Source: an uncultured Bacilli bacterium
GTDB lineage: Bacteria > Bacillota_I > Bacilli_A > RF39 > UBA660
Reading direction: 5' to 3'
NCBI GenBank assembly: GCA_944363785.1
Contig: CALVVF010000003.1
Coordinates: 7,011-71,010 of the forward strand
Length of the DNA stretch: 64,000 nt
Shown: positions 1-64,000 of the stretch, one piece after another
Numbering within the stretch: position 1 is the stretch's first letter
Layout: the number at the start of each line of letters is the position of its first letter
The notes under the pieces: model-generated
Told to the model about the DNA's origin: nothing
Seen by the model: the letters and a program-made list of their open reading frames with translations, nothing else
Database searches by the model: none
Made by a program: the position numbers and the translations under genes

Positions 1-58
1 AATAAACAAGATTTAGCTAGCTTGTTTTTTCCTAGTTCCATCTTTATTAGACTCCTCT

Positions 59-889
59 CTATTTGTCTTCCTTATCATAATCATCTAAAAAATTATACTC
101 AAAATCTTTTCGATGGTAACCAATAATCGTATCGAGGTTCACATTAAAAGCACTTTTAAAAATATTATTTTCGATGTATGGATTATCTTTTTTTAATTCA
201 GCGATTAAATGTTTAATCACTAAGCGTTTACTGTTTAAATTCTGATCATTATTTTCGGCCGTAAATTTACAGGCACAATTTAAAAATTCTAACTGATGAT
301 ATTTGGCAAAAGAAATAATGTCTTTTTCTCGGACATAATATAATGGTCGAATCAGCTCCATCCCTTTAAAATTCGTACTGTGTAGTTTAGGCATCATCGT
401 TTTAAATTCTCCCCCATAAATGGTACTAAGAAGGATAGTTTCCATGACATCATCATAATGATGACCTAAAGCGATTTTATTACAGCCTAGTTCTTGAGCT
501 TTACTATACAATGTACCTCTACGCATCCTTGCACATAAATAACAAGGAGACTGTTCTATTTTTTCTACTGCTTGAAAAATATCGCTCTCTACTATGGTAA
601 TAGGAATGGCTAAAGTTTTCGCATTCTCTTCAATTTTTCTTCTGTTTTCTTTAGTATAACCAGGATCCATGACTAAAAAAACTAGCTCAAACTTTATTTT
701 GCCATGTCTTTGAATTTCTTGCATACATTTAGCTAGTATATAAGAGTCTTTTCCCCCTGACATACAGACGGCAATTTTGTCATTTTCTTGGATCATTTCG
801 AACTCTTTTACCCCTTTGACAAACTTTGCCCAGATATCTTTTCTATATTTGGTAATTAAACTATTTTCAATTACTTGATATTTTTCCAT
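59..889 (-). CDS. ttcA: tRNA 2-thiocytidine(32) synthetase TtcA (PP-loop ATPase)
   Basis: The SGGKDS PP-loop and the motifs CYLCARMRRGTLY, IALGHHYDD and GGEFKTMMPKL align colinearly with E. coli TtcA. Confidence 0.85.
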   Translation of the reverse strand: MEKYQVIENSLITKYRKDIWAKFVKGVKEFEMIQENDKIAVCMSGGKDSYILAKCMQEIQRHGKIKFELVFLVMDPGYTKENRRKIEENAKTLAIPITIVESDIFQAVEKIEQSPCYLCARMRRGTLYSKAQELGCNKIALGHHYDDVMETILLSTIYGGEFKTMMPKLHSTNFKGMELIRPLYYVREKDIISFAKYHQLEFLNCACKFTAENNDQNLNSKRLVIKHLIAELKKDNPYIENNIFKSAFNVNLDTIIGYHRKDFEYNFLDDYDKEDK

Positions 890-1039
890 ATTTACTCCCT
901 TTTCGCCTTTTTATTTTAACATTTTTTAGTTAGAAAAGAAAGCACTTTTTATAACACAAAAAACCAACTTTTTTTCGGTTAAATCTCGTTTCTTAAGAAA
1001 CTGTTTAATCTTTATAGTTGGTTTTCTTTTTTCCTATTT

Positions 1040-2170
1040 TTATTCTTCTACTTTAGTCAAAGTAACATCTGCAGTTCTTACTTTACCATCACGATTATAA
1101 GTAAGTTGGACCGTATCTCCTACTTCATATTGATATAACTGGTAACGTAAATAAGCAGCATTACTAACTGATTTTCCATTTACGGCAGTAATGACATCCC
1201 CTACACGTAATCCAGCTTTATCAGCTCCACTACCTGAAGTAATTCCGACAATAACTACTCCTTCTTCGATATCAGAGTCTATTCTAATATTATATTGATA
1301 CAAACGATAACTATCTGTTACATTTAACATACTAATTCCAATTAATGGACGTTCGATTGCTTTACCTGATTCTAATTCATCGACATATTTCATTGCATAT
1401 TCGATAGGAATAGCGAATCCCATACCTTCGATTTCATCTTCTACTAATTTTAAAGAATTGATTCCGATTACTTCGCCATTAACATTAACTAGTGGTCCAC
1501 CACTATTTCCTGGGTTGATTGCGGCATCTACTTGTAAAACATTCATTACCCAATCACTTGTTGAATCAACACTGACAGTTACCATACGATTTTTACCTGA
1601 TAAAGTTCCTTTGGTTACTGTACCACGATATTCATAACCAATTGGAGTACCAACAGTAAATACGGTATCTCCTACATTAGATTCTTCACTATTTCCGATT
1701 TTAGCTACTTGTTTTACTAACTCGCCATCAATTCTAACAACGGCTAAATCCATATAACGATCGCTACCTAATACTGTACCTTTTACTTGATCATCACTAG
1801 ATAATGTAACAAGTAATTCATCTGCACCGTCAACTACGTGATGATTAGTTAGAATATAAGCATACTTACTATCTTCATCTTTCTTATAGATAAACCCACT
1901 TCCTGAAGAAGTTAATCTTCCATTTTGGTAATTCTGTAATGTTACTGTAGCATCGTATATTTCTCCTACGGCAGGAGCAATTCCCGTCTCATCAATAGTA
2001 ATATCTGAATTACACTTTACAACACCCGTTGTATTGGTTGTTTGATTACTAATCATATTACTTTCCTTAATCTCATCCTGCATAAAATAATACGTTGTGA
2101 ACCCTCCGGCACCACCGGCTACAGCTACTACTAAAAGAACACTTAAAAACTTTACTAATTTTTCTCTCAT
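1040..2170 (-). CDS. htrA: HtrA/DegP-family serine protease with N-terminal membrane anchor and C-terminal PDZ domain
   Basis: The catalytic triad is present as TNHHVV (His), DLAVVRI (Asp) and GNSGGPLVN (Ser). The start was moved to the ATG at 2170, which has the RBS GAAGGTGGAAGA; this removes a 13-aa extension from the track ORF. Confidence 0.85.
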   Translation of the reverse strand: MREKLVKFLSVLLVVAVAGGAGGFTTYYFMQDEIKESNMISNQTTNTTGVVKCNSDITIDETGIAPAVGEIYDATVTLQNYQNGRLTSSGSGFIYKKDEDSKYAYILTNHHVVDGADELLVTLSSDDQVKGTVLGSDRYMDLAVVRIDGELVKQVAKIGNSEESNVGDTVFTVGTPIGYEYRGTVTKGTLSGKNRMVTVSVDSTSDWVMNVLQVDAAINPGNSGGPLVNVNGEVIGINSLKLVEDEIEGMGFAIPIEYAMKYVDELESGKAIERPLIGISMLNVTDSYRLYQYNIRIDSDIEEGVVIVGITSGSGADKAGLRVGDVITAVNGKSVSNAAYLRYQLYQYEVGDTVQLTYNRDGKVRTADVTLTKVEE

Positions 2171-3129
2171 TCTTCCACCTTCTTTGTTATATTTGCTAAT
2201 TCTTGCCAATTGACAGGAAAGCCCATTCTTGTTAATACTTTATCCACTGTAATCGTTTTTAGATTGTATTCTAAATTTTCTAAAATATGTTTGATTTCTT
2301 CAGTTAGATTTTTAAATTCCGTTTCTGTTAATAACTGTTTAATAATTATCACAAGGGCAAAGATGTCATTTATACCTTGTACATACTCACCTTCTACCTT
2401 TTCTAGTTTTAATAACTTATGGTAGACGGTTTCCTCTAGATGTCGTTGAGTCCTATTTTCGAATACAATATCCTCATGTGCACACAAATTACGATAATTG
2501 GCTAAGATTGGTAAATAATTCTGTAGTGTCTCTGCATCGATCCCATAGACTTCAGCAATACTGTCTTGATCTTCTCGCTTTAGAACTGAATAGAGTTCAC
2601 CAACAATCCCAAAAGACAACACTTTAACTAAAACCCATAGGGGAATATAACCATAATTATTTACATAGTGCATAGTAGCTGCATGCTGAGGAGCATTTAT
2701 CCGAACCTGACGTTTCATTTTTTTTATTAAGTCATTCACTTGTCTGGATTTTTGAGGTATATGAGTGAAATTTCTTGCTTTTAGATAATCACTTTCTTTA
2801 TAACCATATTTTTTAGATAATTGGTAAGCGATAATCGATTTTATACTATTCTCAATAATTAATAAATTCTTAAAAATAATATTACGAAATGCTCGATCGA
2901 ATAAAAATAAACTATATACTTCTTCAAACGTAGTTCCTTCTATAAATCTTTTCTCATTTGCCGATTTTAGAAATAAGTGACGATAACCGTTTAGAAAAAA
3001 ATAGTTTTCTCGTAGTAAAACTCTTTTGGCATAAGTCTTATCTTCGATCTTTAAGCCTTTATATTCTAAGATCGTAATTTGCTCATCTAATGTTTTAAAA
3101 TTCTTATCAAAAGCCATACCACTCATCAC
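2167..3129 (-). CDS. Abi_2-family abortive-infection protein (AbiD/AbiF-like)
   Basis: The N-terminus TLDEQITILEYKGLKI..LLRENYFFLNGY and the later YRNLCAHEDIVFEN motif match the Abi_2 signature (Q-I-ELLK-RGL and LRN-CAH--RLWN). The stop TGA overlaps the htrA ATG, reading ATGA. Confidence 0.7.
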   Translation of the reverse strand: MMSGMAFDKNFKTLDEQITILEYKGLKIEDKTYAKRVLLRENYFFLNGYRHLFLKSANEKRFIEGTTFEEVYSLFLFDRAFRNIIFKNLLIIENSIKSIIAYQLSKKYGYKESDYLKARNFTHIPQKSRQVNDLIKKMKRQVRINAPQHAATMHYVNNYGYIPLWVLVKVLSFGIVGELYSVLKREDQDSIAEVYGIDAETLQNYLPILANYRNLCAHEDIVFENRTQRHLEETVYHKLLKLEKVEGEYVQGINDIFALVIIIKQLLTETEFKNLTEEIKHILENLEYNLKTITVDKVLTRMGFPVNWQELANITKKVEE

Positions 3130-3302
3130 CTACCATAAATTATACCACACAAATTATGTAAATTGTATGAAAAAATTGTGAAAAAATATGGGGAAAAATG
3201 GGAAAGAATAACTAAGAAATTTAGCTAGTATTTTTCATACTAATTTTGTTCTTGTTTTACATATATTATAATAAATGATATAATTTTTTTGGATGTGATG
3301 TT

Positions 3303-4283
3303 ATGGCTAGCAGTATTACCCATGCCTATTTTGCAATGGATGTTTATGATCGATTAAGTATTAAAAGTAAAGAACTATTAGTAGAACATAAAGAACTATT
3401 TAAAACCGCAGCTCAAAGTATGGATGTCTTATTTTTTTATAATCTTACCAATTTAAAAAAGGGTAAAAAGATGCGTGATTTTGGTTCTTATTTTCATCGT
3501 CATAAAAGTTATGACTTTTTTTCTACCTTAGTCAATTATATTAAATATAATCACTATCAATATCATCCCGAAGTTATTGCTTTTCTCTATGGTATGTTAA
3601 GTCACTATGTATTAGATTCAACGATACATCCTTATGTTATTTATCGAACGGGAGAATATAATAAACAGGATAAATCCACATATCGTTATAATCAATTACA
3701 TGGGGAAATGGAATCTTACTTTGACAACTATTTGGTTATGATTAGAGAGCATATGAGGCCATATAAGTTCAAGTGTCATGAATTCTGTTTCAATGTCAAT
3801 ACACTTAGTCCTGAACTTATCGAAGTAATGGATTTTACTTATCGAGAAGTATTTGGAATAGATAAATTTCATACTTATTATTTAAAAGCTATCTCTCAAA
3901 TGCGCTTTTTTTTCCGAGTATTTCGTTATGATCCAACGGGATGGAAACGATTAAGTTTTTCATTAATTGATTTAGTTTGTCCTAAAAGTTTACTTCGTAA
4001 AGCTCCCCTTTCTTATCATATGAAAATGGGAAACTATAAATGGTTTTTAAATCTAGAACATAAAAAATGGTATAATCCAACAGATAAGAGAACAAGTAGT
4101 AGTAAATCTTTATTAGAATTATATAGTGAAAGTTTAGCTAAAACAACAGAGATGATCAATGAGATCAATCAGTTCTTTTATTACGATAAGAAAATAAACT
4201 TGAAAAAAGTTTTATCTAATCGCAGTTATGTTACTGGAAAAGATTGTAGTAAAAATAAAGAATTAAAATACTTTGAGTTTTAA
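3303..4283 (+). CDS. putative zinc-dependent phospholipase C-family protein (His/Asp-rich metal-binding motifs)
   Basis: The ITHAYFAMD N-terminus plus the FGSYFHRH and HYVLDSTIHPYV motifs resemble the PLC/P1-nuclease-like metal-site pattern. This is a weak, memory-based assignment. Confidence 0.35.
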   Translation: MASSITHAYFAMDVYDRLSIKSKELLVEHKELFKTAAQSMDVLFFYNLTNLKKGKKMRDFGSYFHRHKSYDFFSTLVNYIKYNHYQYHPEVIAFLYGMLSHYVLDSTIHPYVIYRTGEYNKQDKSTYRYNQLHGEMESYFDNYLVMIREHMRPYKFKCHEFCFNVNTLSPELIEVMDFTYREVFGIDKFHTYYLKAISQMRFFFRVFRYDPTGWKRLSFSLIDLVCPKSLLRKAPLSYHMKMGNYKWFLNLEHKKWYNPTDKRTSSSKSLLELYSESLAKTTEMINEINQFFYYDKKINLKKVLSNRSYVTGKDCSKNKELKYFEF

Positions 4284-4353
4284 AGTTTTAATTCTTTTTT
4301 GTTTAATCTGTATGTTTTTTTTAAATCATCTAATACTAGTATTAGGTGATGAT

Positions 4354-5442
4354 ATGTTTTATAAATATTTAATGGTTAATGTAGAAGGTAAAGATGTTTT
4401 ATATTTATATTTAAATAATAAAGAAGAGTATGCCAGTGAATTTATTTTTCAACGTCATGAGAGGGAACCAGTTGAATTATACCGGAAGATTTCTCACTAT
4501 GTGGATAATATGGGAATTGATTTTTCTGGGAATATGATCTATGTCGTCGTTAATGATATTGTGGTAGTCTCTTTAGATTTAAGTAATTATGATAAAAGAA
4601 ATGATCGGTTAGTAGAGATCATTGGGGTTGAGAGTGGGTTAAGTAATAAGTTCATCGATTTAGATCGAAGTAGTGGTATCATCGAACGTTTAAAAATGGA
4701 TGATTATATTTTTGGAGTAGTCTCTGGGGAAATGCCCGCTGTATTTCATGATGAAACATTAAAAGCACAGGCTGTAATTGCTAGAACTTATGCTTCTAAA
4801 CGATTGAGTAAAGGTTTAAAAATCAAAGACTATAATGCAGTACAAATCTATCGTGATAAAAATTATTTAAAAGAAATTTGGGGAAATCATTATGATGAAT
4901 ATACTCAGAAAATAAAAAAGGCAATTAAAGATACTGAAAACGAGGTTCTTATGTTTGATGGAGATTATATTGATGTCTACTATCATTTATCTAGTAATGG
5001 TAAAACTGAGGATTCTAGTAATGTTTTGAAACTTGCTTATCCTTATTTAGTCAGCGTATCTAGTTTTTTTGATACTGATCGTAATTCAGTGAGTAGAAGA
5101 ATTGTACCTAACGACTATCTTAGTAAATTATTACAAGTTGAGATCACTAAAGATACTCCTGTTGAAATCTTAGTAAAAACAATTGGTCATCGAGTAAAAT
5201 ATATTAAATTTCAAGATAAAGTGTTTGATGGATTAATTTTAGCTAGAAGACTTGGATTAAACTCTAATGACTTTAGTATTAGTATTGAAGATGATTATAC
5301 AACTTTTACTACTCGTGGACATGGACATGGATTAGGTCTTAGTAAATATGGAGCTGAGGGAATGGCTAAAGCAGGCTACTCTTATCGGCAAATTTTAGAA
5401 CACTATTATCCAAATACCTATTTACAAAAAGAAGTGAAATAG
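4354..5442 (+). CDS. spoIID: SpoIID/LytB-domain protein (sporulation lytic transglycosylase-like)
   Basis: ETLKAQAVIARTYASKRL is the SpoIID/LytB signature. The track ORF starts at TTG 4273, inside the upstream gene. The ATG at 4354 has the RBS AGGTGATGAT, although the 4273 start would add a TM-like N-terminus. Confidence 0.7.
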   Translation: MFYKYLMVNVEGKDVLYLYLNNKEEYASEFIFQRHEREPVELYRKISHYVDNMGIDFSGNMIYVVVNDIVVVSLDLSNYDKRNDRLVEIIGVESGLSNKFIDLDRSSGIIERLKMDDYIFGVVSGEMPAVFHDETLKAQAVIARTYASKRLSKGLKIKDYNAVQIYRDKNYLKEIWGNHYDEYTQKIKKAIKDTENEVLMFDGDYIDVYYHLSSNGKTEDSSNVLKLAYPYLVSVSSFFDTDRNSVSRRIVPNDYLSKLLQVEITKDTPVEILVKTIGHRVKYIKFQDKVFDGLILARRLGLNSNDFSISIEDDYTTFTTRGHGHGLGLSKYGAEGMAKAGYSYRQILEHYYPNTYLQKEVK

Positions 5443-5494
5443 CATTAATGGTTAGTGTTTTTCTTTGGTTATTATTTTGGAAACAAATAAATAA

Positions 5495-5521
5495 GTAGTA
5501 TGCTTACTTTAACATACTACT
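5495..5521. terminator. bidirectional hairpin between convergent spoIID-like and htpG genes
   Basis: AGTAGTATG..CATACTACT is an inverted repeat. Confidence 0.45.
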
Positions 5522-5579
5522 CATTGGTTTATTCTATACTTTTCTTAGAGGAAGAATAGTGAATGATCATTATTCTTTT

Positions 5580-7463
5580 TTATTTTGAAATTACTTCACA
5601 GACTAGATTACTAATTTCAGTTGGATTTGTAATTGGAAGTCCTTCAATTAATCTAGCTTGAGCATATAATATTTTTGTATAATTTTCTAGTTCTTCTTTA
5701 TTATTTTGATATAAATCTTTTAACTTTTCAGCAATTGGGTGATTAGCATTAATTTCCATCACTGTAGTTGCTTTTACTTTTTCATCAGTTGGCATTGCAT
5801 TGATTACTTTTTCCATCTCTAAAGAAATTGCTCCTTCTGATGTTAAGCATACTGGATGGTTCTTTAGACGGTTGGTAAATCTGACATCTTGGATTTCTGT
5901 TTTTAAGGCTTCTTTCATACTTGCAAACATATCTTTAGCTTCTTCATTTTGTTTTTTCAAACTTTCTTTTTCTTCTTCAGTATCTAAATCTAGGTTATCT
6001 GTACTGACATTGACAAATTTTTTATTGTCGTATTCCGTTAATGTTTGCATAACGAATTCATCTACATAATCCGTTAGGTATAGAATTTCATAACCTTTAT
6101 CTTTTACTTTTTCTACTTGTGGAAGATCATCGATCTTATCTACAGTTTCTCCACAAGCATAATAAATTTTATCTTGGTTTTCTTTCATTCTAGAAATATA
6201 TTCTTTAAAAGTAACCATTTTCTTTTCTGTTGAAGAATAGAAAATCATTAAATCCTTTAATTTATCTTTATCTAATCCATAATTGTTGTAAATACCAAAT
6301 TTCAATTGCATACCGAAAGCTTTAAAGAATTTTTCATAATTGTCACGATCATTTTCTAGTAGATCAACTAACTCACTTTTAATTTTCTTTTCTATTGTTT
6401 TGGCAATTAATTGTAGTTTACGATCTTGTTGAAGCATTTCTCGAGAAATATTTAAAGATAAATCATCGCTATCTACTAAACCTTTTACAAAGCTAAAATA
6501 ATCAGGTAATAGATCTCCACATTTTTCCATGATCATTACTCCGTTTGCGTAAAGAGTTAAGCCTTTTTCAAATTCTTTAGAGTAATAGTCATAAGAAGCA
6601 TGACTAGGTATATAGAGTAAGGCATGGTAACTGCATTGTCCTTCAACAAAAGTATGAATGGTACGAAGTGGTTCTTCATAATCAAAGAATTTTTCTTGAT
6701 AGAAACGGTTATAATCTTCTTGTTTTAAATCCTTTTTATTTTTCTTCCAAATAGGAATCATACTGTTTAAAGTTTCTTCTTCGATATGAGACTCATATTC
6801 ATCTTTAGATCCTTCTTTTAAATGGCGATGTTCAATATCCATTTTAATTGGATAACGAATATAGTCTGAATATTTTTTGACAATTCCTTGAATACGGTAT
6901 GTCTCTAGAAACTCACTATATTTTTCTTCTTCGGTATCTTCTTTTATTTTTAGGATAATTGTAGTTCCTACTTCTTCTTTTTCACATTCTTCTATTGTAT
7001 ATCCATCTGCACCTTTAGATACCCAACAGTAGGCTTTATCACTATCTATTGATTTACTAATTACACTAACTTGTTCACTAACCATAAATGCTGAGTAGAA
7101 TCCGACACCGAATTGACCAATAATATCGATATCTTTTTTCTTTTCTGCTGTTTCTTTAAAAGCAAGTGATCCACTTTGGGCGATGGTACCTAGGTTATTT
7201 TCTAATTCTTCTAAGGTCATACCACAACCATTATCACTGATTGAAAGTTCTCTCTTTTCTTTATCAAGAGCTAACTTTATTTCTAAAGAATCTCTTTTTA
7301 CTTTGATCTTTTTATCTGTTAAAGATCGATAATATAATTTATCAATCGCATCACTAGCATTAGATATTAATTCTCGTAAGAAAATTTCTTTATTTGTATA
7401 AATCGAATGAATCATTAAATCTAAAAGTTTCTTGGATTCCGCTTTAAATTGTTTCTTTTTCAT
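5580..7463 (-). CDS. htpG: molecular chaperone HtpG (Hsp90)
   Basis: The IFLRELISNASDAIDKL ATPase motif is present, the protein is 627 aa, and it is colinear with HtpG. Confidence 0.95.
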   Translation of the reverse strand: MKKKQFKAESKKLLDLMIHSIYTNKEIFLRELISNASDAIDKLYYRSLTDKKIKVKRDSLEIKLALDKEKRELSISDNGCGMTLEELENNLGTIAQSGSLAFKETAEKKKDIDIIGQFGVGFYSAFMVSEQVSVISKSIDSDKAYCWVSKGADGYTIEECEKEEVGTTIILKIKEDTEEEKYSEFLETYRIQGIVKKYSDYIRYPIKMDIEHRHLKEGSKDEYESHIEEETLNSMIPIWKKNKKDLKQEDYNRFYQEKFFDYEEPLRTIHTFVEGQCSYHALLYIPSHASYDYYSKEFEKGLTLYANGVMIMEKCGDLLPDYFSFVKGLVDSDDLSLNISREMLQQDRKLQLIAKTIEKKIKSELVDLLENDRDNYEKFFKAFGMQLKFGIYNNYGLDKDKLKDLMIFYSSTEKKMVTFKEYISRMKENQDKIYYACGETVDKIDDLPQVEKVKDKGYEILYLTDYVDEFVMQTLTEYDNKKFVNVSTDNLDLDTEEEKESLKKQNEEAKDMFASMKEALKTEIQDVRFTNRLKNHPVCLTSEGAISLEMEKVINAMPTDEKVKATTVMEINANHPIAEKLKDLYQNNKEELENYTKILYAQARLIEGLPITNPTEISNLVCEVISK

Positions 7464-7517
7464 TTCTATTCCCTCTTTCTTATTTTCAATTCGATTGGTT
7501 TTATCTTACTACTCATA

Positions 7518-7544
7518 TTAGCAAATGTCAATATAGAGTGCTAA
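7518..7544 (-). promoter_or_regulatory. CIRCE-like inverted repeat (TTAGCACTC-N9-ATTTGCTAA) overlapping the htpG promoter
   Basis: On the minus strand the site reads TTAGCACTCTATATTGACATTTGCTAA. A TTGACA -35 lies inside the spacer, followed 17 nt later by TAAGAT. Confidence 0.6.
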
Positions 7545-7637
7545 AAAAATAGAAATAATTTCTTCGCTTCGTTATTATCTATCATTTTTATCTAATTCGT
7601 TTATTAACAAAAGAAATTTACTTTTACAGTATAAATA

Positions 7638-8312
7638 CTAATCCATAGTATGATAATATTCAATTACACTATTGGTAATAATTTTAGCTAATTGTTCTTG
7701 GTATTCATCTGTTTGTAATAAATAACGTTCATTGGCATTGGACATGAAACCACATTCAATTAATACACCTAAAACTGTAGTATTTTTATACATATAAAGA
7801 TCTGTTTTCTTTAAAGATCTTTTCGTTTTTAGTTCTGTTTTAAAATTTTTCATTAATATTTCCCCAAGTACTTTATTCTGGGGATTGATTTCATTGTAAA
7901 GTACTTCAGCCCCATTCCAACTAGGATTACGGTAGTGATTAATGTGAATAGATAGATACATTTCTGCATGATATTTCTTATACATCAATATGCGACGATA
8001 GAGATCTCCCCGCTTTTTTCTATCATCCCATTCACTAGATAAATCCGTATCTGTTTCTCTTGTCATATAGACAATTGCCCCTTTTTCGCTAAGCTTATTT
8101 CTTAGCTTTTTGGATATCTCTAAAGTTATATCTTTTTCCAGTATTTTTCCATACATCGTTCCAGGATCTCTGCCTCCATGTCCAGGATCTACAAATATTA
8201 TTTTTCCTAATAAGGGTAATTCTTCACTTATCGCACTAGCTTTGGGATAAAAACCGAGAAGAAGTACTAAAATTAAGGTTAGAATTGCTGCAAAAACTAA
8301 TCTTTTCTTCAT
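7638..8312 (-). CDS. N-acetylmuramoyl-L-alanine amidase (Amidase_3, CwlD-like) with signal peptide
   Basis: IFVDPGHGGRDPGT is the Amidase_3 zinc motif, and the N-terminus is a hydrophobic signal peptide. Confidence 0.8.
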   Translation of the reverse strand: MKKRLVFAAILTLILVLLLGFYPKASAISEELPLLGKIIFVDPGHGGRDPGTMYGKILEKDITLEISKKLRNKLSEKGAIVYMTRETDTDLSSEWDDRKKRGDLYRRILMYKKYHAEMYLSIHINHYRNPSWNGAEVLYNEINPQNKVLGEILMKNFKTELKTKRSLKKTDLYMYKNTTVLGVLIECGFMSNANERYLLQTDEYQEQLAKIITNSVIEYYHTMD

Positions 8313-8518
8313 CTTCTAGATCACCTAATAAAGTATATGTTTTTTTATTTAAAGTAAGATAATCTTTTTTTTATCAATAGCTATACGTGAATTTGTTTAT
8401 TAAAGATTACCATTAATCAAAATTATGGTTTTATAGTTTTAGCAGCAAATACCTATTTTATATGAACTACCTTTCTTGGATTTTTCTATCATTTATCTTA
8501 TACTATCTATTCTCTATA

Positions 8519-8578
8519 TTTTTTCTATTTTTTCTTATTTTCATCCTTTAACTAAGCAAATTCCTAGTATATAAAAAA
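8519..8578. repeat. about 60-bp repeat, copy 1 (near-identical to 39890-39940)
   Basis: The two copies share TTTTCTATTTTTTCTT(A/G)TTTTCA(T/G)CCTTTAACTAAGCAAATTCCTAGTATATAAAAAA with only two mismatches. Confidence 0.8.
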
Positions 8579-8624
8579 GTAACATACCTTTTTGGATATG
8601 CTACTTTGAATTATACATTGAATT

Positions 8625-8873
8625 TTAATCTCCACCAAAAATATCAAATATCTCTCCTAGAAAAGACTCTCTTTTTCTTCCACCTTCTCGATAATTATCT
8701 TTGTCTTTCTTACTTTTTTGTGGAGTTGTTTCTTCTCTTTCTTCATGGTTCATTAGCTTTTCTAATTCACCACGATCTAACCAAATTCCTCTACATTCTG
8801 GGCAATAGTCAATTTCAACACCACGTTTTTCAGACATTAATAATGTTACATCTTTACATACTGGACATTTCAT
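8625..8873 (-). CDS. zinc-ribbon (zf-TFIIB-like) domain protein
   Basis: It has paired CPxC motifs (MKCPVCK..DYCPECRGIWLD). The start is set at the ATG 8873, which has the RBS GAGGAGG; the track ORF had a 20-aa extension. Confidence 0.65.
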   Translation of the reverse strand: MKCPVCKDVTLLMSEKRGVEIDYCPECRGIWLDRGELEKLMNHEEREETTPQKSKKDKDNYREGGRKRESFLGEIFDIFGGD

Positions 8874-9089
8874 ATTTTTCCTCCTCTGTTGTATTATATC
8901 ATATTCTTTATTTTTAAGTAATTTTCTTTCCAATCTTCTATCATTTTTTTCCTATTCATTCTAAATTATAAACTATCTTTCTAATAAGTAGGTATCTACT
9001 AAAAAGGAGAACAACTTTTAATATTCGTTTTTCGCATAAAAACAAGTATGCATGATTGGCATACTATAGAATATTGAATGGTGATAATG

Positions 9090-9323
9090 ATGCAAAGACT
9101 TCGTGATTTACGGGAAGATAAAGACCTAAAACAAAAAGATTTAGCTAATTTTTTACACTGTTCGCAAACTACTTATTCTAGATATGAGAATGGTAAACTT
9201 AGTGTACCAATCGATGTATTAAAAAAGTTGGCTACCTTTTATCATGTTAGTATTGATTACCTAACTGAATTTACTGACGTTAAGAAACCTTATGCTAGAA
9301 AGAATGTCGATAAAGATATTTAA
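9090..9323 (+). CDS. XRE-family HTH transcriptional regulator, paralog A
   Basis: It has an HTH_3 domain (LRDLREDKDLKQKDLA..SQTTYSRYENG) and the RBS GGTGAT. Its promoter and leader are duplicated ahead of paralog B. Confidence 0.8.
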   Translation: MQRLRDLREDKDLKQKDLANFLHCSQTTYSRYENGKLSVPIDVLKKLATFYHVSIDYLTEFTDVKKPYARKNVDKDI

Positions 9324-9331
9324 TTATATCT

Positions 9332-9538
9332 TTATTTTTTTATACTTAATTCTTCTTCTAGTATTTGATTTAATTTTTCATAGTAATAGAATAGTAATTT
9401 TTCCATTTTAAGCAAATACTGTTCATCTTTTTTCTTCGAGAGATAGAAGCGTTTCTGATATATTTTCAGCTTTATCTCTTTTATTTTTTCTTCTAATGGG
9501 CAAATAACGTATTTCATATATAATGTGGCATATTTCAT
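9332..9538 (-). CDS. hypothetical small protein (68 aa), divergent from XRE paralog B
   Basis: The ATG at 9538 has the RBS AGGGGGAAAA. The product is Lys/Glu-rich with no recognisable domain. Confidence 0.35.
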   Translation of the reverse strand: MKYATLYMKYVICPLEEKIKEIKLKIYQKRFYLSKKKDEQYLLKMEKLLFYYYEKLNQILEEELSIKK

Positions 9539-9630
9539 AGTTTTCCCCCTATTCAATTTTATTTTATGCTTATTTGGCATATATGTCAATATGCGACATT
9601 GGTATATTATAGAATGAAAATGGTGATATT

Positions 9631-9858
9631 ATGAAGAGATTACGTGATTTGAGAGAAGATCATGATTTACCGCAACGTAGTATTGCCAAAATGATCAACT
9701 GTTCTCAAACTACTTATTCTAGATATGAAAATGGTAATCTAAATGTACCAATCGAAGTTTTAAAAAAATTAGCACTCTTCTATCATGTCAGTATCGATTA
9801 TCTAACTGAATTTACTGATGATAAGAGACCTTATACTAAAGCTACTAATAGAAAGTAG
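9631..9858 (+). CDS. XRE-family HTH transcriptional regulator, paralog B
   Basis: It is about 70% identical to paralog A and has the same upstream motif TTGGYATAYTATAGAAT..GGTGAT. Confidence 0.8.
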   Translation: MKRLRDLREDHDLPQRSIAKMINCSQTTYSRYENGNLNVPIEVLKKLALFYHVSIDYLTEFTDDKRPYTKATNRK

Positions 9859-9940
9859 CTTTTTATATTGTGAGTTTATCATCTTCTCTTTAGTCAGGCA
9901 AGGAAATTACAAAATTTTCTATTGTCAAAAATTGTAATTT

Positions 9941-9967
9941 TTAGCACTCACTATTGACAACTGCTAA
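9941..9967 (+). promoter_or_regulatory. CIRCE-like inverted repeat (TTAGCACTC-N9-AACTGCTAA) overlapping the hsp20 promoter
   Basis: A TTGACA -35 lies inside the spacer, followed 17 nt later by TAATAT. Confidence 0.6.
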
Positions 9968-10007
9968 AATAAGTGGTAATATGGAATCATGAAAGGAAGG
10001 ATGATAT

Positions 10008-10400
10008 ATGAATTTAATCCCAAGAAAGTATTATTTAGATGACATTTTTGATAATTTCTTAAGTGTACCTGAGGAAAGTAACATGAAATGTGATATTTAT
10101 GAGAAAGATGGTATTTATCATATTGAAATGGACATTCCTGGATTTAATAAGAAAGACATTAAAGTAGAATGTGATAAAGGCTACTTAACAATAACTGCTG
10201 AAAAGCAAGAAGAAAATGAGGAACACAAAGACAAGAATTATATTCGTCGTGAAAGAAGATACGGTTCTTATAAACGTGAATTTTATCTTGGAGAGTTAGA
10301 CAGTGAAAAAATCAATGCCGAATTTAAGGATGGTGTTCTTACTGTAACTGTTCCTAAAAAAGAAGAAGTCGATACTAAAACTGTAATCGAAATTAAATAA
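10008..10400 (+). CDS. Hsp20/alpha-crystallin family small heat-shock protein
   Basis: The alpha-crystallin domain is present (GIYHIEMDIPGF..LTITAE..KDGVLTVTVPK). Confidence 0.9.
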   Translation: MNLIPRKYYLDDIFDNFLSVPEESNMKCDIYEKDGIYHIEMDIPGFNKKDIKVECDKGYLTITAEKQEENEEHKDKNYIRRERRYGSYKREFYLGELDSEKINAEFKDGVLTVTVPKKEEVDTKTVIEIK

Positions 10401-10416
10401 TTCACTATAGATATTA

Positions 10417-10441
10417 CCTGCTAAATTAGCAGGTTTTTTTG
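10417..10441 (+). terminator. rho-independent terminator of hsp20
   Basis: CCTGCTAA-ATT-TTAGCAGG is followed by TTTTTTT. Confidence 0.8.
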
Positions 10442-10609
10442 TTTTTAGATATATTATGATCAGTGATATTCTTTGGAAAACAGGGCTATCGATTTTGTTT
10501 ATTTACTTTTACCAAGAAATTTAATGTTTTAGAGAGAGTTTTATTATTCATTTGCTTTATTACCATATTAGTATATTGCTTATGATTACTCTAAAGAAAG
10601 TCTATTTTG

Positions 10610-10638
10610 TTTACATAATTTTTTTAATTTGATATACT
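10610..10638 (+). promoter_or_regulatory. sigma-A-type promoter TTTACA-N17-TATACT for the LytTR regulator gene
   Basis: The hexamers are spaced correctly, and the RBS AGGAAG lies ahead of the ATG at 10661. Confidence 0.5.
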
Positions 10639-10660
10639 GAAGAAGATAGGAAGCGTTTAT

Positions 10661-11416
10661 ATGATTTATTTTATTATTTATGAAGATGTTTGTTTATCTT
10701 CTTCGATTTATCAGTCAGTTATTCATCAATTCTTGGGGAGCAATAAAAGAAAAAATTATTGTATTTTTACCTGTAAAGATTATAGTGAATTTAAGAAACT
10801 ACATATTGATCAACTAGATGGAATTAAAATTTTTATTTTTGATGTTGAAGTTCCTGGAAAAAATGGACTTGATTTAGCTAGAGAGATTCGTCTACGTGGT
10901 GATGTCTTTAGTCAGATTATTTTATTGTCTGACTTTGATCATTATCAACATAGTCAGTTTACCAAACGAACATTTGCATTAGATTTTCTTTCTAAGAAAG
11001 CGGATGATTTTAAATCTTTACTTCTAGAAACACTCAATACCGCTTATTCCTATTCAACTGAACATTATTGTTTTTCTTTTTTGTCCGATGGAGATATATT
11101 ACAAGTACCTTATCGAAATATTTTATATTTTGAAAAAAGATCAAATGATAATGTAACTATTCTTCATACGACAGGTCATCATTCTTATCCTATTTGTAGT
11201 AGTTTAATTACGATTGAGAAGAAACTACAACAAGATCCTAGATTTTTTAGAAGTCATCGTAGTTGTATTGTTAATCTTTTTAATATTGATACAGTAAATT
11301 TCCGTACAAATACAATTTTATTTAAAACTAGTCAAGAGTCTATTCATCAATTAATCGCCCGTGATAGACGACATGCCTTAAAAGAAAAGTTAACTAATAA
11401 TAAAATTCTATCTTAG
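10661..11416 (+). CDS. AgrA/LytR-type response regulator (receiver plus LytTR DNA-binding domain), orphan
   Basis: IFIFDVEVPGKNGLDLAREIR and RFFRSHRSCIVNL are colinear with AgrA. No histidine kinase is adjacent. Confidence 0.8.
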   Translation: MIYFIIYEDVCLSSSIYQSVIHQFLGSNKRKNYCIFTCKDYSEFKKLHIDQLDGIKIFIFDVEVPGKNGLDLAREIRLRGDVFSQIILLSDFDHYQHSQFTKRTFALDFLSKKADDFKSLLLETLNTAYSYSTEHYCFSFLSDGDILQVPYRNILYFEKRSNDNVTILHTTGHHSYPICSSLITIEKKLQQDPRFFRSHRSCIVNLFNIDTVNFRTNTILFKTSQESIHQLIARDRRHALKEKLTNNKILS

Positions 11417-11541
11417 ATTGATTACCGAAAATCGATGAAAAACTACATTTTATCACTTTTTTCTAACTTTGCCTACTTTTTATGATACGATAGTATTACT
11501 TAAGTTTTAGTGAATTCACAAGTAGAATAGAAGGAGGAAAT

Positions 11542-11763
11542 ATGATGATAGGACGTATTAAATGGTTTAATAATGAACGTGGATATGGCTTTATTGAATA
11601 TAATGATTATGAAGATATATTTGTTCATTATTCTAATATTTTACAAGATGGTTATCGAACTTTAGAACAAGGGCAATTAGTTCAATTCAAATTATTAGAA
11701 ACGGCTAAGGGTTTTCAAGCATTAGAGATTGTTACTTTACCAGAAACAAATATACAAAAGTAA
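11542..11763 (+). CDS. cold-shock protein (CspA family)
   Basis: The cold-shock-domain motifs KWFNNERGYGFI and VHYS are present, with the RBS AAGGAGGA. Confidence 0.9.
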   Translation: MMIGRIKWFNNERGYGFIEYNDYEDIFVHYSNILQDGYRTLEQGQLVQFKLLETAKGFQALEIVTLPETNIQK

Positions 11764-11786
11764 ACTTCGCTTCAGAAGTTTTTCTT
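11763..11786 (+). terminator. hairpin terminator after cspA
   Basis: AACTTC-GCTTCA-GAAGTT is followed by TTTTC. Confidence 0.55.
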
Positions 11787-11923
11787 TTTCGCTAATTTAT
11801 CTATCGAAAAGTAATAACTAAAATAAGCCAATTCAGGTTATTGGTGCTAGGTAATAACCTATTTTAGATTGTGATCTAGTAGAAAAAAATTCCTATGCTA
11901 AAATGCAAATAGGTGGTACAAAT

Positions 11924-12160
11924 ATGTCTAGATTACGTGACTTGAGAGAAGACAAAGATTTATTTCAACGGGATATTGCCAAAGTATTAGGCATGAGTCA
12001 AACAGGATATTCTAAATATGAAGTTGGTACCAATGATATTCCAACTGATGTCTTGATTAAATTAGCCTTTTTTTATAATACGAGTGTCGATTATATTTTG
12101 GGAATTACCAACGAAAAAGAACCATATCCAAAAATATCACGTGAAAAAATAGGAATTTAA
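11924..12160 (+). CDS. XRE-family HTH transcriptional regulator, paralog C
   Basis: It has the same architecture as paralogs A and B (LRDLREDKDLFQRDIA..SQTGYSKYE). It has the RBS AGGTGG, an extended -10 TGCTAAAAT upstream, and the start is set at the ATG 11924. Confidence 0.75.
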   Translation: MSRLRDLREDKDLFQRDIAKVLGMSQTGYSKYEVGTNDIPTDVLIKLAFFYNTSVDYILGITNEKEPYPKISREKIGI

Positions 12161-12192
12161 AGAGCTACTAAACAGTTTAGTAGCTCTTTTAT
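12161..12192. terminator. bidirectional terminator between XRE-C and the convergent DUF1848-like gene
   Basis: AGAGCTACTAAAC-AG-TTTAGTAGCTCT is followed by TTTATAC. Confidence 0.65.
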
Positions 12193-13079
12193 ACTTTTTC
12201 CTTTATGATATCCTCAGGAGTTAAACAACCAGTCAGTAAACTGGAAGTTGGATCATGTTGGTTTATGTTTTTTAATACTTGGCTTTCATCATAATTTGCA
12301 TAGCAGTAACGACAAAAATGGTGACAAATATTATAACAGCCAATATCGACCATATCAATACAGTTACAGTTTTCTCTTGTTTTATTGGGCTTATATTTCT
12401 TTTGATTATGAAGTAAATTTTGAATATTTTTTTCAGATGTGCATGGTATTTTTTCAAAACCAAACTTTTCTAAATCTATATTTTCTGCACAAGTAGAAAT
12501 CATAAGATGATATTTCTTGGCAGTTTTACCCATAAAGGAAGCCAATTCTTCTATTTTTTCTTTGGTTAGCGCTTCCATGTTTAATATTTTTCTATTTTTT
12601 AGGGTATTTCTTTTTAGATCAATAAAACTGATAATTATACGATTTGTATAGTCACTTAATTCGTTACATAGACGTTCAAACATTTTTTTGTGATATTCAA
12701 TATTATATTTTTGACTGATAAAGATTGGATCATAACGAATAATTACTCTGTCTTTACCAATTATCTGGGAGATCTTCTTAACAATTTCGATTGTTTTTCT
12801 TTTCTCTGGAACGTATGGTTCTATGTCTTTCAAATATGGAGTTATAGTGACATGAAGAATATAAGGGTATGGAATATCATTCATTCGTTTATATAATGGT
12901 TCTGGATTTTTGGTGCAGAATACGATCGCTTCTATGTGATCTTTATCCAGAATAATTCCACTTACTTGTTTGGGATAAAAAGGATTTCTAACATCGATAT
13001 ACCCTGCTTTTAAACGATCACAAAACCAATCCATGTAAAAAGCAACTATATCACATCTTTCACTTACACTTAATATCAT
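12189..13079 (-). CDS. DUF1848-like protein with C-terminal Cys-rich cluster
   Basis: The protein is 296 aa with a C-terminal CNCIDMVDIGCYNICHHFCRYCYAN. The family call is from memory only. The RBS GAGGTAG is present. Confidence 0.4.
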   Translation of the reverse strand: MILSVSERCDIVAFYMDWFCDRLKAGYIDVRNPFYPKQVSGIILDKDHIEAIVFCTKNPEPLYKRMNDIPYPYILHVTITPYLKDIEPYVPEKRKTIEIVKKISQIIGKDRVIIRYDPIFISQKYNIEYHKKMFERLCNELSDYTNRIIISFIDLKRNTLKNRKILNMEALTKEKIEELASFMGKTAKKYHLMISTCAENIDLEKFGFEKIPCTSEKNIQNLLHNQKKYKPNKTRENCNCIDMVDIGCYNICHHFCRYCYANYDESQVLKNINQHDPTSSLLTGCLTPEDIIKEKV

Positions 13080-13101
13080 GTCTACCTCATTTCTGAAATT
13101 G

Positions 13102-13131
13102 AAAAAGTCAAGAATATTATCTTGACTTTTA
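13102..13131. terminator. rho-independent terminator after rpsI (palindromic, works on both strands)
   Basis: AAAAAGTCAAGA-ATATTA-TCTTGACTTTTT. Confidence 0.75.
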
Positions 13132-13141
13132 TAATCATCTT

Positions 13142-13561
13142 CTAACGTTTTGAGAATTGTGGAGCACGACGAGCTTTCTTTAAACCTGGTTTCTTACGTT
13201 CTTTCTTACGAGCATCTCTAGTAATGAATCCAGCTGGTTTTAGAATTTTACGGAAACTATTTTCTGAATCCTTAGCTGTTGTTTCATCATATTGTAATAA
13301 TGCTCTTGTAATTCCTAAACGGATAGCTCCAGTTTGTCCTGAGAATCCGCCACCTGATACAGAAACTTCAACATCAAATATATCTTTTGTATTCGTTGCA
13401 ACTAGTGGTTGTTGTAAATCCATGATTAACGTTTCATAAGGTAAATAATCATGTACATCTCTTCCATTAACGGTAATTTTTCCATTTCCTGATACTAATC
13501 TTACTCTAGCTACACTAGTTTTTCTTCTTCCAGTACCAGTATAAATTTTATTCTTTGCCAT
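13142..13561 (-). CDS. rpsI: 30S ribosomal protein S9
   Basis: It has the C-terminal RRAPQFSKR, and it is in rplM-rpsI operon context. Confidence 0.95.
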
Positions 13562-13576
13562 AACTTATCCTCCTTA

Positions 13577-14005
13577 TTAAAGTTCAATCACAGTAGGCTT
13601 TTGGGCCATATGTGGATGATTTTCTCCCTCATATACAAATAATTTTTTATACATTTGACGTCCTAATCTGTTATGTGGAAGCATTCCCTTTACAGCTCTT
13701 TCCATCATTTCAACAGGATATTTTTCTTTCATTTCTTTAGCTGTTCTTTCTCTTAATCCACCTGGATACATAGAGTGATTGTAATACATTTTCTTGTCTA
13801 ACTTATTTCCTGTTAATTTGGTCTCTTTTGCGTTAATAATGATGATATAGTCACCACAGTCAATATGTGGTGTGTAAGTAGGTTTATGTTTACCTCTTAA
13901 CATATGTGCAGCTTTAGCTGCTACTCTTCCTAGTGGTTGATCTTTGGCATCAATAACATACCATTTTCTAGCCACCGTTTCTTTTGTTTGCATGAAACTT
14001 GTCAT
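13577..14005 (-). CDS. rplM: 50S ribosomal protein L13
   Basis: [14 protein letters not shown] is present. The start is set at the ATG 14005 with the RBS AAGGAGAA; the track ORF carries a spurious 39-aa extension. Confidence 0.9.
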
Positions 14006-14093
14006 ATATATTCTCCTTTTACTTTTCCCTTCCCACTTATATTTTCCCAGGATATAAGCAAGAAATTGGAATATATAAAATGTACCAGTTAAA

Positions 14094-14122
14094 ATTATAT
14101 TATAAAAGGGTGTCAAAGTCAA
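14094..14122 (-). promoter_or_regulatory. sigma-A promoter TTGACT-N17-TATAAT for rplM-rpsI, followed by about 110-nt leader with hairpin CTTATAT..ATATAAG
   Basis: The hexamers were read on the minus strand, and the leader hairpin lies directly upstream of the RBS. Confidence 0.55.
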
Positions 14123-14326
14123 TAAAATGTTTACTTTTCTCTTTGTTTTATCTGACTTTTTACACTTTTTTTACTTTTTCACTAGTAATAATAAGCTATC
14201 TATCCAGTCGGCATTTATCAGACGTTCATTAATTAGTAATTTTGGATAATCTCATTTCATTAAACAATTCCAGTTGTCCACTTCAAGTGATCTGTTCTGT
14301 TCTCCTATTTTCTTGTATTTTCCCTC

Positions 14327-15058
14327 TTAATACCATACTTTCTTTAAATATAACCCTGCTGCAGGAGCAGTTTTAACCGCTCTTTGACGACTTTTCGCTT
14401 GTAATAAGACATTTACATCCTCTACTTCTTTTTTACCACTACCAATCGCTAATAATAGCCCTACCATGTTTCTTACTTGATATTTCATAAAGCCATCGGC
14501 TTGAAAATGAATTTCGATGATCTTTCCTTTTTGATTAAGCGACGTTTTATAAATCGTCCTCGTCTTATTTTCACGAGTATCTTCACTTGAGACAAAAGAG
14601 GTAAAGTCATGAGTCCCTTCAAATAGTTTTAGTGCTTTCTTCATTTCTTCTACTTTTAATTCTCGATTGTATTGATAGACGTAATTTCTTTCTAATGGAT
14701 TATATTCTCCTATATTAATTCTATAGACATATTCTTTCTTCTTCGCTAAAAAACGTGCATGGAAATCACTACTTACTTTCTTTACACTGATGATATGGAT
14801 ATCTGATGGTAAATTAGAGTTTAATCCTCTTTTTATCTTATCTACTGGTATTTCGATATCTAAATCAAAATGAGCTACTTGCGCTAAAGCATGTACTCCT
14901 TTATCTGTACGTCCAGATGATGTGATTCCTGTTCTTTGTTTTCTATTTAAATAACTAACGGCATCTTCTATACATTCTTGAACGGTTCTAAGTCCCGGTT
15001 GAATCTGATAACCATTAAAATTAGTTCCATCATAGGAAAAAATAATTTTATATCTCAT
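14327..15058 (-). CDS. truA: tRNA pseudouridine(38-40) synthase TruA
   Basis: The motifs SYDGTNFNGYQ and RTDKGVHA are present. Confidence 0.9.
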   Translation of the reverse strand: MRYKIIFSYDGTNFNGYQIQPGLRTVQECIEDAVSYLNRKQRTGITSSGRTDKGVHALAQVAHFDLDIEIPVDKIKRGLNSNLPSDIHIISVKKVSSDFHARFLAKKKEYVYRINIGEYNPLERNYVYQYNRELKVEEMKKALKLFEGTHDFTSFVSSEDTRENKTRTIYKTSLNQKGKIIEIHFQADGFMKYQVRNMVGLLLAIGSGKKEVEDVNVLLQAKSRQRAVKTAPAAGLYLKKVWY

Positions 15059-15059
15059 T

Positions 15060-15719
15060 TTATCCTCCGTAAATTATCATAAATACAAGTACCGCAATAT
15101 GAAATAAAAGATAGTTCGTATCCCACTTTTCCCAAGTTGGTTTTTCAATATAAGTTCGTTTACTTGTATAATTATAGAATCTAAGTTGGTTAATTTCCAT
15201 TAGATCACGAATTTCATGTTTAGTCTTTGCATAAGCTTTCTTCAATGAAAAACGAATATAAAAGAAATCTTTTTCAATTGCATAATCTTCTCGTAAATTA
15301 TCAAGAAGTCGCATATTCTTTTTTAAATAACGGAAGAAATAGATGATATAAAGAATATGGTAAGTAATTTTTTTACTTTGAAATTTATATAAGGTTACTT
15401 CTAATATATACCGTAGTTCTGAAGAATCCGTTACTTTCTTAATTAACATGATATATTCCATAAAGATAATGAATTTAGTTATCCCCATAAACTGTGGATA
15501 AAAAGTAGTTAAAATAGAAAGAAGTACTCCAAATATCCCCACTTTGGAAATAAATTTAAATTCTAAAGATAAGAAGCATAAAACAACACTAATCAATACA
15601 ATTAAAGCTGAAGAATGTAGAAATAGTAAAGAGACAATAACTAAAAGTGATGAGATTAGTTTACTAATAATATTTACTTCATAAAGAAGAGAATCTTTCT
15701 TAAACATGTTTATACACAT
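15060..15719 (-). CDS. ecfT: putative ECF-transporter transmembrane component EcfT (divergent, short)
   Basis: It is a polytopic membrane protein in the conserved ecfA1-ecfA2-ecfT-truA position. It lacks the usual Ala-Arg-Gly coupling motifs. Confidence 0.45.
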   Translation of the reverse strand: MCINMFKKDSLLYEVNIISKLISSLLVIVSLLFLHSSALIVLISVVLCFLSLEFKFISKVGIFGVLLSILTTFYPQFMGITKFIIFMEYIMLIKKVTDSSELRYILEVTLYKFQSKKITYHILYIIYFFRYLKKNMRLLDNLREDYAIEKDFFYIRFSLKKAYAKTKHEIRDLMEINQLRFYNYTSKRTYIEKPTWEKWDTNYLLFHIAVLVFMIIYGG

Positions 15720-16509
15720 CCTTTATTAAGTCCCTAATATCTTTATGAAAAGATAGTTTTACATTTTTTTCTCGAGCTTTAGCTGTAAAAGCAATTAGAT
15801 CAGGAATTTCTATATCGTTATATTCTAGAAAGTCAACATCTTGATATATTTTTACTGTCTCATCAGCTGCTATTACTCTTGTCTTTTTTATGATTACTAA
15901 ATCATCTGTTAATTCATATAAAATATTACTATCATTACTAACTATTAAAATTGTCTTTTGATAACGTTCTTTTAATAATTTAATTAATTTGATTAGTTTC
16001 TTTTTATTTGTATAGTCTAATTCAACAAATGGTTCATCAAAGATGACGATATTAGGATTGTATAATAGACTTATCGCTACTTGAATTAGTTTTTGTTCTC
16101 CTGTTGATAATTTAAAAATTTCTTTTTCTAGATAGCTTTCGTTTAATCCTACAATTTGAAGAGAATCTTTCATTTTTTTTATGATATTTTTACTCTTATA
16201 GTTTAGACGCCCCACTAAAAATTCCATTTCTTCTTTTACTGTAGCTGTAAAAAATTGTTCCTCTGGATTTTGTCTAATTAAACATACAGTTCTTCTTAAC
16301 TCAATTAAATTATCATCATTAATTTCTTTACTTCCGATTCTGATTTCTCCATAACTAGGGAAAGCTACAGAATTAATTAATTCGATTAATAAAGTTTTAT
16401 TATCTCCAGTTATTCCTGTAATTCTATTATTTCTGATCTTTAGATTGACTTTTTCTAGAATTTTTCTATTTTTATAACGGTATCCTACATTTTTGAAAAT
16501 TATTTCCAT
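15700..16509 (-). CDS. ecfA2: ECF-type ABC ATPase EcfA2 with degenerate catalytic motifs
   Basis: The ABC fold is present, but Walker A is GITGDNKT rather than GxxGxGKT, the signature is LSTGEQ, Walker B is IVIFDEPF, and no H-loop His is visible. Confidence 0.7.
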   Translation of the reverse strand: MEIIFKNVGYRYKNRKILEKVNLKIRNNRITGITGDNKTLLIELINSVAFPSYGEIRIGSKEINDDNLIELRRTVCLIRQNPEEQFFTATVKEEMEFLVGRLNYKSKNIIKKMKDSLQIVGLNESYLEKEIFKLSTGEQKLIQVAISLLYNPNIVIFDEPFVELDYTNKKKLIKLIKLLKERYQKTILIVSNDSNILYELTDDLVIIKKTRVIAADETVKIYQDVDFLEYNDIEIPDLIAFTAKAREKNVKLSFHKDIRDLIKDVYKHV

Positions 16510-17318
16510 AATGTATTCACCATCCTATCCATATCTGTAATCTCATCATCTAATAATTCATAGAATTCTAATTTTAGAGATAAATCAATCATAAACGGAA
16601 GTTCTAAGCCAATACGATTTAATATTTTTTCTTCTCGTAAAATACTTTTTGGTTTTCCTTCCATGATAATTTCGCCATTATTTAATACATAAGTATAATC
16701 ACTCGATATGATTTCATTTAAATTTGTGGTAGTTAGAATCACAGTTAACTTTTCTTTTTCAATTTTTTCCTTTAAAATCTTCTGGATTTTTTCTTTCGTT
16801 TTTTTATTCATCATAGAAAATGCATTATCTAATAATAAAACTTTAGGTTCATGTAGGAGGGCAATCGCAATCAATAGTTCTTGTTTTTCAGAATTAGTTA
16901 AATCTTCAATTTTTCGATCTAACAATTTTGTGATCCCGAATTCTTTAGCTATTTGAAGAATTTTTTCTTCGATTTGGGGAATAGGGGTATTTAAATTTTC
17001 TAAAGGGAAGGCCATTTCTTTGTAAACATTATCAAATAAGAATTTATTATCTACACCAGAAAATACCACCCCAAAAAATCTAGAATTATCGTGAATTCTA
17101 GCATGGTTTACATAAGCATATCCAGCAACTATTGATTCTTTACTGTTTAGAATACCACATATTAGTTTGATCAATGTTGTTTTACCACTTTTGTTATTAC
17201 CTATGATGGTGATGAATTGTCCTTCTTCTATTTGTAGCGATAATCCACGGAATAACGGTTTTTCTGGATAGCTGAATGTAAGATTGTTAATTTCTAATAT
17301 CTTAGACATTAGCCCCAC
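16500..17318 (-). CDS. ecfA1: ECF-type ABC ATPase EcfA1 with degenerate catalytic motifs
   Basis: It is colinear with B. subtilis EcfA (IIGNNKSGKTTL; C-terminal RIGLELPF). The Q-loop Q is S, LSGGQ is LTNSEKQ, Walker B is LLLDNAF (DE changed to DN), and the H-loop H is N. Confidence 0.75.
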   Translation of the reverse strand: MGLMSKILEINNLTFSYPEKPLFRGLSLQIEEGQFITIIGNNKSGKTTLIKLICGILNSKESIVAGYAYVNHARIHDNSRFFGVVFSGVDNKFLFDNVYKEMAFPLENLNTPIPQIEEKILQIAKEFGITKLLDRKIEDLTNSEKQELLIAIALLHEPKVLLLDNAFSMMNKKTKEKIQKILKEKIEKEKLTVILTTTNLNEIISSDYTYVLNNGEIIMEGKPKSILREEKILNRIGLELPFMIDLSLKLEFYELLDDEITDMDRMVNTLWK

Positions 17319-17489
17319 CTCAATCGCCTTACTATTATACTAAATATGCATTAAAAATTCAAGAAAAATTACTATTCCTGTTTTCTTTCTATTTTTAGTT
17401 TAAATAATCCCTTTTTTATTGATATAACTTTCTAGTATATAAAAATACTTACCATATAACCATAAGTTTTGGTAAGTATTTAGTATAAA

Positions 17490-18248
17490 CTATTTATTTT
17501 TCTTTTTCTTTTGAATACGATAAGCAAAAGCCATTAATTGTTTATCCGATAAGAATCTTCCAAAAAATTTTACACATTTCATTTTGAAACCTGGAATAAT
17601 CAACATTTTGTTCTTTAGCATACTATCGATTGCATATTTAGCAACGAATTCTGCCGGTTGCGGTTTAACGGAAAAAGATACACCCGCAACTTGATTAAAA
17701 TTGGTATCACCGACTGGTCCTGGACATAGACAAGAAATGTGGACATTGGATTTTTCTTGTTTTAATTCATAGTAAATTGCTTCAGTCAAATGTAATACAT
17801 AAGCCTTTGTACTATAATAAGTGGCCATTAATGGACCTGGTTGAAAAGCTGCTGATGAGGCAACATTAAGAATATACCCTTTGTTCTTTTTTTTCATATC
17901 CTTCAAAAACATTTTAGTTAACATATGTACTGTTTTTATATTTAGATCAATCATCTCTAATTCTGTAGTTAGTTCTGTCTCAGTAAAAGTACCAAAAGCA
18001 CCAAAACCAGCATTATTAATTAAAATATCGATATTTTCATTCTTTGTTAGGACATAAAGGGATTTAATGTTTGACTCTAACATCAAGTCCATTACAATAA
18101 TTTTTGGTTTTTTGTTCAATGTAGCCGCTAGTTGTTCTAATTTTTCTTTATCTCTGGCAACAATAATCAACTCATACCCTAAGTGATCTAAATACTTTGC
18201 CATTTCTCTGCCAATTCCCGAAGATGCTCCTGTAACTAATGCCTTCAT
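17490..18248 (-). CDS. SDR-family oxidoreductase
   Basis: The TGASSGIG Rossmann motif is present and the protein is 252 aa. Confidence 0.85.
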   Translation of the reverse strand: MKALVTGASSGIGREMAKYLDHLGYELIIVARDKEKLEQLAATLNKKPKIIVMDLMLESNIKSLYVLTKNENIDILINNAGFGAFGTFTETELTTELEMIDLNIKTVHMLTKMFLKDMKKKNKGYILNVASSAAFQPGPLMATYYSTKAYVLHLTEAIYYELKQEKSNVHISCLCPGPVGDTNFNQVAGVSFSVKPQPAEFVAKYAIDSMLKNKMLIIPGFKMKCVKFFGRFLSDKQLMAFAYRIQKKKKNK

Positions 18249-18314
18249 ATTATACCACCTATTTTTATTATATCACTGATTTATGTATTTTTGAAACAGT
18301 TTTTATATAGAAAA

Positions 18315-19112
18315 TTAGTCTTCTTTTTGTAGTAATCGTTTGCTTAAAAATTTGGCAATTCCATCTTCATTATTCGTTAAGGTGATTTCTTTGGATACTT
18401 TTTTTACTTCGGGTAAGGCATTTCCCATAGCGACACTATACACATTTGAGTTCATTACTTCTAAATCGTTAAGCCCATCTCCAAAATAGAGAATTTGCTG
18501 TTCGTTTATTCCTTTTTGTGTAGCATAATCTAACAATGTCGTAAATTTACTTATCCCTTTGGGATTAATCACGAGCCACCCTGATTTATCTTCAGAACCT
18601 TGCATGAGAAAGCAATTTAGATCAGGATGATTCTTCTTTATCTTATCTCGGTATTTTTCTAACTTAGTATTCTCTGGGAAGTAGATATTTATCCTCATAA
18701 TCGGCTCTTTTATTTCGGATAAAGAGTCAATATCGATAATGAATGGTTTATTAGCATTACTTTTTTGTTTGTAAATATAGTAAGCATTATTCGTACAGAA
18801 ATCTATTCTCTCACAAAACGGTTCTACCTCTTTTTTTATTTCTTGTACAAGTGGTAGAGAAATCTCTCCTTTGATTTGAGTAGATGCGGTTTCACAATGA
18901 TAAATACAACCTCCATTGTTTAAAATAATGTCATCAAATAATTCTACTGAACAAGCATCTTCCATACTAGTTAATATTCTAGCGGTTACTGCCACTACTT
19001 TATAGCCCAATTCTCTACACTTCTGTAACACTTCCTTAGTCGTTGATGTTACTTTTTTCTCATCTGTTAGTAGTGTCCCATCTAAATCCATAGCGATTAT
19101 TTTAATATCCAT
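18315..19112 (-). CDS. Cof-type HAD-IIB hydrolase
   Basis: The motifs AMDLDGTLL and GDGLNDLEVM are present. Confidence 0.85.
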   Translation of the reverse strand: MDIKIIAMDLDGTLLTDEKKVTSTTKEVLQKCRELGYKVVAVTARILTSMEDACSVELFDDIILNNGGCIYHCETASTQIKGEISLPLVQEIKKEVEPFCERIDFCTNNAYYIYKQKSNANKPFIIDIDSLSEIKEPIMRINIYFPENTKLEKYRDKIKKNHPDLNCFLMQGSEDKSGWLVINPKGISKFTTLLDYATQKGINEQQILYFGDGLNDLEVMNSNVYSVAMGNALPEVKKVSKEITLTNNEDGIAKFLSKRLLQKED

Positions 19113-19193
19113 TTTCTATCCCACCATTTCACTATCTATCTTACCATATTTTTAGCCAAAAAAAAAGTTCTTCAAGAACTCTTAAAGAACTTA

Positions 19194-19538
19194 TTATTTT
19201 ACTAATTCTAAAATTACCATTAAGGCGTCGTCGCCTCTTCTTTCAGTCAATTTAACGATTCTTGTATATCCACCGTTTCTTTCTTGATAACGAGGAGCTA
19301 ATTCGTCAAATATTTTCTTGACTGCTTCAGTATCGTTATGAAGAAATGCTAATGCCTTTCTTCTAGCTACTAAGCTACCATCTTTTCCATAGGAGATCAT
19401 TTTATCTACAAATTTACGTACTTCTTTTGCTCTTGTTTCGGTTGTTGTGATCTTCTCATTCATGATAACATCTTTTGTTTGGTTAGCTAATAAACTTCTT
19501 CTATGCTTGTTATCACGACCTAGTTTTCGGTATGCCAT
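19194..19538 (-). CDS. rplQ: 50S ribosomal protein L17
   Basis: It follows rpoA; [17 protein letters not shown] is present. Confidence 0.9.
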
Positions 19539-19557
19539 AATCTATCCTCCTTACTAA

Positions 19558-20508
19558 TTAGTCATTATCACGAAGTATTAATCCTAAATCTCTTACTTTA
19601 TCTAATACTTCTTTTAGGGATTTCTTTCCTAAATTACGGATTTTCATCATATCAGCTTCTGACTTGTTAACTAAATCTTGAAGTGTATGAATACCAGCTC
19701 GTTTTAAGCAATTATAAGCACGAACTGAGAAGTCTAAATCTTCTATTGTCGTTTCTAATGCTTTTACTTTTGGATCTTCTGTTTTTTCGATCATTAGTCC
19801 TGTTACATCAGCAATATTGCTTAAATCAGTTAATAATTGGAAATGTTCGATTAAGATACGTGAAGCTAAGGCAATTGCTTCTTCTGGCTTCATAGAACCA
19901 TTTGTCCATACTTCTAGAACTAATTTGTCATAGCTTTCATCTTGTCCTACTCTAGCAGGTTGTACTTCATAGGATACTCTTTCGATTGGAGAATATAGTG
20001 AATCAATTGCGATGGTACCAACTTTCTTATCTGTTAAAAGTTTTTTGTTATCATCACTCTTTACATATCCTCTACCATTTCCTACTGTCATTTCCATTAC
20101 TAAACTTCCGCCCTTAGCGATATTAGCAATTACTTTGTCAGGATTTAGAATTTCGATATCAGCATCTTTTTCAAAATCTCCAGCTGTAACTGGTCCTTCT
20201 TTACTTACATTTAAGTGAAGAACTTTATTTTCTTTTGTATGATTTTTGATAACGATATCTTTTAAATTCAATACAATCAAGGAAACATCTTCAATTACAC
20301 CATCGATCGTTTGGAATTCGTGTGAAACACCTTCGATTTTTACACTTGTGATCGCACTACCTGGTAGTGAAGATAACATTACTCTACGTAAAGCATTACC
20401 AAGTGTAGTTCCAAATCCTCTCTCTAATGGTTCTAGTTCAAATTTTCCATAAAAATTACTTTCTACATAATCCGTAATTTTATATACTGGTTTTTCAAAT
20501 TGTAACAT
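19558..20508 (-). CDS. rpoA: DNA-directed RNA polymerase subunit alpha
   Basis: MLQFEKP begins at the ATG 20508 with the RBS GGAGGAGAG. The N-terminal and C-terminal domains are conserved. Confidence 0.9.
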   Translation of the reverse strand: MLQFEKPVYKITDYVESNFYGKFELEPLERGFGTTLGNALRRVMLSSLPGSAITSVKIEGVSHEFQTIDGVIEDVSLIVLNLKDIVIKNHTKENKVLHLNVSKEGPVTAGDFEKDADIEILNPDKVIANIAKGGSLVMEMTVGNGRGYVKSDDNKKLLTDKKVGTIAIDSLYSPIERVSYEVQPARVGQDESYDKLVLEVWTNGSMKPEEAIALASRILIEHFQLLTDLSNIADVTGLMIEKTEDPKVKALETTIEDLDFSVRAYNCLKRAGIHTLQDLVNKSEADMMKIRNLGKKSLKEVLDKVRDLGLILRDND

Positions 20509-20528
20509 GAAACTCTCCTCCTTTTTCA

Positions 20529-20912
20529 TTACCCACGTGGGCGTTTTGGTGGACGACATCCGTTATGTGGAATTGGTGTTACATCTGAAATTGAAGTAAC
20601 CTCTAATCCAGCTGTCTGTAATGAACGAATAGCTGTTTCACGTCCAGGACCCATACCCTTTACGAAAATCTCTACTTTACGCATTCCGATATCGTAAGCA
20701 GCTTTTCCTGCAGCTTCTGCTGCCATACCAGCAGCAAATGGTGTAGATTTTTTACTACCTTTAAATCCGATAGCTCCACTACTAGCCCAACTAATTGCAT
20801 TACCATCTTTATCTGTAATCGTTACGATTGTATTATTGAATGTGGAATGAATATGAGCTATTCCTTCGGGTACATTCTTTTTGACTTTTCTTTTTCTCGT
20901 TTTATATGCCAT
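20529..20912 (-). CDS. rpsK: 30S ribosomal protein S11
   Basis: [15 protein letters not shown] is present. The start is the ATG 20912 with the RBS GGAGGT. Confidence 0.9.
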
Positions 20913-20938
20913 AAGTCTGACCTCCATTTCTAACTATT

Positions 20939-21304
20939 TTATTTCTTTTTATTTGCGATTGTCTTTGGTTTTCCTTTACGAGTACGTGCATTTCTGTTTG
21001 TTCTTTGTCCTCTTACTGGTAATCCTTTTTTATGCATTCTACCTTGGTAAGAATTAATTTCCATTTTTGTTTTGATATTCATGTTTACTTCACGACGAAG
21101 ATCACCTTCTGTCGTATACTTATTTACTTCATCACGTAAACGTGCCAATTCATCATTATCTAAGTCTTTAGCCTTTTTAGTTGGTTCTACTTTAGCATCC
21201 TTACAAATCGTACTAGCTAAGTTTCTTCCAATTCCATAAATACTTGTCAATGCGATTGATACGTGTTTCTCATTAGGTAGATCGATTCCTTTAATACGTG
21301 CCAT
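20939..21304 (-). CDS. rpsM: 30S ribosomal protein S13
   Basis: [15 protein letters not shown] is present. Confidence 0.95.
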
Positions 21305-21322
21305 ACATACACCTCCTATTTA

Positions 21323-21436
21323 TTATCCTTGTTTTTGCTTGTGCTTTGGATTTTCACAGATAATCATAACTTTACCTTTTCTTCTGATTACTCTGCACTT
21401 TGCACACATTGGTTTTACAGATGCTTTGACTTTCAT
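21323..21436 (-). CDS. rpmJ: 50S ribosomal protein L36
   Basis: Manual translation gives [37 protein letters not shown] with the RBS GGAGGGA. It is absent from the ORF track because it is only 37 aa. Confidence 0.9.
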
Positions 21437-21447
21437 TATAATCCCTC

Positions 21448-21663
21448 CTACTTTCTATAGGTTATCCGTCCATGTTTTGGGTCGTAAGGCGATAATTCGA
21501 CTACTACGGTGTCACCTGGTAAAATGCGAATGTAGTTCATTCGGATTTTACCAGAAACATGGGCTTCTACAATGTGACCATTTTCTATTTGTACTTTAAA
21601 CTTGCCACCTGGTATGATTTCTAGAACTTTTCCTTCTACTTCTATAATATCATCTTTAGCCAT
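21448..21663 (-). CDS. infA: translation initiation factor IF-1
   Basis: [18 protein letters not shown] is present. Confidence 0.95.
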
Positions 21664-21670
21664 TCCATTC

Positions 21671-22417
21671 TCACTCTCCCGTCAAAATTTGATATCCATC
21701 TTCGGTTACTGCTACTGTATGCTCATAATGAGCTGAAGGTTTGCCATCTGCTGTTTCAATTGTCCAGTCATCATCTAACATATAGATATCCGCTGTTCCT
21801 AAATTCAACATTGGCTCAACAGCAATTACCATACCTTTTTTTAATAATGGCCCTGTTCCTCGTTTACCATAATTAGGAACTTCTGGGTCCTCATGGACAT
21901 TAGTTCCAACACCATGTCCCACTAATTCTTTTACAACACCAAGATTGTGTTTTAAAGCATATTGTTCAATTGCATATCCAATATCGCCAACTCTATTACC
22001 TGGTTTAACTTGTTTTAAACCTTCGAATAGTGCCTTTTCTGTATGCTCCATTAGATATTGTTTCTCCTCATCTACTTCACCTATAGCATAGGTCCAAGCA
22101 GAATCACCATGAAAACCTTTATAGCAAGCACCGATATCTACTGATATGATATCACCATTTTTTAATTTTGTCTTCCCAGGAATACCATGTACTACTTGAT
22201 TATTAATACTAGTACAAACACTACCTGGAAAACCACCATATCCCTTAAAAGAAGGTGTTGCTTCTTTACTACGAATAAAATCTTCGGCTAGTTTATCTAT
22301 TTCCTCAGTTGTGATTCCTTCTTTTAAGAATGGTTTCAAGTATTGATGAGTCTGATAAACAATATTACCAGCTTGCTTCATCAATTCTATTTCTCTATTA
22401 CTTTTTATTGTAATCAT
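21671..22417 (-). CDS. map: type I methionine aminopeptidase
   Basis: It has the Map fold, HGIP, and DIGA..GDS metal ligands. Confidence 0.9.
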
Positions 22418-23074
22418 CTAACTCATCTCTTTTTCTATGATAGATGTGATCTTATGGAAGACTTCTTCTTTCTTTCCCATACTATCGACAATATATAGTT
22501 TATTTTGTTTCTGATAGTATTCAATCAGAGGTTCAGTTTGTTTTTTGTATTCACGATATCTTATTCCAAAAGATTTTTCATTATCATCTTCTCTTTGATA
22601 TAACTCATGTCCACACTTATCACAAATAGACTCATTTTCAGGTTTTAACGAGGGTTCTGTAACATTGTAAATTGCACCGCAATTTTTACATAGTCTTCTG
22701 CCTGTTATTCTTTTTTTCAAGCATTCTTCTGTTGCTTCTAGTAAAAGAACATAATCAATTTTATCTTCTTTTTCGGCTAATATTTTATCGAGTTCTTGTG
22801 CTTGAAAAATATTTCTTGGGAACCCATCTAGTAAGAAATTATGATTGCTAGCTTCCTGCATATAACTGTCGATTAATTGGAAGATAATTTCATCGCTAAC
22901 TAAATTTCCACTCGATAAGGTTTCTTGAATTCTCCTACCTAAATCGTTATCTTCACGGGCTACTTTCCTAAGAAGATCACCCGTAGATAAGTGATTTAAG
23001 TGATATTTTTTTTCTAATAATTCAGCTTGTGTCCCCTTCCCGGCAGCGGGAGGAGCTAGTAAAATAATATTCAT
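22418..23074 (-). CDS. adk: adenylate kinase
   Basis: The GPPAAGKGTQA P-loop and the CxxC..CxxC zinc lid are present. Confidence 0.95.
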   Translation of the reverse strand: MNIILLAPPAAGKGTQAELLEKKYHLNHLSTGDLLRKVAREDNDLGRRIQETLSSGNLVSDEIIFQLIDSYMQEASNHNFLLDGFPRNIFQAQELDKILAEKEDKIDYVLLLEATEECLKKRITGRRLCKNCGAIYNVTEPSLKPENESICDKCGHELYQREDDNEKSFGIRYREYKKQTEPLIEYYQKQNKLYIVDSMGKKEEVFHKITSIIEKEMS

Positions 23075-23077
23075 TTA

Positions 23078-24358
23078 TTATTTTCTCCTATAGCCTTTTC
23101 GATAACTTCTAGTAACTAAACTTCCTTCTAATTGCTTGTAGGTTTCTAACGCTACACCAACTACGATTAGAAGTCCAGTACCACCAATTGTTACACTAGT
23201 AGGTAACGAAATCTTATCTGATAGATTAACTAATGCTGTAAATACGATTGGTAAGCCGGCTATGATAATTAAGAAGATAGATCCGACTACTGTTAATCTA
23301 GATAAAACTTTGCTGACATATGTTTCTGTTTCCTTACCTGGTCTTACTCCTGGAATATAACCACCATTTTGTTGTAGGTTTTTTGATAACTCTTCTGGTT
23401 TGATTTGAATAAAGGTATAAAAATAACCAAAGAAGAAAATCAAAAGTACATATAGTAAGAAACCTACAGGTGTAGAATAAGATAAATAACTATTACAGAA
23501 ATTGATAAATCCTTGATTGCCACTAAATTGAGCAATAGTTATAGGGATTGCTAAGAAACTTGATGCAAAAATAACCGGTACCACTCCAGCCGAATTAATT
23601 TTAATTGGCATATAACTTTGTGGATTACCATATCCACTAGTGGTTTTATTGGCATATTGAATCGGAATTTTACGATCGGCTTCCTGTACCCAAATTACAC
23701 CAATAATAATTAAAAAGTACACGATAATAAATGCAACAAATAAAGCAATTCCTAATGGTAGGACTAATTCAGAATCTATAATTAGGCCTTGGAAAGCTTG
23801 AATAAACATTGTCGGTAATTCTTTGATAATACCTGCCATGATAATTAAGCTCATTCCATTTCCAATACCTTTTTTAGTAATTCTATCTCCTAACCAAAGA
23901 GTAAAAGCAGTACCAGCTGTTAATATCGTTGCGATATATAAGTGATCTAATGCACTTGATGCATTGAAGAAAGCGAATGAAAAAGCAAATCCTTCAATGA
24001 ATGCAAAGATAATTCCCATATATCGTGTAATTTGATTTATTTTCTGTCTACCAACTGGTCCTTGTTTATTGAGTTCACTAAAGTAAGGAACAATATCTAG
24101 TTGTAATAATTGCATGATGATGGATGCTGAGATATAAGGCATTACTCCTAACGCAAAGATTGAGAAATTACGTAAGGATCCACCACCCATAGCATTAATT
24201 AGATCTAGAAATCCCAAGTTACTGGTAATTTCAGTCGTTCCCGGAACTCGAATTGAAGTTCCGATAACGAAGATCATTAAAGCAACCAACGTAAAGCCGA
24301 TTCTTTTTCGCAAATCTTTATTCGTCGGTGCAAATAACTGTTTCAAAGTTTGAAACAT
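23078..24358 (-). CDS. secY: preprotein translocase subunit SecY
   Basis: It is a 426-aa polytopic protein in the spc operon position. Confidence 0.95.
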   Translation of the reverse strand: MFQTLKQLFAPTNKDLRKRIGFTLVALMIFVIGTSIRVPGTTEITSNLGFLDLINAMGGGSLRNFSIFALGVMPYISASIIMQLLQLDIVPYFSELNKQGPVGRQKINQITRYMGIIFAFIEGFAFSFAFFNASSALDHLYIATILTAGTAFTLWLGDRITKKGIGNGMSLIIMAGIIKELPTMFIQAFQGLIIDSELVLPLGIALFVAFIIVYFLIIIGVIWVQEADRKIPIQYANKTTSGYGNPQSYMPIKINSAGVVPVIFASSFLAIPITIAQFSGNQGFINFCNSYLSYSTPVGFLLYVLLIFFFGYFYTFIQIKPEELSKNLQQNGGYIPGVRPGKETETYVSKVLSRLTVVGSIFLIIIAGLPIVFTALVNLSDKISLPTSVTIGGTGLLIVVGVALETYKQLEGSLVTRSYRKGYRRK

Positions 24359-24359
24359 A

Positions 24360-24803
24360 TTAGATCACCTCGGCTTTACTTCCTGACTTTTCGATTTTAA
24401 CTAGTGCACTAGCTGAAAATTTATTGGCTTGAATCGTAAGCTTCTTTGTTAATTCACCTGAAGCTAATACTTTGATTCCATCTAATTGATTTTTAATTAA
24501 TCCTACTTCTTTTAGTAAAGCAGGAGTTACTACTGTACCATCTTCAAAACGATTAAGATCGTCTAAATTAATTACTGCATATACTACTTTGAATTTTGCA
24601 TTTGTAAATCCACGTTTTGGTAAGCGTCTATATAATGGTAACTGTCCACCTTCAAATACAGCTCCCTTTCCGCCTCCACTACGGGCTTTTTGACCTTTTT
24701 GTCCTCTTCCTGAAGTCTTTCCTAAACCACTTCCGCGACCATTACCTAATCTTTTTTTTCTATGTGTAGCCCCTTCATTGGCTACTAATTCATGTAACTT
24801 CAT
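24360..24803 (-). CDS. rplO: 50S ribosomal protein L15
   Basis: It is Gly/Arg-rich ([14 protein letters not shown]). Confidence 0.9.
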
Positions 24804-25312
24804 TATCCGATAATCTCCTCTTCTGTTTTTCCTCTTAGTCTTGCTACTTCTTCTACAGATTTTACAGATTTTAAGGCGTTGATCGTAGCGGTTGCCATAT
24901 TTAATTTGGTACGGCTCCCAAGTGATTTAGATAGGATGTCACGAACACCAGCAAGTTCTAAAACTGCACGAACTGCGCCACCAGCGATGACTCCAGTACC
25001 AGCTGCAGCAGGCTTTAGGAATACTTTAGCAGCACCATTTACACCTGTTACTTCATGTTGGATTGTTCTACCATCGACTAAAGGAATTCTAACTATACTC
25101 TTAGTAGCAGCTTGAATTGCTTTTTTGATCGCATCTGGAACTTCATTGGCCTTGCCAACTCCTAAGCCAACGCGACCTTTTCTATCCCCAACAACTACAC
25201 AAGCTGAGAAGCGTCTTTTACGTCCACCTTTAGTAACTTTTACGACAGACTTTACTTCGACAACTAATTCTTCTAGCTCTTTTTGTTTTGGGTCATTATT
25301 TCTATTTTGCAT
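24803..25312 (-). CDS. rpsE: 30S ribosomal protein S5
   Basis: [15 protein letters not shown] is present. It directly abuts rplO, so there is no rpmD. Confidence 0.95.
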
Positions 25313-25325
25313 AATTTCCCTCCTA

Positions 25326-25682
25326 TTAGAATTCTAATCCTTTGTCACGTGCAGCGGTAGCTAATGCTTCTACACGTCCATGATAAAGGTATCCACCTCT
25401 ATCGAATACTACTTTAGTAATTCCGGCTTTTTTTGCTTCTAAAGCGATTTGTTCACCTACTTTAGTCGCAGCTTCCTTATTGCCACCATTTTCTAATTTT
25501 AGACTTAATGATGAGGCACTCGCTAAAGTAATACCATTTTCATCATCGATGATTTGCGCAGAGATATTCTTATTTGAGCGGAAAACACATAATCTTGGTA
25601 TTTCAGCTGTACCAACGATCTTGTTTCTTACTCTTTCATGTCTTACTTTACGCATTTCATTGCGAGAAATCTTTTTGATCAT
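25326..25682 (-). CDS. rplR: 50S ribosomal protein L18
   Basis: [12 protein letters not shown] is present. Confidence 0.9.
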
Positions 25683-25712
25683 AAGTAACTTCTCCCTTCT
25701 ACTTATTTATTA

Positions 25713-26249
25713 TTAAGCAGCTTTCTTTCCTTCTTTACGACGAACATGTTCATCTTTGTAACGGATACCCTTTCCTTTATATGGTTCAGGTTCTCTTACT
25801 TTTCTGATTTTTGCTGCAAATTCACCTACTAATACTTTATCGATTCCACTAACGGTAATCTCGGTATTTGATATTGCTTCTACTTGAATACCAGCTGGTA
25901 TTTCAAGTTCAACTGGATGAGAATATCCAGCACTGATCACTAATGTAGATCCTTTTACGTTAAAACGGTAACCTACACCGATGATCTCTAATCCCTTTTT
26001 AAAGCCATGCATTACACCTTCGATCATATTATGAATACGTGCATTCATTGTTCCATGCATTGCCTTTGTCGTTTTCTCATCGTTTGCTCTTAAAACAGAA
26101 ACATTATTTCCTTCGATATTTACTGTAATTCCTTTTCCTAAAGCAAGTGATAATTCTCCTTTAGGTCCTTTAACATGAATGTTATTGTCTTCATTTGTTA
26201 CAGTTACACCTTCAGGTACTACAATTATTCTATTTCCAATACGACTCAT
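25713..26249 (-). CDS. rplF: 50S ribosomal protein L6
   Basis: MSRIGN..VKGPKGEL is present. Confidence 0.95.
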   Translation of the reverse strand: MSRIGNRIIVVPEGVTVTNEDNNIHVKGPKGELSLALGKGITVNIEGNNVSVLRANDEKTTKAMHGTMNARIHNMIEGVMHGFKKGLEIIGVGYRFNVKGSTLVISAGYSHPVELEIPAGIQVEAISNTEITVSGIDKVLVGEFAAKIRKVREPEPYKGKGIRYKDEHVRRKEGKKAA

Positions 26250-26270
26250 TATCTCGCACCTCCTTCGATT

Positions 26271-26672
26271 TTACCAAATATAAGCTAGTACTTCTCCACC
26301 TAGTGTTTGTTTACGAGCGTCTTTGTCGGTCATGATTCCACGTGATGTAGAAATAATCGCAATTCCTAACCCATTCAACACTTTTGGTACATCTTCTGCT
26401 TTTGCATAAACTCTTAATCCAGGCTTAGAAATTCTCTTTAATCCTGTGATTACTCGTTCCTTATTTGGACCATATTTTAATGTGATAAGAATTGTACCTT
26501 GTACGTTTTCATCTAACACTTTATAGTCCTTTATAAATCCCTCTTCTTTTAAAATTCTAGCAAGTTCTAATTTTAGTTTAGAAGCAGGCACTTTAACTTC
26601 CGTATAACGCATACTATTAGCATTACGAATTCTCGTAAGCATATCTGCGATTGTATCTGTTACTACAGCCAT
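26271..26672 (-). CDS. rpsH: 30S ribosomal protein S8
   Basis: [13 protein letters not shown] is present. Confidence 0.95.
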
Positions 26673-26692
26673 ATTAATTAAATCCTCCTTCC

Positions 26693-26878
26693 CTACCAGC
26701 TTGATTTCTTCACACCTGGTATTTGTCCTTTGTTTGCTAATTCTCTAAAACAAATACGGCAGATTCCAAATTTGCTCATTACTGCATGAGGTCTACCACA
26801 TCTTTCGCAACGTGTATATTCACGTACTTTGAATTTTTGTTTTCTATTAGCCTTTACTTTCATACTTTTCTTTGCCAT
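26693..26878 (-). CDS. rpsN: 30S ribosomal protein S14 type Z (zinc-binding)
   Basis: The protein is 61 aa with a [15 protein letters not shown] Cys4 site. Confidence 0.9.
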
Positions 26879-26890
26879 AATATCCTCCTA

Positions 26891-27430
26891 TTACTTTCTA
26901 AAAGGAATTCCAAGTTTATCTAACAAGTCATACGCTTCTTCATTTGTCTTTGCTGTTGTTACGAAAACAATATCCATTCCACGTACTTTTGCAATATTAT
27001 CATAATCGATTTCTGAGAAGATTAATTGTTCTTTGATTCCTAATGTATAATTTCCTCTTCCATCGAAAGCTTTAGGAGAAACTCCTCTGAAATCACGTAC
27101 ACGAGGTAACGCAATCGAAATTAACTTATCGACGAAGTTATACATGTTTTCACCACGTAAAGTTACTTTACAACCGATTGATTGTCCTTCTCTTACTTTG
27201 AAACCAGCTATAGATTTCTTTGCTTTAGTAATGACTGGCTTTTGACCTGCAATCATCTCTAAATCTTTAACGGCAGCATCGATTAGTTTAGAATTACTTG
27301 TTGCATCTCCGACACCGATATTGATTACTACTTTCTCTAATTTTGGCACTTCCATTTTACTAGTGTAGCCATTTTTTTCAATTAAACTTGGAACTACTTC
27401 ATTAAGATATTTTTCTTTTAGGCGGTTCAT
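26891..27430 (-). CDS. rplE: 50S ribosomal protein L5
   Basis: [16 protein letters not shown] is present. Confidence 0.95.
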
Positions 27431-27448
27431 ATATTACCCTCCTTCCAA

Positions 27449-27760
27449 TTAATCAATCTTTTCGTTTGATTTTTTTGAAATTCTACATTTTTTATTTGTT
27501 TTTTCATCGATCATATAACCGATTCTAGTGGTTTTCTTTGTTTTTGGATCGATCAACATAACATTGGAAGCATCGATTGGTGCTTCTACTTCAAGAATTC
27601 CACCCGTCTCTTGACCGTTTCCTTTTTTATGTTTTTTAACAATATGAGCTCCTTCGACGATTACTCTGTTCTCATCTTTAAAAGTCTTTGTTATTTTTCC
27701 TTCGACACCTTTACTAGACCCGGCTATTACTCTTACTTTGTCTCCAACTTTAAGTTTCAT
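27449..27760 (-). CDS. rplX: 50S ribosomal protein L24
   Basis: [14 protein letters not shown] is present. Confidence 0.9.
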
Positions 27761-27771
27761 AATATCCTCCT

Positions 27772-28140
27772 TTATAGCACTTCTTTAGCTAAAGATACTA
27801 TTTTCATAAAATCTTTGTCACGAAGTTCTCGTGCTACTGGTCCAAAGACACGAGTTCCAATTGGACTCTTATCGTCTTTAATGATTACGCAAGCATTATC
27901 GTCGAATTTAATATAACTTCCATCATCACGACGGACGCCTTGTTTACTTCTTACGATAACAGCTTTTACAACTTTTCCTTTTTTCACAGTTCCATTAGGT
28001 GTGGCATCTTTTACTGTACCAACAACTATGTCACCGATATTACCAGTTTTTACTTTGCTTCCCCCTAGTACACGAATCACTAATAGTTCTTTTGCACCAG
28101 AGTTGTCAGCTACTTTTAAACGGCTTTCTTGCTGTAACAT
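27772..28140 (-). CDS. rplN: 50S ribosomal protein L14
   Basis: [17 protein letters not shown] is present. Confidence 0.95.
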
Positions 28141-28166
28141 AAATTATTTCCTCCTTCACCTAAGAG

Positions 28167-28427
28167 TTATAGAATAACTGCTTCTTTTATGATTTCTGCT
28201 AAATAGAAGTGTTTTGTCTTAGAAACTGGTTTACATTCTACGATTCTAACGGTATCTCCTACTTTCGCTTTATTTGATTCATCATGAGCGGCATATTTTT
28301 TAGAATATTTTACTCTTTTGCCATACTTAGGATGTTTTTTATATGTCTCTACTTTAACAGTAATTGTTTTGTTGTTACAAGCACTTACTACTGTACCAAC
28401 TAATTCTTTCTTAACTGATTCTCTCAT
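28167..28427 (-). CDS. rpsQ: 30S ribosomal protein S17
   Basis: [17 protein letters not shown]-like S17 motifs are present. Confidence 0.9.
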
Positions 28428-28438
28428 GTAAACCCTCC

Positions 28439-28639
28439 TTAATTATTTTCCGATTCTTCACGTTCACGTAACACTGTTTTTAAACGAGCTACGTAATGTC
28501 TCAAATCTCTTATTCTTGAAGGTTTTTCTAGATTTCCTGTTGCTTGTTGTAATCTTAAATTAAATAATTCTTCTTTTGCTTCTTTGATCTTCGCAACGAT
28601 TTCTTCAGTGGTTAGTTCTCTTATTTCTTTAACCTTCAT
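28439..28639 (-). CDS. rpmC: 50S ribosomal protein L29
   Basis: [14 protein letters not shown] is present. The start was trimmed to the ATG that has the RBS GGTGGTGA. Confidence 0.85.
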
Positions 28640-29060
28640 TTTTTTCACCACCATCTTCTCTTTTTACAAATTTTGTTTTGATTGGTAATTTATGAGAAGC
28701 TAAACGAAGTGCTTCACGAGCAGTAGCTTCGTCAACACCAGCAACTTCGAACATGATCTTTCCTGTTTTAACAACAGCTACCCATGCTTCTACATTACCT
28801 TTACCTTTACCTTGACGTGTACCGATTGGTTTCTTCGTTAAAGGCATATGTGGGAAAATATTAATCCATACTTTTCCACCACGTTTCATATAACGTGTCA
28901 TTGCAATACGTGCTGCTTCGATTTGATTTGAAGTAATCCAAGCACCTTCTTTTGCCATTAATCCATATTCACCTTTATCTAATGTTGTATTTCCCTTAGC
29001 ATGACCTTCGTAAGGTAATCTATGAACACGACGATATTTTGTTCTAGATGGAATTAACAT
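28629..29060 (-). CDS. rplP: 50S ribosomal protein L16
   Basis: [10 protein letters not shown] is present. Confidence 0.95.
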
Positions 29061-29062
29061 GA

Positions 29063-29716
29063 TTAATTACCTCCTTTAGCCTTTTTTGAAGGAAGAATTT
29101 CACCCTTATAAATCCATACTTTAACACCGATTTTTCCAAATGTTGTATCTGCTTCAGCAGTTGCATAATCGATGTCAGCACGAAGTGTATGTAGAGGAAT
29201 AGTTCCTTCTGTATATCCTTCGCTACGAGCCATATCTGCGCCACCAAGACGTCCTGATACTAAAGTTTTAATTCCTTTAGCGCCTGACTTCATAGCATTT
29301 CTAATTGCTCTTTTTTGTGCCATTCTGAATGATGCACGATTTTCAATTTGATTAGCGATAGAATTAGCTACAATTTGTGCATTCATATCTGGTTTTTTGA
29401 TATCAACGATAGAAATTTGTACTTCTTCGCCAATTTGTTTTGAAATTTCTTTTTTCAACTTTTCGATTGCTTCACCACCGCGACCGATGATAACACCAGG
29501 TTTAGCCGTATGAACTACAATCTCTGTTCTCTTAGAATTTCTTTCTACTTGTACTTTTGAAACAGCTGCGTCTTTAAGATTCTTAGCAAAGTATTCACGA
29601 ATTTTGATATCGTTATTTAAAAACTTTGCATAATCTTTTTTGTTTGCATACCATTTTGAGTCCCAGTCTTTATTTATTCCAAGTCTAAGTCCATTAGGAT
29701 TTACCTTTTGACCCAT
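29063..29716 (-). CDS. rpsC: 30S ribosomal protein S3
   Basis: [13 protein letters not shown] is present. Confidence 0.95.
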
Positions 29717-29737
29717 TATATAACCCTCCTTATTAGA

Positions 29738-30070
29738 TTATCTCGTTGCCACAACGATGACGATGTGACTTGTTCTTTTATCGTTATGTCCAATATGACT
29801 ACGTGAGTCAAACATATGACGTTTCATAACTGGACCAGCATCTACTCTTGCCTCTTTTACATAAAGTTCATCACGGTTTGCACCATTATTATTGACAGCA
29901 TTACTAATTGCTGATTCTAGAACTTTTTTGGTAAGACGAGCAGGCTTTTTATTCATGTTATTTAAAATAACTAAGGCATCATTTACCTGTTTACCACGAA
30001 TTAAATCTACAACTAAACGAGCTTTAATTGGTGATACTCTAAGAGTTTTTGCGATTGCTCTTGCTTCCAT
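29738..30070 (-). CDS. rplV: 50S ribosomal protein L22
   Basis: It is in S10 operon context; AIAKTLRVSPIKARLV is present. Confidence 0.9.
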   Translation of the reverse strand: MEARAIAKTLRVSPIKARLVVDLIRGKQVNDALVILNNMNKKPARLTKKVLESAISNAVNNNGANRDELYVKEARVDAGPVMKRHMFDSRSHIGHNDKRTSHIVIVVATR

Positions 30071-30089
30071 ATTTCTCTCCTCCTAGTCA

Positions 30090-30359
30090 CTATTTCTTTT
30101 TATTGTCGCCGTGTCCACCAAACTTACGCGTAGGTGAGAATTCACCAAGTTTATGTCCTACCATATCTTCAGTTACATAAACTGGAATAAATTCTTTTCC
30201 ATTATGTACTGCGAATGTATGTCCAATAAATGCAGGATAGATAGTTGAACGACGTGACCAAGTTTTAATGACTTCTTTTTTTCCGGTTTCATTTAACTTA
30301 TTAACCTTATCTAATAATCTTTCAAAAACATAAGGTTTTTTCTTTGAACTTCTAGCCAT
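30090..30359 (-). CDS. rpsS: 30S ribosomal protein S19
   Basis: [17 protein letters not shown] is present. Confidence 0.95.
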
Positions 30360-30377
30360 TTTTCTAATCTTCCTTTC

Positions 30378-31208
30378 CTATTTACTATTACGACGACGTA
30401 CGATAAATTTATCAGACGCTTTTTTCTTACGTGTTTTATAACCAAGTGCTGGTTTACCCCAAGGAGTAACTGGGCCTTTACGACCGATTGGTGCACGTCC
30501 TTCACCACCACCATGTGGGTGATCATTAGGGTTCATTACACTACCACGAACTGTTGGACGAATTCCTAAATGACGAGTACGTCCTGCTTTTCCTAATCTA
30601 ACTAATCCTTTATCTTCGTTACCAACTTCACCGATCGTTGCATAACAAGTACCAAGAATTAATCTTTGTTCGCCACTTGAAAGTCTTACCATTACGTAAT
30701 TTCCTTCACGTCCTAGGATTTGTGCTGAAGCACCTGCTGAACGAGCAAGTTCTCCTCCCTTACCAGGACGAAGTTCGATATTGTGAATCATCGTACCTAC
30801 AGGGATATTCATAAGCGGTAAAGCATTTCCAACTTTGATGTCTGCGTTTTCTCCGCTAACGATTTTATCTCCTACTTTCAAACTTTTTGGAGCGATGATA
30901 TATCTCTTTTCACCATCTGAATAATTAATTAAGGCAATATTTGCCGTTCTGTTTGGGTCGTATTCGATACTAGCAACGGTACCTGGAATATCACGTTTAT
31001 TACGTTTGAAGTCAATAATACGATATTTTCTTTTAGCTCCGCCACCTTGATGTCTAACGGTAATTCTACCTTGATTGTTACGACCACCATTTTTCTTTAA
31101 GCTAACTACTAGACTTTTTTCTGGAGTAGACTTTGTAATTTCTTCATTTACTAAAGTACTTCTCTTTCTTTGCCCCGGTGTAATCGGCTTGTAGTTTCTT
31201 ACTGACAT
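30378..31208 (-). CDS. rplB: 50S ribosomal protein L2
   Basis: The C-terminal [12 protein letters not shown] is present. Confidence 0.95.
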
Positions 31209-31222
31209 GAGTAACCCTCCTT

Positions 31223-31507
31223 CTAATTAAGTTCGATTGATTGACCTTCTGCTAAAGTGACAATCGCTTTTTTAGTACGATTAGTCAACCCAGTATAACG
31301 ACCAACTCTTCTTTTCTTTGGTTTAACATTAATTGTACGAATTTCTTGTACTTTTACTTTGAATATTTTTTCAATTGCTTGTTTGATTTCGGTTTTATTT
31401 GCTCTTGAATCTACTTTAAATACATATTGATTCTTATTTTGTGCTAAACTACCGGCTTTCTCGGTAATGACTGGCGCTTTGATAATCTCTAAATATTTTG
31501 TATCCAT
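31223..31507 (-). CDS. rplW: 50S ribosomal protein L23
   Basis: [11 protein letters not shown] is present. Confidence 0.9.
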
Positions 31508-32103
31508 TATTTAAGCACCTCCTCGATTTTCTTCATTGTCTCTTTTGTCGTTAAGACAACGTTAGTATTTACTAAATCTAAAACGTTCATTTCTGTAGGT
31601 TCGATTACCATAATGTTTTGTAAGTTTCTAGATGCAAGAATTAGGTTCTCGTCTAATTCGTTAACGATGATTAATACTTTTTTATCTGCTAATTCTAAAT
31701 TGTTTAATACTTGAATCATCTCTTTTGTCTTAGGTGTTGATAAAACTAACTCGTCTACTACGATAATATTTTTTTCGTTATATAGATTTAAGAAAGCAGT
31801 TTGTAATGCTAATCTTCTTTCTTTACGATTTTGTTTTTTAGAATAATCTCTAGGAACTGGTGTACCATATCTGCCACCGCCTACCCATTGTACTGCACGG
31901 ATAGATCCTTGACGAGCATGTCCTGTTCCTTTTTGACGCCATGGTTTTCTTCCACCGCCACGTACTTCACTACGATTTTTTGTTGAGTGAGTTCCTTGCC
32001 TTAATGATGCTTGAGCTAAGATGATCGCGTCATATAAGACTTTTTCATTAGGTTCGATCGCAAGTAACTCTTTATTTAATTTAACGTCCTTTAGTTTTTC
32101 CAT
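31507..32103 (-). CDS. rplD: 50S ribosomal protein L4
   Basis: [19 protein letters not shown] is present. The start is set at the ATG 32103 with the RBS GGAGGAA. Confidence 0.9.
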
Positions 32104-32158
32104 CTTTAATTCCTCCTTATCTATCACATTACTCTTTATTTATCTTTTTTTGTGATGA

Positions 32159-32911
32159 TTATTCGTTAACTTCGGTTTCTTCAGTTTCTACTTCATCTAC
32201 TGTATCTTGAGCTTCAATCTCAGCTTCTTGTTGTTCAGTAGTAGGATCTTCGTAAGTGATTAGTTCTTCACTATCCATTACTTTTTCTCCTTTTTTTACT
32301 GAAGTTTTGATCATAACTAAAGATTTTTTAGGACCTGGAACGTTACCTTTTACTAAAATAACATTGTTTTCTAAGTCAACGTCAACGATTTCAAGGTTTT
32401 GGATTGTTGTTGTTTCGTTACCCATATGACCTGGAAGTTTCTTTCCTTTTAGAACGTGCATTGGTAACATTGTACCTAATGAACCAACACCTCTATGGTA
32501 TTGACTACCATGTCCCATAGGTCCACGAGATTGGTTATGTCTCTTGATAACACCTTGGAAACCTTTTCCTTTACTTACTCCTGTTACGTCGACTACTTCT
32601 CCTTTTGTGAAGATATCGGCTTTGATTTCTTGACCTAGTTCATAATCACTAGTATTTACTCCCCTAATTTCTCTTAAGAAGCGCTTAGGCTCGGTATTTG
32701 CTTTGTTTGTATGACCCATTTTTGCTTTGTTACTAGCTTTTGGTTTAACTGTTTCGTAACCTAATTGAATAGCGTCATAACCTTCGTTTGCTACTGTTTT
32801 GATTTGAGTAACTACATTAGGTTTTACTTCGATTACGGTAACAGGAATTAATTTTCCAGAAGTAGTAAATACTTGAGTCATTCCTATTTTTGTACCTAAG
32901 ATTCCTTTCAT
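32159..32911 (-). CDS. rplC: 50S ribosomal protein L3 with acidic C-terminal extension
   Basis: The L3 core is followed by about 40 aa of Glu/Asp/Thr-rich tail ([30 protein letters not shown]). Confidence 0.9.
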
Positions 32912-32929
32912 ACTTTTTTCCTCCTATAA

Positions 32930-33244
32930 TTATTGTTCTACTTTGATTTTAATATCAACACCGCTTGGCAAATCTAAATGCGTTAATGCATCGATTGTTT
33001 CCTTGCTTGGGTTCTTGACATCAATAAGCCTTTTGTGTGTACGCATTTCGAATTGTTCACGACTATCTTTATATTTGTGAACAGCTCTTAAAACGGTAAA
33101 CTTTTCGATCTTAGTTGGTAATGGAACTGGTCCACTAACTTCTCCACCTGATCTTGTGACCGTTTCTACTATTTTTTTTGCAGCACTATCTAGAATTCTA
33201 TGATCGTATGCTTGTAAATTTATGCGAACATTTCCTTTTGACAT
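32930..33244 (-). CDS. rpsJ: 30S ribosomal protein S10
   Basis: [14 protein letters not shown] is present. Confidence 0.95.
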
Positions 33245-33366
33245 TTTGAATCCTCCCTTCGCCTATATCTAGTATAGACATGCTCCGTGTAAATAACCTG
33301 ATTCCAGTTAACAACTTAACCCGGTGTATCAGCAACCTTACACATCTAAGCAGCCACACGCCTAAG

Positions 33367-33395
33367 ATTATAGCATGGTACCTTTCAAAAAGCAA
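33367..33395 (-). promoter_or_regulatory. S10 operon promoter TTGCTT-N17-TGcTATAAT (extended -10), followed by about 115-nt GC-rich structured leader (33245-33360)
   Basis: The hexamers were read on the minus strand. The leader is markedly GC-richer than the surroundings. Confidence 0.6.
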
Positions 33396-33620
33396 GCACT
33401 TTTTGAAGAAATTTGTTTGTTTTTCAGGGACTTTTGTCTTTTTGACACAAATAGAGTTTTTTTCTTTGCGAAAGAGAACTATTTTTCTTCTTTTCCCATA
33501 GCTAGGATTTATTTCCTTTTTTATTATTCAAAATTCCCAGTTAGGAATGGTCATTTAGTATTATATATATAATAAGGATAGAAAAAAACAAACAGAACTA
33601 TTTCTAGCCCTATTTGTTTA

Positions 33621-35120
33621 TTATTTAGAAAGCAAACTTTCTCCTGTCATCTCTTGAGGAATTTCTAAATTCATTATTTCTAGAATTGTTGGTGCGATAT
33701 CGCCAAGTTTTCCATCATGAGGAACATAATCAGGATTACAGATAATAAATGGCACTTTATTAGTCGTATGAGAAGTGATAATATTATCGTTTTCATCGAT
33801 CATAAGTTCACAGTTTCCGTGATCAGCTGTCACGATTAATAAGCCTCCAAGTTCTTGGATTTTCGCATAAATCCTTCCTAGATTCTCATCAACTGCTTCT
33901 ACTGCTTTAATGGCTGCATCTAAATTTCCTGTATGTCCTACCATATCACAGTTCGCAAAATTTAAAATAATCACATCGTAATTACCCATGATTTCTTCTA
34001 GCTTATCGCCAATTTCATAGGCAGACATTTCTGGTGCCATATCGTAGGTAGCTACATCTTTTCGAGGTACGATAATTTTATCTGTACCTGGTAAATCCAA
34101 TTCTTCACCACCGTCAAAGAAATAAGTAACGTGTGGATATTTGCTTGCTTCAGCGATACGTAATACCTTTTTTCCACATTTTGATAAATACATACCTAAA
34201 GAATTAGGTACTGTCACATGGGAATAGGCATTGGTACAAATAATTGATTTTTCTACTGGCATCATGGTTACTAGTTTAATATTCTGGAATTTTACAGTAT
34301 CGAACTCCTTGAAGTCTGGATTCGTAATTGCCGTAAATGTTTGCGTTGCACGATCTGGTCTAAAATTAGCGAAAATTAAACCATCATTTTCTTCTAAGTT
34401 ACTATTTTCATCTAGAATAGCCGGTTCAATAAATTCATCGAAGATCTTCTTTTGGTACTCTTCTTCGATATACGTATGATAATCTTTAATGACTGGAGCT
34501 TCTTTTTTAACAAGTAAATTATAGTAACGTTCAGTTAAATTCCACATTCTTTCTCTATCCATTGAATAGTAACGTCCAGAAACATCAGCGATACTTCCTA
34601 AATTTAGTTCATCAATTTTTACTTGTAATTGATCTAAGTATTGACAAGCAACATCAGGAAGTGTATCTCTACCATCCAAAAAAGCATGAACGTAAACTCG
34701 TTTTACTCCTTCTTTTTTAGCCATATCAAGTAAAGCTAAAATATGGTTGATATGAGAATGGATACCTCCATCGCTTAATAGTCCAAAAATGTGTAGTTTG
34801 GAATCATTTTCATTGACATGAGCCATTACCTTTTTCAATTCTTCATTGTCAAAGAATTTTCCTTCTCTGATATCTTTAGAGATCAATTCAAGTGGTTGAT
34901 AGACAATTCTACCCCCACCAATATTTAAATGTCCTACCTCTGAATTTCCCATCTGTCCAGCTGGTAGCCCTACTTGTTCTCCACTTGCCTCTAACTTGCT
35001 GTGGGGATATGTGTTCCATAGATAATCAAAAGTTGGTTTACTAGCTAGTTTGGTAGCATTTCCCTTAGTTTCTTCTCTTAAGCCAAAACCATCAATAATG
35101 GTTAATAATATTGGTTTCAT
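33621..35120 (-). CDS. gpmI: 2,3-bisphosphoglycerate-independent phosphoglycerate mutase
   Basis: The protein is 499 aa; the TIIDGFG..NSEVGHLN Mn-site motifs are present. Confidence 0.9.
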   Translation of the reverse strand: MKPILLTIIDGFGLREETKGNATKLASKPTFDYLWNTYPHSKLEASGEQVGLPAGQMGNSEVGHLNIGGGRIVYQPLELISKDIREGKFFDNEELKKVMAHVNENDSKLHIFGLLSDGGIHSHINHILALLDMAKKEGVKRVYVHAFLDGRDTLPDVACQYLDQLQVKIDELNLGSIADVSGRYYSMDRERMWNLTERYYNLLVKKEAPVIKDYHTYIEEEYQKKIFDEFIEPAILDENSNLEENDGLIFANFRPDRATQTFTAITNPDFKEFDTVKFQNIKLVTMMPVEKSIICTNAYSHVTVPNSLGMYLSKCGKKVLRIAEASKYPHVTYFFDGGEELDLPGTDKIIVPRKDVATYDMAPEMSAYEIGDKLEEIMGNYDVIILNFANCDMVGHTGNLDAAIKAVEAVDENLGRIYAKIQELGGLLIVTADHGNCELMIDENDNIITSHTTNKVPFIICNPDYVPHDGKLGDIAPTILEIMNLEIPQEMTGESLLSK

Positions 35121-35138
35121 TTTTCATCCTTCTTTCTT

Positions 35139-35573
35139 TCATTTAATTTCTTTTCTAAATACGTCGGTTCCTTTGGCCTTAAAGCCTAATTTTTGATAAA
35201 CATGACGAGCAATTTCTCTTTTTGGATTAGATGTTAATTCTAAGTAGCTTATATGCTCTATTTTCGCTTTTTCCATTACATACTCTATTAACTTAGTCGC
35301 AATTCTTTGTCCACGATAGGAAGGATAGACGACTACATAATCAATTACATATTTATAGATAAGTTTTAGTGGTTCGTAACTTTTCGTCACCAACAAAGTG
35401 CCTACTACCTTTTTATCCTCTGATACCATTCCCAGAAAAAAACATTCTTTTGGTAAATGAGAAATAATTTTTTCTTCTCTTTCTTCCTCTACTATGTTAA
35501 ATTCTGTTCGTATTAACTTTAAGCAAGAGGCAATTTCCGTTTTATTTTCACTTTGAAATTCTTTTAAATCCAT
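35139..35573 (-). CDS. GNAT-family N-acetyltransferase
   Basis: It has the acetyl-CoA-binding core (RGQRIATKLIEYVM). Confidence 0.75.
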   Translation of the reverse strand: MDLKEFQSENKTEIASCLKLIRTEFNIVEEEREEKIISHLPKECFFLGMVSEDKKVVGTLLVTKSYEPLKLIYKYVIDYVVVYPSYRGQRIATKLIEYVMEKAKIEHISYLELTSNPKREIARHVYQKLGFKAKGTDVFRKEIK

Positions 35574-36847
35574 CAGTTATCTTCCTTTAGACAGAAAGTA
35601 GCATATATCGGAATATATTTTACATTCTTTTTAAGTCCAAAATTATCTTCTGTAATTCTAATTGCTTCGTTGATATTAAATCTACTCATGAATAAAGACA
35701 GTGATTTCGCTTTAGAAACATTTTTATTCACAATCTCCACCGGAATGACCTTACCGCTTCTAGTTTGAATAACGAATGGAACCTCAGCTTTTCCTTCTGA
35801 TTGATAATAATATAGATTATAGCCACTACTCATAATCGCATTGGCCACACTATTTTCATATAAAATATATTTCAAGTTATCATCGGAAAGTAATTTTATT
35901 TTAGATAGGTGCATCATCATATAAAGAATTCCCGTATCATTTAAATATAATTTAAAACTTTCTATATCTTTACACTTACTAAGTGGTGGAGTAGCTTCCG
36001 TTATTTTGTGGCATTTATACACAATCCCAGTTAGAGATAAATACTCTAATGCTTTTTCATAATCTTTACTTCTACCACCAGTACGCATCAAACCATATTG
36101 GAACTTACGATTAGGTTTTAATAATTGATAAGGAACAATATTTAATACCTCGTTAGCTCGAACAATATCGATTGTATTTTCTATCTCTAAAAGTTCTTTT
36201 TTATAACAATCTAATATCTTTTCTTGAATAATTTTTACTTTTAAATCTGATTCATGATTTAAATGGGCTTGGATGACTTCTGGCATACCACCTGTTAATA
36301 GATATTCTTCATAATAATCTAAAGCTAATTGATGAAAGGGCATCGGTTTATTATTACGATAAGCTGTTTTGATAAATTCGATCAATTCAAGATTGCCTAC
36401 TGCTTTTAAATATTCCTCAAAGTCCATAGCAAACATATATTTATATTGTAGTTCTTCTCCTTTAAAGACAGGTAACTTTTCTTTGTGAGACGTAATCATG
36501 ATAATGTGATAGTCATTAAGCTCTTTACCGAATTTTTTTATTGCTTTTACAACTTCTACATCATTTACATTATCAATAATCAATAAAGTGTCTGTCTTAA
36601 AAATAGGTTCTCCTACTAATAGCGATAGTTTAGCAATTATTTTATCGATTGTTCGTTCTTTTTTTATAATACTTTGTAGAGCAATATTGTTGTCACTATT
36701 AATATAGGCTACTGTTTTATATTCTTTCTCGCCAAATTCAATTACACTGTACGTTTTTCCAATCTGTTTATTTCCATACAATAGTAAAGGTTTTCTATTT
36801 GTATCTTTTTTCCATTTTAGAAGATCTGCTGTTATTTTTCGTTCCAT
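35573..36847 (-). CDS. AAA-domain ATPase with C-terminal DUF4143-like domain
   Basis: The P-loop GNKQIGKT is present. The start is set at the ATG 36847 with the RBS AAGGAGGG. Confidence 0.65.
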   Translation of the reverse strand: MERKITADLLKWKKDTNRKPLLLYGNKQIGKTYSVIEFGEKEYKTVAYINSDNNIALQSIIKKERTIDKIIAKLSLLVGEPIFKTDTLLIIDNVNDVEVVKAIKKFGKELNDYHIIMITSHKEKLPVFKGEELQYKYMFAMDFEEYLKAVGNLELIEFIKTAYRNNKPMPFHQLALDYYEEYLLTGGMPEVIQAHLNHESDLKVKIIQEKILDCYKKELLEIENTIDIVRANEVLNIVPYQLLKPNRKFQYGLMRTGGRSKDYEKALEYLSLTGIVYKCHKITEATPPLSKCKDIESFKLYLNDTGILYMMMHLSKIKLLSDDNLKYILYENSVANAIMSSGYNLYYYQSEGKAEVPFVIQTRSGKVIPVEIVNKNVSKAKSLSLFMSRFNINEAIRITEDNFGLKKNVKYIPIYATFCLKEDN

Positions 36848-37118
36848 AAATCGCACCCTCCTTACATTAATTAACACTTATATTATAATTCAATTTGGTT
36901 TCTCCGTCAATTCATGAACCTTATTTTCTACCAAATTTTCCCTGTAATTATCTTTTGGTAATTATCCTATCACTTATCCTGTTTGCATGTTTTTCATTAT
37001 AAATTTCTTTTCGATTATCTTTTTACAGTAGGATGTAAAATTACCTAGAAATTCCGGGCATTCAACTTAGAATTAGCCTATTTAGACCATTTTTTGATAT
37101 AATAAACATGGTGATATT

Positions 37119-37589
37119 ATGAATTATTCTTTACCTGAATTTACCTTGGAGCGAGTTGATTTCTTCGCAGAAGAACACATTCGTTACATTGAGGGATTAA
37201 TTACTGATCCTGAAGTAAAAAGGTTTCTTCCTTATTTTGAACACGGATTATTTATTTCTAAAAATATTGGATTATTAAATTCTCATTATGTTCTGGTTAA
37301 AGATCAACAACCAATGGGATATGTTTATTTTAGTGCTCCTTTTATGGAGAACAATCAATTAAATGCCGAAGTTCGCTACATCATTGATCCTGCTTATCGT
37401 CATCAGGGTCTAGGTAAAAAAGCAGTACAGCAAAGTACTGATTTTGTTCTCAGCCATGAGAATATTTCTAATTTGCGGGCATTTGTTCATCCTGATAATT
37501 TGAGTAGTCTTTCGGTTATTCAAGCCGCAGGTTTTTATGAAACCGATCAAAATATAGATGGTATTGGATTTACTAAGCCTAGAAAATAA
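37119..37589 (+). CDS. GNAT-family N-acetyltransferase
   Basis: YIIDPAYRHQGLGKKAV is present. Confidence 0.75.
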   Translation: MNYSLPEFTLERVDFFAEEHIRYIEGLITDPEVKRFLPYFEHGLFISKNIGLLNSHYVLVKDQQPMGYVYFSAPFMENNQLNAEVRYIIDPAYRHQGLGKKAVQQSTDFVLSHENISNLRAFVHPDNLSSLSVIQAAGFYETDQNIDGIGFTKPRK

Positions 37590-37593
37590 TCAT

Positions 37594-37630
37594 AAGAAAA
37601 GGTGTAGCTTTATAGGTTACACCTTTTATT
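37594..37630. terminator. bidirectional hairpin between GNAT (+) and spo0A (-)
   Basis: AAAGGTGTA-N11-TACACCTTT. Confidence 0.5.
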
Positions 37631-38399
37631 TACAGTAATCTTTTTGAAATTCCAATCGTAGTTTGTCAGCGACAGTAACAATGAATTCGGAATTGGTTGG
37701 TTTGGCTTTATCAATATCGACACTATGGCCAAATATCTCTTCCATTAAATCCCAATCCCCACGATTCCAACTCACCTCGATCGCATGACGAATGGCTCTT
37801 TCGACCCGAGAAACGGTCGTATTAAATTTTTTCGCAATATCTGGATATAATTCCTTGGTAATGCCACCAATTACTTCTGGTCGCTCATAGAGAATAGAAA
37901 TTCCTTCTCTGATATATTGATATCCCTTTATATGGGATGGTATTCCTAATTCATGTAATATTTTAGTAATCGAAATCTGTAAGTTATTATGGTAAATATC
38001 GATTGAAGCATTGCTGTAGGTTTTACTATCGGTACAATCTTCTATTCTTCGTTCTAGATCAGATAATTCAAACGGCTTTAAGATGAAATAATTAATTCCA
38101 TACTCAGATACTCTTCTAATCATCTCTTGTGCATTATAAGATGTTAGTACAATTACCTTCTTATCGATCTGTTCTTTTCTCATACTCTCTAGGATAGAGA
38201 GTCCATCTTTTTTCGGCATAATCAAGTCTAAGATGATGACATCATACTCGTTTTGCCTTGTTTTAATTAATTCTAAACCTCTTTCTCCATCATTTGCTTC
38301 TAATACTAATTCGATATTAGCGTGATCTTTAAAGTACTCCTTAATCATGCTTACTAGGTCGACATTATCATCGATCATCAGTACTCTGACTTTATTCAT
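37626..38399 (-). CDS. spo0A: sporulation master regulator Spo0A (receiver plus Spo0A_C)
   Basis: The receiver has [12 protein letters not shown]. The C-terminus [58 protein letters not shown] is diagnostic of Spo0A. Confidence 0.9.
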
Positions 38400-38525
38400 A
38401 TTTTCTCCTTTCGTACTCCACGCAAGTATTATTATACACTATATTATTACAAATAGATACAGTGAAAATTGTAAGCTTTTGTCAAATGATGTCGAGTATG
38501 AGAAAATAACCATATAAATTCTCAT

Positions 38526-38556
38526 TTTAGAACAAAATGAAAAATCAATTTTTCAT
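38526..38556 (-). terminator. rho-independent terminator after the tnpB 3' structured region
   Basis: On the minus strand it reads ATGAAAAAT-TG-ATTTTTCAT followed by TTTGTTC. Confidence 0.55.
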
Positions 38557-38700
38557 GTCCCAGTCGTTGCCTCCTGGGCTTTCTGCTTCATAGATAAAGT
38601 AACCTTTATTCTCCACAGACTTAACATCCGATAGTCGCTACCGTAGTTTTTTGTTCTTATTTGTTTTCTATTTTTTCTATATGAATTCTTTCATATACAT
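38557..38700 (-). ncRNA. candidate TnpB-associated omega-RNA (reRNA) scaffold derived from the IS right end
   Basis: This is a GC-rich segment in an AT-rich genome. It has hairpins, including GCCCAGGAGGCAACGACTGGGAC, and sits at and just beyond the tnpB 3' end, ahead of a terminator. Confidence 0.3.
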
Positions 38701-39816
38701 CTTTATTCCTTCAAATAATATATTCATACTAGCATTAATATCTCTATCATGATAACTTCCACATTCTGGACATAGCCAATTTCTAACTGATAAATCTTTT
38801 ACTTTCTCATTTTTATACCCGCATCTACTACATTCCTGACTACTCGGATAATAACTATCTATCTGAATGTATCGTTTTCCATAATACTTAGCTTTATATT
38901 CTAATATACGACATATCTCAGATAAACTGACATCAGTTAGATATTTAGAAAACTTCTTTTCTTCGATCATCTCTTTTGCCTTTAATGTTTCACTTACCAC
39001 AATATCATTTTCTAATACTAGTTTTTTCGTTATTTGATGAATAAAATGTTTTCTCGCATTCTTTAACTTCTGAAATAAAATGGCTAACTTTCTCTTCGTT
39101 TTATAGTAATTACTACTTCCTTTTTCTCTCCTGGATAATTCTCTTTGTTTCCTTTTTATTCTTTTTTCATATTTTTCTATGATTTTCTCATTCTTTACCT
39201 TTTCACCATCACTTGTAATCACAACATCTTTTATTCCTAAATCAATTCCTACTATAGTTTTAGGAATAATTTTTGGCACGATATGATTTACCTCTACTAA
39301 TACACTAGCATAGTACTTACCACTTGAATTCTCGCTAATCGTCGCATTAATTATTCTTCCAGGTAAAGTTTCTAAATTCCTATATCCTCTAATCTTTACT
39401 TCTTTTAATTTAGGAAGAATAATCACTTTTCTTTTTAAATCTACTCTAATATTTTCATACCTTTTTTCTTTATAATTATTCGTAATATAATTCGTTCGAT
39501 AACTTCTTTTAGAACTATACTTTCCTTTAAATTTTGGATAATTTGTTTGTTTATGAAAATAACGTTTAAATGCATCATCTAAATCAAATAAACTACATCT
39601 TAAACTACAAGAGTCCACTTCCTTTAAAAATGGATATTCTGAATATAAATTAGGTAAATCTTTAATCGTATCAAAACAAGTTGTATTTTCTTTTTTTCTT
39701 TTTTCAAGATAGTAATTATAAACTAGTCTTGTACAGCCAAATGTTTTTTGTATCATAATGATTTGTTTATCATTTGGATAAAGACGAAATTGGTAACTTT
39801 TATACATCATACTCAT
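38677..39816 (-). CDS. tnpB: IS605-family TnpB (OrfB) RNA-guided endonuclease, lone
   Basis: The N-terminal OrfB helix-turn-helix region is present (SYQFRLYPNDKQ). RuvC-I is GIDLGIKDV. The zinc ribbon is CSRCGYKN..CPECGSYHDRD. RuvC-III is DINASMNI. There is no adjacent tnpA. Confidence 0.85.
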   Translation of the reverse strand: MSMMYKSYQFRLYPNDKQIIMIQKTFGCTRLVYNYYLEKRKKENTTCFDTIKDLPNLYSEYPFLKEVDSCSLRCSLFDLDDAFKRYFHKQTNYPKFKGKYSSKRSYRTNYITNNYKEKRYENIRVDLKRKVIILPKLKEVKIRGYRNLETLPGRIINATISENSSGKYYASVLVEVNHIVPKIIPKTIVGIDLGIKDVVITSDGEKVKNEKIIEKYEKRIKRKQRELSRREKGSSNYYKTKRKLAILFQKLKNARKHFIHQITKKLVLENDIVVSETLKAKEMIEEKKFSKYLTDVSLSEICRILEYKAKYYGKRYIQIDSYYPSSQECSRCGYKNEKVKDLSVRNWLCPECGSYHDRDINASMNILFEGIKMYMKEFI

Positions 39817-39889
39817 GTCTATCCCTCCCTGTTGTGAATGGTTAATAGGAGTTTATCAAACAAATGTACGCAAGTCAAGTGGATTATAA

Positions 39890-39940
39890 AATTTTCTATT
39901 TTTTCTTGTTTTCAGCCTTTAACTAAGCAAATTCCTAGTA
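39890..39940. repeat. about 60-bp repeat, copy 2 (upstream of tnpB, downstream of the tpiA-coupled small gene)
   Basis: It is near-identical to 8519-8578. Confidence 0.8.
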
Positions 39941-39987
39941 TATAAAAAAAATGTCTTGGATTATCCAAACAAAAAGAATCACTGTTT

Positions 39988-40149
39988 TTAGCGATTCTTG
40001 GATAAAGCTTGAGAAGCCATAGCAACGATTAATAGTATTACAACCATAATCATAATCCATAAAAGTGGACTGTCATAATGACTCTCAAAAAAGTTTTCCA
40101 ATTCTTTAAAGCTTCGATCTAGCCAATCAAATAGTGCATTCCCTATCAT
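39988..40149 (-). CDS. small tail-anchored membrane protein (53 aa), translationally coupled to tpiA
   Basis: Manual translation gives MIGNALFDWLDRSFKELENFFESHYDSPLLWIMIMVVILLIVAMASQALSKNR. Its ATG overlaps the tpiA TGA as ATGA, and the GGAGGAAGAAG in the tpiA 3' end serves as the RBS. Confidence 0.5.
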   Translation of the reverse strand: MIGNALFDWLDRSFKELENFFESHYDSPLLWIMIMVVILLIVAMASQALSKNR

Positions 40150-40862
40150 ACTTCTTCCTCCATTTTCTCTATTATTACTCGCAATTTTTCTATATCCAGG
40201 CTTGTACCTCCAATTAGATAACCATCTATATTAGGCACTTGATTTAATTCATCGATATTATTTATAGATACACTACCACCGTACAAGACTCGGCAAAAAA
40301 TTTGATATTTTTTATGGACATAATCTTTAATCATTTGAGTAATCGTCGTAATTTCTTCTGTTGTGGGGATTTTTCCTGTTCCAATTGCCCAAATAGGTTC
40401 ATAAGCAATGATTACTTGATCTAAGTTTACTTGATTAGTGAAAGCACTATCAATCTCATTCATGAGAATGTTTTCACGGTCGTTAATTTCTTCTTCTTTT
40501 TCTCCTATACATAAAACGGGCACCATGGCATTTTCTAAAATTAATTTTACTTTCTGATTAATCATCTCTTCTGTTTCATTTAGAATATTTCTTCGTTCGG
40601 AATGCCCGACAATAACATATTTAACATTCAGTGATTTTAATTGCTGGATGGCAATTTCTCCCGTTAAGGCACCCATATTGCGATCGGCTACATTTTGGGC
40701 TCCTAGGGAGTAATTAACTTGATTTTGAAAATAGGGAAGATAGATACTACTAGGACAAAATACTAGTTCATTACTTGATTTTAACGTACTTATTTGGTCT
40801 ACATAGTTTTCTATTTCTTTCTTAGTTAAATTCATTTTGTGATTACTTATTATCCACTTCAT
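40146..40862 (-). CDS. tpiA: triosephosphate isomerase
   Basis: The motifs GHSERR and AYEPIWAIGTGK are present. The ATG at 40862 has the RBS AGGTGA; the track start was GTG 40871. Confidence 0.9.
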   Translation of the reverse strand: MKWIISNHKMNLTKKEIENYVDQISTLKSSNELVFCPSSIYLPYFQNQVNYSLGAQNVADRNMGALTGEIAIQQLKSLNVKYVIVGHSERRNILNETEEMINQKVKLILENAMVPVLCIGEKEEEINDRENILMNEIDSAFTNQVNLDQVIIAYEPIWAIGTGKIPTTEEITTITQMIKDYVHKKYQIFCRVLYGGSVSINNIDELNQVPNIDGYLIGGTSLDIEKLRVIIEKMEEEV

Positions 40863-42087
40863 CTTTATCACCTTTAATTTTATCTACTATTTTTCCGATT
40901 ACACCTAAACGATTACTCTTATGTTTTATCGCATATGTATATACATCTAATACAGACTCAGCAAAATATTTTGAACTGTAGCGTTCAGAATTAATTCTCG
41001 CTTGTTTAGAGAGTTTACCTACTTGTTTTTTATCTTTATATAATTCTTTAATAATTTCTTTACATTCTTTTTTGGTCTTAAAAATTCTACCATTTAGTCC
41101 ATCAATTACCACATTAGCAAAGCTTTCATCGTCAATACAGATTGGTGTTACTTCTGAGGCCATTGCTTCAATTACTGTTAATCCTTGTGTTTCTGAATGA
41201 GAGGCAGTTAAAAAAATGTTTGCTAAATGATAATAGTATGGCATTTCTTCCCATTTTGCCTTTCCCGTCATGATAACATGTTCTGACAAGTTTTCCTTTT
41301 GGATATATTCCTGATATTCTTCCATATCTGGTCCATCTCCAACGATCAATAATTTTAGTTTTGGACAGCTAGGAATTAAATCTTTTACTACTTCCATTAG
41401 AAAGACGATATTTTTTTCTTGGGCTAAACGTCCTACGAAAATAGCTACAAAATCATCATCTTTTAGGCCTTGGTTTTTTCTCAATTTTGCTAGTTTACTG
41501 GCATCTATGTTTTCTTGATAAAACCTCTCTAACTCTATTCCCGTTGGGATAATATGAATATTCTTATCTACTTTGTATTTTTCTTTGAATAGATCATAAG
41601 TTTTCTTAGTAGGAACAATTAACTCACTAGCGGTTTTATCGCAATAAAATAGTGTTAAATATTCGACAATCTTTTTACTAGACTTATTGAAATATCCTTT
41701 AGTCACATAATGAATATAATCTTCATACATCGTATGATAAGTATGAACTAAAGGAATATCTAATTGAAAAGCCAAAAGTCTAGCAAATGTACCTATCGCA
41801 AATTCAGTTTGAGAATGAATAATATCTAAGTTCCAATTCTTAATAATATTCACAGCTTTAATCGGATAGATAGCTGTCAACCTAGAATCATAGATTCCTG
41901 TTGGGATACCGGGTATACGTAAGACATGTTCCTTCTCATCATAATCATAGTGAAAGCTTTCCAAGTTAGCTGTGACTACATATACTGTATGTCCCAATTT
42001 TTCCAAGGCCTCTTTTAACATTACTTCACTTGTGACTAAACCACTAATATAAGGGGTATAAGTTTCTGTAAAAATTCCTATTCTCAT
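40843..42087 (-). CDS. GT4-family glycosyltransferase (glycolipid/diacylglycerol glycosyltransferase-like)
   Basis: It has the GT-B fold with an EX7E-type C-terminal region (SHSETQGLTVIEAMA). It overlaps the upstream gene by 4 bp. Confidence 0.7.
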   Translation of the reverse strand: MRIGIFTETYTPYISGLVTSEVMLKEALEKLGHTVYVVTANLESFHYDYDEKEHVLRIPGIPTGIYDSRLTAIYPIKAVNIIKNWNLDIIHSQTEFAIGTFARLLAFQLDIPLVHTYHTMYEDYIHYVTKGYFNKSSKKIVEYLTLFYCDKTASELIVPTKKTYDLFKEKYKVDKNIHIIPTGIELERFYQENIDASKLAKLRKNQGLKDDDFVAIFVGRLAQEKNIVFLMEVVKDLIPSCPKLKLLIVGDGPDMEEYQEYIQKENLSEHVIMTGKAKWEEMPYYYHLANIFLTASHSETQGLTVIEAMASEVTPICIDDESFANVVIDGLNGRIFKTKKECKEIIKELYKDKKQVGKLSKQARINSERYSSKYFAESVLDVYTYAIKHKSNRLGVIGKIVDKIKGDKDEVDNK

Positions 42088-43088
42088 TTTCTATTCCTTC
42101 CTTTAATATTTAAGACGATCGCACCAATAATCATCAATAAATAATATGATATCGTTCGCCAAATTAGAAGAGAGGCTTTTAAAATACTACCTCCAATAAA
42201 GCATCCGAAGAATTTCAAATAACCATATTCAATACCACCACTCGCACCTGGTATCGGTACAAATGAACCAATGATCAATATATATGCTGATGAGACGATA
42301 GCGGTAATTGGAGATACTCCTGTTCCTCCTAGGGCAATAATGACAAAATAAGGCATTACATAAGTTAGTGTTAAGTAAATAATATTATAGAAAAAGGCTT
42401 CTAAACAAAGAAGTTTATTCTTTTTCAAATACGTTGTTCCTTCGTGGAAATCGTCGATTCTTTCTCTCCATGCTTCTTGGGTTTTTTCAGGATTTTTTAT
42501 GAGTTTCGTTTTCCCTAAAAAAGCAATAATCTTCTTAATCACTAGATGATTGAATTTACTACTAAAGCTAATTATGATCAAGCCTAACATCACTAGTGTA
42601 TTAATCATGAATCCTAAGACTATTAATTCTTTTAATACAGGAATATTTTTAAATAAGTGAAAATTAGCATTGATCGTAATGGCAAATAATCCATAGATTA
42701 CTAAAGCGGCTTGATAGATAATAAAGTTCTGCATGATGATGTTAGTCGCTTTGGTTAGACGGAAACCATCTTTTTTTAACATGTAAATTTGCATTGGTTG
42801 ACCACCTGTTGAAAAGGGGGTAATTCCATTAAAGAACTTCGTTACAAACTGCATGCGTAAGGCTTGACTAAAACGATAGTCTTTTGTATAGCCATTGACG
42901 ATTTTCTTATAAGCCAATGTTTCAAATGCGATAGCTAGTAGTTGACAGAGAAGTGCTAAGAAAAGAAAGAAGAAGTTAGCACCAAGAAGTGCGGCAATAA
43001 TCTCGTTGAAATCATCTTTTAACACTAAAAAGAGAATTAATATCGTGACACCAATTAATATTAAACTGTTTTTCTTTAAGCTTTTCAT
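42084..43088 (-). CDS. flippase-like / lysylphosphatidylglycerol-synthase TM-domain family membrane protein
   Basis: It is a polytopic membrane protein with the FSTGGQP motif typical of the LPG_synthase_TM (UPF0104) family. It is paired with the GT4 gene. Confidence 0.55.
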   Translation of the reverse strand: MKSLKKNSLILIGVTILILFLVLKDDFNEIIAALLGANFFFLFLALLCQLLAIAFETLAYKKIVNGYTKDYRFSQALRMQFVTKFFNGITPFSTGGQPMQIYMLKKDGFRLTKATNIIMQNFIIYQAALVIYGLFAITINANFHLFKNIPVLKELIVLGFMINTLVMLGLIIISFSSKFNHLVIKKIIAFLGKTKLIKNPEKTQEAWRERIDDFHEGTTYLKKNKLLCLEAFFYNIIYLTLTYVMPYFVIIALGGTGVSPITAIVSSAYILIIGSFVPIPGASGGIEYGYLKFFGCFIGGSILKASLLIWRTISYYLLMIIGAIVLNIKGRNRK

Positions 43089-43173
43089 AGTACACTCCTC
43101 ATTTTCTTTTGCTTTATCTTTTAGTTAGTCTAAACGAGATCTACTTGTGAGATTTATCCCTAAAGAAAAGCTT

Positions 43174-44352
43174 TTATTTTTCGGCTATTACTTCAAGGCC
43201 TGGCAAACTCTTTCCTTCTAGATATTCTAAAGTTGCTCCTCCTCCAGTAGATGCATGACTGACTTTATCTTTATATCCTAATTGACTAGCTGCAGCAACG
43301 ATATCACCGCCACCTAAAATGGTATCGATATGATTATCCGTTAAGAATTTTAATACCTGTTCTGTTCCAATACTGTATTTAGGATTTTCATATACACCTA
43401 ATGGTCCGTTCCAGACAACGGTTTTCGCTGTTTTTAGTATATCACAAAATTCTTGAACTGTCTCAGGACCGATATCTAGCCCTTTTTCAGTAGCAGATAG
43501 GTCATTGATTTTAACGATGCGGCTATTGTTGTCTTCTAGGGATGTCGCTGCATTAACATCGACAGGAAGAACGATTTTTCCAGGATAGTTAGTTAACATC
43601 TGTTTACAAAAATCAATGTTTTCTTCATCTAAAATACTACTTCCAATCGAGTATCCTGCTGCTTTCAAAAAGGTAAAGGACATTCCCCCACCAATTATAA
43701 TTTTGTCGGCTTTTTCGATCAAGTTTTTGATAACACCAATTTTATCAGATACTTTACTACCACCTAAAATTACAACATAAGGACGTTGTGGTTCATCGAG
43801 ACGACTTAATGCTTTTAACTCTCTTTCCACCAAAAAGCCAATCGCATTTGGTAATTTACTACCAATTCCTACGTTCGATGCATGACTACGATGAATAGTT
43901 CCAAAGGCATCATTAATGAATATATCTCCTAAGCTTGCCCAATAAGTAGCTAATTCCTCATCATTTGTACTTTCTTTCTTACCATCTAAGTCTTCAAATC
44001 TAGTATTTTCGATTAATAAAATTTCTCCTTCTTTCATTTCATTAATCGTTTTTATTAATATATCACTTCGTGTCTTATTAATAAACATGACCGGTCGTCT
44101 TAATAATTCACTTAATCTTTCTGCAACAGGGGCAAGGGTATTTTTTTGTTTATCACTTTCCTCTTTGATACGACCAAGATGAGACATTAGAATAACTTTG
44201 GCTCTCTGATCAATCGCATAACGAATCGTATCTAAGCTTTCTACAATTCTCGTATCATCAGCAATTTCTCCATTCTTCATCGGAACATTAAAATCGCAAC
44301 GAATGATTACTCTTTTACCACTAAGATCTAAATCGGTAATACTTTTTTTCAT
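43174..44352 (-). CDS. pgk: phosphoglycerate kinase
   Basis: The protein is 392 aa; RCDFNVP and GGGAS..LEGK hinge motifs are present. Confidence 0.95.
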   Translation of the reverse strand: MKKSITDLDLSGKRVIIRCDFNVPMKNGEIADDTRIVESLDTIRYAIDQRAKVILMSHLGRIKEESDKQKNTLAPVAERLSELLRRPVMFINKTRSDILIKTINEMKEGEILLIENTRFEDLDGKKESTNDEELATYWASLGDIFINDAFGTIHRSHASNVGIGSKLPNAIGFLVERELKALSRLDEPQRPYVVILGGSKVSDKIGVIKNLIEKADKIIIGGGMSFTFLKAAGYSIGSSILDEENIDFCKQMLTNYPGKIVLPVDVNAATSLEDNNSRIVKINDLSATEKGLDIGPETVQEFCDILKTAKTVVWNGPLGVYENPKYSIGTEQVLKFLTDNHIDTILGGGDIVAAASQLGYKDKVSHASTGGGATLEYLEGKSLPGLEVIAEK

Positions 44353-44443
44353 TTTGTAACCTCTTTTCTTTTATTCTTTTTCAGTACTAGTATATCAAAA
44401 AAAAGAGATGAGTTAAATCTCTTTTCTCAATTACTTGACATTT

Positions 44444-45460
44444 CTATATGGTTTCCATAACTTCCATCAATTTTTTGGCTGTTCTTACCATTTGACTAGT
44501 ATAAGAGTTTTCATTGTCATACCAAGCTACTATTTGTACTAATGTTTTACCATCATTCAAGCTAATGACTTTTGTTTGAGTAGCATCAAAAATAGAGCCA
44601 TGAGTTTCTCCTATGATATCACTAGAAACGATTTCTTCTTCGGTATAACCATAAGATTCGCTTTGTACTGATTTCATCATTTCGTTGATCTCTTCTTTAG
44701 TTACTTCTTTATCAACAACAACATCTAAGATTGTCAAGCTTCCATCTGGTACTGGTACACGTTGAGCACCACCAATTAATTTTCCTGATAGTTCAGGGAT
44801 GACTAAACCAATTGCTTTAGCTGCTCCGGTTGAATTAGGTACAATATTGATCGCACCAGCACGAGCTCTTCTTAAGTCCCCTTTTCTATGTGGTCCATCT
44901 AAGATCATTTGATCTCCTGTATAGGCATGAACAGTCGTCATGATACCTGAGATAATTGGGGCATAGTTATTTAGCGCATATGCCATTGGTGCAAGGCAGT
45001 TTGTCGTACAAGATGCTGCCGAAATAATATGATCATCTTTAGTAATGATATTTTCATTTACTCCATAAACGACTGTAGGTACATCATTACCAGCTGGGGC
45101 AGAAATAATTACTTTCTTTGCTCCCGCTCTTAAATGAGCTTCTGATTTTTCTTTTGAAGTAAAGAACCCAGTACACTCCAATACAACATCAACTTCTAAC
45201 TCTTTCCATGGTAATTCTTCTGGATTAGAAATAGCATAAACAGGAATCTCTTTACCTGCTACAATTATACTTTTTTCAGTTGCTTGAACGGTATCTGCTA
45301 ATTCATATTTCTTTTGAGCAGAATCGTACTTCAATAAGTGAGCTAACATTTTAGGATTTGTTAGATCGTTAATTGCGACAATCTCGCAGTCACTTTGGCC
45401 AAACATTTGACGAAAAGCAAGACGACCTATGCGTCCAAAACCATTAATAGCTACTTTCAT
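44444..45460 (-). CDS. gap: glyceraldehyde-3-phosphate dehydrogenase
   Basis: INGFGRIGR is present, and the catalytic site is [10 protein letters not shown]. Confidence 0.95.
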
Positions 45461-45483
45461 TTTATCATCCTCTTTCTATCTTC

Positions 45484-45512
45484 ACTATATAGTTTTTACC
45501 TATTATTGTCAA
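45484..45512 (-). promoter_or_regulatory. sigma-A promoter TTGACA-N17-TATAGT for gap-pgk operon
   Basis: The hexamers were read on the minus strand about 25 bp upstream of the RBS. Confidence 0.6.
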
Positions 45513-45547
45513 TATATTCAAAAGAAACTAGTCGTCATTTGTCACTA

Positions 45548-45628
45548 TTTTCCACAGAAATTGAGGATAATTTTTATTTTTTCCACAGATACTCGTTCGT
45601 ATTTACTAAAATTTTATTTTTATCCACA
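45548..45628. promoter_or_regulatory. three direct DnaA-box-like repeats (TTTTCCACA, TTTTCCACA, TTATCCACA) upstream of the gap promoter
   Basis: The boxes are at 45548-45556, 45579-45587 and 45620-45628, 31 and 41 bp apart. The third matches the consensus TTATNCACA exactly. Confidence 0.5.
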
Positions 45629-45644
45629 GTTTTTGGGGATAACT

Positions 45645-47303
45645 TTAAATTTTAAAGCAGCCTCCACCAATAAATTCTCTTAAGATCGAGTCTTCTGGTA
45701 TACTTTCTGATGATATTGGAAGAAATACACGTAAGAAATTGATTAAACGAACAGCTTCATTATAGTAGTCTGATCCAACTGGAACAGAGTAAAGTAATGG
45801 TTCTACGAAAGTTTTTAACACACCTAATTCATAAATATGGGCAGTATTAAAAGTGTACTCTGCATCATCCTGATATGGGAAAATATATTTTTCTTCCCCT
45901 TCTCTTACTTTTGCCCAACTTTCTAAGGTAGCTTCAACACTATTTCCACGAGTTCGATTATCCCGAACAATTCGTCTTAAAAGTCGATTATCAGTCGTAG
46001 AAACACGGGTATGATTATCGATATTTAGTTCTGTTAAAGCAGATAAATAAATCGTTACTTTATTTTCTTTTGGAATATTTTCTAATACTTTAGGATTTAA
46101 AGCATGGATGCCCTCAATTAAAAGAATATCTTCATCTTCCATTCGGAGCTTGGTCTTAAATTCTTTTTTTCCTAAAATAAAATTATAAGTAGGAATAAGG
46201 GTTTCCTCTTTATTCAATAATTTCTTAATTGTTTCTTCGAATAGATCAAGATTTACAGCTTCTAATCTTTCAAAATCAGGATTTCCTTCTTGATCTAAAG
46301 GTGTCTCATCTCTTTCTACAAAGAAATCATCCATCGATAACATGATCGGATTCTTTCCAAAGCTTTTTAGACATAGAACTAATTTATTGGTCGTTGTGGT
46401 TTTTCCTGTTGAAGAAGGACCACCTAATAGAACTATTTTAGCCTGATCTTGCCTTTTTACAATTTCTTTGGCAATGTCAAATAACTTTTCGTTTTTCACT
46501 AATTCATCGATTCGAATTAACTCTTCTATGGTACTATTAGATACTCGTCGATTTAAATCCACAACATTTTCTAGTTTTAACATCTTTGCCCATTCCCTAG
46601 AACTTTTAAATAGCGAAAAGATATTTTTACGATGTTGATAAGGTTTTATTCCATCTTTCATATAAATCGTTGGGAAACGTAAGACAAAACCATTCTCATG
46701 AAGATAAGTTAGTTCAAAGTGAGATAATGATTTGGTACTGACAGGCATCTGACTATATAAATAATCGTAGAGATTACCTAGTTTATATAAAGTGACATGA
46801 GTAGAAGTTACATAATCAATAATTCCTGCTTTTACTTCATCATGAATTGCATGGAAATAGTTTTTGGCATCTAACCTGGTCACCGTTACTTTAGTAATCG
46901 GTAAATCGGCAGCGACTATCTCTCTCATCTTTAATTCTAAATGATTTAAATCTTCTTCTGTTAATTTAATGTTACTTTCAATATATAATCCCTTATCTAA
47001 AGAGTGATTTACTTTTAGCTCCATATTACTACCAAATAATTGCTTAGCCGCATACACGGTTAAAAAAATCAAACCATTTAAAAAAATACGATTAGCTCCA
47101 CGCTCGGTTAGATCTAAGAATTCTACTCGGCAATCTTTATGTAGGGTATCTGTTAATTCTTTATAGATCCCATCTACTTTCGCTAAAATAATCTCATACT
47201 TAAAATTCTGTTGATAGGATGTAGACAATTGTTGAAGTGTAGTCCCACGATCCACTTGGATATTGTCTGTTCCTACAGTTATTGTTATCTTATTCATTTT
47301 CAT
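45645..47303 (-). CDS. uridine/cytidine-kinase-family nucleoside kinase with N-terminal TGS/ThrRS-like domain
   Basis: The P-loop LLGGPSSTGKTTTT is in a PRK/uridine-kinase-like C-terminal half, and there is a long N-terminal extension. Confidence 0.6.
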   Translation of the reverse strand: MKMNKITITVGTDNIQVDRGTTLQQLSTSYQQNFKYEIILAKVDGIYKELTDTLHKDCRVEFLDLTERGANRIFLNGLIFLTVYAAKQLFGSNMELKVNHSLDKGLYIESNIKLTEEDLNHLELKMREIVAADLPITKVTVTRLDAKNYFHAIHDEVKAGIIDYVTSTHVTLYKLGNLYDYLYSQMPVSTKSLSHFELTYLHENGFVLRFPTIYMKDGIKPYQHRKNIFSLFKSSREWAKMLKLENVVDLNRRVSNSTIEELIRIDELVKNEKLFDIAKEIVKRQDQAKIVLLGGPSSTGKTTTTNKLVLCLKSFGKNPIMLSMDDFFVERDETPLDQEGNPDFERLEAVNLDLFEETIKKLLNKEETLIPTYNFILGKKEFKTKLRMEDEDILLIEGIHALNPKVLENIPKENKVTIYLSALTELNIDNHTRVSTTDNRLLRRIVRDNRTRGNSVEATLESWAKVREGEEKYIFPYQDDAEYTFNTAHIYELGVLKTFVEPLLYSVPVGSDYYNEAVRLINFLRVFLPISSESIPEDSILREFIGGGCFKI

Positions 47304-47477
47304 TCCCCTTTTTTTATTATTTCTTTGTATACCTAATTTAGTTAGTTAAACTGGTATTCTATTTTATTACTTTATTGTTATTATATTACTTTTTTTTAAA
47401 TTTAGAAAGTATAGTTTTTGTCTTTTATGTGAATATTTTTTTCTATTTCTTACTAATATATTTATAGGTGATTAATA

Positions 47478-48053
47478 ATGAGTTTAGTTCCTATTGTCAT
47501 AGACAAAGAAAGTAATGGTGAAAGAAGTTACGATATTTTTTCTAGACTACTTAAGAATAGAATTATTTTATTAAGTGGTGAAATTAACGATAGTACTTCG
47601 GATTCTGTTGTTGCTCAACTACTCTACTTAGATTCTTTAAATCACGAGGATATCAGTCTTTATATCAATAGTCCTGGGGGTTCTATTTCCAGTGGGATGG
47701 CGATATACGATACGATGAATTTTGTTAAAAGTAAGGTATCGACAATCTGTATAGGTATGGCTGCAAGTATGGCTGCTTTTCTTTTATCATCTGGAGAAAA
47801 AGGTAAACGTTTTATCTTACCAAATGCCGAGGTCATGATTCATCAACCTTTAGGGGGAGCTCAGGGGCAAGCAACGGAAATTAAGATTGCTGCCGAACAT
47901 ATTTTAAAAGTAAAAAAGAGAATGAATACCATCCTTGCTGATAATACCGGCCAAGAAATTGAGACTATTGAAAAAGATACTGAAAGGGATAATTTTATGG
48001 ATAGTAGGGAGGCGCTTAATTATGGTATCGTCGATCAAATTATTAGTAATTAG
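47478..48053 (+). CDS. clpP: ATP-dependent Clp protease proteolytic subunit
   Basis: The Ser-His-Asp triad context is [16 protein letters not shown]. Confidence 0.95.
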
Positions 48054-48083
48054 TTTAAAGAGGCACAAAATATATGCCTCTTT

Positions 48084-48593
48084 TTATCTGTGATAAGTTT
48101 TTGGGCTTAAGAAATTAAGAACTTCCTCTTTTGTATATACAAAGTCCGGAAATGCCCCATATTGAATAGCAATTTTTTCACCATTTCCAAATAAAGAACG
48201 ATTACTATCTAATAAGTGCTGACAAATTTCTTTTTGAACTTCTGTTATCTCTTCCAGTTTACTAGGAAAAGTTAAACTCGCCATAGTATTATCTAACCCA
48301 CCCAATTTATTTTTTATATAATCTAATCTAACCCCTGCGTATACAATGCATCCTAATTCACAAAGTAGTTTAGTTGCTAAATATGTTTCATATACATTGG
48401 CTGATTCTAGTTCGAAATAATCATTAATATAGCTAGAGAAAACATCCTTATGTTCTTGATTATCTTCTACTACAATAATTTCTCCTAATGGAGTAATGAT
48501 ATATCCTCCAGCTAAAACTGACATTTCTTCAGGTAAACAACTTTGATATTCATTACCTTCTTTTTGGTTTTTATTCATTGGTCTTATTTTCAT
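48084..48593 (-). CDS. hypothetical protein
   Basis: It is a 169-aa ORF with no motif I recognise. Confidence 0.3.
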   Translation of the reverse strand: MKIRPMNKNQKEGNEYQSCLPEEMSVLAGGYIITPLGEIIVVEDNQEHKDVFSSYINDYFELESANVYETYLATKLLCELGCIVYAGVRLDYIKNKLGGLDNTMASLTFPSKLEEITEVQKEICQHLLDSNRSLFGNGEKIAIQYGAFPDFVYTKEEVLNFLSPKTYHR

Positions 48594-48599
48594 GATTTC

Positions 48600-49097
48600 T
48601 TATATTCCTCTCATCTTATTTTCCTTTTGCTTGGACTTAATATATGTTATCCATTCATCATCCTGAAAAGCTATAGTCATTCCTGCTCTTTCTAAAGCTT
48701 TCTGACTAGCTACATTTTCTTTTTCTACTTCAGCAACAATGCAATCTATATTCTTATTGGTTAGTAGATAGTTCATCATTTCTGCTACCATTTTACTTCC
48801 TAGTCCTAAGTTGCGATACTGTTCACTAATCGCGTAGTAAAGACTAGTAGTTTTTCCTTTTACTCCGTTGGTTGGAGGGCTTAAATTTATATAGCCGATA
48901 GGCATATTTGAATAATCAAAGCATATGTATTCATCTATCCATGACGATTCGTCTTTTTTATTATACTCGAATTCATTTTTTTCTAAATCCCATAGATAGC
49001 TAATATTACTAGACTTCATTAATTCTCTTAAAAATTGGAGATGACTAATATTATTTCGATCTAATTGTTCCATATACAAGGTATCTAACTTTATCAT
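48600..49097 (-). CDS. GNAT-family N-acetyltransferase
   Basis: RNLGLGSKMVAEMMNY is present. Confidence 0.7.
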   Translation of the reverse strand: MIKLDTLYMEQLDRNNISHLQFLRELMKSSNISYLWDLEKNEFEYNKKDESSWIDEYICFDYSNMPIGYINLSPPTNGVKGKTTSLYYAISEQYRNLGLGSKMVAEMMNYLLTNKNIDCIVAEVEKENVASQKALERAGMTIAFQDDEWITYIKSKQKENKMRGI

Positions 49098-50032
49098 TTT
49101 TTCTCCTGTTTTTTCATCTTATCCGCTAAATCTCTTATTTTTCTAAATCGATGATTTAATCCAGATTTCGTGATTGGCTTTCCTGTTTCATAAGAGATGA
49201 TTTCACTTAACTCTAATAGAGAGGCTTCAGGATATTTTTCCCGATATTCGATGATTTCTTTGGTTTTATCATCTAATAATTCGATGCCTAAGTTTTCTTT
49301 TAGATAGCGAATCTCTTCTAATTGTTTTGTCGCTGTTTCGACAATTTTATCAATATTGGCTTGTTCACAATTGTTTAACCTGTTTGTCATATTCTTATGA
49401 TCACGGTAAATTCGGATATCTTCGTAATATAAAACAGCATTGTAAGCACTGATAATTCTTAAGAAATCACCAATTTTTTCTGCTTCTTTGATATATACCA
49501 TATACCCTTTTTCTCTGCTTAATATTTTACTGTTTAACGAAAATTTGTTTAATAATTTTTGAATGAATTCGGCTTCCTTCCTTTCATCGATCAAATATTC
49601 TAAATGATATCTCGATGTTTTAGGATCGTTAATACTTCCTTTGGTTAGAAAGCTTCCTCTTAAATAAGCTCTAATCTCAGCTTCAGAATCAGCAATATAT
49701 TCTGCTGGTGTCGGTAGATAATCTCCGTTTTCGTCGACTACGGATAAATCTTTTAAAATTAAATCTACTTTATCGTCGATCATGATTAAATAAAGATTAT
49801 TTTTACTGAAATTATTTCCTTTTCTTGTTTCTATTTCACAAGTTACATCATACAAGTCTTTACAGAGTTTATATACACGTTTTACAACGGTTGCGTTTTC
49901 TGATACAAGATCAATTGTATCTAAAGTATAACTTCCATTGTTTCGTAAAAAGCCAGATAACTCTGCGATACTTTCAGACTTGGTGTTATCTATTCTAGAA
50001 ATTTCTTCTTTTATTGTCGTTGTGAAAGACAT
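49094..50032 (-). CDS. whiA: DNA-binding protein WhiA
   Basis: It has the LAGLIDADG-like N-domain (YLRGSFLTKGSINDP) plus a C-terminal HTH, and it lies downstream of yvcK. Confidence 0.85.
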   Translation of the reverse strand: MSFTTTIKEEISRIDNTKSESIAELSGFLRNNGSYTLDTIDLVSENATVVKRVYKLCKDLYDVTCEIETRKGNNFSKNNLYLIMIDDKVDLILKDLSVVDENGDYLPTPAEYIADSEAEIRAYLRGSFLTKGSINDPKTSRYHLEYLIDERKEAEFIQKLLNKFSLNSKILSREKGYMVYIKEAEKIGDFLRIISAYNAVLYYEDIRIYRDHKNMTNRLNNCEQANIDKIVETATKQLEEIRYLKENLGIELLDDKTKEIIEYREKYPEASLLELSEIISYETGKPITKSGLNHRFRKIRDLADKMKKQEKK

Positions 50033-50036
50033 ATTA

Positions 50037-50981
50037 TCACCTCATTATGTAAGAGAAAATCAGTGAACCTAACTTTAAACCATTATGTTTAATTGTACCA
50101 TCTTCTAAGGTAACTAAGTCTGACGTTAGTAATTCAACTTTTAGTTTTTTAATATTTTCCTGATCAATTTCTACTTGTTCTTTGAACTCTTTTTCATATT
50201 TTGCAACCATACTATCAGAAATTGGGGTATTACTTGCAATTACAGCATCGATTTTTCTTTTGCCTAAATATTTATTTAGTGTATTTAAATAATCACTAAC
50301 TCGATTATCTTCTGTCTCACCGGGTTGATTCATCAAATTACAGATATAGAGGATAGGGGCACTACTTTTATCGATTGCTTTAATGATATCTTTACAGATC
50401 AAATGGGGAATAATACTAGTATAAAGGCTTCCCATACTGAGTACGATTAAATCAGCCTCATTAATCGCCTGTAATACATCTTTTCGCACATGGGGATTTT
50501 CTTTATAGTATATTTTTTTGAACTTTTTATACGATTTCATAATTTGTGCTTGCCCAGATATCGTTTCGCCGTCTACAGTGTCAGCCATTAGAGTTAAATA
50601 GTCTTCTGAAAGTGGTAATACTTGGTGTTTAACATCTAATAATTGACTAAGACAATCAATACTCTTTTTTAAATCATGTTTTTGATTTAACATAGCTGTT
50701 AGAATTAGATTACCAATTGGGTGACCATCCAGGTCACTGTAAGTATTAAAACGATATTCCATTACACTTTTAATTTCATCTGGTAATGGAGAAAGATTGG
50801 TTAATACTTTGCGAATATCTCCAACGGCAGGGGTTAGGAATTCTTCACGTAGTTTACCAGTTGATTTACCATTATCAGCAACAGTAATAATCGCACTAAT
50901 CTCAACAGGGAAATCTTTTAATCCACTTAGTAAATGTGACATTCCCGTCCCACCACCAAGCACAACTATCTTTTTCTTCAT
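50037..50981 (-). CDS. yvcK: YvcK/CofD-family gluconeogenesis factor
   Basis: VVLGGGTGMSHLLSGLK..ITVADNGKSTGKLR is present. Confidence 0.85.
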   Translation of the reverse strand: MKKKIVVLGGGTGMSHLLSGLKDFPVEISAIITVADNGKSTGKLREEFLTPAVGDIRKVLTNLSPLPDEIKSVMEYRFNTYSDLDGHPIGNLILTAMLNQKHDLKKSIDCLSQLLDVKHQVLPLSEDYLTLMADTVDGETISGQAQIMKSYKKFKKIYYKENPHVRKDVLQAINEADLIVLSMGSLYTSIIPHLICKDIIKAIDKSSAPILYICNLMNQPGETEDNRVSDYLNTLNKYLGKRKIDAVIASNTPISDSMVAKYEKEFKEQVEIDQENIKKLKVELLTSDLVTLEDGTIKHNGLKLGSLIFSYIMR

Positions 50982-51100
50982 GTCATCACCTAATTTATAT
51001 TATACAGTATTTTCCGTAAATTTTACTTTAGAAAGATAAAAGCAGTCAAATATTTTCATATGTATTTCTGAATTATCGTCATTTTCATGGTATACTTTAG

Positions 51101-51748
51101 TTGGTGATGATGATGGCTATACTTGAATACGATACTATTAAAAGTCTTTGTAATCCTACTAATCAGCTGGGTAGTGGTAAAGAGGTCGATGTTTACCATT
51201 ATCAGGATAAAGTGATTAAACTATTTCATCAAGAGCGGAAAACTACTCTACCTCGAATTTCTGATCAAGGTTTAATCGCTTTATCGAATGTGACACTAAA
51301 TTGTTTTTTAACCCCTGAGGATGTAATTGTTCAAGATGAAGAGATTGTCGGTTATACAGAAGATTTTATAGAAGAGAAAGATATTCAAATAGAAAATATC
51401 CCTTATGATGAAATAAAAGCGGATATTGAAACATTAAGTGAACAGGGATTTGTCTTAGAAGATATATTTTATAATTACTTGTTTACTGCAGATAAAATGG
51501 TCTTTAATGATCTTACTTGTTGTCGATATATTCATACTGATAATTCTTTTTTAAAGGAAAGAATTTTGAAGAAGAATATGGATACAATAAATATTTTTTT
51601 GATTGGTTTAACTAAGTTTGATGCTTTCCGTAAGGGAGAAAAACACGAATACACGAAAATGTTCTTGGCTAATGATTACCGACTTAATCATTGTCCAGAT
51701 TGTTTCTATGGAGATGTTTTGTCTCAGGAAAAAAGAACCAAATTTTGA
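51101..51748 (+). CDS. atypical protein-kinase-like protein, probably catalytically degenerate (paralog of 58750-59484)
   Basis: The Gly-loop and Lys are LGSGKEVDVY..VIKLF. The catalytic-loop position reads FNDLTCCRY, with the Asn replaced, and there is no DFG. Confidence 0.4.
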   Translation: MVMMMAILEYDTIKSLCNPTNQLGSGKEVDVYHYQDKVIKLFHQERKTTLPRISDQGLIALSNVTLNCFLTPEDVIVQDEEIVGYTEDFIEEKDIQIENIPYDEIKADIETLSEQGFVLEDIFYNYLFTADKMVFNDLTCCRYIHTDNSFLKERILKKNMDTINIFLIGLTKFDAFRKGEKHEYTKMFLANDYRLNHCPDCFYGDVLSQEKRTKF

Positions 51749-51794
51749 AGTTTTTAAAAGGTGCTGTTCATATAGTACCTTTTTTCATTTTTGT

Positions 51795-52526
51795 TTAAAA
51801 TCCCCTAGAGGAACCACCGCCACCAGAGGAACCTCCTCCGCCAAAACTACCGAAGCCGCCTCTTCCAAATGATGAACCTCCACCAAATCGTCCACCACCT
51901 GGACCAATAAAGAAAAATCCTCCTCGACTAGCTAAGAATATAATAAATATGACCATCATAATCTGAAAAAAAAGGGTCATGCCATTTGAAGCATTTTCTT
52001 CTTTTTCAATAGGTTGATCAACTTCATCAATATCCGTAATCTGATAGTAATTGGCTAATTCTTGATAAAATGCTTTATAGCCATTTAACACGCCTTCATC
52101 AAAATTATCTTCTTTGAAATAAGGGATCATGTACTGGTCTTGAAATCGTCCTGTTTTTCCATCAGGTAGGACTCCTTCTAGACCATATCCTACTTCAACT
52201 CTGCTTTCTCTTTCCTCTAATGCCAATAATAAAAGTAGACCATTATTTTCTTCTTTATCTCCAATACCAAACTTTCTAAATAAAGCGGTTGCATAAGACT
52301 CTAAGTCTTCTCCTTCGAGATTTTTTACAGTTACTACGACAATCTGCGCTCCTGTTTGCTTCTCTAAATTTTGAGATTTGGTCACAATATAGTTTTCTGT
52401 TTCCTTTGATAAAACATCAGCATAATCGTTAACATAAAATTCTTCTGTAGGAGAAACTAGAGCCCAAGTATTGATGGGGAAAAGAAGAAAAGAAACTAAC
52501 AAACAAAACAGTAGTTCCTTTTTCAT
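51795..52526 (-). CDS. TPM-domain protein with Gly-rich C-terminal tail
   Basis: It has a signal peptide. The TPM core is EFYVNDYADVLS..LLLLALEERESR, followed by a GGGRFGGGSSFGRGGFGSFGGGG tail. Confidence 0.8.
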   Translation of the reverse strand: MKKELLFCLLVSFLLFPINTWALVSPTEEFYVNDYADVLSKETENYIVTKSQNLEKQTGAQIVVVTVKNLEGEDLESYATALFRKFGIGDKEENNGLLLLLALEERESRVEVGYGLEGVLPDGKTGRFQDQYMIPYFKEDNFDEGVLNGYKAFYQELANYYQITDIDEVDQPIEKEENASNGMTLFFQIMMVIFIIFLASRGGFFFIGPGGGRFGGGSSFGRGGFGSFGGGGSSGGGGSSRGF

Positions 52527-52528
52527 AC

Positions 52529-53101
52529 TTAAAACTCTACTTCTGGAACTTCAGTTGCTGATTCTTTTGCTTCAAAGTATTCTTTTTCTTCAAAACCAAA
52601 TATGCCGGCAAAAATATTAGTTGGGAATTTCTTGATTGCAGTATTATATGATTTTACTTCATCGTTATAATCTTTTCTAGCGGTAGAAATTCTATTTTCT
52701 GTTCCAGCTAATTCATCAGATAATTGAATGAAATTTGTACTAGATTTTAGATCAGGATAATTTTCAACTACTACCATCAAAGCATCTAAAGAAGCGGTTA
52801 ATTGGTCATTTGCTTCCATTTGTTCATCCATAGTTTTAGCCCCTAATAAATTCTCTCTGGCTTCTGTAATGTTATCGATAATTTCTGTTTCATGTTCCAT
52901 ATATCCTTTTACTGTGTTAACAAGATTAGGAATTAAATCTGCTCTTCTTTCTAACATAACCGATACATTTGAGTATGCCGTATCTACACTTTCTTCTTTA
53001 CTTACTAAAGAGTTGTAACTACTGATTAGCATCAAACCAATTACTGCAACCACAGCAACAATGGCTACAATTATCGTCGTTTTCTTTGACATATTATTCA
53101 C
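52529..53101 (-). CDS. lemA: LemA-family protein
   Basis: It has an N-terminal TM plus the LemA core (ERRADLIPNLV), and it is paired with the TPM gene. Confidence 0.85.
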   Translation of the reverse strand: MNNMSKKTTIIVAIVAVVAVIGLMLISSYNSLVSKEESVDTAYSNVSVMLERRADLIPNLVNTVKGYMEHETEIIDNITEARENLLGAKTMDEQMEANDQLTASLDALMVVVENYPDLKSSTNFIQLSDELAGTENRISTARKDYNDEVKSYNTAIKKFPTNIFAGIFGFEEKEYFEAKESATEVPEVEF

Positions 53102-53151
53102 CTTCCTTATATTTATTATATCATCATTTCGAAAAGTTTACTTGTTTTTAT

Positions 53152-54054
53152 TTAGTTATCCTCTTTTAGAATATGATCAGCAACGATTGCTCCTTCGCTA
53201 CAGGCGGTTACAATTTGATATAGTTCTTTATCCAAACAATCGCCACAAGCATAGATGTTAGGGATGACTGTTCGTAGGTTTTGATCTACATCAATGTAGT
53301 GCGTTATAGGATTAACAATTCCTAATGGACGGAAAATTTCTGTCATTGGGACCTGACCGATAAATTCAAAACAGCCGTCGACACTTAATTGTCTACCACT
53401 TTCTAACACTAACTTGTCAAGTTTTCCTTCTTTAGGAATAAATTCTACTACTGTATCAGGGGTAATGACTTCAATATTATCATGCGATTTTAACTCTTCA
53501 ACTAGGGTATTTTCTGCTCTAAAGTTGTCTTTTCTATGAATTAATGTTACCTTATTACACAATTTCGATAGATAAATTGCTTCTTCTACCGCAGCTCTAC
53601 CACCACCGATAACCGCTACATCTTTATTCCGATATAAAGGTCCGTCACAAATGGCACACCAACTTATTCCTTTTCCCGTTAACTTTTCTTCATTTTCAAT
53701 TCCTAGTTTACGAGGAGTACGGCCAGTTGCGATAATTAAATTGTGACAAGTTAGCTTCTCTTGAGAAGTTATTACATTAATTTCAGACTCATGTTTTTCT
53801 ACTGACTGTACTTCATCAAAAAGAAAAGGTACTTCTAAATTGGTTAGTTGTTTATACATCTTCATAGCTAATTCTGGACCTTCAATTTCTATTATGCCAG
53901 GATAGTTTTCGATTTTGGCTGTTTTAATTACTTGCCCACCTGGGGCTTCTTTTTCAATTAATAAAACATTTATTCCTGCTCTTTTTAAATAAAGGGCGGC
54001 AGTCATTCCTGCTACCCCCGCTCCAATGATAATTGTATGATATTCTTTATTCAT
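53152..54054 (-). CDS. trxB: thioredoxin-disulfide reductase
   Basis: The FAD site is GAGVAG, the redox site is CAICDG, and the NADPH site is GGGRAAVEEA. Confidence 0.85.
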   Translation of the reverse strand: MNKEYHTIIIGAGVAGMTAALYLKRAGINVLLIEKEAPGGQVIKTAKIENYPGIIEIEGPELAMKMYKQLTNLEVPFLFDEVQSVEKHESEINVITSQEKLTCHNLIIATGRTPRKLGIENEEKLTGKGISWCAICDGPLYRNKDVAVIGGGRAAVEEAIYLSKLCNKVTLIHRKDNFRAENTLVEELKSHDNIEVITPDTVVEFIPKEGKLDKLVLESGRQLSVDGCFEFIGQVPMTEIFRPLGIVNPITHYIDVDQNLRTVIPNIYACGDCLDKELYQIVTACSEGAIVADHILKEDN

Positions 54055-54072
54055 TGTTATTCTTCCTTTCTA

Positions 54073-54885
54073 TTAAAAGGTTATTTCTTTTTTCTCGGCA
54101 TCCTTATATAAATTATCGAATCGCGATCCTTTTCGACAAAATAGTAATAGCATTACACCAATGACAATTCCGATAATCGATACTACTTGAGCCATTTTTA
54201 GACTTCCAAGCATCAAACTATCCGTTCGCATTCCTTCGATGAAGAATCTACCTAATGAATACCAGATTAGATAGACACCCGTTAATTGTCCAGTCTTTAA
54301 ATAACGATAATGTCTAATCATTAATAAAGCAATAAACCCAGCAAAACACCAAATTGATTCATAGAGAAAAGCCGGTTGACGGTAAGCTCCGCCGATATAC
54401 ATGCCATTAATGATAAAATCAGGAATACCTAATTTTTGTAGATTTTCTAAAGTCGTAATTGCACCATAGGCTTCTTGATTAAAGAAGTTTCCCCAACGTC
54501 CAATTGCTTGTCCAATAATTAAACCTACAACGACGATATCTAATAATTTCAGTAATTTGGCATTATATTTTTTACAATAGAAGAAGATACAGATTAAACC
54601 TGCTATAATTCCTCCATGAATGGCTAAACCACCATTCCATATTTCCAATATCTCTAATGGATATTTTAAATAATAGTCTAGATTAAAGCAAACATAGTAC
54701 AATCGTGCTCCAATCAAGCCAAAAATCACTGTATAAAAGATGAGATTCACTATAAAATCTTCATTGATATTCTGTTTTTTACACTCTTTTAGAATAACAA
54801 AGGTAGCTGCCAATATTCCAAAAAAGATAAACAATGAATACCAATATATTTGAATAAATCCTAAATCCAACGCAATTCTATCCAT
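54073..54885 (-). CDS. lgt: prolipoprotein diacylglyceryl transferase
   Basis: The Lgt signature GRWGNFFNQEAYG is present. Confidence 0.9.
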   Translation of the reverse strand: MDRIALDLGFIQIYWYSLFIFFGILAATFVILKECKKQNINEDFIVNLIFYTVIFGLIGARLYYVCFNLDYYLKYPLEILEIWNGGLAIHGGIIAGLICIFFYCKKYNAKLLKLLDIVVVGLIIGQAIGRWGNFFNQEAYGAITTLENLQKLGIPDFIINGMYIGGAYRQPAFLYESIWCFAGFIALLMIRHYRYLKTGQLTGVYLIWYSLGRFFIEGMRTDSLMLGSLKMAQVVSIIGIVIGVMLLLFCRKGSRFDNLYKDAEKKEITF

Positions 54886-55297
54886 TTTTCCTTATTCTCC
54901 TCATAATTGGTTTAGTAATAATATTTTCTACTAGTTGATTCATTACTGATATTAAAATAGCTAATAGAAAAGCAATAAATATGTTTTTTATTTGAAAATG
55001 TTCACGTAGTATCCAATCGGTTAGCTTTAAGATAAATAAGTTAATACAAGGATAAAAAATACCCACTGTTATTCCCGTTATTGGGATAGTTAGGAAAAAG
55101 AGAATTGGCTTGATTGTCTTGTTTAAAAAGAAGATAATTAATGTTGCTGTAAAGCCATACAAATACAAATGATTATCATCGATGTAGAACGTATCAAAAA
55201 AGGTAGCTACAAATACTAGTATCAGTGCATAACCTACTATTTGGAGTACCCATTCTATTAAATTCTCTAAATTCTTTCTTGCCGTTCTTTTACCCAT
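54878..55297 (-). CDS. YvlD/DUF360 (phage-holin-4_2-like) family membrane protein
   Basis: It is 139 aa with 3-4 TM helices, in the position between uvrA and lgt. Confidence 0.5.
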   Translation of the reverse strand: MGKRTARKNLENLIEWVLQIVGYALILVFVATFFDTFYIDDNHLYLYGFTATLIIFFLNKTIKPILFFLTIPITGITVGIFYPCINLFILKLTDWILREHFQIKNIFIAFLLAILISVMNQLVENIITKPIMRRIRKNG

Positions 55298-55305
55298 TTT
55301 TTCAC

Positions 55306-58119
55306 CTAGTTATCTAATATTTTCTTTAAGAATTCTCCTGTTGCCGATGCTTCTACTTGAGCAATTTCTTCTGGAGTTCCGCATGCGATTACTTCCCCAC
55401 CATTATCTCCACCATTTGGTCCTAAGTCGATAATGTAGTCTGCGCATTTGATTACATCTAGATTATGTTCAATGATTACTACGGTATCTTTATTATCTAC
55501 TATTTTATTAAATATTGCAAGTAGTCTTTTAATATCAGCAGAGTGAAGACCTGTAGTTGGCTCATCTAGGATGTAAAGAGCTCTACCTGTTGGTTTCTTT
55601 TGAAGTTCTTTGGCTAATTTTACTCTACCTGCCTCACCACCTGATAAAGTAGTAGCACTCTGTCCTAATTTAATATATCCAATTCCAACGTCTTCTAGAA
55701 CTTGTAATTTGTTTTTTATTTTAGGAACATTTTCAAAAAACTTTAATGCTTCTGAAACTCTCATATCCAAAACTTCCGCAATATTTTTATTTTTATACTT
55801 TATTCGCAATGTTTCGCTATTGTATCTTGTACCATGACATACTTCACAAGGAATATAAACATCTGGTAAAAAATGCATTTCAATTTTTTTGACACCATCA
55901 CCACGACATGCTTCACATCGTCCTCCTTTAACGTTGAAAGAAAAACGATTTTTTTCAAAGCCTGCCATTTTGGCTTCTTTGGTATTGGTAAACAAATCAC
56001 GGATTTCATCGAATACCCCAGTATAAGTAGCTGGATTACTACGTGGTGTTCTACCGATTGGGTTTTGGGAAATTTCAATTACTTTATCGATATTTTCTAA
56101 TCCTAATATTTTCTTATGCTTACCTGGCTTATCTTTACTTTTATACACTTTTGCATAGGCGGCTCGACATAGAATTTGATTAATTAACGTACTTTTTCCA
56201 CTACCTGATACACCAGTTACACAAGTTAGAGTACCTAATGGGATTTTGACATCGATATTTTTTAAATTGTTTTCACAAGCACCTTTTATTTCAATATACT
56301 TTTTGTTTCCTTTACGTCTAGTAGTTGGAGTTTCAATTTTCTCTTTTCCAGAAAGATATCTTCCCGTTATACTATTTTCATTTTGCATTACTTCTTCTGG
56401 AGTACCAGCTGCTACAATATAGCCCCCTTCTGATCCTGCTTTTGGACCTACATCGACAAGATAGTCACTCGCTAACATTGTATCGGTATCATGTTCAACG
56501 ACAATAAGGGTGTTGCCTAAGTCTCTCATTTCTAGTAATGACTTAATGAGCTTTTCATTATCTCGTTGGTGAAGACCAATGCTTGGTTCATCTAAAACAT
56601 AAAGGACACCAGTTAATTTGGATCCTATCTGCGTAGCTAGACGGATACGTTGGGCTTCTCCTCCTGATAATGTTCCCGCTGAACGACTTAGTGTTAAATA
56701 TTCTAATCCTACATTTTTTAAGAAAGATAATCGAGAAGAAATTTCTTTAATCAATAAGTTGGAAATTTCTTGTTGTGAAGGAGTAAGTTTTAAAGAAGCA
56801 AAAAACTCGATTAGCTGTTTAATGCTCATACAGGTTACTTCATAGATATTTTTTCCACCGATTAGAACAGATAAAACACTATCCTGTAGTCTACTACCGT
56901 GGCAAGTTTCACATTCGGTTTCAATCATATAATTTTCTAACCATTCTCTAACCCATTCACTACTCGTTTCCATGTATCTTCTTTCTAAGTTATTGATAAT
57001 TCCCTCATAATAATCTTTTTGATTATATAGGTTTCCACTTTTCGAACGATAGTTAAAGTGAATTAGTTCATCACTACCGTAAAAGATATAATTTTTTTCT
57101 TTGTTCGTTAACTTAGAAAATTCTTTATCCATATCGATTTTATAATGTTTACATAAGCACTCTAGACGTTTAAAATCCAAGGCTTCTGGATCATCGGTTA
57201 AAGTTTTAATCGCTCCATTATTTAAACATTTTGTCCCATCAGGAACAATTAATTCTGGATCCATTTTTAATTTAATTCCTAATCCTTTACAATCCGGACA
57301 GGCACCAAATGGGGCATTAAAACTAAACATCCTAGGTTCCAATTCAGGAAGAGAAAAATCACAATATGGGCAGGCAAAGCTCTCAGAAAATATGACTTCT
57401 TTATCCCCCATAAAATCAATTACTACCTTTCCATGAGAGAGCTTGGCTGCAATTTCTAATGACTCCATTAAACGGCTTCTACTATCTTCTTTTAACACAA
57501 TTCGGTCGACAATTACATCGATATCTGCTTTCTTATTTTTTTCAAGATTAATTTCTTCTCCTAAATCATAGGTTTCCCCATTTATTCGTACACGAACGTA
57601 TCCATCTTTTCTAAGTTCATCTAAAAGTTCTTTATGCGTTCCTTTTTCTCCATGTACAACTGGAGCCATAACGATCAATCTTGTTCCTAAAGGTCTTTCC
57701 ATGATTTTATTAACCATTTCTTCGATACTTTGAGAAGAAATAGGAACATGGTGATTAGGACAATATGGAGTTCCAATTCTAGCAAATAGAAGACGTAAGT
57801 AATCGTAGATTTCCGTTACTGTTCCTACTGTTGAACGTGGGTTTTTACTCGTTGTTTTTTGATCAATACTAATCGATGGGGATAATCCTTCGATCGAATC
57901 AACATCAGGTTTCTCTGTTCCTCCTAAAAATTGTCTAGCATAGGCAGATAAACTCTCAACATATCTTCTTTGTCCTTCTGCATAGATCGTATCAAAAGCA
58001 AGGGAGCTTTTCCCACTACCCGATACACCAGTCATCACAACTAATTTATTTTTAGGTAAGGTTAAATCTATATTTTTCAAATTATTTTCTCGTGCACCTT
58101 TAATTACTATTTGATCCAT
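55306..58119 (-). CDS. uvrA: excinuclease ABC subunit A
   Basis: The protein is 937 aa with two ABC modules (GVSGSGKSSL, twice) and zinc fingers. Confidence 0.97.
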   Translation of the reverse strand: MDQIVIKGARENNLKNIDLTLPKNKLVVMTGVSGSGKSSLAFDTIYAEGQRRYVESLSAYARQFLGGTEKPDVDSIEGLSPSISIDQKTTSKNPRSTVGTVTEIYDYLRLLFARIGTPYCPNHHVPISSQSIEEMVNKIMERPLGTRLIVMAPVVHGEKGTHKELLDELRKDGYVRVRINGETYDLGEEINLEKNKKADIDVIVDRIVLKEDSRSRLMESLEIAAKLSHGKVVIDFMGDKEVIFSESFACPYCDFSLPELEPRMFSFNAPFGACPDCKGLGIKLKMDPELIVPDGTKCLNNGAIKTLTDDPEALDFKRLECLCKHYKIDMDKEFSKLTNKEKNYIFYGSDELIHFNYRSKSGNLYNQKDYYEGIINNLERRYMETSSEWVREWLENYMIETECETCHGSRLQDSVLSVLIGGKNIYEVTCMSIKQLIEFFASLKLTPSQQEISNLLIKEISSRLSFLKNVGLEYLTLSRSAGTLSGGEAQRIRLATQIGSKLTGVLYVLDEPSIGLHQRDNEKLIKSLLEMRDLGNTLIVVEHDTDTMLASDYLVDVGPKAGSEGGYIVAAGTPEEVMQNENSITGRYLSGKEKIETPTTRRKGNKKYIEIKGACENNLKNIDVKIPLGTLTCVTGVSGSGKSTLINQILCRAAYAKVYKSKDKPGKHKKILGLENIDKVIEISQNPIGRTPRSNPATYTGVFDEIRDLFTNTKEAKMAGFEKNRFSFNVKGGRCEACRGDGVKKIEMHFLPDVYIPCEVCHGTRYNSETLRIKYKNKNIAEVLDMRVSEALKFFENVPKIKNKLQVLEDVGIGYIKLGQSATTLSGGEAGRVKLAKELQKKPTGRALYILDEPTTGLHSADIKRLLAIFNKIVDNKDTVVIIEHNLDVIKCADYIIDLGPNGGDNGGEVIACGTPEEIAQVEASATGEFLKKILDN

Positions 58120-58191
58120 AAACTACTCTCCTTTTTTCGTTTTCCTATTATAACATAAAAAAACTTTATTTCTTCTTTTTTCTTTAGACTT

Positions 58192-58220
58192 ATTATAATA
58201 TTAAAACAAATGTTCGTCAA
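58192..58220 (-). promoter_or_regulatory. uvrA promoter TTGACG-N17-TATAAT with LexA(Cheo)-box-like GAACATTTGTTT in the spacer
   Basis: It was read on the minus strand. The Cheo consensus is GAAC-N4-GTTC; here the second half-site is GTTT. Confidence 0.55.
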
Positions 58221-58236
58221 TAATGTTCTTTCAAAA

Positions 58237-58262
58237 TAGAAAAAAAACACATTTCTGTGTTT
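58237..58262 (-). terminator. terminator after the 106-aa gene, upstream of the uvrA promoter
   Basis: AAACACA-GAAA-TGTGTTT is followed by TTTTTT. Confidence 0.65.
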
Positions 58263-58581
58263 ATGCTACTCTCTTTAATACTTTAACATTTTCGGTATCA
58301 ATAACATTAGCTTCTTCGATACCTGTTCTAGCAATGATCTCACTGATCTTATTGCTTGTAATATGCCAACTTATCTCCTTTGGATCCATATAGCTAGCAA
58401 TTGGTACAATTTTTTTACAGTAGTGATATTCATATGGTTTAATCGGTTTTTGATTTACTCCATCTTTATGTAGTACTACTACTTTAGGAGGCGTTTGATT
58501 TTCATTGATCCCAGCATTTGGATTTAGTGTTTCTGCAAAACCTAAAAATATTTTCGCAGTGTCGTATCTTAAATTCTTCAT
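58261..58581 (-). CDS. hypothetical protein (106 aa)
   Basis: It is an ORF with no recognisable motif and has its own terminator. Confidence 0.35.
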   Translation of the reverse strand: MKNLRYDTAKIFLGFAETLNPNAGINENQTPPKVVVLHKDGVNQKPIKPYEYHYCKKIVPIASYMDPKEISWHITSNKISEIIARTGIEEANVIDTENVKVLKRVA

Positions 58582-58749
58582 TCGTTTCTCCCCTTTCTAC
58601 ATAGCCTATTTCTGCATAGGAGAGATATTATAGCGCATTATTGGATTTTTGTCAATCTTTTTCTAGGTGTTCCTTTAGGAGTTTACGGTATATCAAAATC
58701 ACACTTTTTCTTTCTTAGAAGTAATTAATAAAGATTACTAGTCAAGTCA

Positions 58750-59484
58750 TTATAATCTCTTATTGATTATTTTTTGACTGTAATCATCTAAATTTTCTTC
58801 CATACTAAGGTTTTTTTCTAAATAAAGGAATAAATTATGTTGAGTATTTAATAAGTCATATCTCATTTTTCGAAAAATTCCCGTTATTTCTTTTTCACTT
58901 AAATTATGTTGGACTCCATAATACTTTATTCTAGGAAATAGTATATGATATAAGAAAAATTCACAAAATTTCCTGTTGTTAGCTGTCTCTGTATTTATAT
59001 TGGCGTGATAATAGTCTCCAAAATCTATTAAACACATTTCTTCTTCATTACTAATATAATTGGATTCTCGTAAATCATCGATTGCGATTTTTTCTTTTCC
59101 TAAAACAGAAAAATCAGCTTGTAAATATGAACACTCTGTTAATAATTTCTCTTTTGAATACGTATATACTGAACCCTGAACTTTTTCTTTAAATTCTGTA
59201 AGATAGCCTATATTTTTGTGATCTGTATATTCATATAATAGTTCAGTCGGTGTTATAATTCGATTTAATTTTATTGTTTGTAGTTGCTTTAGTATCTCTT
59301 CTTCTGCTACTTTCTTTCGTGGAACTTTGTAATATATTTTTAATGCTTGATCAAGAAAACGATATACTCTACCTTCTTCTCCTTGATCAACAAAGGGTAG
59401 CAGACTTCCATGATAAAAAACATTATCTTCTTCTTCGATAAATATTTTCCCAGTTTCTGATATAATTTTTCGCAAACATACCAC
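58750..59484 (-). CDS. atypical protein-kinase-like protein with intact catalytic motifs
   Basis: The Gly-loop and Lys are GEEGRVYRF..ALKIY. The catalytic loop is IDDLRESNYI (compare HRDLKPEN), followed by CLIDFGD as the DFG. The track start is a GTG, so the true start is uncertain. Confidence 0.5.
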   Translation of the reverse strand: MVCLRKIISETGKIFIEEEDNVFYHGSLLPFVDQGEEGRVYRFLDQALKIYYKVPRKKVAEEEILKQLQTIKLNRIITPTELLYEYTDHKNIGYLTEFKEKVQGSVYTYSKEKLLTECSYLQADFSVLGKEKIAIDDLRESNYISNEEEMCLIDFGDYYHANINTETANNRKFCEFFLYHILFPRIKYYGVQHNLSEKEITGIFRKMRYDLLNTQHNLFLYLEKNLSMEENLDDYSQKIINKRL

Positions 59485-59661
59485 CTCAAATATCGCTTAT
59501 TCTACCATACTTTTATTCTTTTTTCACTTTAATCTTTATTTTTTTGTTCGTATAGATGCTTAATCTTTAAAATATACGGTAAATAGTATTGCCTTAAAAA
59601 GTAGTAAAAGCGATGGCGAAGAAAAACTTGACCAAATAGGAGTAGTATTTCTATCATAGAA

Positions 59662-59700
59662 AAACTAAAGACGATATGTTCTTGTCTTTAGTTTTTATTT
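59662..59700. terminator. palindromic terminator downstream of the radical SAM gene
   Basis: AAACTAAAGAC-N11-GTCTTTAGTTTTT. Confidence 0.55.
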
Positions 59701-59737
59701 ATTTTCCATTATATAAAATTCAGTTACTATATTTTAT

Positions 59738-60580
59738 TTAGCGATTAAATTGCTCTTTGAAATTACAATGCTTACAAAGATCTTCTCCTACTTTTCGATT
59801 TTCAAAACCTTTACGCATTGTTTCTATTTTGGGATTTTCTAAAATACGTTCAATATTCATGGTTAAAATATTACCAAGATTAATGTTTCCTTCACCATCT
59901 AGACAACAGGGAACTACTGTTCCATCTGATAATACACCAATATGGTCTTTCAATGCATGACAGTATCCTTTACTTTCATAATAACTATTGTCTACATCTG
60001 GCCAGATAAATTGATTGGCTTTATTAATATAAATATTACTATCTATTTGAATATTAGTATCCGTATATATTCTTTCCACAGTTCCTATAGATAGATGATA
60101 ATATTCCATAATTTTATTCACAGTTCTTGTGGATTTTGCATCAAAACTGAAGTCTTTTAATGTCCATAGTCGATAAACAACAGGCATATGAGGAGATAAT
60201 AGTTCTACAGCTTCAAATATATCCTTTAAATATTCTTCTTTATGATTTTCAGAGTGAAGAGATATATTAAGCTGACGAACTATACCACTTTCTAATAAGA
60301 TTTTAGCTTTTTCCTTTAATAAGACTCCATTCGTTGTGATATTAACCTGTTTATGATATTTTTTACAGATTGCTAAAATTTTGTCTAATTTAGGATGTAG
60401 GAGCGGTTCTCCTTTAATATGCAAATATACATAATCTGTATAGGAATCTAATTTTTTGATAATTTTTTCAAATTCCCCAACACTTAAGCTTCTCTTTGGG
60501 CGATTACTGATAGAACAAAAACTACAAGATAGATTACAAATATTGGAAATTTCAATATATACCCTTTTGAATTTTTTCAT
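59738..60580 (-). CDS. radical SAM enzyme with C-terminal SPASM/twitch-like Cys cluster
   Basis: The N-terminal CNLSCSFC is a CxxxCxxC motif. The C-terminus has GVLSDGTVVPCCLDGEGNINLGNIL..CKHC. Confidence 0.7.
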   Translation of the reverse strand: MKKFKRVYIEISNICNLSCSFCSISNRPKRSLSVGEFEKIIKKLDSYTDYVYLHIKGEPLLHPKLDKILAICKKYHKQVNITTNGVLLKEKAKILLESGIVRQLNISLHSENHKEEYLKDIFEAVELLSPHMPVVYRLWTLKDFSFDAKSTRTVNKIMEYYHLSIGTVERIYTDTNIQIDSNIYINKANQFIWPDVDNSYYESKGYCHALKDHIGVLSDGTVVPCCLDGEGNINLGNILTMNIERILENPKIETMRKGFENRKVGEDLCKHCNFKEQFNR

Positions 60581-60726
60581 ATTAGTACTTACTTCTTTCT
60601 ACCCCTTAAAAAGGTGTCTATTAGACATTATAGCGAAATTTTTTATTCCTGAAAAGTTTTTTCGTATTTATTCGATATATTTTTGACAGATGAAGCTAAT
60701 TTTTTCTTTCTTCTTTATCAATTTGA

Positions 60727-60760
60727 TAAAAAAAGTAGACTCTTTTGATTGAATCTACTT
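60727..60760 (-). terminator. rho-independent terminator of uvrB
   Basis: On the minus strand it reads AAGTAGATTC-loop-GAGTCTACTT followed by TTTTTTT. Confidence 0.6.
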
Positions 60761-60946
60761 GATATGTTATGCTTTTTACTTATGTAGAATATTTATTTTT
60801 AGTAATCATTACTTCTAATCTTTCCATGATTAAATGGAGGATTTTCTAACTGAGATTTTTCTATTAAAATATTGATGTAATTTTCAACTTTTTTATCTGC
60901 CACATATAGAACGGAAAAAGCTTTCAAGATATTATTCTCTTATTTT

Positions 60947-62911
60947 CTATTCATTTTCTGCTTTCATTTCAAATAAAATGTCTCGTAGTTCCATCGCTCT
61001 TTCAAAGTCAAGTTCACGAGCGGCTTTTTTCATTTCCTCTTCGATATTTTGAATCGTTTTAAGAATTTCTTTTTTATCTACTTTTTGGGCTTTCTTTCCT
61101 TTTGTTTCTTTAGTTTCATCAACATTACTGATCAATTCACGAATTTCTTTTTGGATGGTTTTAGGTACAATGTGATGTTCTTGATTATAGGCTTCCTGAA
61201 TTTCTCGACGACGTTTAGTTTCATCGATTGCATGACGCATACTATCTGTTATTTTATCAGCATACATGATACAGTGTCCTTCGGCATTTCGTGCACAACG
61301 ACCTATAGTTTGAATTAAACTACGTTCGCTTCTCAAAAATCCTTCTTTATCCGCATCGAGTATCGCAATTAAGCTTACTTCAGGAATATCAATTCCTTCT
61401 CTTAATAAATTAATTCCCACGATACAATCATATTTACCGAGACGAAGATCACGGATAATACGCATTCTTTCTAATGTCTTTACCTCGCTATGGAGATAGG
61501 CTACTTTAATATCTATCTCTTTTAAGTAGTTTGTTAATTCTTCAGCCATACGGATAGTAAGAGTTGTAATCAATGTTCTTTCATTCTTGGCTATACGTTC
61601 TTTAATCTCAGCAATTAAGTCATCGATTTGTCCTTCTGTCTTACGTACTTCAATTGTCGGATCTAATAATCCGGTCGGACGAATAATCTGTTCAATAAAT
61701 TTACCACCAGTCAAGCCTAATTCATAATCACCAGGTGTAGCAGATACATAAATTGCTTGATTTAATTTATGCTCAAATTCATCAAATTTTAATGGTCGAT
61801 TGTCTAAGGCACTAGGTAACCTAAAACCATATTCTACTAAATTCATTTTACGTGCTCGGTCACCATTATACATACCACGTACTTGAGGAAGGGTCACATG
61901 AGATTCGTCGACGATTAAAAGGAAATCGTCAGGGAAGAAATCGATTAATGTAGTAGGTGTCTCCCCTTCTCCTCTTAGAGACATATGGCGAGAATAATTT
62001 TCTATGCCATGACAGAAACCAGTTTCTTCTAGCATTTCAATATCGTAGTTCGTTCGTTGTTCCAATCGTTCGGCTGCAAGCAACTTGTTGTTGTCTTTTA
62101 ATTCTTTCAAACGAACTGCGAGTTCTTCTTTGATTCTTCTGATGGCTTCATGTAGTTTATCATCACTAGTTACGAAGTGACTAGCTGGAAAAATACTGAT
62201 CGTTTTCTTATTTTGAATAATCGCTCCAGTTAAAATATCAATTTCACTGATTCGATCTACTTCATCATCAAAAAACTCAATTCTAATTCCTTTAGTACTT
62301 TGATAAGCTGGTATGATTTCTAAGGTGTCTCCTTTAACTCGAAAAGTTCCACGTTTAAAATCAAAATCGTTTCTTTCATACATCATTTCTACTAGTTTAG
62401 CTAGAATTTGATTTCTACTGATAATATCCCCTACATTAATGGTTAACATTTTCTTTAAGTACTCTTCAACTTCACCAATACCATAGATACAAGAAACACT
62501 CGCAACAACAATAACATCTCGTCTAGAAAGTAATGCGCTGGTAGCAGAATGACGCAACTCATCAATTTCGTCGTTGATGGAGGAATCCTTTTCAATATAG
62601 GTATCTGTAGAAGGAACATAGGCTTCTGGCTGATAATAATCATAGTAGGAAACAAAATACTCAACTCGATTTTCAGGGAATAGTTCTTTAAATTCAGAGT
62701 ATAGTTGCCCCGCTAATGTTTTATTATGAGCTAAAATCAGAGTTGGTTTATCTACTTCTTGAATTACATTTGCCATCGTGAAAGTCTTACCAGTTCCTGT
62801 TGCCCCTAGGAGAACTTGATTTTTCTTCCCTTCTTTTATTCCTGCGACCAACTCTTTAATCGCTTCTGGTTGATCACCACTTGGTTTAAATTTTGATACT
62901 AAATTGAACAT
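60947..62911 (-). CDS. uvrB: excinuclease ABC subunit B
   Basis: The protein is 654 aa. The helicase motifs include GATGTGKT, and the C-terminal UVR domain is [12 protein letters not shown]. Confidence 0.97.
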
Positions 62912-63270
62912 AAATTCACCCCTTGATAGATTTTTATAGAATTACCTTTATCATTTGTATATACTTTTTAAACATAATTAATATTAACCGTCAATTTCAC
63001 GGAATATTTTATCATCTTTTTTTTCATTTCACAATAGAACAAAGTTCATATTTCTTTGCCAAAATTTTCAACTATGTTGTAAGCAATAAAAAAACATAAC
63101 CTAAATTCCATAGAAGTTATGTTTACCTATATTTTAAATACTATTTTTTTAGATTCAACAATCTTCTCTAATAGATTTGATCAATATACTGTTTTTACCG
63201 GTCTAGTCCATTTTTCTCTTATTTTACTCTATACTGTATTATTCAACTAAATAAAATTAGAGATGATTTT

Positions 63271-63720
63271 TTAATGAATATTTTGGTCCATTTCTAAGTC
63301 ATAATCTAATTTCTCTTGTTTTCTAATAAAGGGATTAATATATTCATAATAATCTGGCTTGGGATGTAATTCGAATGCTTCATAACTTCTTACGTACTTT
63401 TCATTGTTCATGATAATTATTTCTTCATGAAGAAAATTAAAGACTATACTGATAAAAAAAGAAACAATAAGGCAAATGGGGATTTCTATGGCTAGTAAGA
63501 AAATACTCATCGGAATACCTTCTTTTTTATCTTGATTCTTATTTATATAGATCAGTGAATAGGTAATGAGAAAAATATTAATAAGAAAAAGTAAAGCATA
63601 GTATACCCATCCTAAAAAATCATAACCTATACTGTTTAGAATTATTTTTATTATTAAAAACAAGACAATTACTAGTAGTAATCCTATTATTCCTATTAGA
63701 TACCAATTTCTTTTTTTCAT
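63271..63720 (-). CDS. hypothetical membrane protein
   Basis: It is 149 aa with three hydrophobic helices. Confidence 0.4.
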   Translation of the reverse strand: MKKRNWYLIGIIGLLLVIVLFLIIKIILNSIGYDFLGWVYYALLFLINIFLITYSLIYINKNQDKKEGIPMSIFLLAIEIPICLIVSFFISIVFNFLHEEIIIMNNEKYVRSYEAFELHPKPDYYEYINPFIRKQEKLDYDLEMDQNIH

Positions 63721-63801
63721 ATACTACCTCTATCTATACTAGTTGTTAAATCGATCCTCTTTGTAAAAGTAAATATTTCCTGGCTAAATTGATCAAAAAA
63801 A

Positions 63802-63981
63802 TTATTTACTCTCTTCGTTATTTTCTACACTCATCATATAAGAATGAATATATTGCGTAATTGTCTTATCTATTAAGTAAAAATAATTCCCATTTTTTAA
63901 AAGATATTTACTTCCATTATCTGTATCCTCTATTCTTTCAATTTCAGATAGTGGGGTTTCAAAGATGATTTCTTTTTTCAT
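63802..63981 (-). CDS. hypothetical small protein (59 aa)
   Basis: Manual translation gives MKKEIIFETPLSEIERIEDTDNGSKYLLKNGNYFYLIDKTITQYIHSYMMSVENNEESK. The RBS is weak. Confidence 0.3.
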   Translation of the reverse strand: MKKEIIFETPLSEIERIEDTDNGSKYLLKNGNYFYLIDKTITQYIHSYMMSVENNEESK

Positions 63982-64000
63982 TCTTACGATAGGGTTAATT

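Follow-up and report, generated by a model that had tools for sequence, protein, structure and literature searches.

The window, a stretch of 64,000 nucleotides from an uncultured Bacilli bacterium, carries on its minus strand a gene of the Abi_2/AbiD-F family (abi) whose stop codon overlaps the start codon of htrA, and the two genes have stayed together throughout a broad group of relatives. The explanation that we favour, tentatively and as a whole, is a bicistronic promoter-abi-htrA operon, passed on vertically within a large group of gut 'Bacilli' that are uncultured and low in GC, in which a domesticated HEPN RNase would be co-expressed with HtrA.

Identity of the Abi and HtrA proteins

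The coding features of the locus are the following:

2167..3117, minus strand: abi, Abi_2/AbiD-F family HEPN protein, 316 aa from ATG 3117
2476..2493, minus strand: HEPN catalytic motif R213-N-L-C-A-H218 (Rx4H; numbering of the 320-aa ORF), from conservation and the alignment to 8vz6
2683..2703, minus strand: second HEPN-like motif R143-I-N-A-P-Q-H149 (Rx5H), from conservation
1040..2170, minus strand: htrA, membrane-anchored S1C serine protease with one PDZ domain, 376 aa, from profile matches and topology
2087-2158, minus strand: HtrA membrane anchor, aa 5-28, from hydropathy
1838-1840, 1748-1750 and 1502-1504, minus strand: HtrA catalytic residues H111, D141 and S223, a triad at least 98% conserved

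The first-pass annotation had assigned the upstream gene to the Abi_2 family on the basis of three peptides, all of which are present in the listed reading frame (2167..3129, minus strand, 320 aa from a GTG at 3129). This identity was established by profile searches, in which the product matched Pfam Abi_2 (PF07751) with an E-value of 2.3e-43 and 149.1 bits against a cut-off of 25.6 (aa 37-223, profile positions 2-183 of 184) and PADLOC AbiD with an E-value of 2.2e-60 and 202.7 bits (aa 9-313, profile positions 5-276 of 277). The 320-aa frame exists as annotated, but the true start is most likely the ATG at 3117..3115 (MAFDKNFK, 316 aa); GTG 3129 was dropped because it lies within a conserved AGGTGA Shine-Dalgarno sequence (3131..3126) and because the homologues all begin 5-9 nt past this sequence. 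The 316-aa product is a full-length Abi_2/AbiD-F protein.

The AF2 model of Abi (pLDDT 86.5, pTM 0.83) was all-helical and was matched by Foldseek to PbAbiF (8vz6_A; E=5.4e-11, TM 0.66/0.70); the sequence alignment of the two proteins gave an E-value of 4.5e-20. As modelled, Abi has the three-dimensional fold of AbiF. In the sequence alignment, the RNSCCH of PbAbiF falls on the R213-H218 motif, and R213, N214, C216, A217, H218, E219 and D220 are each at least 98% conserved among 78 species. In C. difficile AbiF, the Rx4H pair R202/H207 is needed for toxicity (PMC12373285), and the shared motif and similar position suggest that R213/H218 is the equivalent pair. In the second motif, N145, Q148 and H149 are at least 98% conserved and R143 at least 90% in alignment A1. 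Neither a signal peptide nor a membrane segment was predicted from the sequence. Abi would be a HEPN ribonuclease of the AbiF fold, located in the cytoplasm and with its Rx4H site intact, the RNase activity itself being predicted. No protease fusion was found among the long Abi_2 representatives, which carry a RyR domain or unannotated extensions.

The downstream product matched Trypsin_2 (3.2e-29) and PDZ_2 (2.2e-18). Its scores against TIGR02037 (1.4e-79, 268 bits) and NF053637, the model of S. pneumoniae-type HtrA (1.1e-78, 264.9 bits), were under the equivalog cut-offs of 416 and 650, respectively; HtrA is a member of the family at family level only, as the NCBIfam equivalog cut-offs were not reached. 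The alignment to the S. pneumoniae-type model covers aa 3-374 of 376 and positions 9-389 of 394. A hydropathy peak at aa 5-24 is preceded by MREK, a start that is conserved across homologous loci; a longer TTG start at 2209 is not conserved and was dropped. In the predicted topology, 4-7 aa form a cytoplasmic tail, one N-terminal segment anchors the protein in the membrane, and the extracytoplasmic body consists of the protease and PDZ domains. It had been proposed earlier that HtrA could act as an effector or partner of Abi, degrading envelope proteins during an abortive response. The topologies speak against this proposal, Abi being predicted in the cytoplasm and the HtrA body outside it, and since the two proteins would lie in different compartments, a link by co-expression is more likely than a physical partnership.

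Promoter, junction and leader of the operon

The following non-coding features were located around the two genes:

3155..3184, minus strand: three direct octamer boxes with 11-bp phasing over the abi -35 region, from their pattern and positional conservation
3139..3147, minus strand: extended -10 element TGGTATAAT (TGnTATAAT), in 81/81 sequences
3126..3131, minus strand: abi Shine-Dalgarno sequence AGGTGA, 7 nt past the -10 hexamer, in 61/81 sequences
2175..2181, minus strand: Shine-Dalgarno-like AAGGTGG for htrA within the abi 3' end; many loci share AAGGTGGAAGAATGA
2167..2170, minus strand: ATGA stop/start overlap of abi and htrA, read from the sequence
958..1027, minus strand: possible hairpin, then a U-rich stretch, 3' of htrA (MFE -16.3 kcal/mol, z = -2.9)

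The promoter lies upstream of abi, and no obvious conserved promoter was seen for htrA itself. The extended -10 element was recovered in every species-level sequence (80 loci and the window), whichever gene lay upstream, and the start codon followed the -10 at 15-22 nt. The information profile of the promoter was periodic and nothing was conserved upstream of -60. On the minus strand the three boxes read TTTTCACA (3184..3177), TTTTCATA (3173..3166) and TTTACATA (3162..3155). This tandem pattern occurs a single time in the 64 kb window, where 0.11 occurrences are expected by chance, and boxes were found at -37/-36, -26/-25 and -15 from the extended -10 in 47, 52 and 21, respectively, of the 81 sequences. 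The canonical CssR (secretion stress) box of B. subtilis is TTTTCACA (PMC6749698); the first box is identical to it and the other two are near-copies, this box being known from B. subtilis alone. The three boxes are candidate sites for an OmpR-family response regulator. Alternatively, they could be UP-element-like T-tracts or the sites of another OmpR-family regulator. TTTTCAYA boxes were found in the window and in about 50-60% of the relatives and were not evident in a distant branch (L171, L174), and the 64 kb window holds no gene for an OmpR-type regulator or for CssRS, the regulators present there being LytTR-type and Spo0A. The boxes are T-rich, in a host genome of 68% AT, and their complement resembles the TGTWAH repeats of WalR.

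Canonical type III toxin-antitoxin modules of the AbiD/F group include an RNA antitoxin encoded upstream and co-transcribed, with a leader of about 100-170 nt, and neither was found for abi in the window. No match to the abiF RNA motif (RF03085) was obtained at E≤10 in positions 3050-3350, at E≤5 in positions 1-6000, or in the window and 11 loci when the gathering threshold was applied, whereas the same search, as a positive control, recovered both abiF motifs upstream of the abiF gene of phage phiC2 (37.6 and 19.5 bits). Sixteen other gut Abi_2 loci gave no match at the gathering threshold either, so the Rfam model misses some Abi_2 RNAs and its negative result weighs little when taken by itself. 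The decisive argument against an ncRNA leader is the geometry of the promoter: because the Shine-Dalgarno sequence follows the -10 by 7 nt, there is no room for a 5' ncRNA and the mRNA leader is almost nil. A divergent ncRNA could still be encoded elsewhere.

As had been noticed in the first-pass annotation, the TGA of abi (2169..2167) overlaps the ATG of htrA (2170..2168); both genes are co-oriented on the minus strand, which reads ...AAGGTGGAAGAATGAGAGAAAAA at this point. Among 80 abi-htrA pairs (79 loci and the window), 64 overlap by 1-29 nt and 13 are separated by gaps of 0-9 nt; the three others have ambiguous start calls, each with an ATG at -8. The junction occurs in at least 10 configurations, all of them tight, and its sequence varies widely among species with no conserved cis RNA element evident. 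This arrangement argues for transcription of abi and htrA on one mRNA and for translational coupling, which is probable and would not be obligatory since htrA carries its own Shine-Dalgarno sequence. Downstream of htrA, the hairpin at 958..1027 may serve as operon terminator, a weak candidate on which the terminator scan made no call.

Linkage and selection in the relatives

Conservation of the pair in related genomes was examined from both sides, all the genomes behind the comparison being uncultured MAGs. Starting from Abi, 79 of the 80 species-representative loci had HtrA as the next co-oriented gene, the exception (L062) having kept abi with no htrA downstream. The pairing was also found in three context groups (L001-L010), in a distant branch at 53% identity despite different flanks (L171-L175) and in 3/3 metagenomic loci at about 60% identity. 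Starting from HtrA, four of four homologues chosen regardless of Abi had an Abi_2 gene upstream with a 4-nt overlap. The genes 3' of htrA are diverse (42 clusters in 71 loci). In a 50%-representative library, the Abi subfamily was a single full-length cluster (370 bits), separated by a gap from the next entries, at no more than 41% identity (223 bits).

The first-pass annotation had called the arrangement unusual for an Abi_2 gene, and this view was sustained: HtrA was downstream of other Abi_2 genes (22-37% identity) in none of 77 loci, and a survey of 7,828 genomes saw defence or mobilome neighbours (PMC12373285). In the portion of the C. difficile AbiF survey supplements covered here, neither HtrA nor trypsin was enriched beside abi_2, and a literature search for Abi_2 or HEPN with HtrA, or for an operon of an Abi family protein and a serine protease, returned nothing relevant. 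The adjacency of abi and htrA is far beyond chance. Of the two outcomes that the first-pass annotation had named as fatal to its view, a non-significant Abi_2 match and an htrA preceded by unrelated genes in close relatives, neither was obtained. Compact low-GC genomes often have four-base overlaps, and two functionally unrelated genes could share one by coincidence; such an accident is hardly credible here, being refuted by the 79/80 species, by the distant branch with its different flanks, by the absence of the pair from the 77 other Abi_2 loci and by the four HtrA homologues.

The abi gene is under purifying selection. Its dN/dS values were 0.02-0.17 (about 0.04) against 0.07-0.17 (about 0.1) for htrA, and the mean pairwise identity was 70.4% for Abi versus 55.3% for HtrA, Abi being the more conserved in 98.8% of the pairs. 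In total, 111 of 316 Abi positions (35%) are at least 98% conserved, both HEPN motifs included. The composition of abi (GC 30.2%, GC3 23.7%) is inside the norm of the window, its homologues on phages and plasmids have at most 31% identity, and the neighbours of abi-htrA are housekeeping genes. A recent horizontal transfer was rejected in view of the host-like composition and the low identity to mobile homologues. The earlier suggestion that abi may simply have landed in the htrA promoter region therefore has to be divided: as a recent neutral event it disagrees with the host-like GC and GC3, the low dN/dS, a conservation above that of htrA and the depth of the clade, whereas an ancient insertion followed by domestication is compatible with them.

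A toxic Abi that inserted once without benefit to the host might also have been retained passively, either because its deletion removes the promoter and the coupling of htrA or through an addiction of the toxin-antitoxin type. The position of the promoter upstream of abi, with none obvious for htrA, and the stop/start overlap, typical of toxin-antitoxin modules, would fit such a history. We nevertheless regard it as very unlikely: a mere spacer would decay, while both HEPN motifs and the 111 positions are near-invariant at the dN/dS values given above, abi persists without htrA in L062, and no antitoxin candidate is at hand, with no ncRNA and an HtrA that is extracytoplasmic except for its tail of 4-7 aa.

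The strict linkage to htrA and the extreme conservation of 35% of the Abi positions, which suggests a specific macromolecular partner, could also be understood if Abi regulated its own operon at the RNA level. It would bind or cleave the abi-htrA mRNA, or another specific transcript, and so set the level of HtrA by a protein-RNA feedback that goes back to the interaction of AbiF with its ncRNA; for AbiF proteins, autorepression and binding to a specific structured RNA have been described (PMC12373285). The lack of an abiF-like motif in positions 1-6000 and of a leader, the widely differing junctions and the maintenance of Abi in L062 make this regulation quite improbable.

The same conservation data bear on a two-gene anti-phage system, in which an AbiF-like RNase serves as abortive effector on an envelope-stress promoter and is co-expressed with HtrA. 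Adsorption, DNA injection or holin/endolysin damage would lead the RNase to halt translation, and HtrA would handle or sense the envelope damage. By sequence and fold, Abi belongs to the AbiD/F group, whose studied members are all anti-phage toxins, and its catalytic HEPN residues are intact. Trypsin-like domains occur in defence systems (PADLOC domain-level HtrA matches, E=1e-16 to 1e-7), transcriptional triggering could stand in for the missing ncRNA antitoxin, and a core-like, highly conserved distribution does not alone exclude defence. However, defence genes as a rule evolve fast, are mobile and have a patchy distribution, in contrast to an abi gene that is retained in nearly every locus between housekeeping flanks at a dN/dS of about 0.04, is more conserved than HtrA and lacks close relatives in phages and plasmids. 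Moreover, HtrA is a full-length, membrane-anchored protein of the housekeeping type and not a cytoplasmic defence protease. An anti-phage role is consequently held to be rather unlikely, though it is the alternative to which we give most weight.

Proposed role and comparison with known systems

In the domestication that we prefer, an Abi_2 gene would have been captured in ancient times in the space separating htrA from a stress promoter of the htrA type, and then domesticated. Envelope or secretion stress would switch the promoter on; HtrA would clear misfolded exported proteins outside the membrane, and the HEPN RNase would cut RNA (mRNA, rRNA or tRNA) in the cell, so that translation is slowed or reshaped. 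Its toxicity might be restrained by transcriptional control or by a narrowed substrate specificity, and not by an RNA antitoxin. A narrower version, in which the locus is a two-armed envelope/secretion-stress operon whose HtrA clears exported proteins while the AbiF-derived HEPN RNase cuts mRNA or rRNA and lowers the secretory and translational load, is unlikely in this exact form. If it was true, the operon would represent a bacterial stress-dependent RNA decay, functionally analogous to eukaryotic Ire1/RIDD, and a documented case of a type III toxin that lost its RNA antitoxin and became a core physiological enzyme.

The eukaryotic Ire1 and RNase L are KEN-domain RNases of the HEPN superfamily tied to protein-folding or secretory stress. 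Their likeness to the present Abi is an analogy only, as Abi has no sensor, kinase domain or membrane segment and the relationship is limited to the HEPN superfamily. AbiD/F and Cas13d have been placed in one lineage (PMC13064643), and Foldseek lists Cas13d chains for the Abi model with non-significant E-values of about 0.5-1.4; in contrast to Cas13, the window Abi has the size of a single domain, with no CRISPR array and no guide RNA.

The htrA and htrB genes of B. subtilis, controlled by CssRS, likewise encode a membrane-anchored HtrA behind boxes of the TTTTCACA type, and the Gram-positive architecture of the protease is shared with the window. In contrast to the htrA gene of the window, neither of them follows an Abi/HEPN gene, and no such neighbour is mentioned for Gram-positive htrA loci in a review from 2025 (PMC12826053). 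With this locus, the htrA stress operon of a large, abundant and uncultured group of gut bacteria would gain a member not described before.

The closest known systems are AbiF, AbiD and AbiD1 (PbAbiF, 8vz6; C. difficile AbiFCd-RCd22, type III toxin-antitoxin), which share with Abi the family, the fold, a length of about 300-320 aa and the Rx4H motif. The window Abi is 22-31% identical to characterised or mobile members of this group, and its gene is set apart from them by a fixed operon partner, HtrA, and by a location among housekeeping genes instead of a prophage, plasmid or defence island. It is vertically inherited and more conserved than HtrA, while the distribution of AbiD/F is patchy and the role of the chromosomal Abi_2/AbiD-F copies has been described as unknown (PMC12373285). 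Few predicted defence genes are as abundant as those of Abi_2/AbiD-F, which are thought to be ancestral to Cas13. The present subfamily breaks the rules of this family, with no RNA antitoxin, no mobility, a conservation at or above the housekeeping level and HtrA as operon partner. The abi-htrA pair offers a natural AbiF variant tolerated without RNA inhibitor and a concrete case in which it can be tested whether a toxin has entered host physiology by domestication or a defence gene has become firmly wired to envelope stress. Compared with the known AbiD/F systems, these features suggest that the host cell has recruited an AbiF-type RNase to its stress machinery.

Architecture of the abi-htrA operon and its conservation

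Two open reading frames were found on the minus strand between 3129 and 1040 (ORF listing). The first (2167..3129), which holds the peptides cited in the first-pass annotation, is matched by Pfam Abi_2 (E=2.3e-43, 149 bits for a cut-off of 25.6) and, over its full length, by the PADLOC AbiD model (E=2.2e-60). The second, htrA, carries Trypsin_2 and PDZ domains (Pfam) and can be aligned over its full length to HtrA models of Gram-positive bacteria (NF053637, 264.9 bits; TIGR02037, 268 bits), each score lying under the equivalog cut-off of its model. On the coding strand, the sequence of the junction is AAGGTGGAAGAATGAGAGAA, organized as follows:

2169..2167, minus strand: TGA stop codon of abi
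2170..2168, minus strand: ATG start codon of htrA, forming the ATGA overlap and preceded by an SD-like AAGGTGG

The start of HtrA (MREK) is kept among the relatives. The first-pass annotation had described an Abi_2 gene joined to htrA by an ATGA overlap; this is confirmed, with a small correction at the other end of abi. The listed start, GTG 3129, sits within a conserved Shine-Dalgarno AGGTGA and all homologues start 5-9 nt past that motif, so that the abi start appears better placed at ATG 3117 (316 aa). Abi residue numbers follow the listed 320-aa ORF.

Database relatives of Abi number in the thousands, the best 120 sharing 69-99% identity over 311-323 aa and coming from gut-type MAGs. Three relatives displayed three distinct neighbourhoods with htrA directly next in each (4-nt overlap or zero gap). 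A species-level scan of GTDB representatives (one genome per species) yielded at least 380 relatives, and the best 80 loci were used. Among these, Abi identity is 63-92%, every host genome is an uncultured MAG labelled 'Bacilli', 'Tenericutes' or 'Erysipelotrichaceae' (Ca. Scybalousia and Ca. Faecenecus are among them), and HtrA comes next on the same strand in 79/80. The sole exception is locus L062, where a conserved Abi is followed after a 56-nt gap by a 217-aa predicted membrane protein (L062 5995-7661); abi can therefore persist without its partner in cis. When the window is added to the 79 loci, 64 of the 80 junctions overlap, by 1, 4, 8, 11, 14, 17, 20, 23 or 29 nt; in 13 the two genes are separated by 0-9 nt, and three have ambiguous start calls with an ATG at -8 in each. 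The preserved trait of the junction is closeness, not one inherited sequence.

The genes 3' of htrA fall into 42 clusters among 71 loci. A divergent Zn-PLPC-like gene is found 5' of abi in 57/77 loci and SpoIID in 43/75, common but not universal, and the larger PLPC-SpoIID / abi-htrA block is consequently often conserved. The window copies, a Zn-dependent phospholipase-C-like gene (3303-4283, plus strand) and a SpoIID-like gene (4273-5442, plus strand), overlap by 11 nt. Mobile-element genes lie a few kb 3' of htrA in two relatives, L174 (group-II-intron-type reverse transcriptase and Mob_Pre, 8843-10933) and L005 (integrase and SymE-like toxin, past a tRNA, 10715-11918), which shows that this region is an insertion hotspot in some relatives, the operon itself being intact.

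Within a library of representatives at 50% identity, a single full-length cluster, P0121 (53% identity, 370 bits), stands for the subfamily, followed by a gap down to at most 41% identity (223 bits). Loci of the distant branch (53% identity) keep the abi-htrA pair between different neighbours, with Amidase_3 on the upstream side and UvrD or PcsB on the downstream side; their junctions measure -4, -1 and +9 nt. In a control set of 80 metagenomic Abi_2 loci, HtrA is downstream in 3/3 loci of about 60% identity to the window Abi and in 0/77 at 22-37%. In the reverse test, 4/4 HtrA homologues (65-70% identity), chosen blind to Abi, are preceded by an Abi_2 gene that overlaps them by 4 nt. We hold the abi-htrA architecture with high confidence; mere coincidence of the two genes fits the data less well, and its probability is close to negligible.

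Selection on abi and predicted location of the two products

Over 78 species, Abi averages 70.4% pairwise identity and HtrA 55.3%, Abi being the higher in 98.8% of pairs; conservation reaches 98% or more at 111/316 positions in Abi and at 47/376 in HtrA. In 12 closer pairs, Nei-Gojobori estimates of dN/dS range from 0.02 to 0.17 for abi and from 0.07 to 0.17 for htrA (abi lower in 10/12). The composition of abi (GC 30.2%, GC3 23.7%) is within the window range (32.2±3.3%, 22.2±3.7%), the closest phage or plasmid Abi_2 reach at most 31% identity, and the window is core chromosome, with a ribosomal-protein cluster and its S10 leader, HtpG, ClpP, Spo0A and TIM. The gene behaves as a core gene, not as a mobile defence gene. 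A physiological, stress-linked RNase role is favoured; its main rival, a defence system with envelope stress as trigger, is considered unlikely, and hitchhiking or addiction, which fits the data less well, very improbable.

The ribosomal-protein cluster is large (~13-33 kb) and stands beside an S10-Clostridia ribosomal leader (33259-33356, minus strand). The window also encodes Spo0A (37626-38399, minus strand), a LytTR-type response regulator (10661-11416, plus strand), ClpP (47478-48053, plus strand) and a 102-aa zinc-ribbon-like ORF with two CxxC pairs (CPVCK...CPEC) and a Lys/Glu-rich tail (8625-8933, minus strand). The source organism is a low-GC (31.6%) member of the Bacillota with sporulation regulators retained.

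In HtrA, a short tail (MREK) is followed by a hydrophobic anchor at aa 5-28 and then by an acidic body predicted to be extracytoplasmic. No N-terminal signal was found in Abi, whose sole hydrophobic stretch is a conserved core helix shared with soluble PbAbiF, the AbiF protein of PDB 8vz6. Given these locations, direct proteolysis of one partner by the other seems unlikely in the window genome. Longer cytoplasmic HtrA tails occur in some relatives and are not conserved: in L065, L072 (about 6956-7300) and at the L091-L093 junctions, HtrA bears a ~100-aa N-terminal extension or a long Lys/Glu-rich tail, unlike the 4-7 aa tail of the window HtrA. These could be lineage-specific cytoplasmic interaction regions.

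Predicted fold of Abi and the question of an RNA antitoxin

The subfamily profile matched a single PDB entry, 8vz6 'Abi family protein' (E=4.5e-20). With the AlphaFold2 model (pLDDT 86.5, pTM 0.83), the sole significant Foldseek match was 8vz6_A 'PbAbiF dimer bound to ncRNA' (E=5.4e-11, TM 0.66/0.70, 22% identity); Cas13d chains came next with non-significant E-values. The R213-N-L-C-A-H218 motif is invariant in the subfamily alignments and aligns with RNSCCH of PbAbiF. By its shared Rx4H motif and similar position, R213/H218 probably corresponds to R202/H207 of C. difficile AbiF, the mutation of which abolishes toxicity (PMC12373285). A second motif, Rx5H (R143...H149), is likewise conserved. 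Abi is thus predicted to be a HEPN enzyme of the AbiF fold whose active site is intact. HtrA retains its H111/D141/S223 triad. Other Abi_2 subfamilies of the library include fusions (P0157, P0232, P0244), one with a RyR domain (406 aa) and two, of 773-807 aa, in which the C-terminal ~480 aa are not matched by any Pfam model.

In type III toxin-antitoxin systems of the AbiF type, an upstream ncRNA blocks the HEPN site (PMC13064643). The Rfam abiF RNA motif, RF03085, was not found at E<=10 in 3050-3350 or at E<=5 in 1-6000, nor at the gathering threshold in the whole window or 11 related loci; in the positive control, phage phiC2, both motifs were detected upstream of abiF (37.6 and 19.5 bits). 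This negative is insufficient alone, because 16 gut-metagenome Abi_2 loci of other subfamilies (among L094-L159) also gave no gathering-level match: many Abi_2 genes have either RNAs beyond the current Rfam model or no such RNAs. Promoter geometry is the stronger argument. An extended -10 (TGnTATAAT) is present in 81/81 species-level sequences (80 loci and the window), AGGTGA begins 7 nt past it in 61/81, and 15-22 nt separate it from the start codon. With such spacings, the mRNA is predicted to start at, or a few nt from, the ribosome-binding site (window 3126-3147, minus strand, and related loci), and the unusually short, strongly conserved leader would be essentially absent. No conservation was seen upstream of about -60 in the information profile of related loci, and the 173-nt abi/PLPC intergenic region (3130-3302) must also house the divergent PLPC promoter.

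Promoter boxes, proposed role and known systems

No good TTGACA was found at canonical spacing in the abi promoter, where the following feature overlaps the -35 region:

3184..3155, minus strand: three octamers, TTTTCACA, TTTTCATA and TTTACATA, exactly 11 bp apart

This tandem pattern is unique within the 64 kb (0.11 expected by chance), boxes recur at matching, equally phased positions in 47, 52 and 21 of 81 sequences, and the information profile displays T-rich blocks with an 11-bp period. In PMC6749698, TTTTCACA is quoted as the canonical box of CssR, from the secretion-stress regulon of B. subtilis. The octamers are candidate CssR-type boxes, a lead and not a demonstration: they are T-rich within an AT-rich genome, their complement also resembles WalR-type repeats, phased boxes could not be made out in the distant branch, and no OmpR-family regulator gene lies within the 64-kb window.

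We tentatively propose that an Abi_2 gene was anciently captured upstream of housekeeping htrA and that the two are now fixed as one operon, probably with translational coupling, behind a conserved promoter that may be regulated by stress; the Abi_2 product would be an active HEPN RNase under strong purifying selection, without the RNA antitoxin of the family. Autoregulation of the operon by Abi fits the data less well and is improbable. Both component families are already known; no description of their combination and behaviour was found in the literature searched. What sets this abi apart is its core-gene status, its apparent lack of antitoxin, its coupling to HtrA and a conservation exceeding that of HtrA.

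In a complete-genome survey, Abi_2 genes are patchy within species and enriched beside mobilome and defence genes, the function of chromosomal copies being stated as unknown (PMC12373285), whereas the window abi behaves like a core gene. In C. difficile, the antitoxin RNA is transcribed together with abiF as a leader of 168 nt that contains two Rfam abiF motifs (PMC12373285); the window gene, in contrast, has no RF03085 match and a predicted near-zero leader. Finally, the CssR regulon of B. subtilis controls htrA and htrB (PMC6749698, PMC12826053), and the abi-htrA promoter bears an octamer identical to the CssR box.

Follow-up and report, generated by a model that had tools for sequence, protein, structure and literature searches.

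The repeat and its two surroundings

The window, by which we mean the whole 64,000-nucleotide stretch of DNA that was analysed, carries the same short sequence at two distant places. At the first, the order of features on the minus strand is a zinc-ribbon gene (8625-8873), a terminator hairpin (8607-8576), the repeat and an Amidase_3 (CwlD-like) gene (7638-8312). A distance of 47 nt separates the zinc-ribbon stop (8625) from this copy (8521-8578), and a further 209 nt lie between the copy and the amidase start downstream of it (8312). At the second place, the order on the same strand is tpiA (40146-40871), a tpiA-coupled gene encoding 53 aa (39988-40149), hairpins, the repeat, tnpB (38677-39816) and spo0A (37626-38399). 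The copy here (39892-39949) is located 39 nt beyond the end of the 53-aa gene and 76-133 nt ahead of the point where tnpB starts (39816, minus strand). Because the neighbouring genes are all on the minus strand, we read the repeat on that strand as TTTTTT ATATACTAGGAATTTGCTTAGTTAAAGG(A/C)TGAAAA(T/C)AAGAAAAAATAGAAAA.

A repeat search of the window gave a direct repeat of 58 nt, with 56 of the 58 positions identical (97%). Its 34-nt core has two exact occurrences in the window, and no match to it turned up in 100 shuffles that preserved dinucleotide composition. When about 320 nt around each copy were aligned, the similarity began and ended abruptly, and the flanks were unrelated on both sides. 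A preliminary description of this DNA had reported a near-identical direct repeat in the same orientation with two mismatches, had called its flanks unrelated and had placed it between the genes named above, and all of this was borne out. It had located the two loci correctly but not their ends, since the copies start at 8521 and 39892 rather than at 8519 and 39890, and the second ends at 39949 rather than at 39940. Both copies were present at the same places in metagenome contigs of the same species, with identical sequence across these contigs, and are therefore fixed.

The tnpB element, its ends and its relatives

The tnpB gene encodes a protein of 379 aa with the Pfam domains HTH_OrfB_IS605, OrfB_IS605 and Cas12f1-like_TNB (59-80 bits). 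The protein scored 307 bits against NCBIfam guided_TnpB (cut-off 100) and 405 bits against IS200_TnpB, just below the cut-off of 425. It aligned over its full length to the ISDra2 TnpB structures 8H1J and 8EXA (E ~2e-70), and the alignment keeps IDLG, SE and RDINA, which hold the catalytic Asp, Glu and Asp. The HTH, RuvC (OrfB_IS605) and zinc-ribbon domains of TnpB and an intact D/E/D triad are thus all present. An exact look-up of the protein sequence gave no match. Membership of the IS607 family was rejected, since IS607_TnpB reached 166 bits against a cut-off of 350 and no recombinase gene lies inside the element of 1,414 bp. No tnpA was found inside the element, within the window or next to any copy; with none in the element or the window, the element was classed as tnpB-only and non-autonomous. 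A frameshifted IS200-type Y1 transposase gene was seen on one related metagenome contig (L033, 1397-1908), 1.6 kb from an LE copy, and no left end (LE) or right end (RE) of the tnpB element adjoins it.

An exact 22-mer of the repeat was absent from the species-representative genome set, and the species of the window therefore lies outside that collection. A scan of the same genomes with TnpB yielded 16 loci encoding proteins 85-91% identical to that of the window, all in MAGs of uncultured Bacilli from the gut, among them 'Ca. Scybalousia intestinigallinarum' and UMGS592. As is expected of repeated DNA, the element is present in at least 10 copies in one related MAG, and contigs of the species to which the window belongs break off within it. 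When metagenome contigs were scanned with a 23-mer of the LE, 29 loci were obtained, which together with the earlier ones provided 28 distinct left flanks.

The LE copies were sorted by BLAST, tblastn and profile searches. The LE leads into a tnpB 83-88% identical to that of the window in two copies in L034 and in L037, L042, L049 and L054, and into an internally deleted tnpB in L033 and L053. In L055 it is followed by a sister tnpB of 54% identity, and the same type of LE is present in L031, L046, L047 and L050. Some other LE copies are intact up to the contig end. Lone LE stubs of about 37-58 nt, with no tnpB downstream, were found in L036, L040, the L041 group and L057 as well as at 8521-8578 of the window, and account for about 5 of the 28 distinct sites. 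Decay of tnpB itself was also seen: a one-base frameshift in an A-run is shared by two contigs of the window's species (L023, L024 ~3400), and internal deletions of several hundred bp occur in L001 (~400), L017 (~280-300) and L033 (~3690).

The left boundary of the element is sharp. In six full or 5'-intact relatives from three MAGs, and in both copies of the window, the likeness starts exactly at the junction between a T-run and ATATACTAGG, and the sequences upstream are unrelated. The 58-mer is composed of this flanking T-run and positions 1-52 of the LE. The right boundary is equally well defined, as 13 of 14 aligned regions downstream of tnpB are common up to ...GGGACATGAAAAATTTATTTTTCATTTTGTTC, share the identical terminus ...CATTTTGTTC and then diverge into their flanks; the fourteenth, L016, is truncated at its end. 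From the LE and RE alignments, the 28 flanks and the profile matches, a complete non-autonomous IS200/IS605-type element of 1,414 bp (LE, tnpB, RE) was delimited at 38530-39943 on the minus strand. Its LE comprises 127 nt (39817-39943), of which the first 52 (39892-39943) are the second copy of the repeat, and includes a promoter-like TTGACT-17-TAAACT with TG at 39878-39850. Its RE comprises 147 nt (38530-38676). The LE start ATATACTAGG and the RE end CATTTTGTTC are not complementary, and the ends are therefore asymmetric and without terminal inverted repeats. Target-site duplication is absent, since left flanks end in a T-run and right flanks are unrelated. The first 19-20 nt of the LE (ATATACTAGGAATTTGCTT) are invariant across sub-lineages and the remainder drifts; to judge from this pattern, the invariant part is most likely what TnpA would read for cleavage at the junction of T-run and LE.

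An allele of the tpiA-spo0A spacer lacking the element is predicted to read ...CCAAGACATTTTTTT(T) joined directly to TAAAATGAGAATTTATATGG.... No empty-site allele was present among all fetched loci, and apparent empty-site signals were artefacts of long T-runs. The T-run was ascribed, not with certainty, to the host terminator rather than to the element, because right flanks do not begin with T-runs; with no empty-site allele among the fetched loci, its assignment to target or element stays provisional. One candidate for the empty site, L003, was rejected because its tpiA is only 42% identical and its spacer has diverged, so that it does not define the junction. On this Logan contig (positions 1-850), Spo0A is 100% identical to that of the window, tpiA and the small upstream gene are very different, and the resemblance to the window sets in within the spo0A promoter, which marks either a recombination boundary or an assembly chimera.

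Within the RE, a block of 117 nt (38530-38646, minus strand) is about 90% conserved in 16 copies, more than the adjacent 3' end of the coding sequence. It ends in an 8-bp hairpin followed by TTTGTTC, and this hairpin, 7 nt from the end, is kept in the 16 copies. RNAalifold predicted 35 pairs in the block, and at only one of these did a compensatory exchange occur, three copies having G-C in place of A-U. The conservation and the fold fit a candidate omega-RNA scaffold, for which the flank just 3' of the RE (TAAAATGAGAATTTATATGG, 38510-38529, minus strand) would serve as the guide part, as predicted from the mechanism of the family. In the LE, no stable subterminal fold was found in the lineage of the window, and hairpins of 6-9 bp were recognised by eye in sequences of the sister lineage. 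Rfam gave no meaningful match for LE or RE at gathering or permissive thresholds.

We conclude that the 58-mer is very probably the outer tip of a tnpB-carrying element of the IS200/IS605 family, retained as a working LE at 39892-39949 and as a dead stub at 8521-8578. The suggestion that it might be an IS605-family left-end fragment is thereby supported, as the terminal 52 nt of the LE are nearly always followed by tnpB. Many copies standing apart from transposase genes would have spoken against an IS end; the motif is instead tied to tnpB at most sites, the exceptions being the few lone stubs.

The element is most like tnpB-only members of the family (IS1341 type; ISGst of Geobacillus stearothermophilus, ISDra2 of Deinococcus radiodurans). 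It shares with them the three TnpB domains, sharp ends with neither terminal inverted repeats nor target duplication, a fixed short motif at the LE, a conserved structured RE ending in a hairpin, as expected for an omega-RNA, and the presence of many copies, most without tnpA. The tnpB-only, non-autonomous condition is the commonest state in the IS200/IS605 family according to Meers et al. (bioRxiv 10.1101/2023.03.14.532601). The element of the window differs in that it is flanked by at least six T rather than by a mixed TAM of 4-5 nt (TTGAT, TTCAT), its LE hairpin is weak or absent, and a partner tnpA was not found in the window or beside the copies. It is thus an undescribed element of a familiar kind, accompanied in the window by one of its relics.

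In mechanistic terms, the tnpB-only element would depend for its movement on a Y1 TnpA supplied in trans from another locus, with the T-run acting as the putative target or TAM. The stub would represent a second copy of the same lineage, of which the T-run and positions 1-52 of the LE are left; the promoter of tnpB, tnpB itself and the RE are gone, most likely through a deletion with one endpoint at an A-rich 15-mer described below. For annotation, these results mean that the repeat is to be recorded as an IS200/IS605-type left end, once in a full element and once in a relic, and not as a regulatory motif. The exact boundaries, the T-run as candidate TAM and the candidate guide may also be used in mining for compact TnpB nucleases.

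The lone stub at 8521-8578

The stub proper comprises IS positions 1-52 (ATATACTAGGAATTTGCTTAGTTAAAGGATGAAAATAAGAAAAAATAGAAAA, 8521-8572, minus strand) and is identical to the LE of the full element at 50 of 52 positions. It matches the LE profile at positions 1-56 only (E=1.5e-7) and has no promoter-like site, no tnpB and no right end. The segment TTAGTTAAAGG.TGAAAA.AAG is shared by the stub and the resident LE and differs in copies from other species; on this ground and on that of the 50/52 identity, the stub derives from the same local lineage.

The similarity ends right after a 15-mer, AGAAAAAATAGAAAA (minus strand). This 15-mer lies in both LE copies (8521-8535 and 39892-39906) and occurs a third time at 38664-38678, overlapping the tnpB stop codon, in agreement with an earlier remark that a short motif recurs at the tnpB 3' end. 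The window holds three exact and two one-mismatch matches to it, against 0.4 expected when up to one mismatch is allowed. In the related copy L017, the truncation falls on the other side of the 15-mer from that of the stub. The flank of L017 gave a 23-nt match to hsp20 (E=0.022), which was too weak to use.

The DNA around the stub is specific to the lineage. A block of about 640-680 bp, corresponding approximately to 8385-9027 of the window, contains the zinc-ribbon gene, its terminator, the stub and a further 130-170 nt. This block has no counterpart in relatives with amidases of 85%, 78% and 74% identity; they keep the LytTR regulator, hsp20, the XRE genes and the amidase, and have neither the zinc-ribbon gene nor the stub. 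BLAST of 8340-8521 against all fetched loci found no IS-derived or other match after the stub. Since the DNA after the stub is matchless and the block is absent from the nearest relatives, deletion in place and import are both candidate origins. It is possible, though we hold it to be somewhat unlikely, that the stub is an IS left end that arrived already truncated, together with the zinc-ribbon block, by recombination, or that it is an aberrant or one-ended product of TnpA. The absence of the block from these relatives, the truncation of L017 at the other side of the same 15-mer and the existence of four further stubs of 37-58 nt are all compatible with such an origin. However, no donor locus for the block was found, and the stub follows a terminator T-run as normal insertions do, which fits ordinary insertion followed by decay.

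Far less probable is the reading in which 8521-8578 is the left end of a complete and still mobile MITE or PATE, with a right end of its own before the amidase gene. Gene-less PATEs with IS605-type ends are documented (bioRxiv 10.1101/2023.03.14.532601), and the stub is like the PATEs and MITEs derived from IS200/IS605 elements in being short, gene-less and bounded by an authentic LE terminus; the 130-170 nt of lineage-specific DNA after it would also leave room for a second end. However, a profile built from 14 right ends and run without speed filters found a single RE in the window, the one beside tnpB, and neither an ...TTTTGTTC end nor the RE hairpin was present between 8313 and 8520. The segment after the stub matched no other fetched locus. 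PATEs and MITEs need both ends, and a stub without an RE should therefore be immobile. Of the earlier proposal of a MITE-like remnant, the remnant stands and the MITE does not.

We give hardly any credence to the last alternative, that the 58-mer serves the host in cis-regulation or as a small RNA (as a promoter, operator, terminator module or sRNA) and adjoins tnpB by coincidence. Each copy does have a terminator on one side and the next gene of the same strand on the other, and the sequence is invariant across same-species metagenome contigs, but in other genomes tnpB follows from this start point at more than 20 unrelated sites, and the nearest relatives keep the amidase and its conserved proximal upstream sequence without the 58-mer. 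Nothing over either copy reached an Rfam gathering score. A weak match to SpF11_sRNA at 8573-8650 (23.9 bits against a threshold of 54, E=0.17) covers the terminator and the 3' end of the zinc-ribbon gene and touches only the T-run of the 58-mer. The fold energies of the single-stranded DNA were no better than those of shuffles (on the minus strand, z was +1.3 for the first copy and -0.3 for the second; on the plus strand, the copy at 8515-8585 gave +1.4), and no sigma-70-like pair of hexamers lies inside the 58-mer. With no Rfam match, stable fold or promoter hexamers, the earlier idea of a shared regulatory or RNA element was given up in favour of a transposon end.

Several other features of this part of the window may be recorded. 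The sequence at 9870-9930 (minus strand) resembles LE positions 41-97, with AATAGAAAATTTTGTAAT, a -35-like TTGCCT and then TGATAAACT (LE profile, E=0.003). The match at 9895-9924 was considered as the missing half of the stub and rejected, because relatives free of the IS have this site too, between the XRE gene and hsp20. In some of these relatives it forms a perfect palindrome (ATACAAAATTTTGTAT), and we regard the site at 9870-9930 as a probable promoter or operator of the host. An inverted repeat of 52 nt (79% complementary) joins 7496-7547 upstream of htpG with 9938-9989 upstream of hsp20; inside it lies TTAGCACTC-N9-GAGTGCTAA, which we take to be the CIRCE/HrcA operator consensus. Two paralogous genes of XRE-family HTH proteins (9087-9297 and 9628-9838) share 77% DNA identity, and a small minus-strand ORF (9332-9589) lies between them. 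In one metagenome strain (L027, 3700-6249), an insert with an AAA_21/DUF4435 gene and a Mob_Pre relaxase gene interrupts the amidase gene after codon 47.

Placement of the element after terminators

Both copies in the window stand behind hairpins and T-runs. The intrinsic-terminator hairpin of the zinc-ribbon gene (8576-8607, minus strand; 13 pairs in the predicted fold) lies directly 5' of the stub, and the T6 run at 8573-8578 is both the tail of this terminator and the T-rich site adjoining the transposon, the IS boundary within the run being ambiguous. The full LE is flanked by a T8 run (39944-39951), a candidate target site or TAM, which follows two hairpins downstream of the 53-aa gene. 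The same arrangement was seen elsewhere. All 28 distinct left flanks end in T6-T9, and in about 24 of them the T-run is directly preceded by a hairpin, in the shape of an intrinsic terminator; the flanks counted were those of the window (8573-8607 and 39944-39999), of L006-L014 (~1330-1366) and of L030-L058. Over the 30 nt that precede the T-run, the fold energy had a median of -4.8 kcal/mol, compared with -0.5 kcal/mol at 53 control sites (Mann-Whitney p = 1.4e-5), the controls being a small set of intergenic T5+A sites, all from one window.

A literature search found no paper reporting terminator targeting by IS605-family elements. Group IIC introns insert just after intrinsic-terminator hairpins. 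The placement described here is likewise directly downstream of a terminator stem-loop and in the same orientation as the upstream gene, but the mobile element and its chemistry are entirely different from those of the TnpB element. As a lead, the placement could simply reflect the use of T-runs as targets together with selection that favours harmless sites; alternatively, the structure of the terminator itself may be recognised. A stronger version, in which this IS lineage recognises the hairpin and T-tract in single-stranded DNA and the stubs at five independent terminators are a regular by-product rather than decay, seems doubtful to us. If terminators were indeed recognised, the element would insert where it is harmless, and the post-terminator placement may represent a safe-site targeting habit of the element family.

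Two observations concern the window outside these loci. A 28-nt inverted repeat, 96% complementary, has its arms 30 kb apart at 15477-15504 and 45617-45644, and each arm contains TTATCCACA, presumably the DnaA-box consensus. An S10-Clostridia ribosomal-protein leader at 33259-33356 (minus strand, 40.9 bits) is the sole Rfam match above its gathering score in the window.

Follow-up and report, generated by a model that had tools for sequence, protein, structure and literature searches.

An orthologous ECF module with both ATP sites non-consensus is maintained under purifying selection in uncultured gut Bacilli

ECF modules are regarded as obligate ATP-hydrolysing motors and are pursued as antibiotic targets. 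The locus described here, located in a 64-kb stretch of DNA (hereafter, the window), raises the question of what such a module does when the catalytic motifs of both its ATPases have been substituted, the original prediction being that it is either decaying or has been repurposed as a non-hydrolytic or asymmetric complex. The lineage is one of uncultured, spore-forming gut Bacilli near 'Ca. (Allo)scybalousia intestinigallinarum', and current annotation of the genes reads 'ABC transporter ATP-binding protein' and 'hypothetical protein'. The module (A1, A2 and T) and its surroundings comprise the following features:

16500..17309, minus strand: ecfA1-like gene (A1), 269 aa (268-269 aa in relatives); open reading frame extendable to GTG 17318
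15700..16509, minus strand: ecfA2-like gene (A2), 269 aa; 10-nt overlap with A1
15060..15707, minus strand: ecfT-like gene (T), shortened and highly diverged, 215 aa; open reading frame extendable to ATG 15719; 8-nt overlap with A2
14327..15058, minus strand: truA, directly downstream of T, marking the conserved ecf slot
17334..17362, minus strand: TTGAAT-17-TATAAT, resembling a promoter by consensus match only, between SDR and A1 and roughly 25 nt ahead of the A1 start

The three genes are sequence and positional orthologues of ecfA1-ecfA2-ecfT. The best family for A1 is TIGR04520 (ECF_ATPase_1; 191 bits, E = 2e-56, residues 9-271) and for A2 TIGR04521 (ECF_ATPase_2; 171 bits, E = 3e-50, residues 3-253), with both scores lying below the NCBIfam equivalog cut-offs of 315 and 330 bits, respectively. 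A1 aligns over its full length to L. delbrueckii EcfA1 (8bms_A, E = 1.6e-41), in agreement with its proposed homology to EcfA, and A2 aligns over its full length to EcfA2 (4mki_B, E = 5e-27), with 4huq_A also matched. PADLOC models of defence ABC-type ATPases were rejected as candidates, since their matches were generic to ABC proteins, covered only part of the sequence and did not exceed 60 bits, and T was left unmatched. The open reading frame map of the window yields the order rpoA-rplQ-...-[A1-A2-T]-truA-rplM-rpsI. The full order rplQ-ecfA1-ecfA2-ecfT-truA-rplM-rpsI is common to the window, C. difficile, B. subtilis and L. fermentum, and the ecfA1-ecfA2-ecfT-truA core is found also in E. 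faecalis, Aerococcus and Monoglobus. Family matches and synteny together confirm that the locus is an ECF energizing module and that it occupies the conserved slot. In this clade, an SDR gene, sometimes accompanied by a HAD gene, has been inserted after rplQ.

Relatives and gene callers place both the A1 start (ATG 17309) and the T start (ATG 15707) slightly inside their open reading frames, and the upstream GTG 17318 of A1 sits in a Shine-Dalgarno-like GAGGTG. The T stop lies 1 nt ahead of the truA start. Shuffles of the AT-rich SDR-A1 region yield equally many sites like the promoter-like match listed above. A hairpin followed by a T-run can be read directly from the sequence further upstream.

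The catalytic motifs were located on HMMER alignments to solved EcfA and EcfA' structures and on a MAFFT alignment with six canonical Firmicutes modules. In A1, the following segments were identified:

17175..17201, minus strand: Walker A GNNKSGKTT (canonical GHNGSGKST); Lys and Thr kept
17040..17069, minus strand: Q-loop/Q-helix VVFSGVDNKF (canonical VFQNPDNQF); Gln replaced by Ser
16881..16901, minus strand: signature LTNSEKQ (canonical LSGGQKQ)
16806..16838, minus strand: Walker B/D-loop LLLDNAFSMMN; catalytic Glu replaced by Asn, D-loop Asp replaced by Asn
16719..16733, minus strand: H-loop TTTNL; His replaced by Asn
16503..16616, minus strand: C-terminal domain RIGLELPF...MVNTLWK, the EcfA-type dimerisation region; LWK invariant

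The corresponding segments of A2 are:

16393..16416, minus strand: Walker A GITGDNKT (canonical G.TGSGKS); Gly before Lys replaced by Asn, Ser replaced by Asp
16249..16278, minus strand: Q-loop/Q-helix IRQNPEEQFF; Gln and the acidic Q-helix motif kept
16090..16110, minus strand: signature LSTGEQK (canonical LSGGQ), reading LSTGE
16015..16047, minus strand: Walker B/D-loop VIFDEPFVELD; Asp-Glu and D-loop Asp kept
15928..15942, minus strand: H-loop VSNDS; His replaced by Asn
15703..15747, minus strand: C-terminal tail HKDIRDLIKDVYKHV, nearly invariant and clade-specific

Proper alignment did not restore a canonical residue at any of the positions originally called substituted. The Q-loop Ser, LTNSEKQ signature, Walker B Asn and H-loop Asn of A1 all hold against 8bms_A and the six modules, as do, against 4mki_B and the same modules, the GITGDNKT, the LSTGEQ, the missing H-loop His and the retained Walker B Asp-Glu of A2. 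A1 departs from the ABC consensus in five motifs and A2 in three. The UvrA encoded in the same window, used here as a control, presents two GVSGSGKS, two LSGGE and two H-loop-like matches (VVEH and IIEH), in line with the earlier observation that other ABC proteins of the window are canonical; the changes in the ecf genes are thus gene-specific and do not reflect a compositional artefact.

Over 100 protein clusters, the most distant at roughly 43-54% identity, share these substitutions, as do 17 species-level genomes of gut Bacilli in which the genes stand in the same order and their stop and start codons overlap. The open reading frames are intact in every relative examined, and the 10-nt and 8-nt overlaps are kept. 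With entropies at the 4th to 17th percentile, the substituted Walker A, Walker B and signature segments rank among the most conserved of both ATPases. Within A1, the G, SGK and TT of Walker A are near-invariant, LTNSEKQ occurs in 72 of the aligned clusters, and the C-terminal domain, which aligns to the last residue of 8bms_A, conserves GLELPF and LWK; the Q-loop/Q-helix segment is variable (65th percentile). Within A2, the Walker B/D-loop is the most conserved segment (4th percentile), the altered Walker A pair varies (D/E/Q/K and N/Y) around a conserved Lys, and the tail D..DLIKDVYKHV, which canonical EcfA2 proteins lack, is present in 108-116 of 116 clusters. Near-invariance across the clade extends to the A-loop Tyr and the C-terminal tails.

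Comparison with the closest relatives, as had been suggested, returned dN/dS values of 0.03-0.04 for A1, 0.02 for A2 and 0.06-0.08 for T, indicative of purifying selection and comparable to those of the neighbouring truA (0.06-0.10) and SDR (0.03) genes that served as controls, rpoA being disregarded as a distant-pair alignment or HSP artefact. The ratios are approximate, since dS to these relatives (0.7-2.0) is near saturation, and pN is far below pS throughout. The proviso that the same substitutions might typify a functional ECF clade in this lineage is borne out as to their distribution only.

The T component is the most diverged of the three. It is not a member of Pfam CbiQ (PF02361), and searches of Pfam and NCBIfam (E ≤ 1) and of the PDB by phmmer and profile gave no match. 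A profile of the T family, however, searched against 1.84 billion sequences, reached CbiQ-positive proteins with E values of 3e-7 to 4e-4. Seven full-length proteins reached in this way score 22-82 bits on PF02361, six of them above the 25-bit gathering score, and one CbiQ-positive protein so reached occupies the SDR-A1-A2-T-truA slot. A joint collinear alignment reveals a continuum, with intermediates, from T to canonical EcfT. Alignment by hhalign of the T family to one or seven canonical EcfT proteins was collinear and statistically weak (E = 0.42 and 0.011). Chains of EcfT/CbiQ took ranks 1-5 and 7 in a Foldseek search of the PDB (top matches 8bms_C, 7nnu_D, 5x3x_Q and 6zg3_D), with E values of 0.03-1 that are supportive only. 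In the AF2 model, the hydrophobic N-terminal part (7-94) is predicted to form four helices, followed by two long ones (112-142 and 148-178) and a C-terminal helix (197-214). Direct and hhalign matches being absent or weak, the identification of T as an EcfT derivative is one of remote, transitive homology, established through the profile search and the CbiQ-positive intermediates.

In canonical modules, the EcfT coupling helices CH2 and CH3 dock in EcfA and EcfA', respectively, via X-Arg-X motifs (PMC10368641) that anchor through Arg-Asp contacts (PMC4820897). The equivalent positions in T are:

15279..15296, minus strand: CH2 X-Arg-X anchor position LREDYA (canonical AQxARG); Arg replaced by Tyr142, invariant
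15141..15185, minus strand: CH3 anchor LRFYNYTSKRTYIEK (canonical AMEARGYxGGxxRTKYR); Arg176 invariant

Across the clade, the canonical ARG of CH2 has become (E/D)-Y-(G/A), here E-D-Y-A, while the CH3 motif reads L-R-F. The claim that T lacks the Ala-Arg-Gly motifs is therefore only half right: there is no strict Ala-Arg-Gly in T and the CH2 Arg is replaced by Tyr, but the CH3 Arg is invariant, so that one of the two X-Arg-X anchors is found. The anchors covary with their partners, the CH2 Arg being lost together with a degenerate A1 Q-helix and the CH3 Arg kept together with the A2 Q-helix motif. Mean Kyte-Doolittle hydropathy drops from +0.19 in canonical EcfT to -0.48 in T for CH2, and from +0.62 to -0.62 for CH3, and each helix carries a net charge near +5; by this sequence-level proxy, T does not present the hydrophobic docking platform for S-components.

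Relatives of the window module form a graded series, running from a one-site-degenerate module with a recognisable EcfT, through the two-site-degenerate form of the window, to A1-A2 pairs without T in the slot. In the first of these (L033), site 1 alone is degenerate and T is CbiQ-positive (235 aa). At the other end (L025, L027/L028 and L031), truA follows A1-A2 after 6-8 nt, and no T-like open reading frame was found within the 4-8 kb of flanking sequence (less downstream of L031), the inspection covering a few kb around the slot. These T-less pairs keep the A1 C-terminal domain and the A2 tail, and are under purifying selection (dN/dS of 0.085 for A2 and 0.35 for A1). Sister lineages degrade the motifs further, with the P-loop Lys changed to Arg, the P-loop lost, or the Walker B Asp changed to Glu. 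The neighbour-joining trees built for A1+A2 and for truA are rough, lack support and serve for orientation only. The asymmetric complex with one consensus site that had been envisaged is thus the pattern of L033 and not that of the window, where site 2 is also non-consensus.

Taken together, these results lead us to favor, with somewhat better than even confidence, the view that the ecf orthologues have been converted under purifying selection into an ATP-binding complex predicted to be unable to run the ATP-hydrolysis cycle of an ECF transporter; repurposing as a non-hydrolytic complex is the best reading of the motifs, from which we infer both nucleotide binding and the loss of hydrolysis. 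Site 1 would be composed of the P-loop Lys/Thr, A-loop Tyr and Walker B Asp of A1 and, in trans, of the LSxGE signature and D-loop of A2. It would still bind ATP but, lacking the catalytic Glu, the H-loop His and the Q-loop Gln, would not hydrolyse it, and may work as a permanent 'glue' or sensor site comparable to the degenerate one in heterodimeric ABC transporters. Site 2 would combine the A2 P-loop, in which an acidic residue and Asn/Tyr replace Ser-Gly, with the A1 signature LTNSE, and has probably lost productive nucleotide binding. Some hydrolysis may nevertheless persist there, given that A2 keeps the Walker B Asp-Glu, Q-loop Gln and D-loop and that Asn is able to take the left-handed conformation of a P-loop Gly. 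The A1-A2 dimer would be held by its conserved C-terminal domains, and the shortened T would tether it to the membrane by its one remaining anchor, the CH3 Arg, seated in the Q-helix groove of A2. The pseudo-ATPase pair would then serve as a scaffold, sensor or regulator, with no ATP-powered expulsion and re-docking of S-components. The polar, basic coupling helices of T and the existence of T-less relatives suggest that the retained role is most likely centred on the A1-A2 pair.

A transport role for the module is possible, and could take two forms. It is rather unlikely, in our estimation, that the module is an ATP-independent docking platform, in which a permanently 'open' or weakly closing A1-A2-T complex would mediate passive vitamin uptake, with S-components docking transiently, toppling, releasing substrate inside and dissociating thermally while metabolic trapping drives net uptake. 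In its favour, some S-components, BioY among them, are reported to act as transporters on their own, with no module, and vitamin auxotrophy is probable for small uncultured gut Bacilli. The strong purifying selection acting on T also speaks for such a platform, as do its EcfT helix layout, predicted from sequence, and its one Arg anchor; moreover, canonical docking energy itself destroys the substrate site and frees the substrate, with ATP serving only to expel the S-component (PMC4820897, PMC10368641). However, the coupling-helix surface that S-components would use is now polar and strongly basic, and relatives hold A1-A2 without a T gene in the slot, so that the selected function of the pair is not always T-dependent. 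Furthermore, no S-component gene was detected in the 64-kb window or in any fetched clade locus (by Pfam and a transmembrane-segment screen of window open reading frames), and an Rfam scan for vitamin riboswitches returned the S10 ribosomal leader as its sole match. Unlikely, too, is an unorthodox ATP-driven energizer in which one site, most plausibly that of A2, hydrolyses slowly, with Asn in place of the H-loop His, and S-components are powered normally. The near-invariant Walker B Asp-Glu, Q-loop Gln and D-loop of A2, the P-loop Lys conserved in both ATPases, and a gene arrangement and conservation like those of a working operon are all compatible with it. Against it, the A2 site receives LTNSE as its trans signature, its P-loop carries Asp/Glu and Asn/Tyr at the phosphate-contacting Ser-Gly, both positions being freely variable in the clade, the H-loop His is missing from both ATPases, and sister lineages degrade the motifs further, each differently. 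In the L. delbrueckii ECF transporter, moreover, one Glu-to-Gln change in either EcfA or EcfA' is enough to eliminate both ATPase activity and folate transport (PMC10368641); the corresponding residue of A1 is Asn.

That the genes are decaying remnants of an unneeded ECF module, pseudogenes in the making, is highly improbable. Such a view would account for the loss of catalytic residues from both ATPases, the shortening of T and its disappearance in some relatives, and HMM scores under the curated equivalog cut-offs, but it is contradicted by open reading frames and overlaps intact in 17 species and over 100 clusters, by dN/dS values (0.02-0.08) equal to those of housekeeping neighbours, and by new motif residues and C-terminal tails that are among the most conserved parts of the proteins; the decay originally put forward can accordingly be set aside. 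Even less credible is an origin outside the ECF family, from another ABC family or from a pair of defence-type ATPases accompanied by an unrelated membrane protein, which would render the substitutions alignment artefacts. Direct sequence searches of Pfam, NCBIfam and the PDB leave T unmatched, and weak matches to AAA_21, mad3 and AriA do occur, but the ECF_ATPase_1 and ECF_ATPase_2 scores are far ahead of those of any PADLOC model (191 and 171 versus at most 60 bits), the motif columns agree between HMMER and MAFFT alignments, the synteny is exact, and profile and Foldseek searches tie T to CbiQ.

The non-hydrolytic complex that we favor resembles the Firmicutes Group II EcfA-EcfA'-EcfT modules (L. 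delbrueckii 5JSZ/8BMS; B. subtilis ecfA-ecfAB-ecfT) in its genes, their order, the rplQ-truA slot and overlapping frames, in the ABC fold and EcfA-type C-terminal domain of its ATPases, in the hydrophobic N-terminal helix bundle, long coupling-type helices and C-terminal helix of T, and in the retained CH3 Arg anchor and A2 Q-helix motif. It differs from them in that both composite ATP sites lack consensus catalytic residues, with HMM scores about half the equivalog cut-offs, and in that T is some 50 aa shorter, invisible to Pfam CbiQ, and has Tyr for the CH2 Arg and polar, basic rather than hydrophobic coupling helices. As in TmrAB, TM287/288, TAP1/2 and CFTR, site 1 is degenerate, A1 lacking the Walker B Glu and H-loop His and the partner signature being altered. 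Since the P-loop Lys/Thr persist, this pattern would allow ATP to be stably bound and not hydrolysed. Those heterodimeric transporters, whose one-site pattern is exactly that of L033, always keep one fully consensus, cycle-driving site, whereas in the window site 2 is also non-consensus through the A2 P-loop, the A2 H-loop and the A1 signature LTNSE.

The loss of the catalytic carboxylate is shared with the engineered EcfA E169Q/EcfA' E171Q variant (8BMS), which binds ATP, closes and expels the S-component without hydrolysis or transport. In that mutant, signatures, H-loops and P-loops are still canonical, and growth is not supported; the variant found in nature is altered at many more positions and is selectively maintained. 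Similarly, Listeria FmnA, annotated as an ECF T subunit for FAD export, pairs a diverged T with EcfA/EcfA' and serves a function beyond standard vitamin import. FmnA, however, is a recognisable CbiQ-family paralogue with canonical ATPases, whereas the T described here is the sole copy in its slot and its partner ATPases are themselves degenerate.

Literature searches returned no description of naturally degenerate ECF ATPases. The module represents a widespread, strongly conserved natural lineage that has a non-consensus motif set at each ATP site and a T that is vestigial or lost, and offers an experiment of nature for asking which ECF components serve something besides the power stroke. More speculatively, in a proposal that we consider doubtful, EcfA1-EcfA2 may have a second cellular role requiring neither ATP hydrolysis nor transport; this would be the sole role left in this lineage, the pair being an ATP-binding pseudo-ATPase tethered to the membrane here by a vestigial T and T-less in sister lineages. 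Such a second role, if true, could also explain the near-universal linkage of the pair to rplQ, truA and rplM-rpsI in the Firmicutes. The series of one-site, two-site and T-less forms lets the evolution of an ABC motor into a pseudo-enzyme be studied, and the locus carries a warning for annotation: in metabolic reconstructions of these gut Bacilli, the module would be overlooked or else mistaken for a vitamin importer.

The window is AT-rich (GC about 30%) and carries, in minus-strand order, a Firmicutes-type rpoA-rplQ cluster, a HAD-like gene, an SDR gene, the ecfA1-, ecfA2- and ecfT-like genes (A1, A2 and T), truA, rplM and rpsI. The relevant features are as follows.

17490-18248, minus strand: adh_short (SDR) gene upstream of A1
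16500-17309, minus strand: A1, 269 aa from its inner start
15700-16509, minus strand: A2, 269 aa, overlapping A1 by 10 nt
15060-15707, minus strand: T, 215 aa from its inner start, overlapping A2 by 8 nt
12189-13079, minus strand: DUF1848 protein (290 bits), directly after rpsI

Relatives and gene callers back the inner starts, which give 269, 269 and 215 aa. The longest A1 reading frame opens at a GTG inside a Shine-Dalgarno-like GAGGTG, and about 25 nt ahead of A1 there is a TTGAAT-17-TATAAT, a match to consensus only. The truA start is located 1 nt beyond the T stop codon. The adh_short gene adjoins A1 or sits a few genes off in every relative with an upstream flank, including intermediate and T-less lineages, and is missing from the fetched canonical Firmicutes loci, where genes other than DUF1848 follow rpsI. 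Several PLSDB "plasmid" records carrying this ribosomal-protein/rpoA/ecf/truA core cluster (L018, L019, L021, L022 and L024; for example, those of 96 kb from C. difficile and 129 kb from B. subtilis) appear to be pieces of chromosome that were misassigned. An Rfam scan of the window returned a single family, the S10-Clostridia ribosomal-protein leader (RF03136; 33259-33356, minus strand; 40.9 bits), and no vitamin riboswitches.

Both A1 and A2 match the ABC ATPase family PF00005. Among NCBIfam models, A1 scores best against ECF_ATPase_1 (191 bits, E 2e-56) and A2 against ECF_ATPase_2 (171 bits, E 3e-50), each reaching only roughly half its curated equivalog cut-off. HMMER aligned the whole of A1, C-terminal domain included, to the solved structure of EcfA1 (8bms_A/5jsz_A; E 1.6e-41), and A2 to that of EcfA2 (4mki_B, 4huq_A). 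When both were aligned by MAFFT to six canonical modules from public records (C. difficile, B. subtilis, Monoglobus, E. faecalis, L. fermentum and Aerococcus), the motif positions agreed with those from HMMER. All the substitutions that the original prediction had reported in the two ATPases were thereby placed as claimed, and UvrA, described as canonical in the same window, proved to be so.

Motifs of A1 and A2 relative to consensus
Walker A: A1 GNNKSGKTT, Lys/Thr kept; A2 GITGDNKT, Ser-Gly to Asp-Asn
Q-loop: A1 Gln to Ser; A2 Gln kept
Signature: A1 LSGGQ to LTNSE; A2 LSGGQ to LSTGE
Walker B: A1 DE to DN; A2 DE kept
D-loop: A1 Asp to Asn; A2 LD kept
H-loop: A1 His to Asn; A2 His to Asn

Each ATP site of an ABC dimer combines Walker A, Walker B, Q-loop and H-loop from one subunit with the signature from its partner. 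Both composite sites, site 1 (A1 P-loop with the A2 signature in trans) and site 2 (A2 P-loop with the A1 signature in trans), are therefore non-consensus.

A decaying module, one of the two options originally put forward, is not borne out by its distribution or rate of evolution. Among the best 120 clusters assessed for each ATPase in the database search, size and substitutions are alike from 91% to 54% identity for A1 and from 94% to 42% for A2. LTNSEKQ, LLLDN and TTNLE recur throughout the A1 family, and GITG[DE][NY]K[TS], LS[ST]GE, FDEP..LD and SND throughout the A2 family. The A1-A2-T block is found with identical overlaps in 17 species-level genomes (uncultured gut Bacilli/"Tenericutes" MAGs), among them "Ca. 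Scybalousia (now Alloscybalousia) intestinigallinarum" at 91-94% identity. By the Nei-Gojobori method, dN/dS to the nearest relatives stays within 0.02-0.08 across the module (A1 0.03-0.04, A2 0.02, T 0.06-0.08; neighbouring truA 0.06-0.10 and SDR 0.03), ratios that are approximate at the high dS of 0.7-2.0, with pN far below pS throughout. With these substitutions shared by more than 100 clusters and 17 genomes, the block intact, dN/dS low and the altered motifs themselves conserved, decay is effectively excluded. In both proteins, the changed Walker A, signature and Walker B/D-loop segments fall in the 4th-17th percentile of sliding-window entropy within the clade, and almost no variation is seen at the A-loop Tyr or in the C-terminal tails (A1 ...LWK, A2 ...DLIKDVYKHV); the Q-loop/Q-helix segments vary freely (64th-65th percentile). 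This is a pattern of constraints changed, not lost.

The relatives form an evolutionary series of ECF degeneration. In the L033 locus (2947-5343), both P-loops, the A1 signature and the A2 H-loop are canonical, the changes being A1 Gln to Glu in the Q-loop, A1 His to Asn in the H-loop and an LSNGE signature in A2; with a CbiQ-positive (Pfam) T of 235 aa, it is, as judged from its motifs, an intermediate module with a classic single degenerate site. In the window's clade both sites are degenerate and T has 215 aa, and the L034 and L035 branches degrade other positions, such as a P-loop Lys to Arg exchange or loss of the whole P-loop. Furthermore, truA follows A1-A2 after 6-8 nt, with no T gene in the slot, in the following loci.

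L025 (GCA_947627405.1), 7225-9556: A1-A2-truA arrangement
L027, 7204-9536: A1-A2-truA arrangement
L028, 6054-8386: A1-A2-truA arrangement
L031, 4225-6538: A1-A2-truA arrangement

No T-like ORF was found in the 4-8 kb of flank available for these loci (less downstream of L031). Every T-like gene whose locus was looked up lay in the slot, which argues, within the loci fetched, that T was lost and not relocated. The T-less A1-A2 genes are intact and under purifying selection (dN/dS 0.085 for A2 and 0.35 for A1; 0.14 for truA and 0.29 for SDR), and they still have the P-loop in A1, the signature and D-loop in A2 and the C-terminal tails of both proteins. Neighbor-joining trees, rough and computed without support values, united all these lineages in a single Bacilli group, in which the T-less forms fall inside the degenerate clade.

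T itself, a 215-aa membrane protein, has no sequence match in Pfam, NCBIfam or PDB, and its homologues make up a conserved family of their own. Its AF2 model (pLDDT 75, pTM 0.54) places four helices within residues 7-94, the hydrophobic N-terminal part, and then a short helix (102-108), a long pair (112-142 and 148-178) and a C-terminal helix (197-214), a predicted order that is EcfT-like. The best Foldseek matches in the PDB are all EcfT/CbiQ chains (8bms_C, prob 0.96; 7nnu_D; 5x3x_Q; 6zg3_D), at E-values of 0.03-1 that are supportive only. A T-family profile search of 1.84 billion representatives recovered 79 family members, and its farthest full-length hits (E 3e-7 to 4e-4) are Pfam CbiQ proteins (PF02361, up to 82 bits), one of which, P0343, occupies the SDR-A1-A2-T-truA slot. 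This profile link is, at the sequence level, the decisive evidence for T as an EcfT relative. Misassignment to the ECF module is likewise effectively excluded.

In a joint alignment, canonical EcfT grades continuously into the window's T. The AQxARG anchor of coupling helix CH2 becomes L-R-E-D-Y-A/G, with an invariant Tyr142 where the Arg was, and the AMEARGYxGGxxRT anchor of CH3 becomes N-x-L-R-F-Y-N-Y-x-x-x-R-T-Y, with Arg176 invariant. X-Arg-X motifs anchor CH2 in the groove of EcfA and CH3 in that of EcfA' (PMC10368641), and the coupling-helix arginines touch ATPase aspartates (PMC4820897). The losses covary between T and the ATPases: absence of the CH2 Arg goes with a degenerate A1 Q-helix, and the retained CH3 Arg with a retained A2 Q-helix motif (QNPEEQFF). 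Coupling helices normally provide a hydrophobic platform for S-components; those of T are polar instead, with a strongly basic character (net charge of about +5 in each helix), and mean CH3 hydropathy is -0.62 versus +0.62 in canonical proteins. That the hydrophobic platform is lost, and that relatives without T exist, suggests a selected function centred on the A1-A2 pair, not on S-component cycling. A passive docking platform for S-components is a possible but less likely role for the module.

At site 1, A1 has Asn at the catalytic position and has lost the H-loop His and Q-loop Gln; it retains the P-loop Lys/Thr, Walker B Asp and A-loop Tyr, all needed to hold Mg-ATP, and the trans elements from A2 (LSxGE and D-loop) are conserved, so that site 1 looks like a permanent ATP-binding site without hydrolysis. 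Site 2 is probably dead, with an acidic residue and Asn/Tyr at freely varying positions of its P-loop, LTNSE in trans and no H-loop His. Residual slow hydrolysis at the A2 site, where Walker B DE, the Q-loop Gln and the D-loop are kept, would leave the module an ATP-driven energizer; this reading is slightly less likely still than passive docking. In canonical ECF transporters, a single E to Q exchange in either ATPase abolishes ATPase activity and folate transport, and S-component expulsion is driven by ATP binding, not hydrolysis (PMC10368641). The most economical model would be a constitutively assembled A1-A2 pseudo-ATPase heterodimer with ATP as glue, kept together by the EcfA-type C-terminal domains and, where T is present, tethered to the membrane by this reduced protein via the CH3 Arg.

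Further features were annotated in the window.

1040-3129, minus strand: Abi_2 (Abi-like, PF07751) gene and HtrA-like Trypsin_2+PDZ protease gene, the former overlapping the start of the latter
4273-5442, plus strand: SpoIID
7638-8312, minus strand: CwlD-like Amidase_3
37626-38399, minus strand: Spo0A
38677-39816, minus strand: IS605-family OrfB/TnpB gene (HTH_OrfB_IS605, OrfB_IS605, Cas12f1-like TNB domain)
51101-51748, plus strand: soluble ORF, 215 aa, no Pfam match
58750-59484, minus strand: soluble ORF, 244 aa, no Pfam match

The two soluble ORFs open with non-ATG starts (TTG and GTG). The Abi_2/HtrA-like pair is also adjacent in the distant relative L025 (11686-13718), and therefore resembles a conserved unit of two genes more than a mobile defence island. 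Given Spo0A, SpoIID and the CwlD-like Amidase_3, this uncultured "Tenericutes-like" gut lineage appears to be endospore-forming.

The module is homologous to group II ECF energizing modules and shares their chromosomal position, but it falls below the curated HMM cut-offs and lacks consensus catalytic motifs, and its T lacks Pfam CbiQ membership and the two X-Arg-X anchors. Site 1 is akin to the degenerate site found in heterodimeric ABC exporters, yet here it has no consensus partner site. In the literature searched we found no description of naturally degenerate ECF ATPases, and public records give these genes no name beyond "ABC transporter ATP-binding protein" or "hypothetical protein".

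Follow-up and report, generated by a model that had tools for sequence, protein, structure and literature searches.

The segment at positions 38530..39943 (minus strand) of the window, as the whole 64-kb stretch of DNA under analysis is called here, is an intact tnpA-less IS605-family element, ordinary for its family, which lies upstream of spo0A. It is very probably a non-autonomous IS200/IS605 element of the ISDra2 type, with an intact TnpB and a 119-nt five-helix scaffold ending in GUUC. The ends of the element were set at the points where conservation starts and stops among independent copies with unrelated flanks. A first-pass annotation of the DNA had placed the insertion at 38526-39940, which is correct to within a few nucleotides, but the copy comparison shifts the ends to 38530-39943. 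The insertion does lie between tpiA and spo0A as that annotation stated, and a 53-aa ORF is also located on the tpiA side. The features of the locus are given below.

37626..38399, minus strand: spo0A, downstream of the element and on the same strand
38514..38529, minus strand: predicted 16-nt guide, TAAAATGAGAATTTAT, consisting of the first non-conserved bases past the right end (host DNA)
38530..39943, minus strand: tnpA-less IS200/IS605-family element of about 1414 bp (left end, tnpB, omega-RNA, right end), delimited by copy conservation
38530..38648, minus strand: putative omega-RNA scaffold core, 119 nt with five helices A-E (MFE folding, covariation, RNAalifold, covariance model R1)
38649..38676, minus strand: A-rich variable linker past the stop codon, rich in indels between copies
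38677..39816, minus strand: tnpB ORF, 379 aa, with the RuvC triad D192/E276/D359 and a zinc ribbon (Pfam, NCBIfam, alignment)
39817..39943, minus strand: non-coding left end including a promoter-like site, conserved in L001-L004, L008 and L009
39878..39850, minus strand: promoter-like site TTGACT, 17 nt, TAAACT, with an upstream TG (consensus scan only)
39944..39951, minus strand: T8 run of host DNA directly 5' of the left end, the probable TAM (TTTTT-like)
39988..40149: membrane-like 53-aa ORF between tpiA and the element
40146..40871: tpiA, upstream of the element

Related copies are numerous. A scan of species-representative genomes returned 17 loci, 16 of them with a TnpB 85-91% identical to that of the window and the 17th (L017) a distant match at 40%. 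A metagenome scan added 80 further loci with TnpB 36-56% identical. A single MAG of an uncultured Bacilli bacterium holds at least 10 of the copies or fragments, and many of these are at contig ends, as is usual for repeats. When the 3' flanks of the copies are aligned, 147 nt are conserved beyond the tnpB stop codon, and the conservation ends abruptly after ...CATTTTGTTC (38530). The consensus of the right end is ...CATGAAAAATT(T/G)ATTTTTCATTTTGTTC, and every copy diverges past window position 38530. Since the conservation is sharp-ended among copies with unrelated flanks, the tail must be assigned to the element rather than to a spo0A leader. On the 5' side, conservation begins within a T-run and continues with ATATACTAGGAATTTGCTT; the left boundary is uncertain by a few nucleotides because the T-run adjoins it. 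The left terminus of the window element reads ATATACTAGG.... All nine independent left flanks terminate in at least 6 T, with a run length of 6 to 8 (T7 then C in L019), and nothing is conserved upstream of the run. A host hairpin abuts the T-run in 6 of these 9 flanks. The T8 run at 39944..39951 is likewise preceded by a small host hairpin. No direct repeat and no target duplication is present in the flanks of the element.

Some 130 nt separate the element from spo0A, which follows downstream in the same orientation. The first-pass annotation had considered that the segment might be ordinary spo0A upstream sequence found in relatives that lack tnpB. A look-up with the exact Spo0A sequence of the window led to the contig L100, which has an identical Spo0A and carries the small ORF and then spo0A after about 100 nt, with neither tnpB nor the tail; this removes the possibility in question. 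Other contigs of the same population break within the IS, and a look-up of the 53-aa ORF returned solely contigs breaking inside the IS and no precise empty site. L100 is an empty but diverged allele, with which the TAM is not fixed at nucleotide resolution. The expected joint of an empty site is the left-flank T-run followed by TAAAATGAGAATTT. For annotation it is relevant that mobile DNA, rather than a spo0A leader, occupies the segment ahead of spo0A.

The protein has the full TnpB architecture that was claimed for it, with an HTH/WED-REC part at the N-terminus, a split RuvC and a zinc-ribbon TNB domain. The Pfam domains HTH_OrfB_IS605 (PF12323), OrfB_IS605 (PF01385) and Cas12f1-like_TNB (PF07282) all match above their gathering scores, with E-values of 1e-16 to 1e-22. 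With the NCBIfam model guided_TnpB the score is 306 bits (cutoff 100), and with IS200_TnpB it is 405 bits, slightly below the strict cutoff of 425. The expected motifs are present, namely GIDLGIKDV, CxxC...CxxC (C329/C332 and C349/C352) and DRDINASMNI, the last including the DINASMNI first noticed. Moreover, the protein aligns end to end with the ISDra2 TnpB structures 8H1J and 8EXA (E about 2e-70), with D192, E276 and D359 at the RuvC catalytic positions, opposite GVDVGIKD, TEHL and HDRDENA in the ISDra2 protein (8H1J). On these alignments, the TnpB of the window is predicted to be an RNA-guided nuclease whose catalytic residues are intact. Exact-sequence look-ups of the window TnpB and of P0001 returned no record. 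Between full-length copies, tnpB shows a dS of 0.24-0.59 and a dN/dS of about 0.12. The 119-nt core differs by 0.03-0.09 per site between copies, as against the above dS of the adjacent ORF; the divergence of the tail is 3-13x slower than that of ORF synonymous sites. Both the tnpB ORF and the tail are under purifying selection across copies.

The first-pass annotation had described a GC-rich, structured tail. The structure is confirmed, as the 147-nt tail from the stop codon to the end of the element folds at -35.4 kcal/mol (z = -4.1 against shuffles), but the GC content is modest: 39.5% in the 119-nt core (93rd percentile of windows) and 34.7% in the whole tail (70th percentile), compared with a window mean of 31.6%. 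The MFE structure of the core is identical to the one drawn by hand, and its parts are as follows.

38649..38656, minus strand: GAACAAAA within the linker, which can pair with the 3'-terminal UUUUGUUC (single-sequence MFE)
38643-38638 with 38634-38629, minus strand: helix A, CGGTAG-CGA-CTATCG
38619-38615 with 38586-38582, minus strand: helix B
38612-38604 with 38599-38592, minus strand: helix C
38578-38574 with 38563-38559, minus strand: helix D, GCCCAGG...CTGGGAC
38556-38549 with 38544-38537, minus strand: helix E, the A/U hairpin ATGAAAAA-TTGA-TTTTTCAT (38537..38556), which this clade alone has between helix D and the terminal GUUC
38536-38530, minus strand: 3' tail UUUGUUC

Two stable hairpins had been proposed in this tail. 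GCCCAGG...CTGGGAC is retained as helix D. CTACGGTAG is rejected as a hairpin, since it would need an impossible 1-nt loop and its bases belong to helix A, the true helix being CGGTAG-CGA-CTATCG. The pairing of GAACAAAA with UUUUGUUC would close the whole structure. One-sided changes in three loci (L005, L007 and L013) preserve it through G-U pairs, and RNAalifold did not recover it; this closing helix is a possible, weakly supported equivalent of a pseudoknot.

Homologues of the tail were sought with an nhmmer profile and then with the covariance model R1 in the related loci L001-L097. R1 matches directly after tnpB, on the + strand, in 56 of these 97 loci, down to 36-40% protein identity. All 58 R1 matches in the related loci lie on the tnpB strand, and the one exception in position is L091, where a weak match (E 0.03) lies upstream of tnpB. 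In the window, R1 scores 136 bits at the scaffold and finds that single site. In an unfitted MAFFT alignment of 26 distinct tails, 86% of the cells are paired, against 37-50% in controls with slid partners, and double-sided changes occur at 17 of the 32 pairs. An alignment of 59 hits, which was fitted to R1 and leans toward the model, gives 85% paired cells and compensatory changes at 30 of the 32 pairs. Over both alignments the slid-partner controls reach 37-51%, and none of 500 shuffles attains the observed values. RNAalifold, run on a third alignment, independently returns the same five helices. Examples of compensatory change include CGGUAG/CUAUCG versus GGGCAG/CUGCCC, UCUG/CAGA versus CCUG/CAGG together with changes of the CUAU/AUAG type, and AUAAAG/CUUUAU versus AUAGAG/CUCUAU, and such changes span relatives whose TnpB is 36-90% identical. 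Structure and covariation are accordingly conserved across related TnpB loci, a point on which the first-pass annotation had left room for failure. The layout that it proposed, a right-end-derived omega-RNA, agrees with a covarying tail that ends at the right end and is absent from L100. Taken as sequence evidence, these data support the view that the conserved tail is the right-end-derived omega-RNA scaffold of a tnpA-less IS605-family element. An Rfam scan of 37500..41000 at E <= 10 gave two chance-level matches only, both outside the tail. RF03065 and RF02998, the Rfam families named in PMC10055086, are also structured ncRNAs at the 3' end of tnpB, whereas the present scaffold is not covered by the curated TnpB-associated models. 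The locus represents a well-delimited TnpB/omega-RNA family from uncultured gut Bacilli without Rfam model coverage. The analysis defines its ends and scaffold structure, along with a candidate guide and a T-rich motif that is probably the TAM.

The closest counterpart of known structure is ISDra2 of Deinococcus radiodurans (8H1J, 8EXA), whose TnpB is homologous over its full length and has the same catalytic triad. In both elements the RNA would lie at the 3' end of tnpB and extend to the right end, with a core of about 116-119 nt. Helix B probably corresponds to stem 2 of ISDra2, helix C to stem 3, helix D to stem 4, and the terminal GUUC to the pseudoknot strand. There are also several differences. 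The window element lacks tnpA, its scaffold lies wholly downstream of the stop codon whereas that of ISDra2 overlaps the ORF, and its stem 3b is short. Additionally, it has the A/U helix E between stem 4 and the GUUC strand, ends in GUUC instead of GUUCAA, and apparently uses a T-run as TAM where ISDra2 uses TTGAT. A Deinococcus plasmid locus (L104) with a TnpB 82% identical to that of ISDra2 was used for a direct comparison. Nakagawa et al. (PMC10097598) give 35 nucleotide identities for the ISDra2 omega-RNA, and the 116-nt stretch before ...GGTTCAA in L104 agrees with 31 of them. The window scaffold resembles this stretch in the motifs UGGAGA and GAAG, in stems 2-4, the loop of stem 4 included, and in the final GUUCA, the strand that forms the pseudoknot of ISDra2 as seen by cryo-EM (PMC10097598). 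R1 with default filters found no match in the Deinococcus and Bacillus tnpB loci L104-L106, and with the filters off it gave a weak match at the correct position of L104 (19.9 bits, E 0.003). The comparison suggests that stems 2-4, the motifs and GUUC correspond to ISDra2; for the 5' part of the scaffold, with helix A and the pseudoknot/triplex, no one-to-one mapping was obtained.

As the first-pass annotation noted, no tnpA accompanies this tnpB. A tblastn search with 11 Y1 TnpA sequences found no TnpA homologue in the whole 64-kb window, and none is present in the window-clade loci L001-L016, L018, L019 and L045. On account of this absence from both the window and the clade loci, the element is regarded as a non-autonomous member of its family. 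Of the two states that had been suggested, non-autonomous or domesticated, only the former is retained, as the family has many copies whose flanks vary, and the RuvC triad is undamaged. The closest relatives with tnpA are a subfamily from human gut (L021-L034, TnpB about 46% identical), which carry a Y1 TnpA (PF01797) directly upstream of tnpB and a conserved TTGAAAT ahead of the left end, which resembles the TTGAT of ISDra2. They differ from the window element in this TTGAA-type TAM and in their left end. Their left-end hairpin, CCCACTGGCTTTAGACGGTGGG, mirrors the right-end hairpin, which is helix D. Matching hairpins at both ends are the classical IS605 design. In the window element, a left-end hairpin CTAGG...CTTAG was considered as a TnpA site and found unsupported by the substitutions in sister copies. 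A lone tnpB is the common state, as a tnpA lies close to only about 25% of tnpB genes (PMC10055086). The IS1341-type, tnpA-less ISGst elements of Geobacillus stearothermophilus likewise have a lone tnpB between conserved left and right ends (PMC10055086). Like the window element they are multicopy, presumed to be mobilised in trans by TnpA, and furnished with a right-end omega-RNA (PMC10055086), though they form a separate sequence family.

By analogy with ISDra2 and GstIS605 (PMC10097598, PMC10055086, PMC10278001), tnpB would be transcribed from a left-end promoter. The promoter-like site found upstream of tnpB by the consensus scan may serve this role. The transcript would extend past the scaffold and include 16 nt or more of the adjoining host DNA, and TnpB would bind the 3' region of its own mRNA and trim the 5' side to the omega-RNA. 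The resulting RNP would then cleave DNA in which a T-rich TAM is followed by a match to the guide. Its target would be the scarless donor joint left if a TnpA supplied in trans excised the element. Cutting of this joint would favour re-copying of the element by recombination and thereby its retention. Judging from ISDra2 (PMC10097598), the guide is predicted to start at 38529, its register being uncertain by about 2 nt. The sequence directly past GTTC is unrelated among 13 right-end-bearing related loci and the window copy. Elsewhere in the window nothing matches the predicted 16-nt guide exactly, and near-matches are no more frequent than by chance; the lack of a second target in the window is as expected for such an element. 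The window copy itself is found again in L098 and L099.

Two features depart a little from the standard ISDra2 plan, namely the clade-specific hairpin before the guide and the terminator-adjacent insertion sites; the remainder of the locus is as IS605 knowledge predicts, and the element is of a known kind with minor variant features. The hairpin, helix E, had been read as a clean terminator that ends the RNA, a description that does not fit. It is a weak A/U helix (about -5.5 kcal/mol, z = -1.6) that the terminator scan did not call, and it is situated inside the element, 7 nt before its end and upstream of the guide. It occurs only in the window clade, that is the window family, L018, L045 and L019 (TnpB at least 51% identical), where it is followed by UUU(U)GUUC. 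Helix E is absent from about 40 more distant relatives, in which helix D runs straight into (U)AGUUCA(C/A) and then the flank. Its stems covary, as seen in ATGAAAAAT/ATTTTTCAT, AAAAACAAAC/GTTTGTTTTT, GAAATAAAAT/ATTTTATTTC and TGTCAAAAT/ATTTTGGCA. Together with UUUUGUUC, helix E could stop some transcripts ahead of the guide. It may be an RNA element, a leaky terminator that attenuates read-through, or the subterminal DNA hairpin at which a trans-acting transposase works; lying 7 nt from the end, it resembles the hairpin plus 8 nt of canonical relatives. A tentative and rather doubtful extension is that the clade pairs two adaptations, namely a T-run TAM by which copies come to lie exactly at the distal ends of host intrinsic terminators, and an A/U hairpin ahead of the guide that would gate the amount of guide-bearing omega-RNA and shield downstream host genes, here spo0A, from read-through. 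A literature search on TnpB insertion at intrinsic terminators found nothing. Should the extension hold, the clade would also provide, for AT-rich genomes, a compact nuclease that recognises a TTTTT-type TAM.

The window copy might also be a silent relic, intact in sequence and neither expressed nor mobile, with no transposase to move it and with helix E pre-empting its guide. Such a state would agree with the missing tnpA in the window and in same-clade loci, with the hairpin and U-tract ahead of the guide, and with the -10 of the window copy (TAAACT), which is weaker than the TATAGT of its sister copies. Furthermore, of a second copy within the window a mere 58-nt stub of the left end survives. 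It is nevertheless unlikely, as the ORF is full-length and keeps all catalytic residues, both ORF and tail show purifying selection across copies, helix E is weak and not called as a terminator, and the many copies in the clade imply past mobilisation.

Alternatively, the tail could be mainly a DNA-level transposon end, whose single-stranded hairpins are recognised by a Y1 TnpA and which yields no functional guide RNA. Helix D is indeed the hairpin duplicated at both ends of the tnpA-bearing subfamily, helix E has the geometry of the canonical hairpin plus 8 nt, and covariation alone cannot separate an RNA from top-strand ssDNA. However, TnpA requires a single subterminal hairpin, whereas five covarying helices extend here over 119 nt, and G-U pairs occur often (24 times at one pair, 37 times at another). 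Moreover, helices B and C, like the motifs UGGAGA and GAAG, match the TnpB-contacting parts of the ISDra2 omega-RNA in the cryo-EM structure. A purely DNA-level role is thus very improbable.

The genomic setting, with spo0A in the same orientation some 130 nt further downstream, a predicted guide of spo0A-proximal sequence and no tnpA, also recalls the TldRs, which share with the window locus a TnpB-fold protein, a 3' guide RNA, the absence of tnpA and a position beside a regulatory gene. A domesticated TldR-like TnpB whose guide RNA targets the region upstream of spo0A and regulates sporulation can nonetheless be practically dismissed, because TldRs are nuclease-dead (PMC10705468) whereas the RuvC triad is intact here, both transposon ends are intact in a multicopy family with unrelated neighbours and guides, the relative with an identical Spo0A (L100) does without the element, and a guide that matches its own flank is a property of any IS605 copy.

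A run of 6–8 T residues immediately precedes the left end of the element in all nine independent insertions for which the sequence just 5' of that end was compared, namely window positions 39944..39970 and 8579..8612 and the related TnpB loci L001-L004, L008, L009 and L019. In six of the nine, the T-run is abutted by a hairpin (dG -4 to -10 kcal/mol), a combination that has the geometry of an intrinsic terminator. Judged from these junctions, the element family appears to insert at the distal ends of terminators in the host DNA, which would imply a TTTTT-like TAM.

One of these sites belongs to a further, truncated copy of the left end, which lacks both tnpB and omega-RNA and is situated downstream of a 102-aa zinc-ribbon ORF (8625..8933). 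Directly 5' of it, a hairpin is followed by T6 (GTAGCATA-N10-TATGTTAC TTTTTT).

8521..8578, minus strand: truncated left-end copy, 58 nt, 96.6% identity to 39892..39949

On the spo0A side of the insertion, motifs resembling the 0A boxes of Spo0A are found, and we take them to be candidate 0A boxes. They are accompanied by a promoter-like site (TCGACA, 16 nt, TACAAT).

38468..38495, minus strand: TCGACA / TTCGACA motifs, also present at about 747-760 of L100, a contig lacking tnpB

As the motifs and the promoter-like site lie 35-60 nt downstream of the right end, the probable spo0A promoter remains intact after the insertion, and predicted tnpB/omega-RNA read-through is now placed directly upstream of it.

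Between tpiA and the element lies a small ORF, the C-terminal half of which is hydrophobic and for which no Pfam match was obtained. It is exactly conserved in eight contigs of the same population.

39988..40149, minus strand: 53-aa ORF, its start overlapping the tpiA stop

L100 (Logan ERR4096597) carries a diverged homologue of this ORF at the same position, with only distant similarity (51 aa vs 53 aa). When its intergenic region (560-860) was compared with window 38385..40180, the element was missing, as were the host terminator and some 40 nt of right-flank sequence. Since Spo0A of L100 is nevertheless 100% identical to that of the window, these differences suggest a recombination breakpoint between lineages in the spo0A upstream region.

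Among the relatives, L021-L034 from human-gut metagenome contigs represent a multicopy autonomous IS605 subfamily having both tnpA and tnpB, and carry a homologous omega-RNA. Their left junction features a conserved TTGAAAT and they end at ...GGGTAGTTCAC; the left-end and right-end hairpins match each other and are equivalent to omega-RNA helix D. Additionally, a copy in the Bacilli MAG (L011:2792-2904) has a damaged right end, in which ...ATTTATTTTGTCC replaces ...ATTTATTTTTCATTTTGTTC. This copy is probably decaying, because the damage deletes half of helix E, the clade-specific A/U hairpin.
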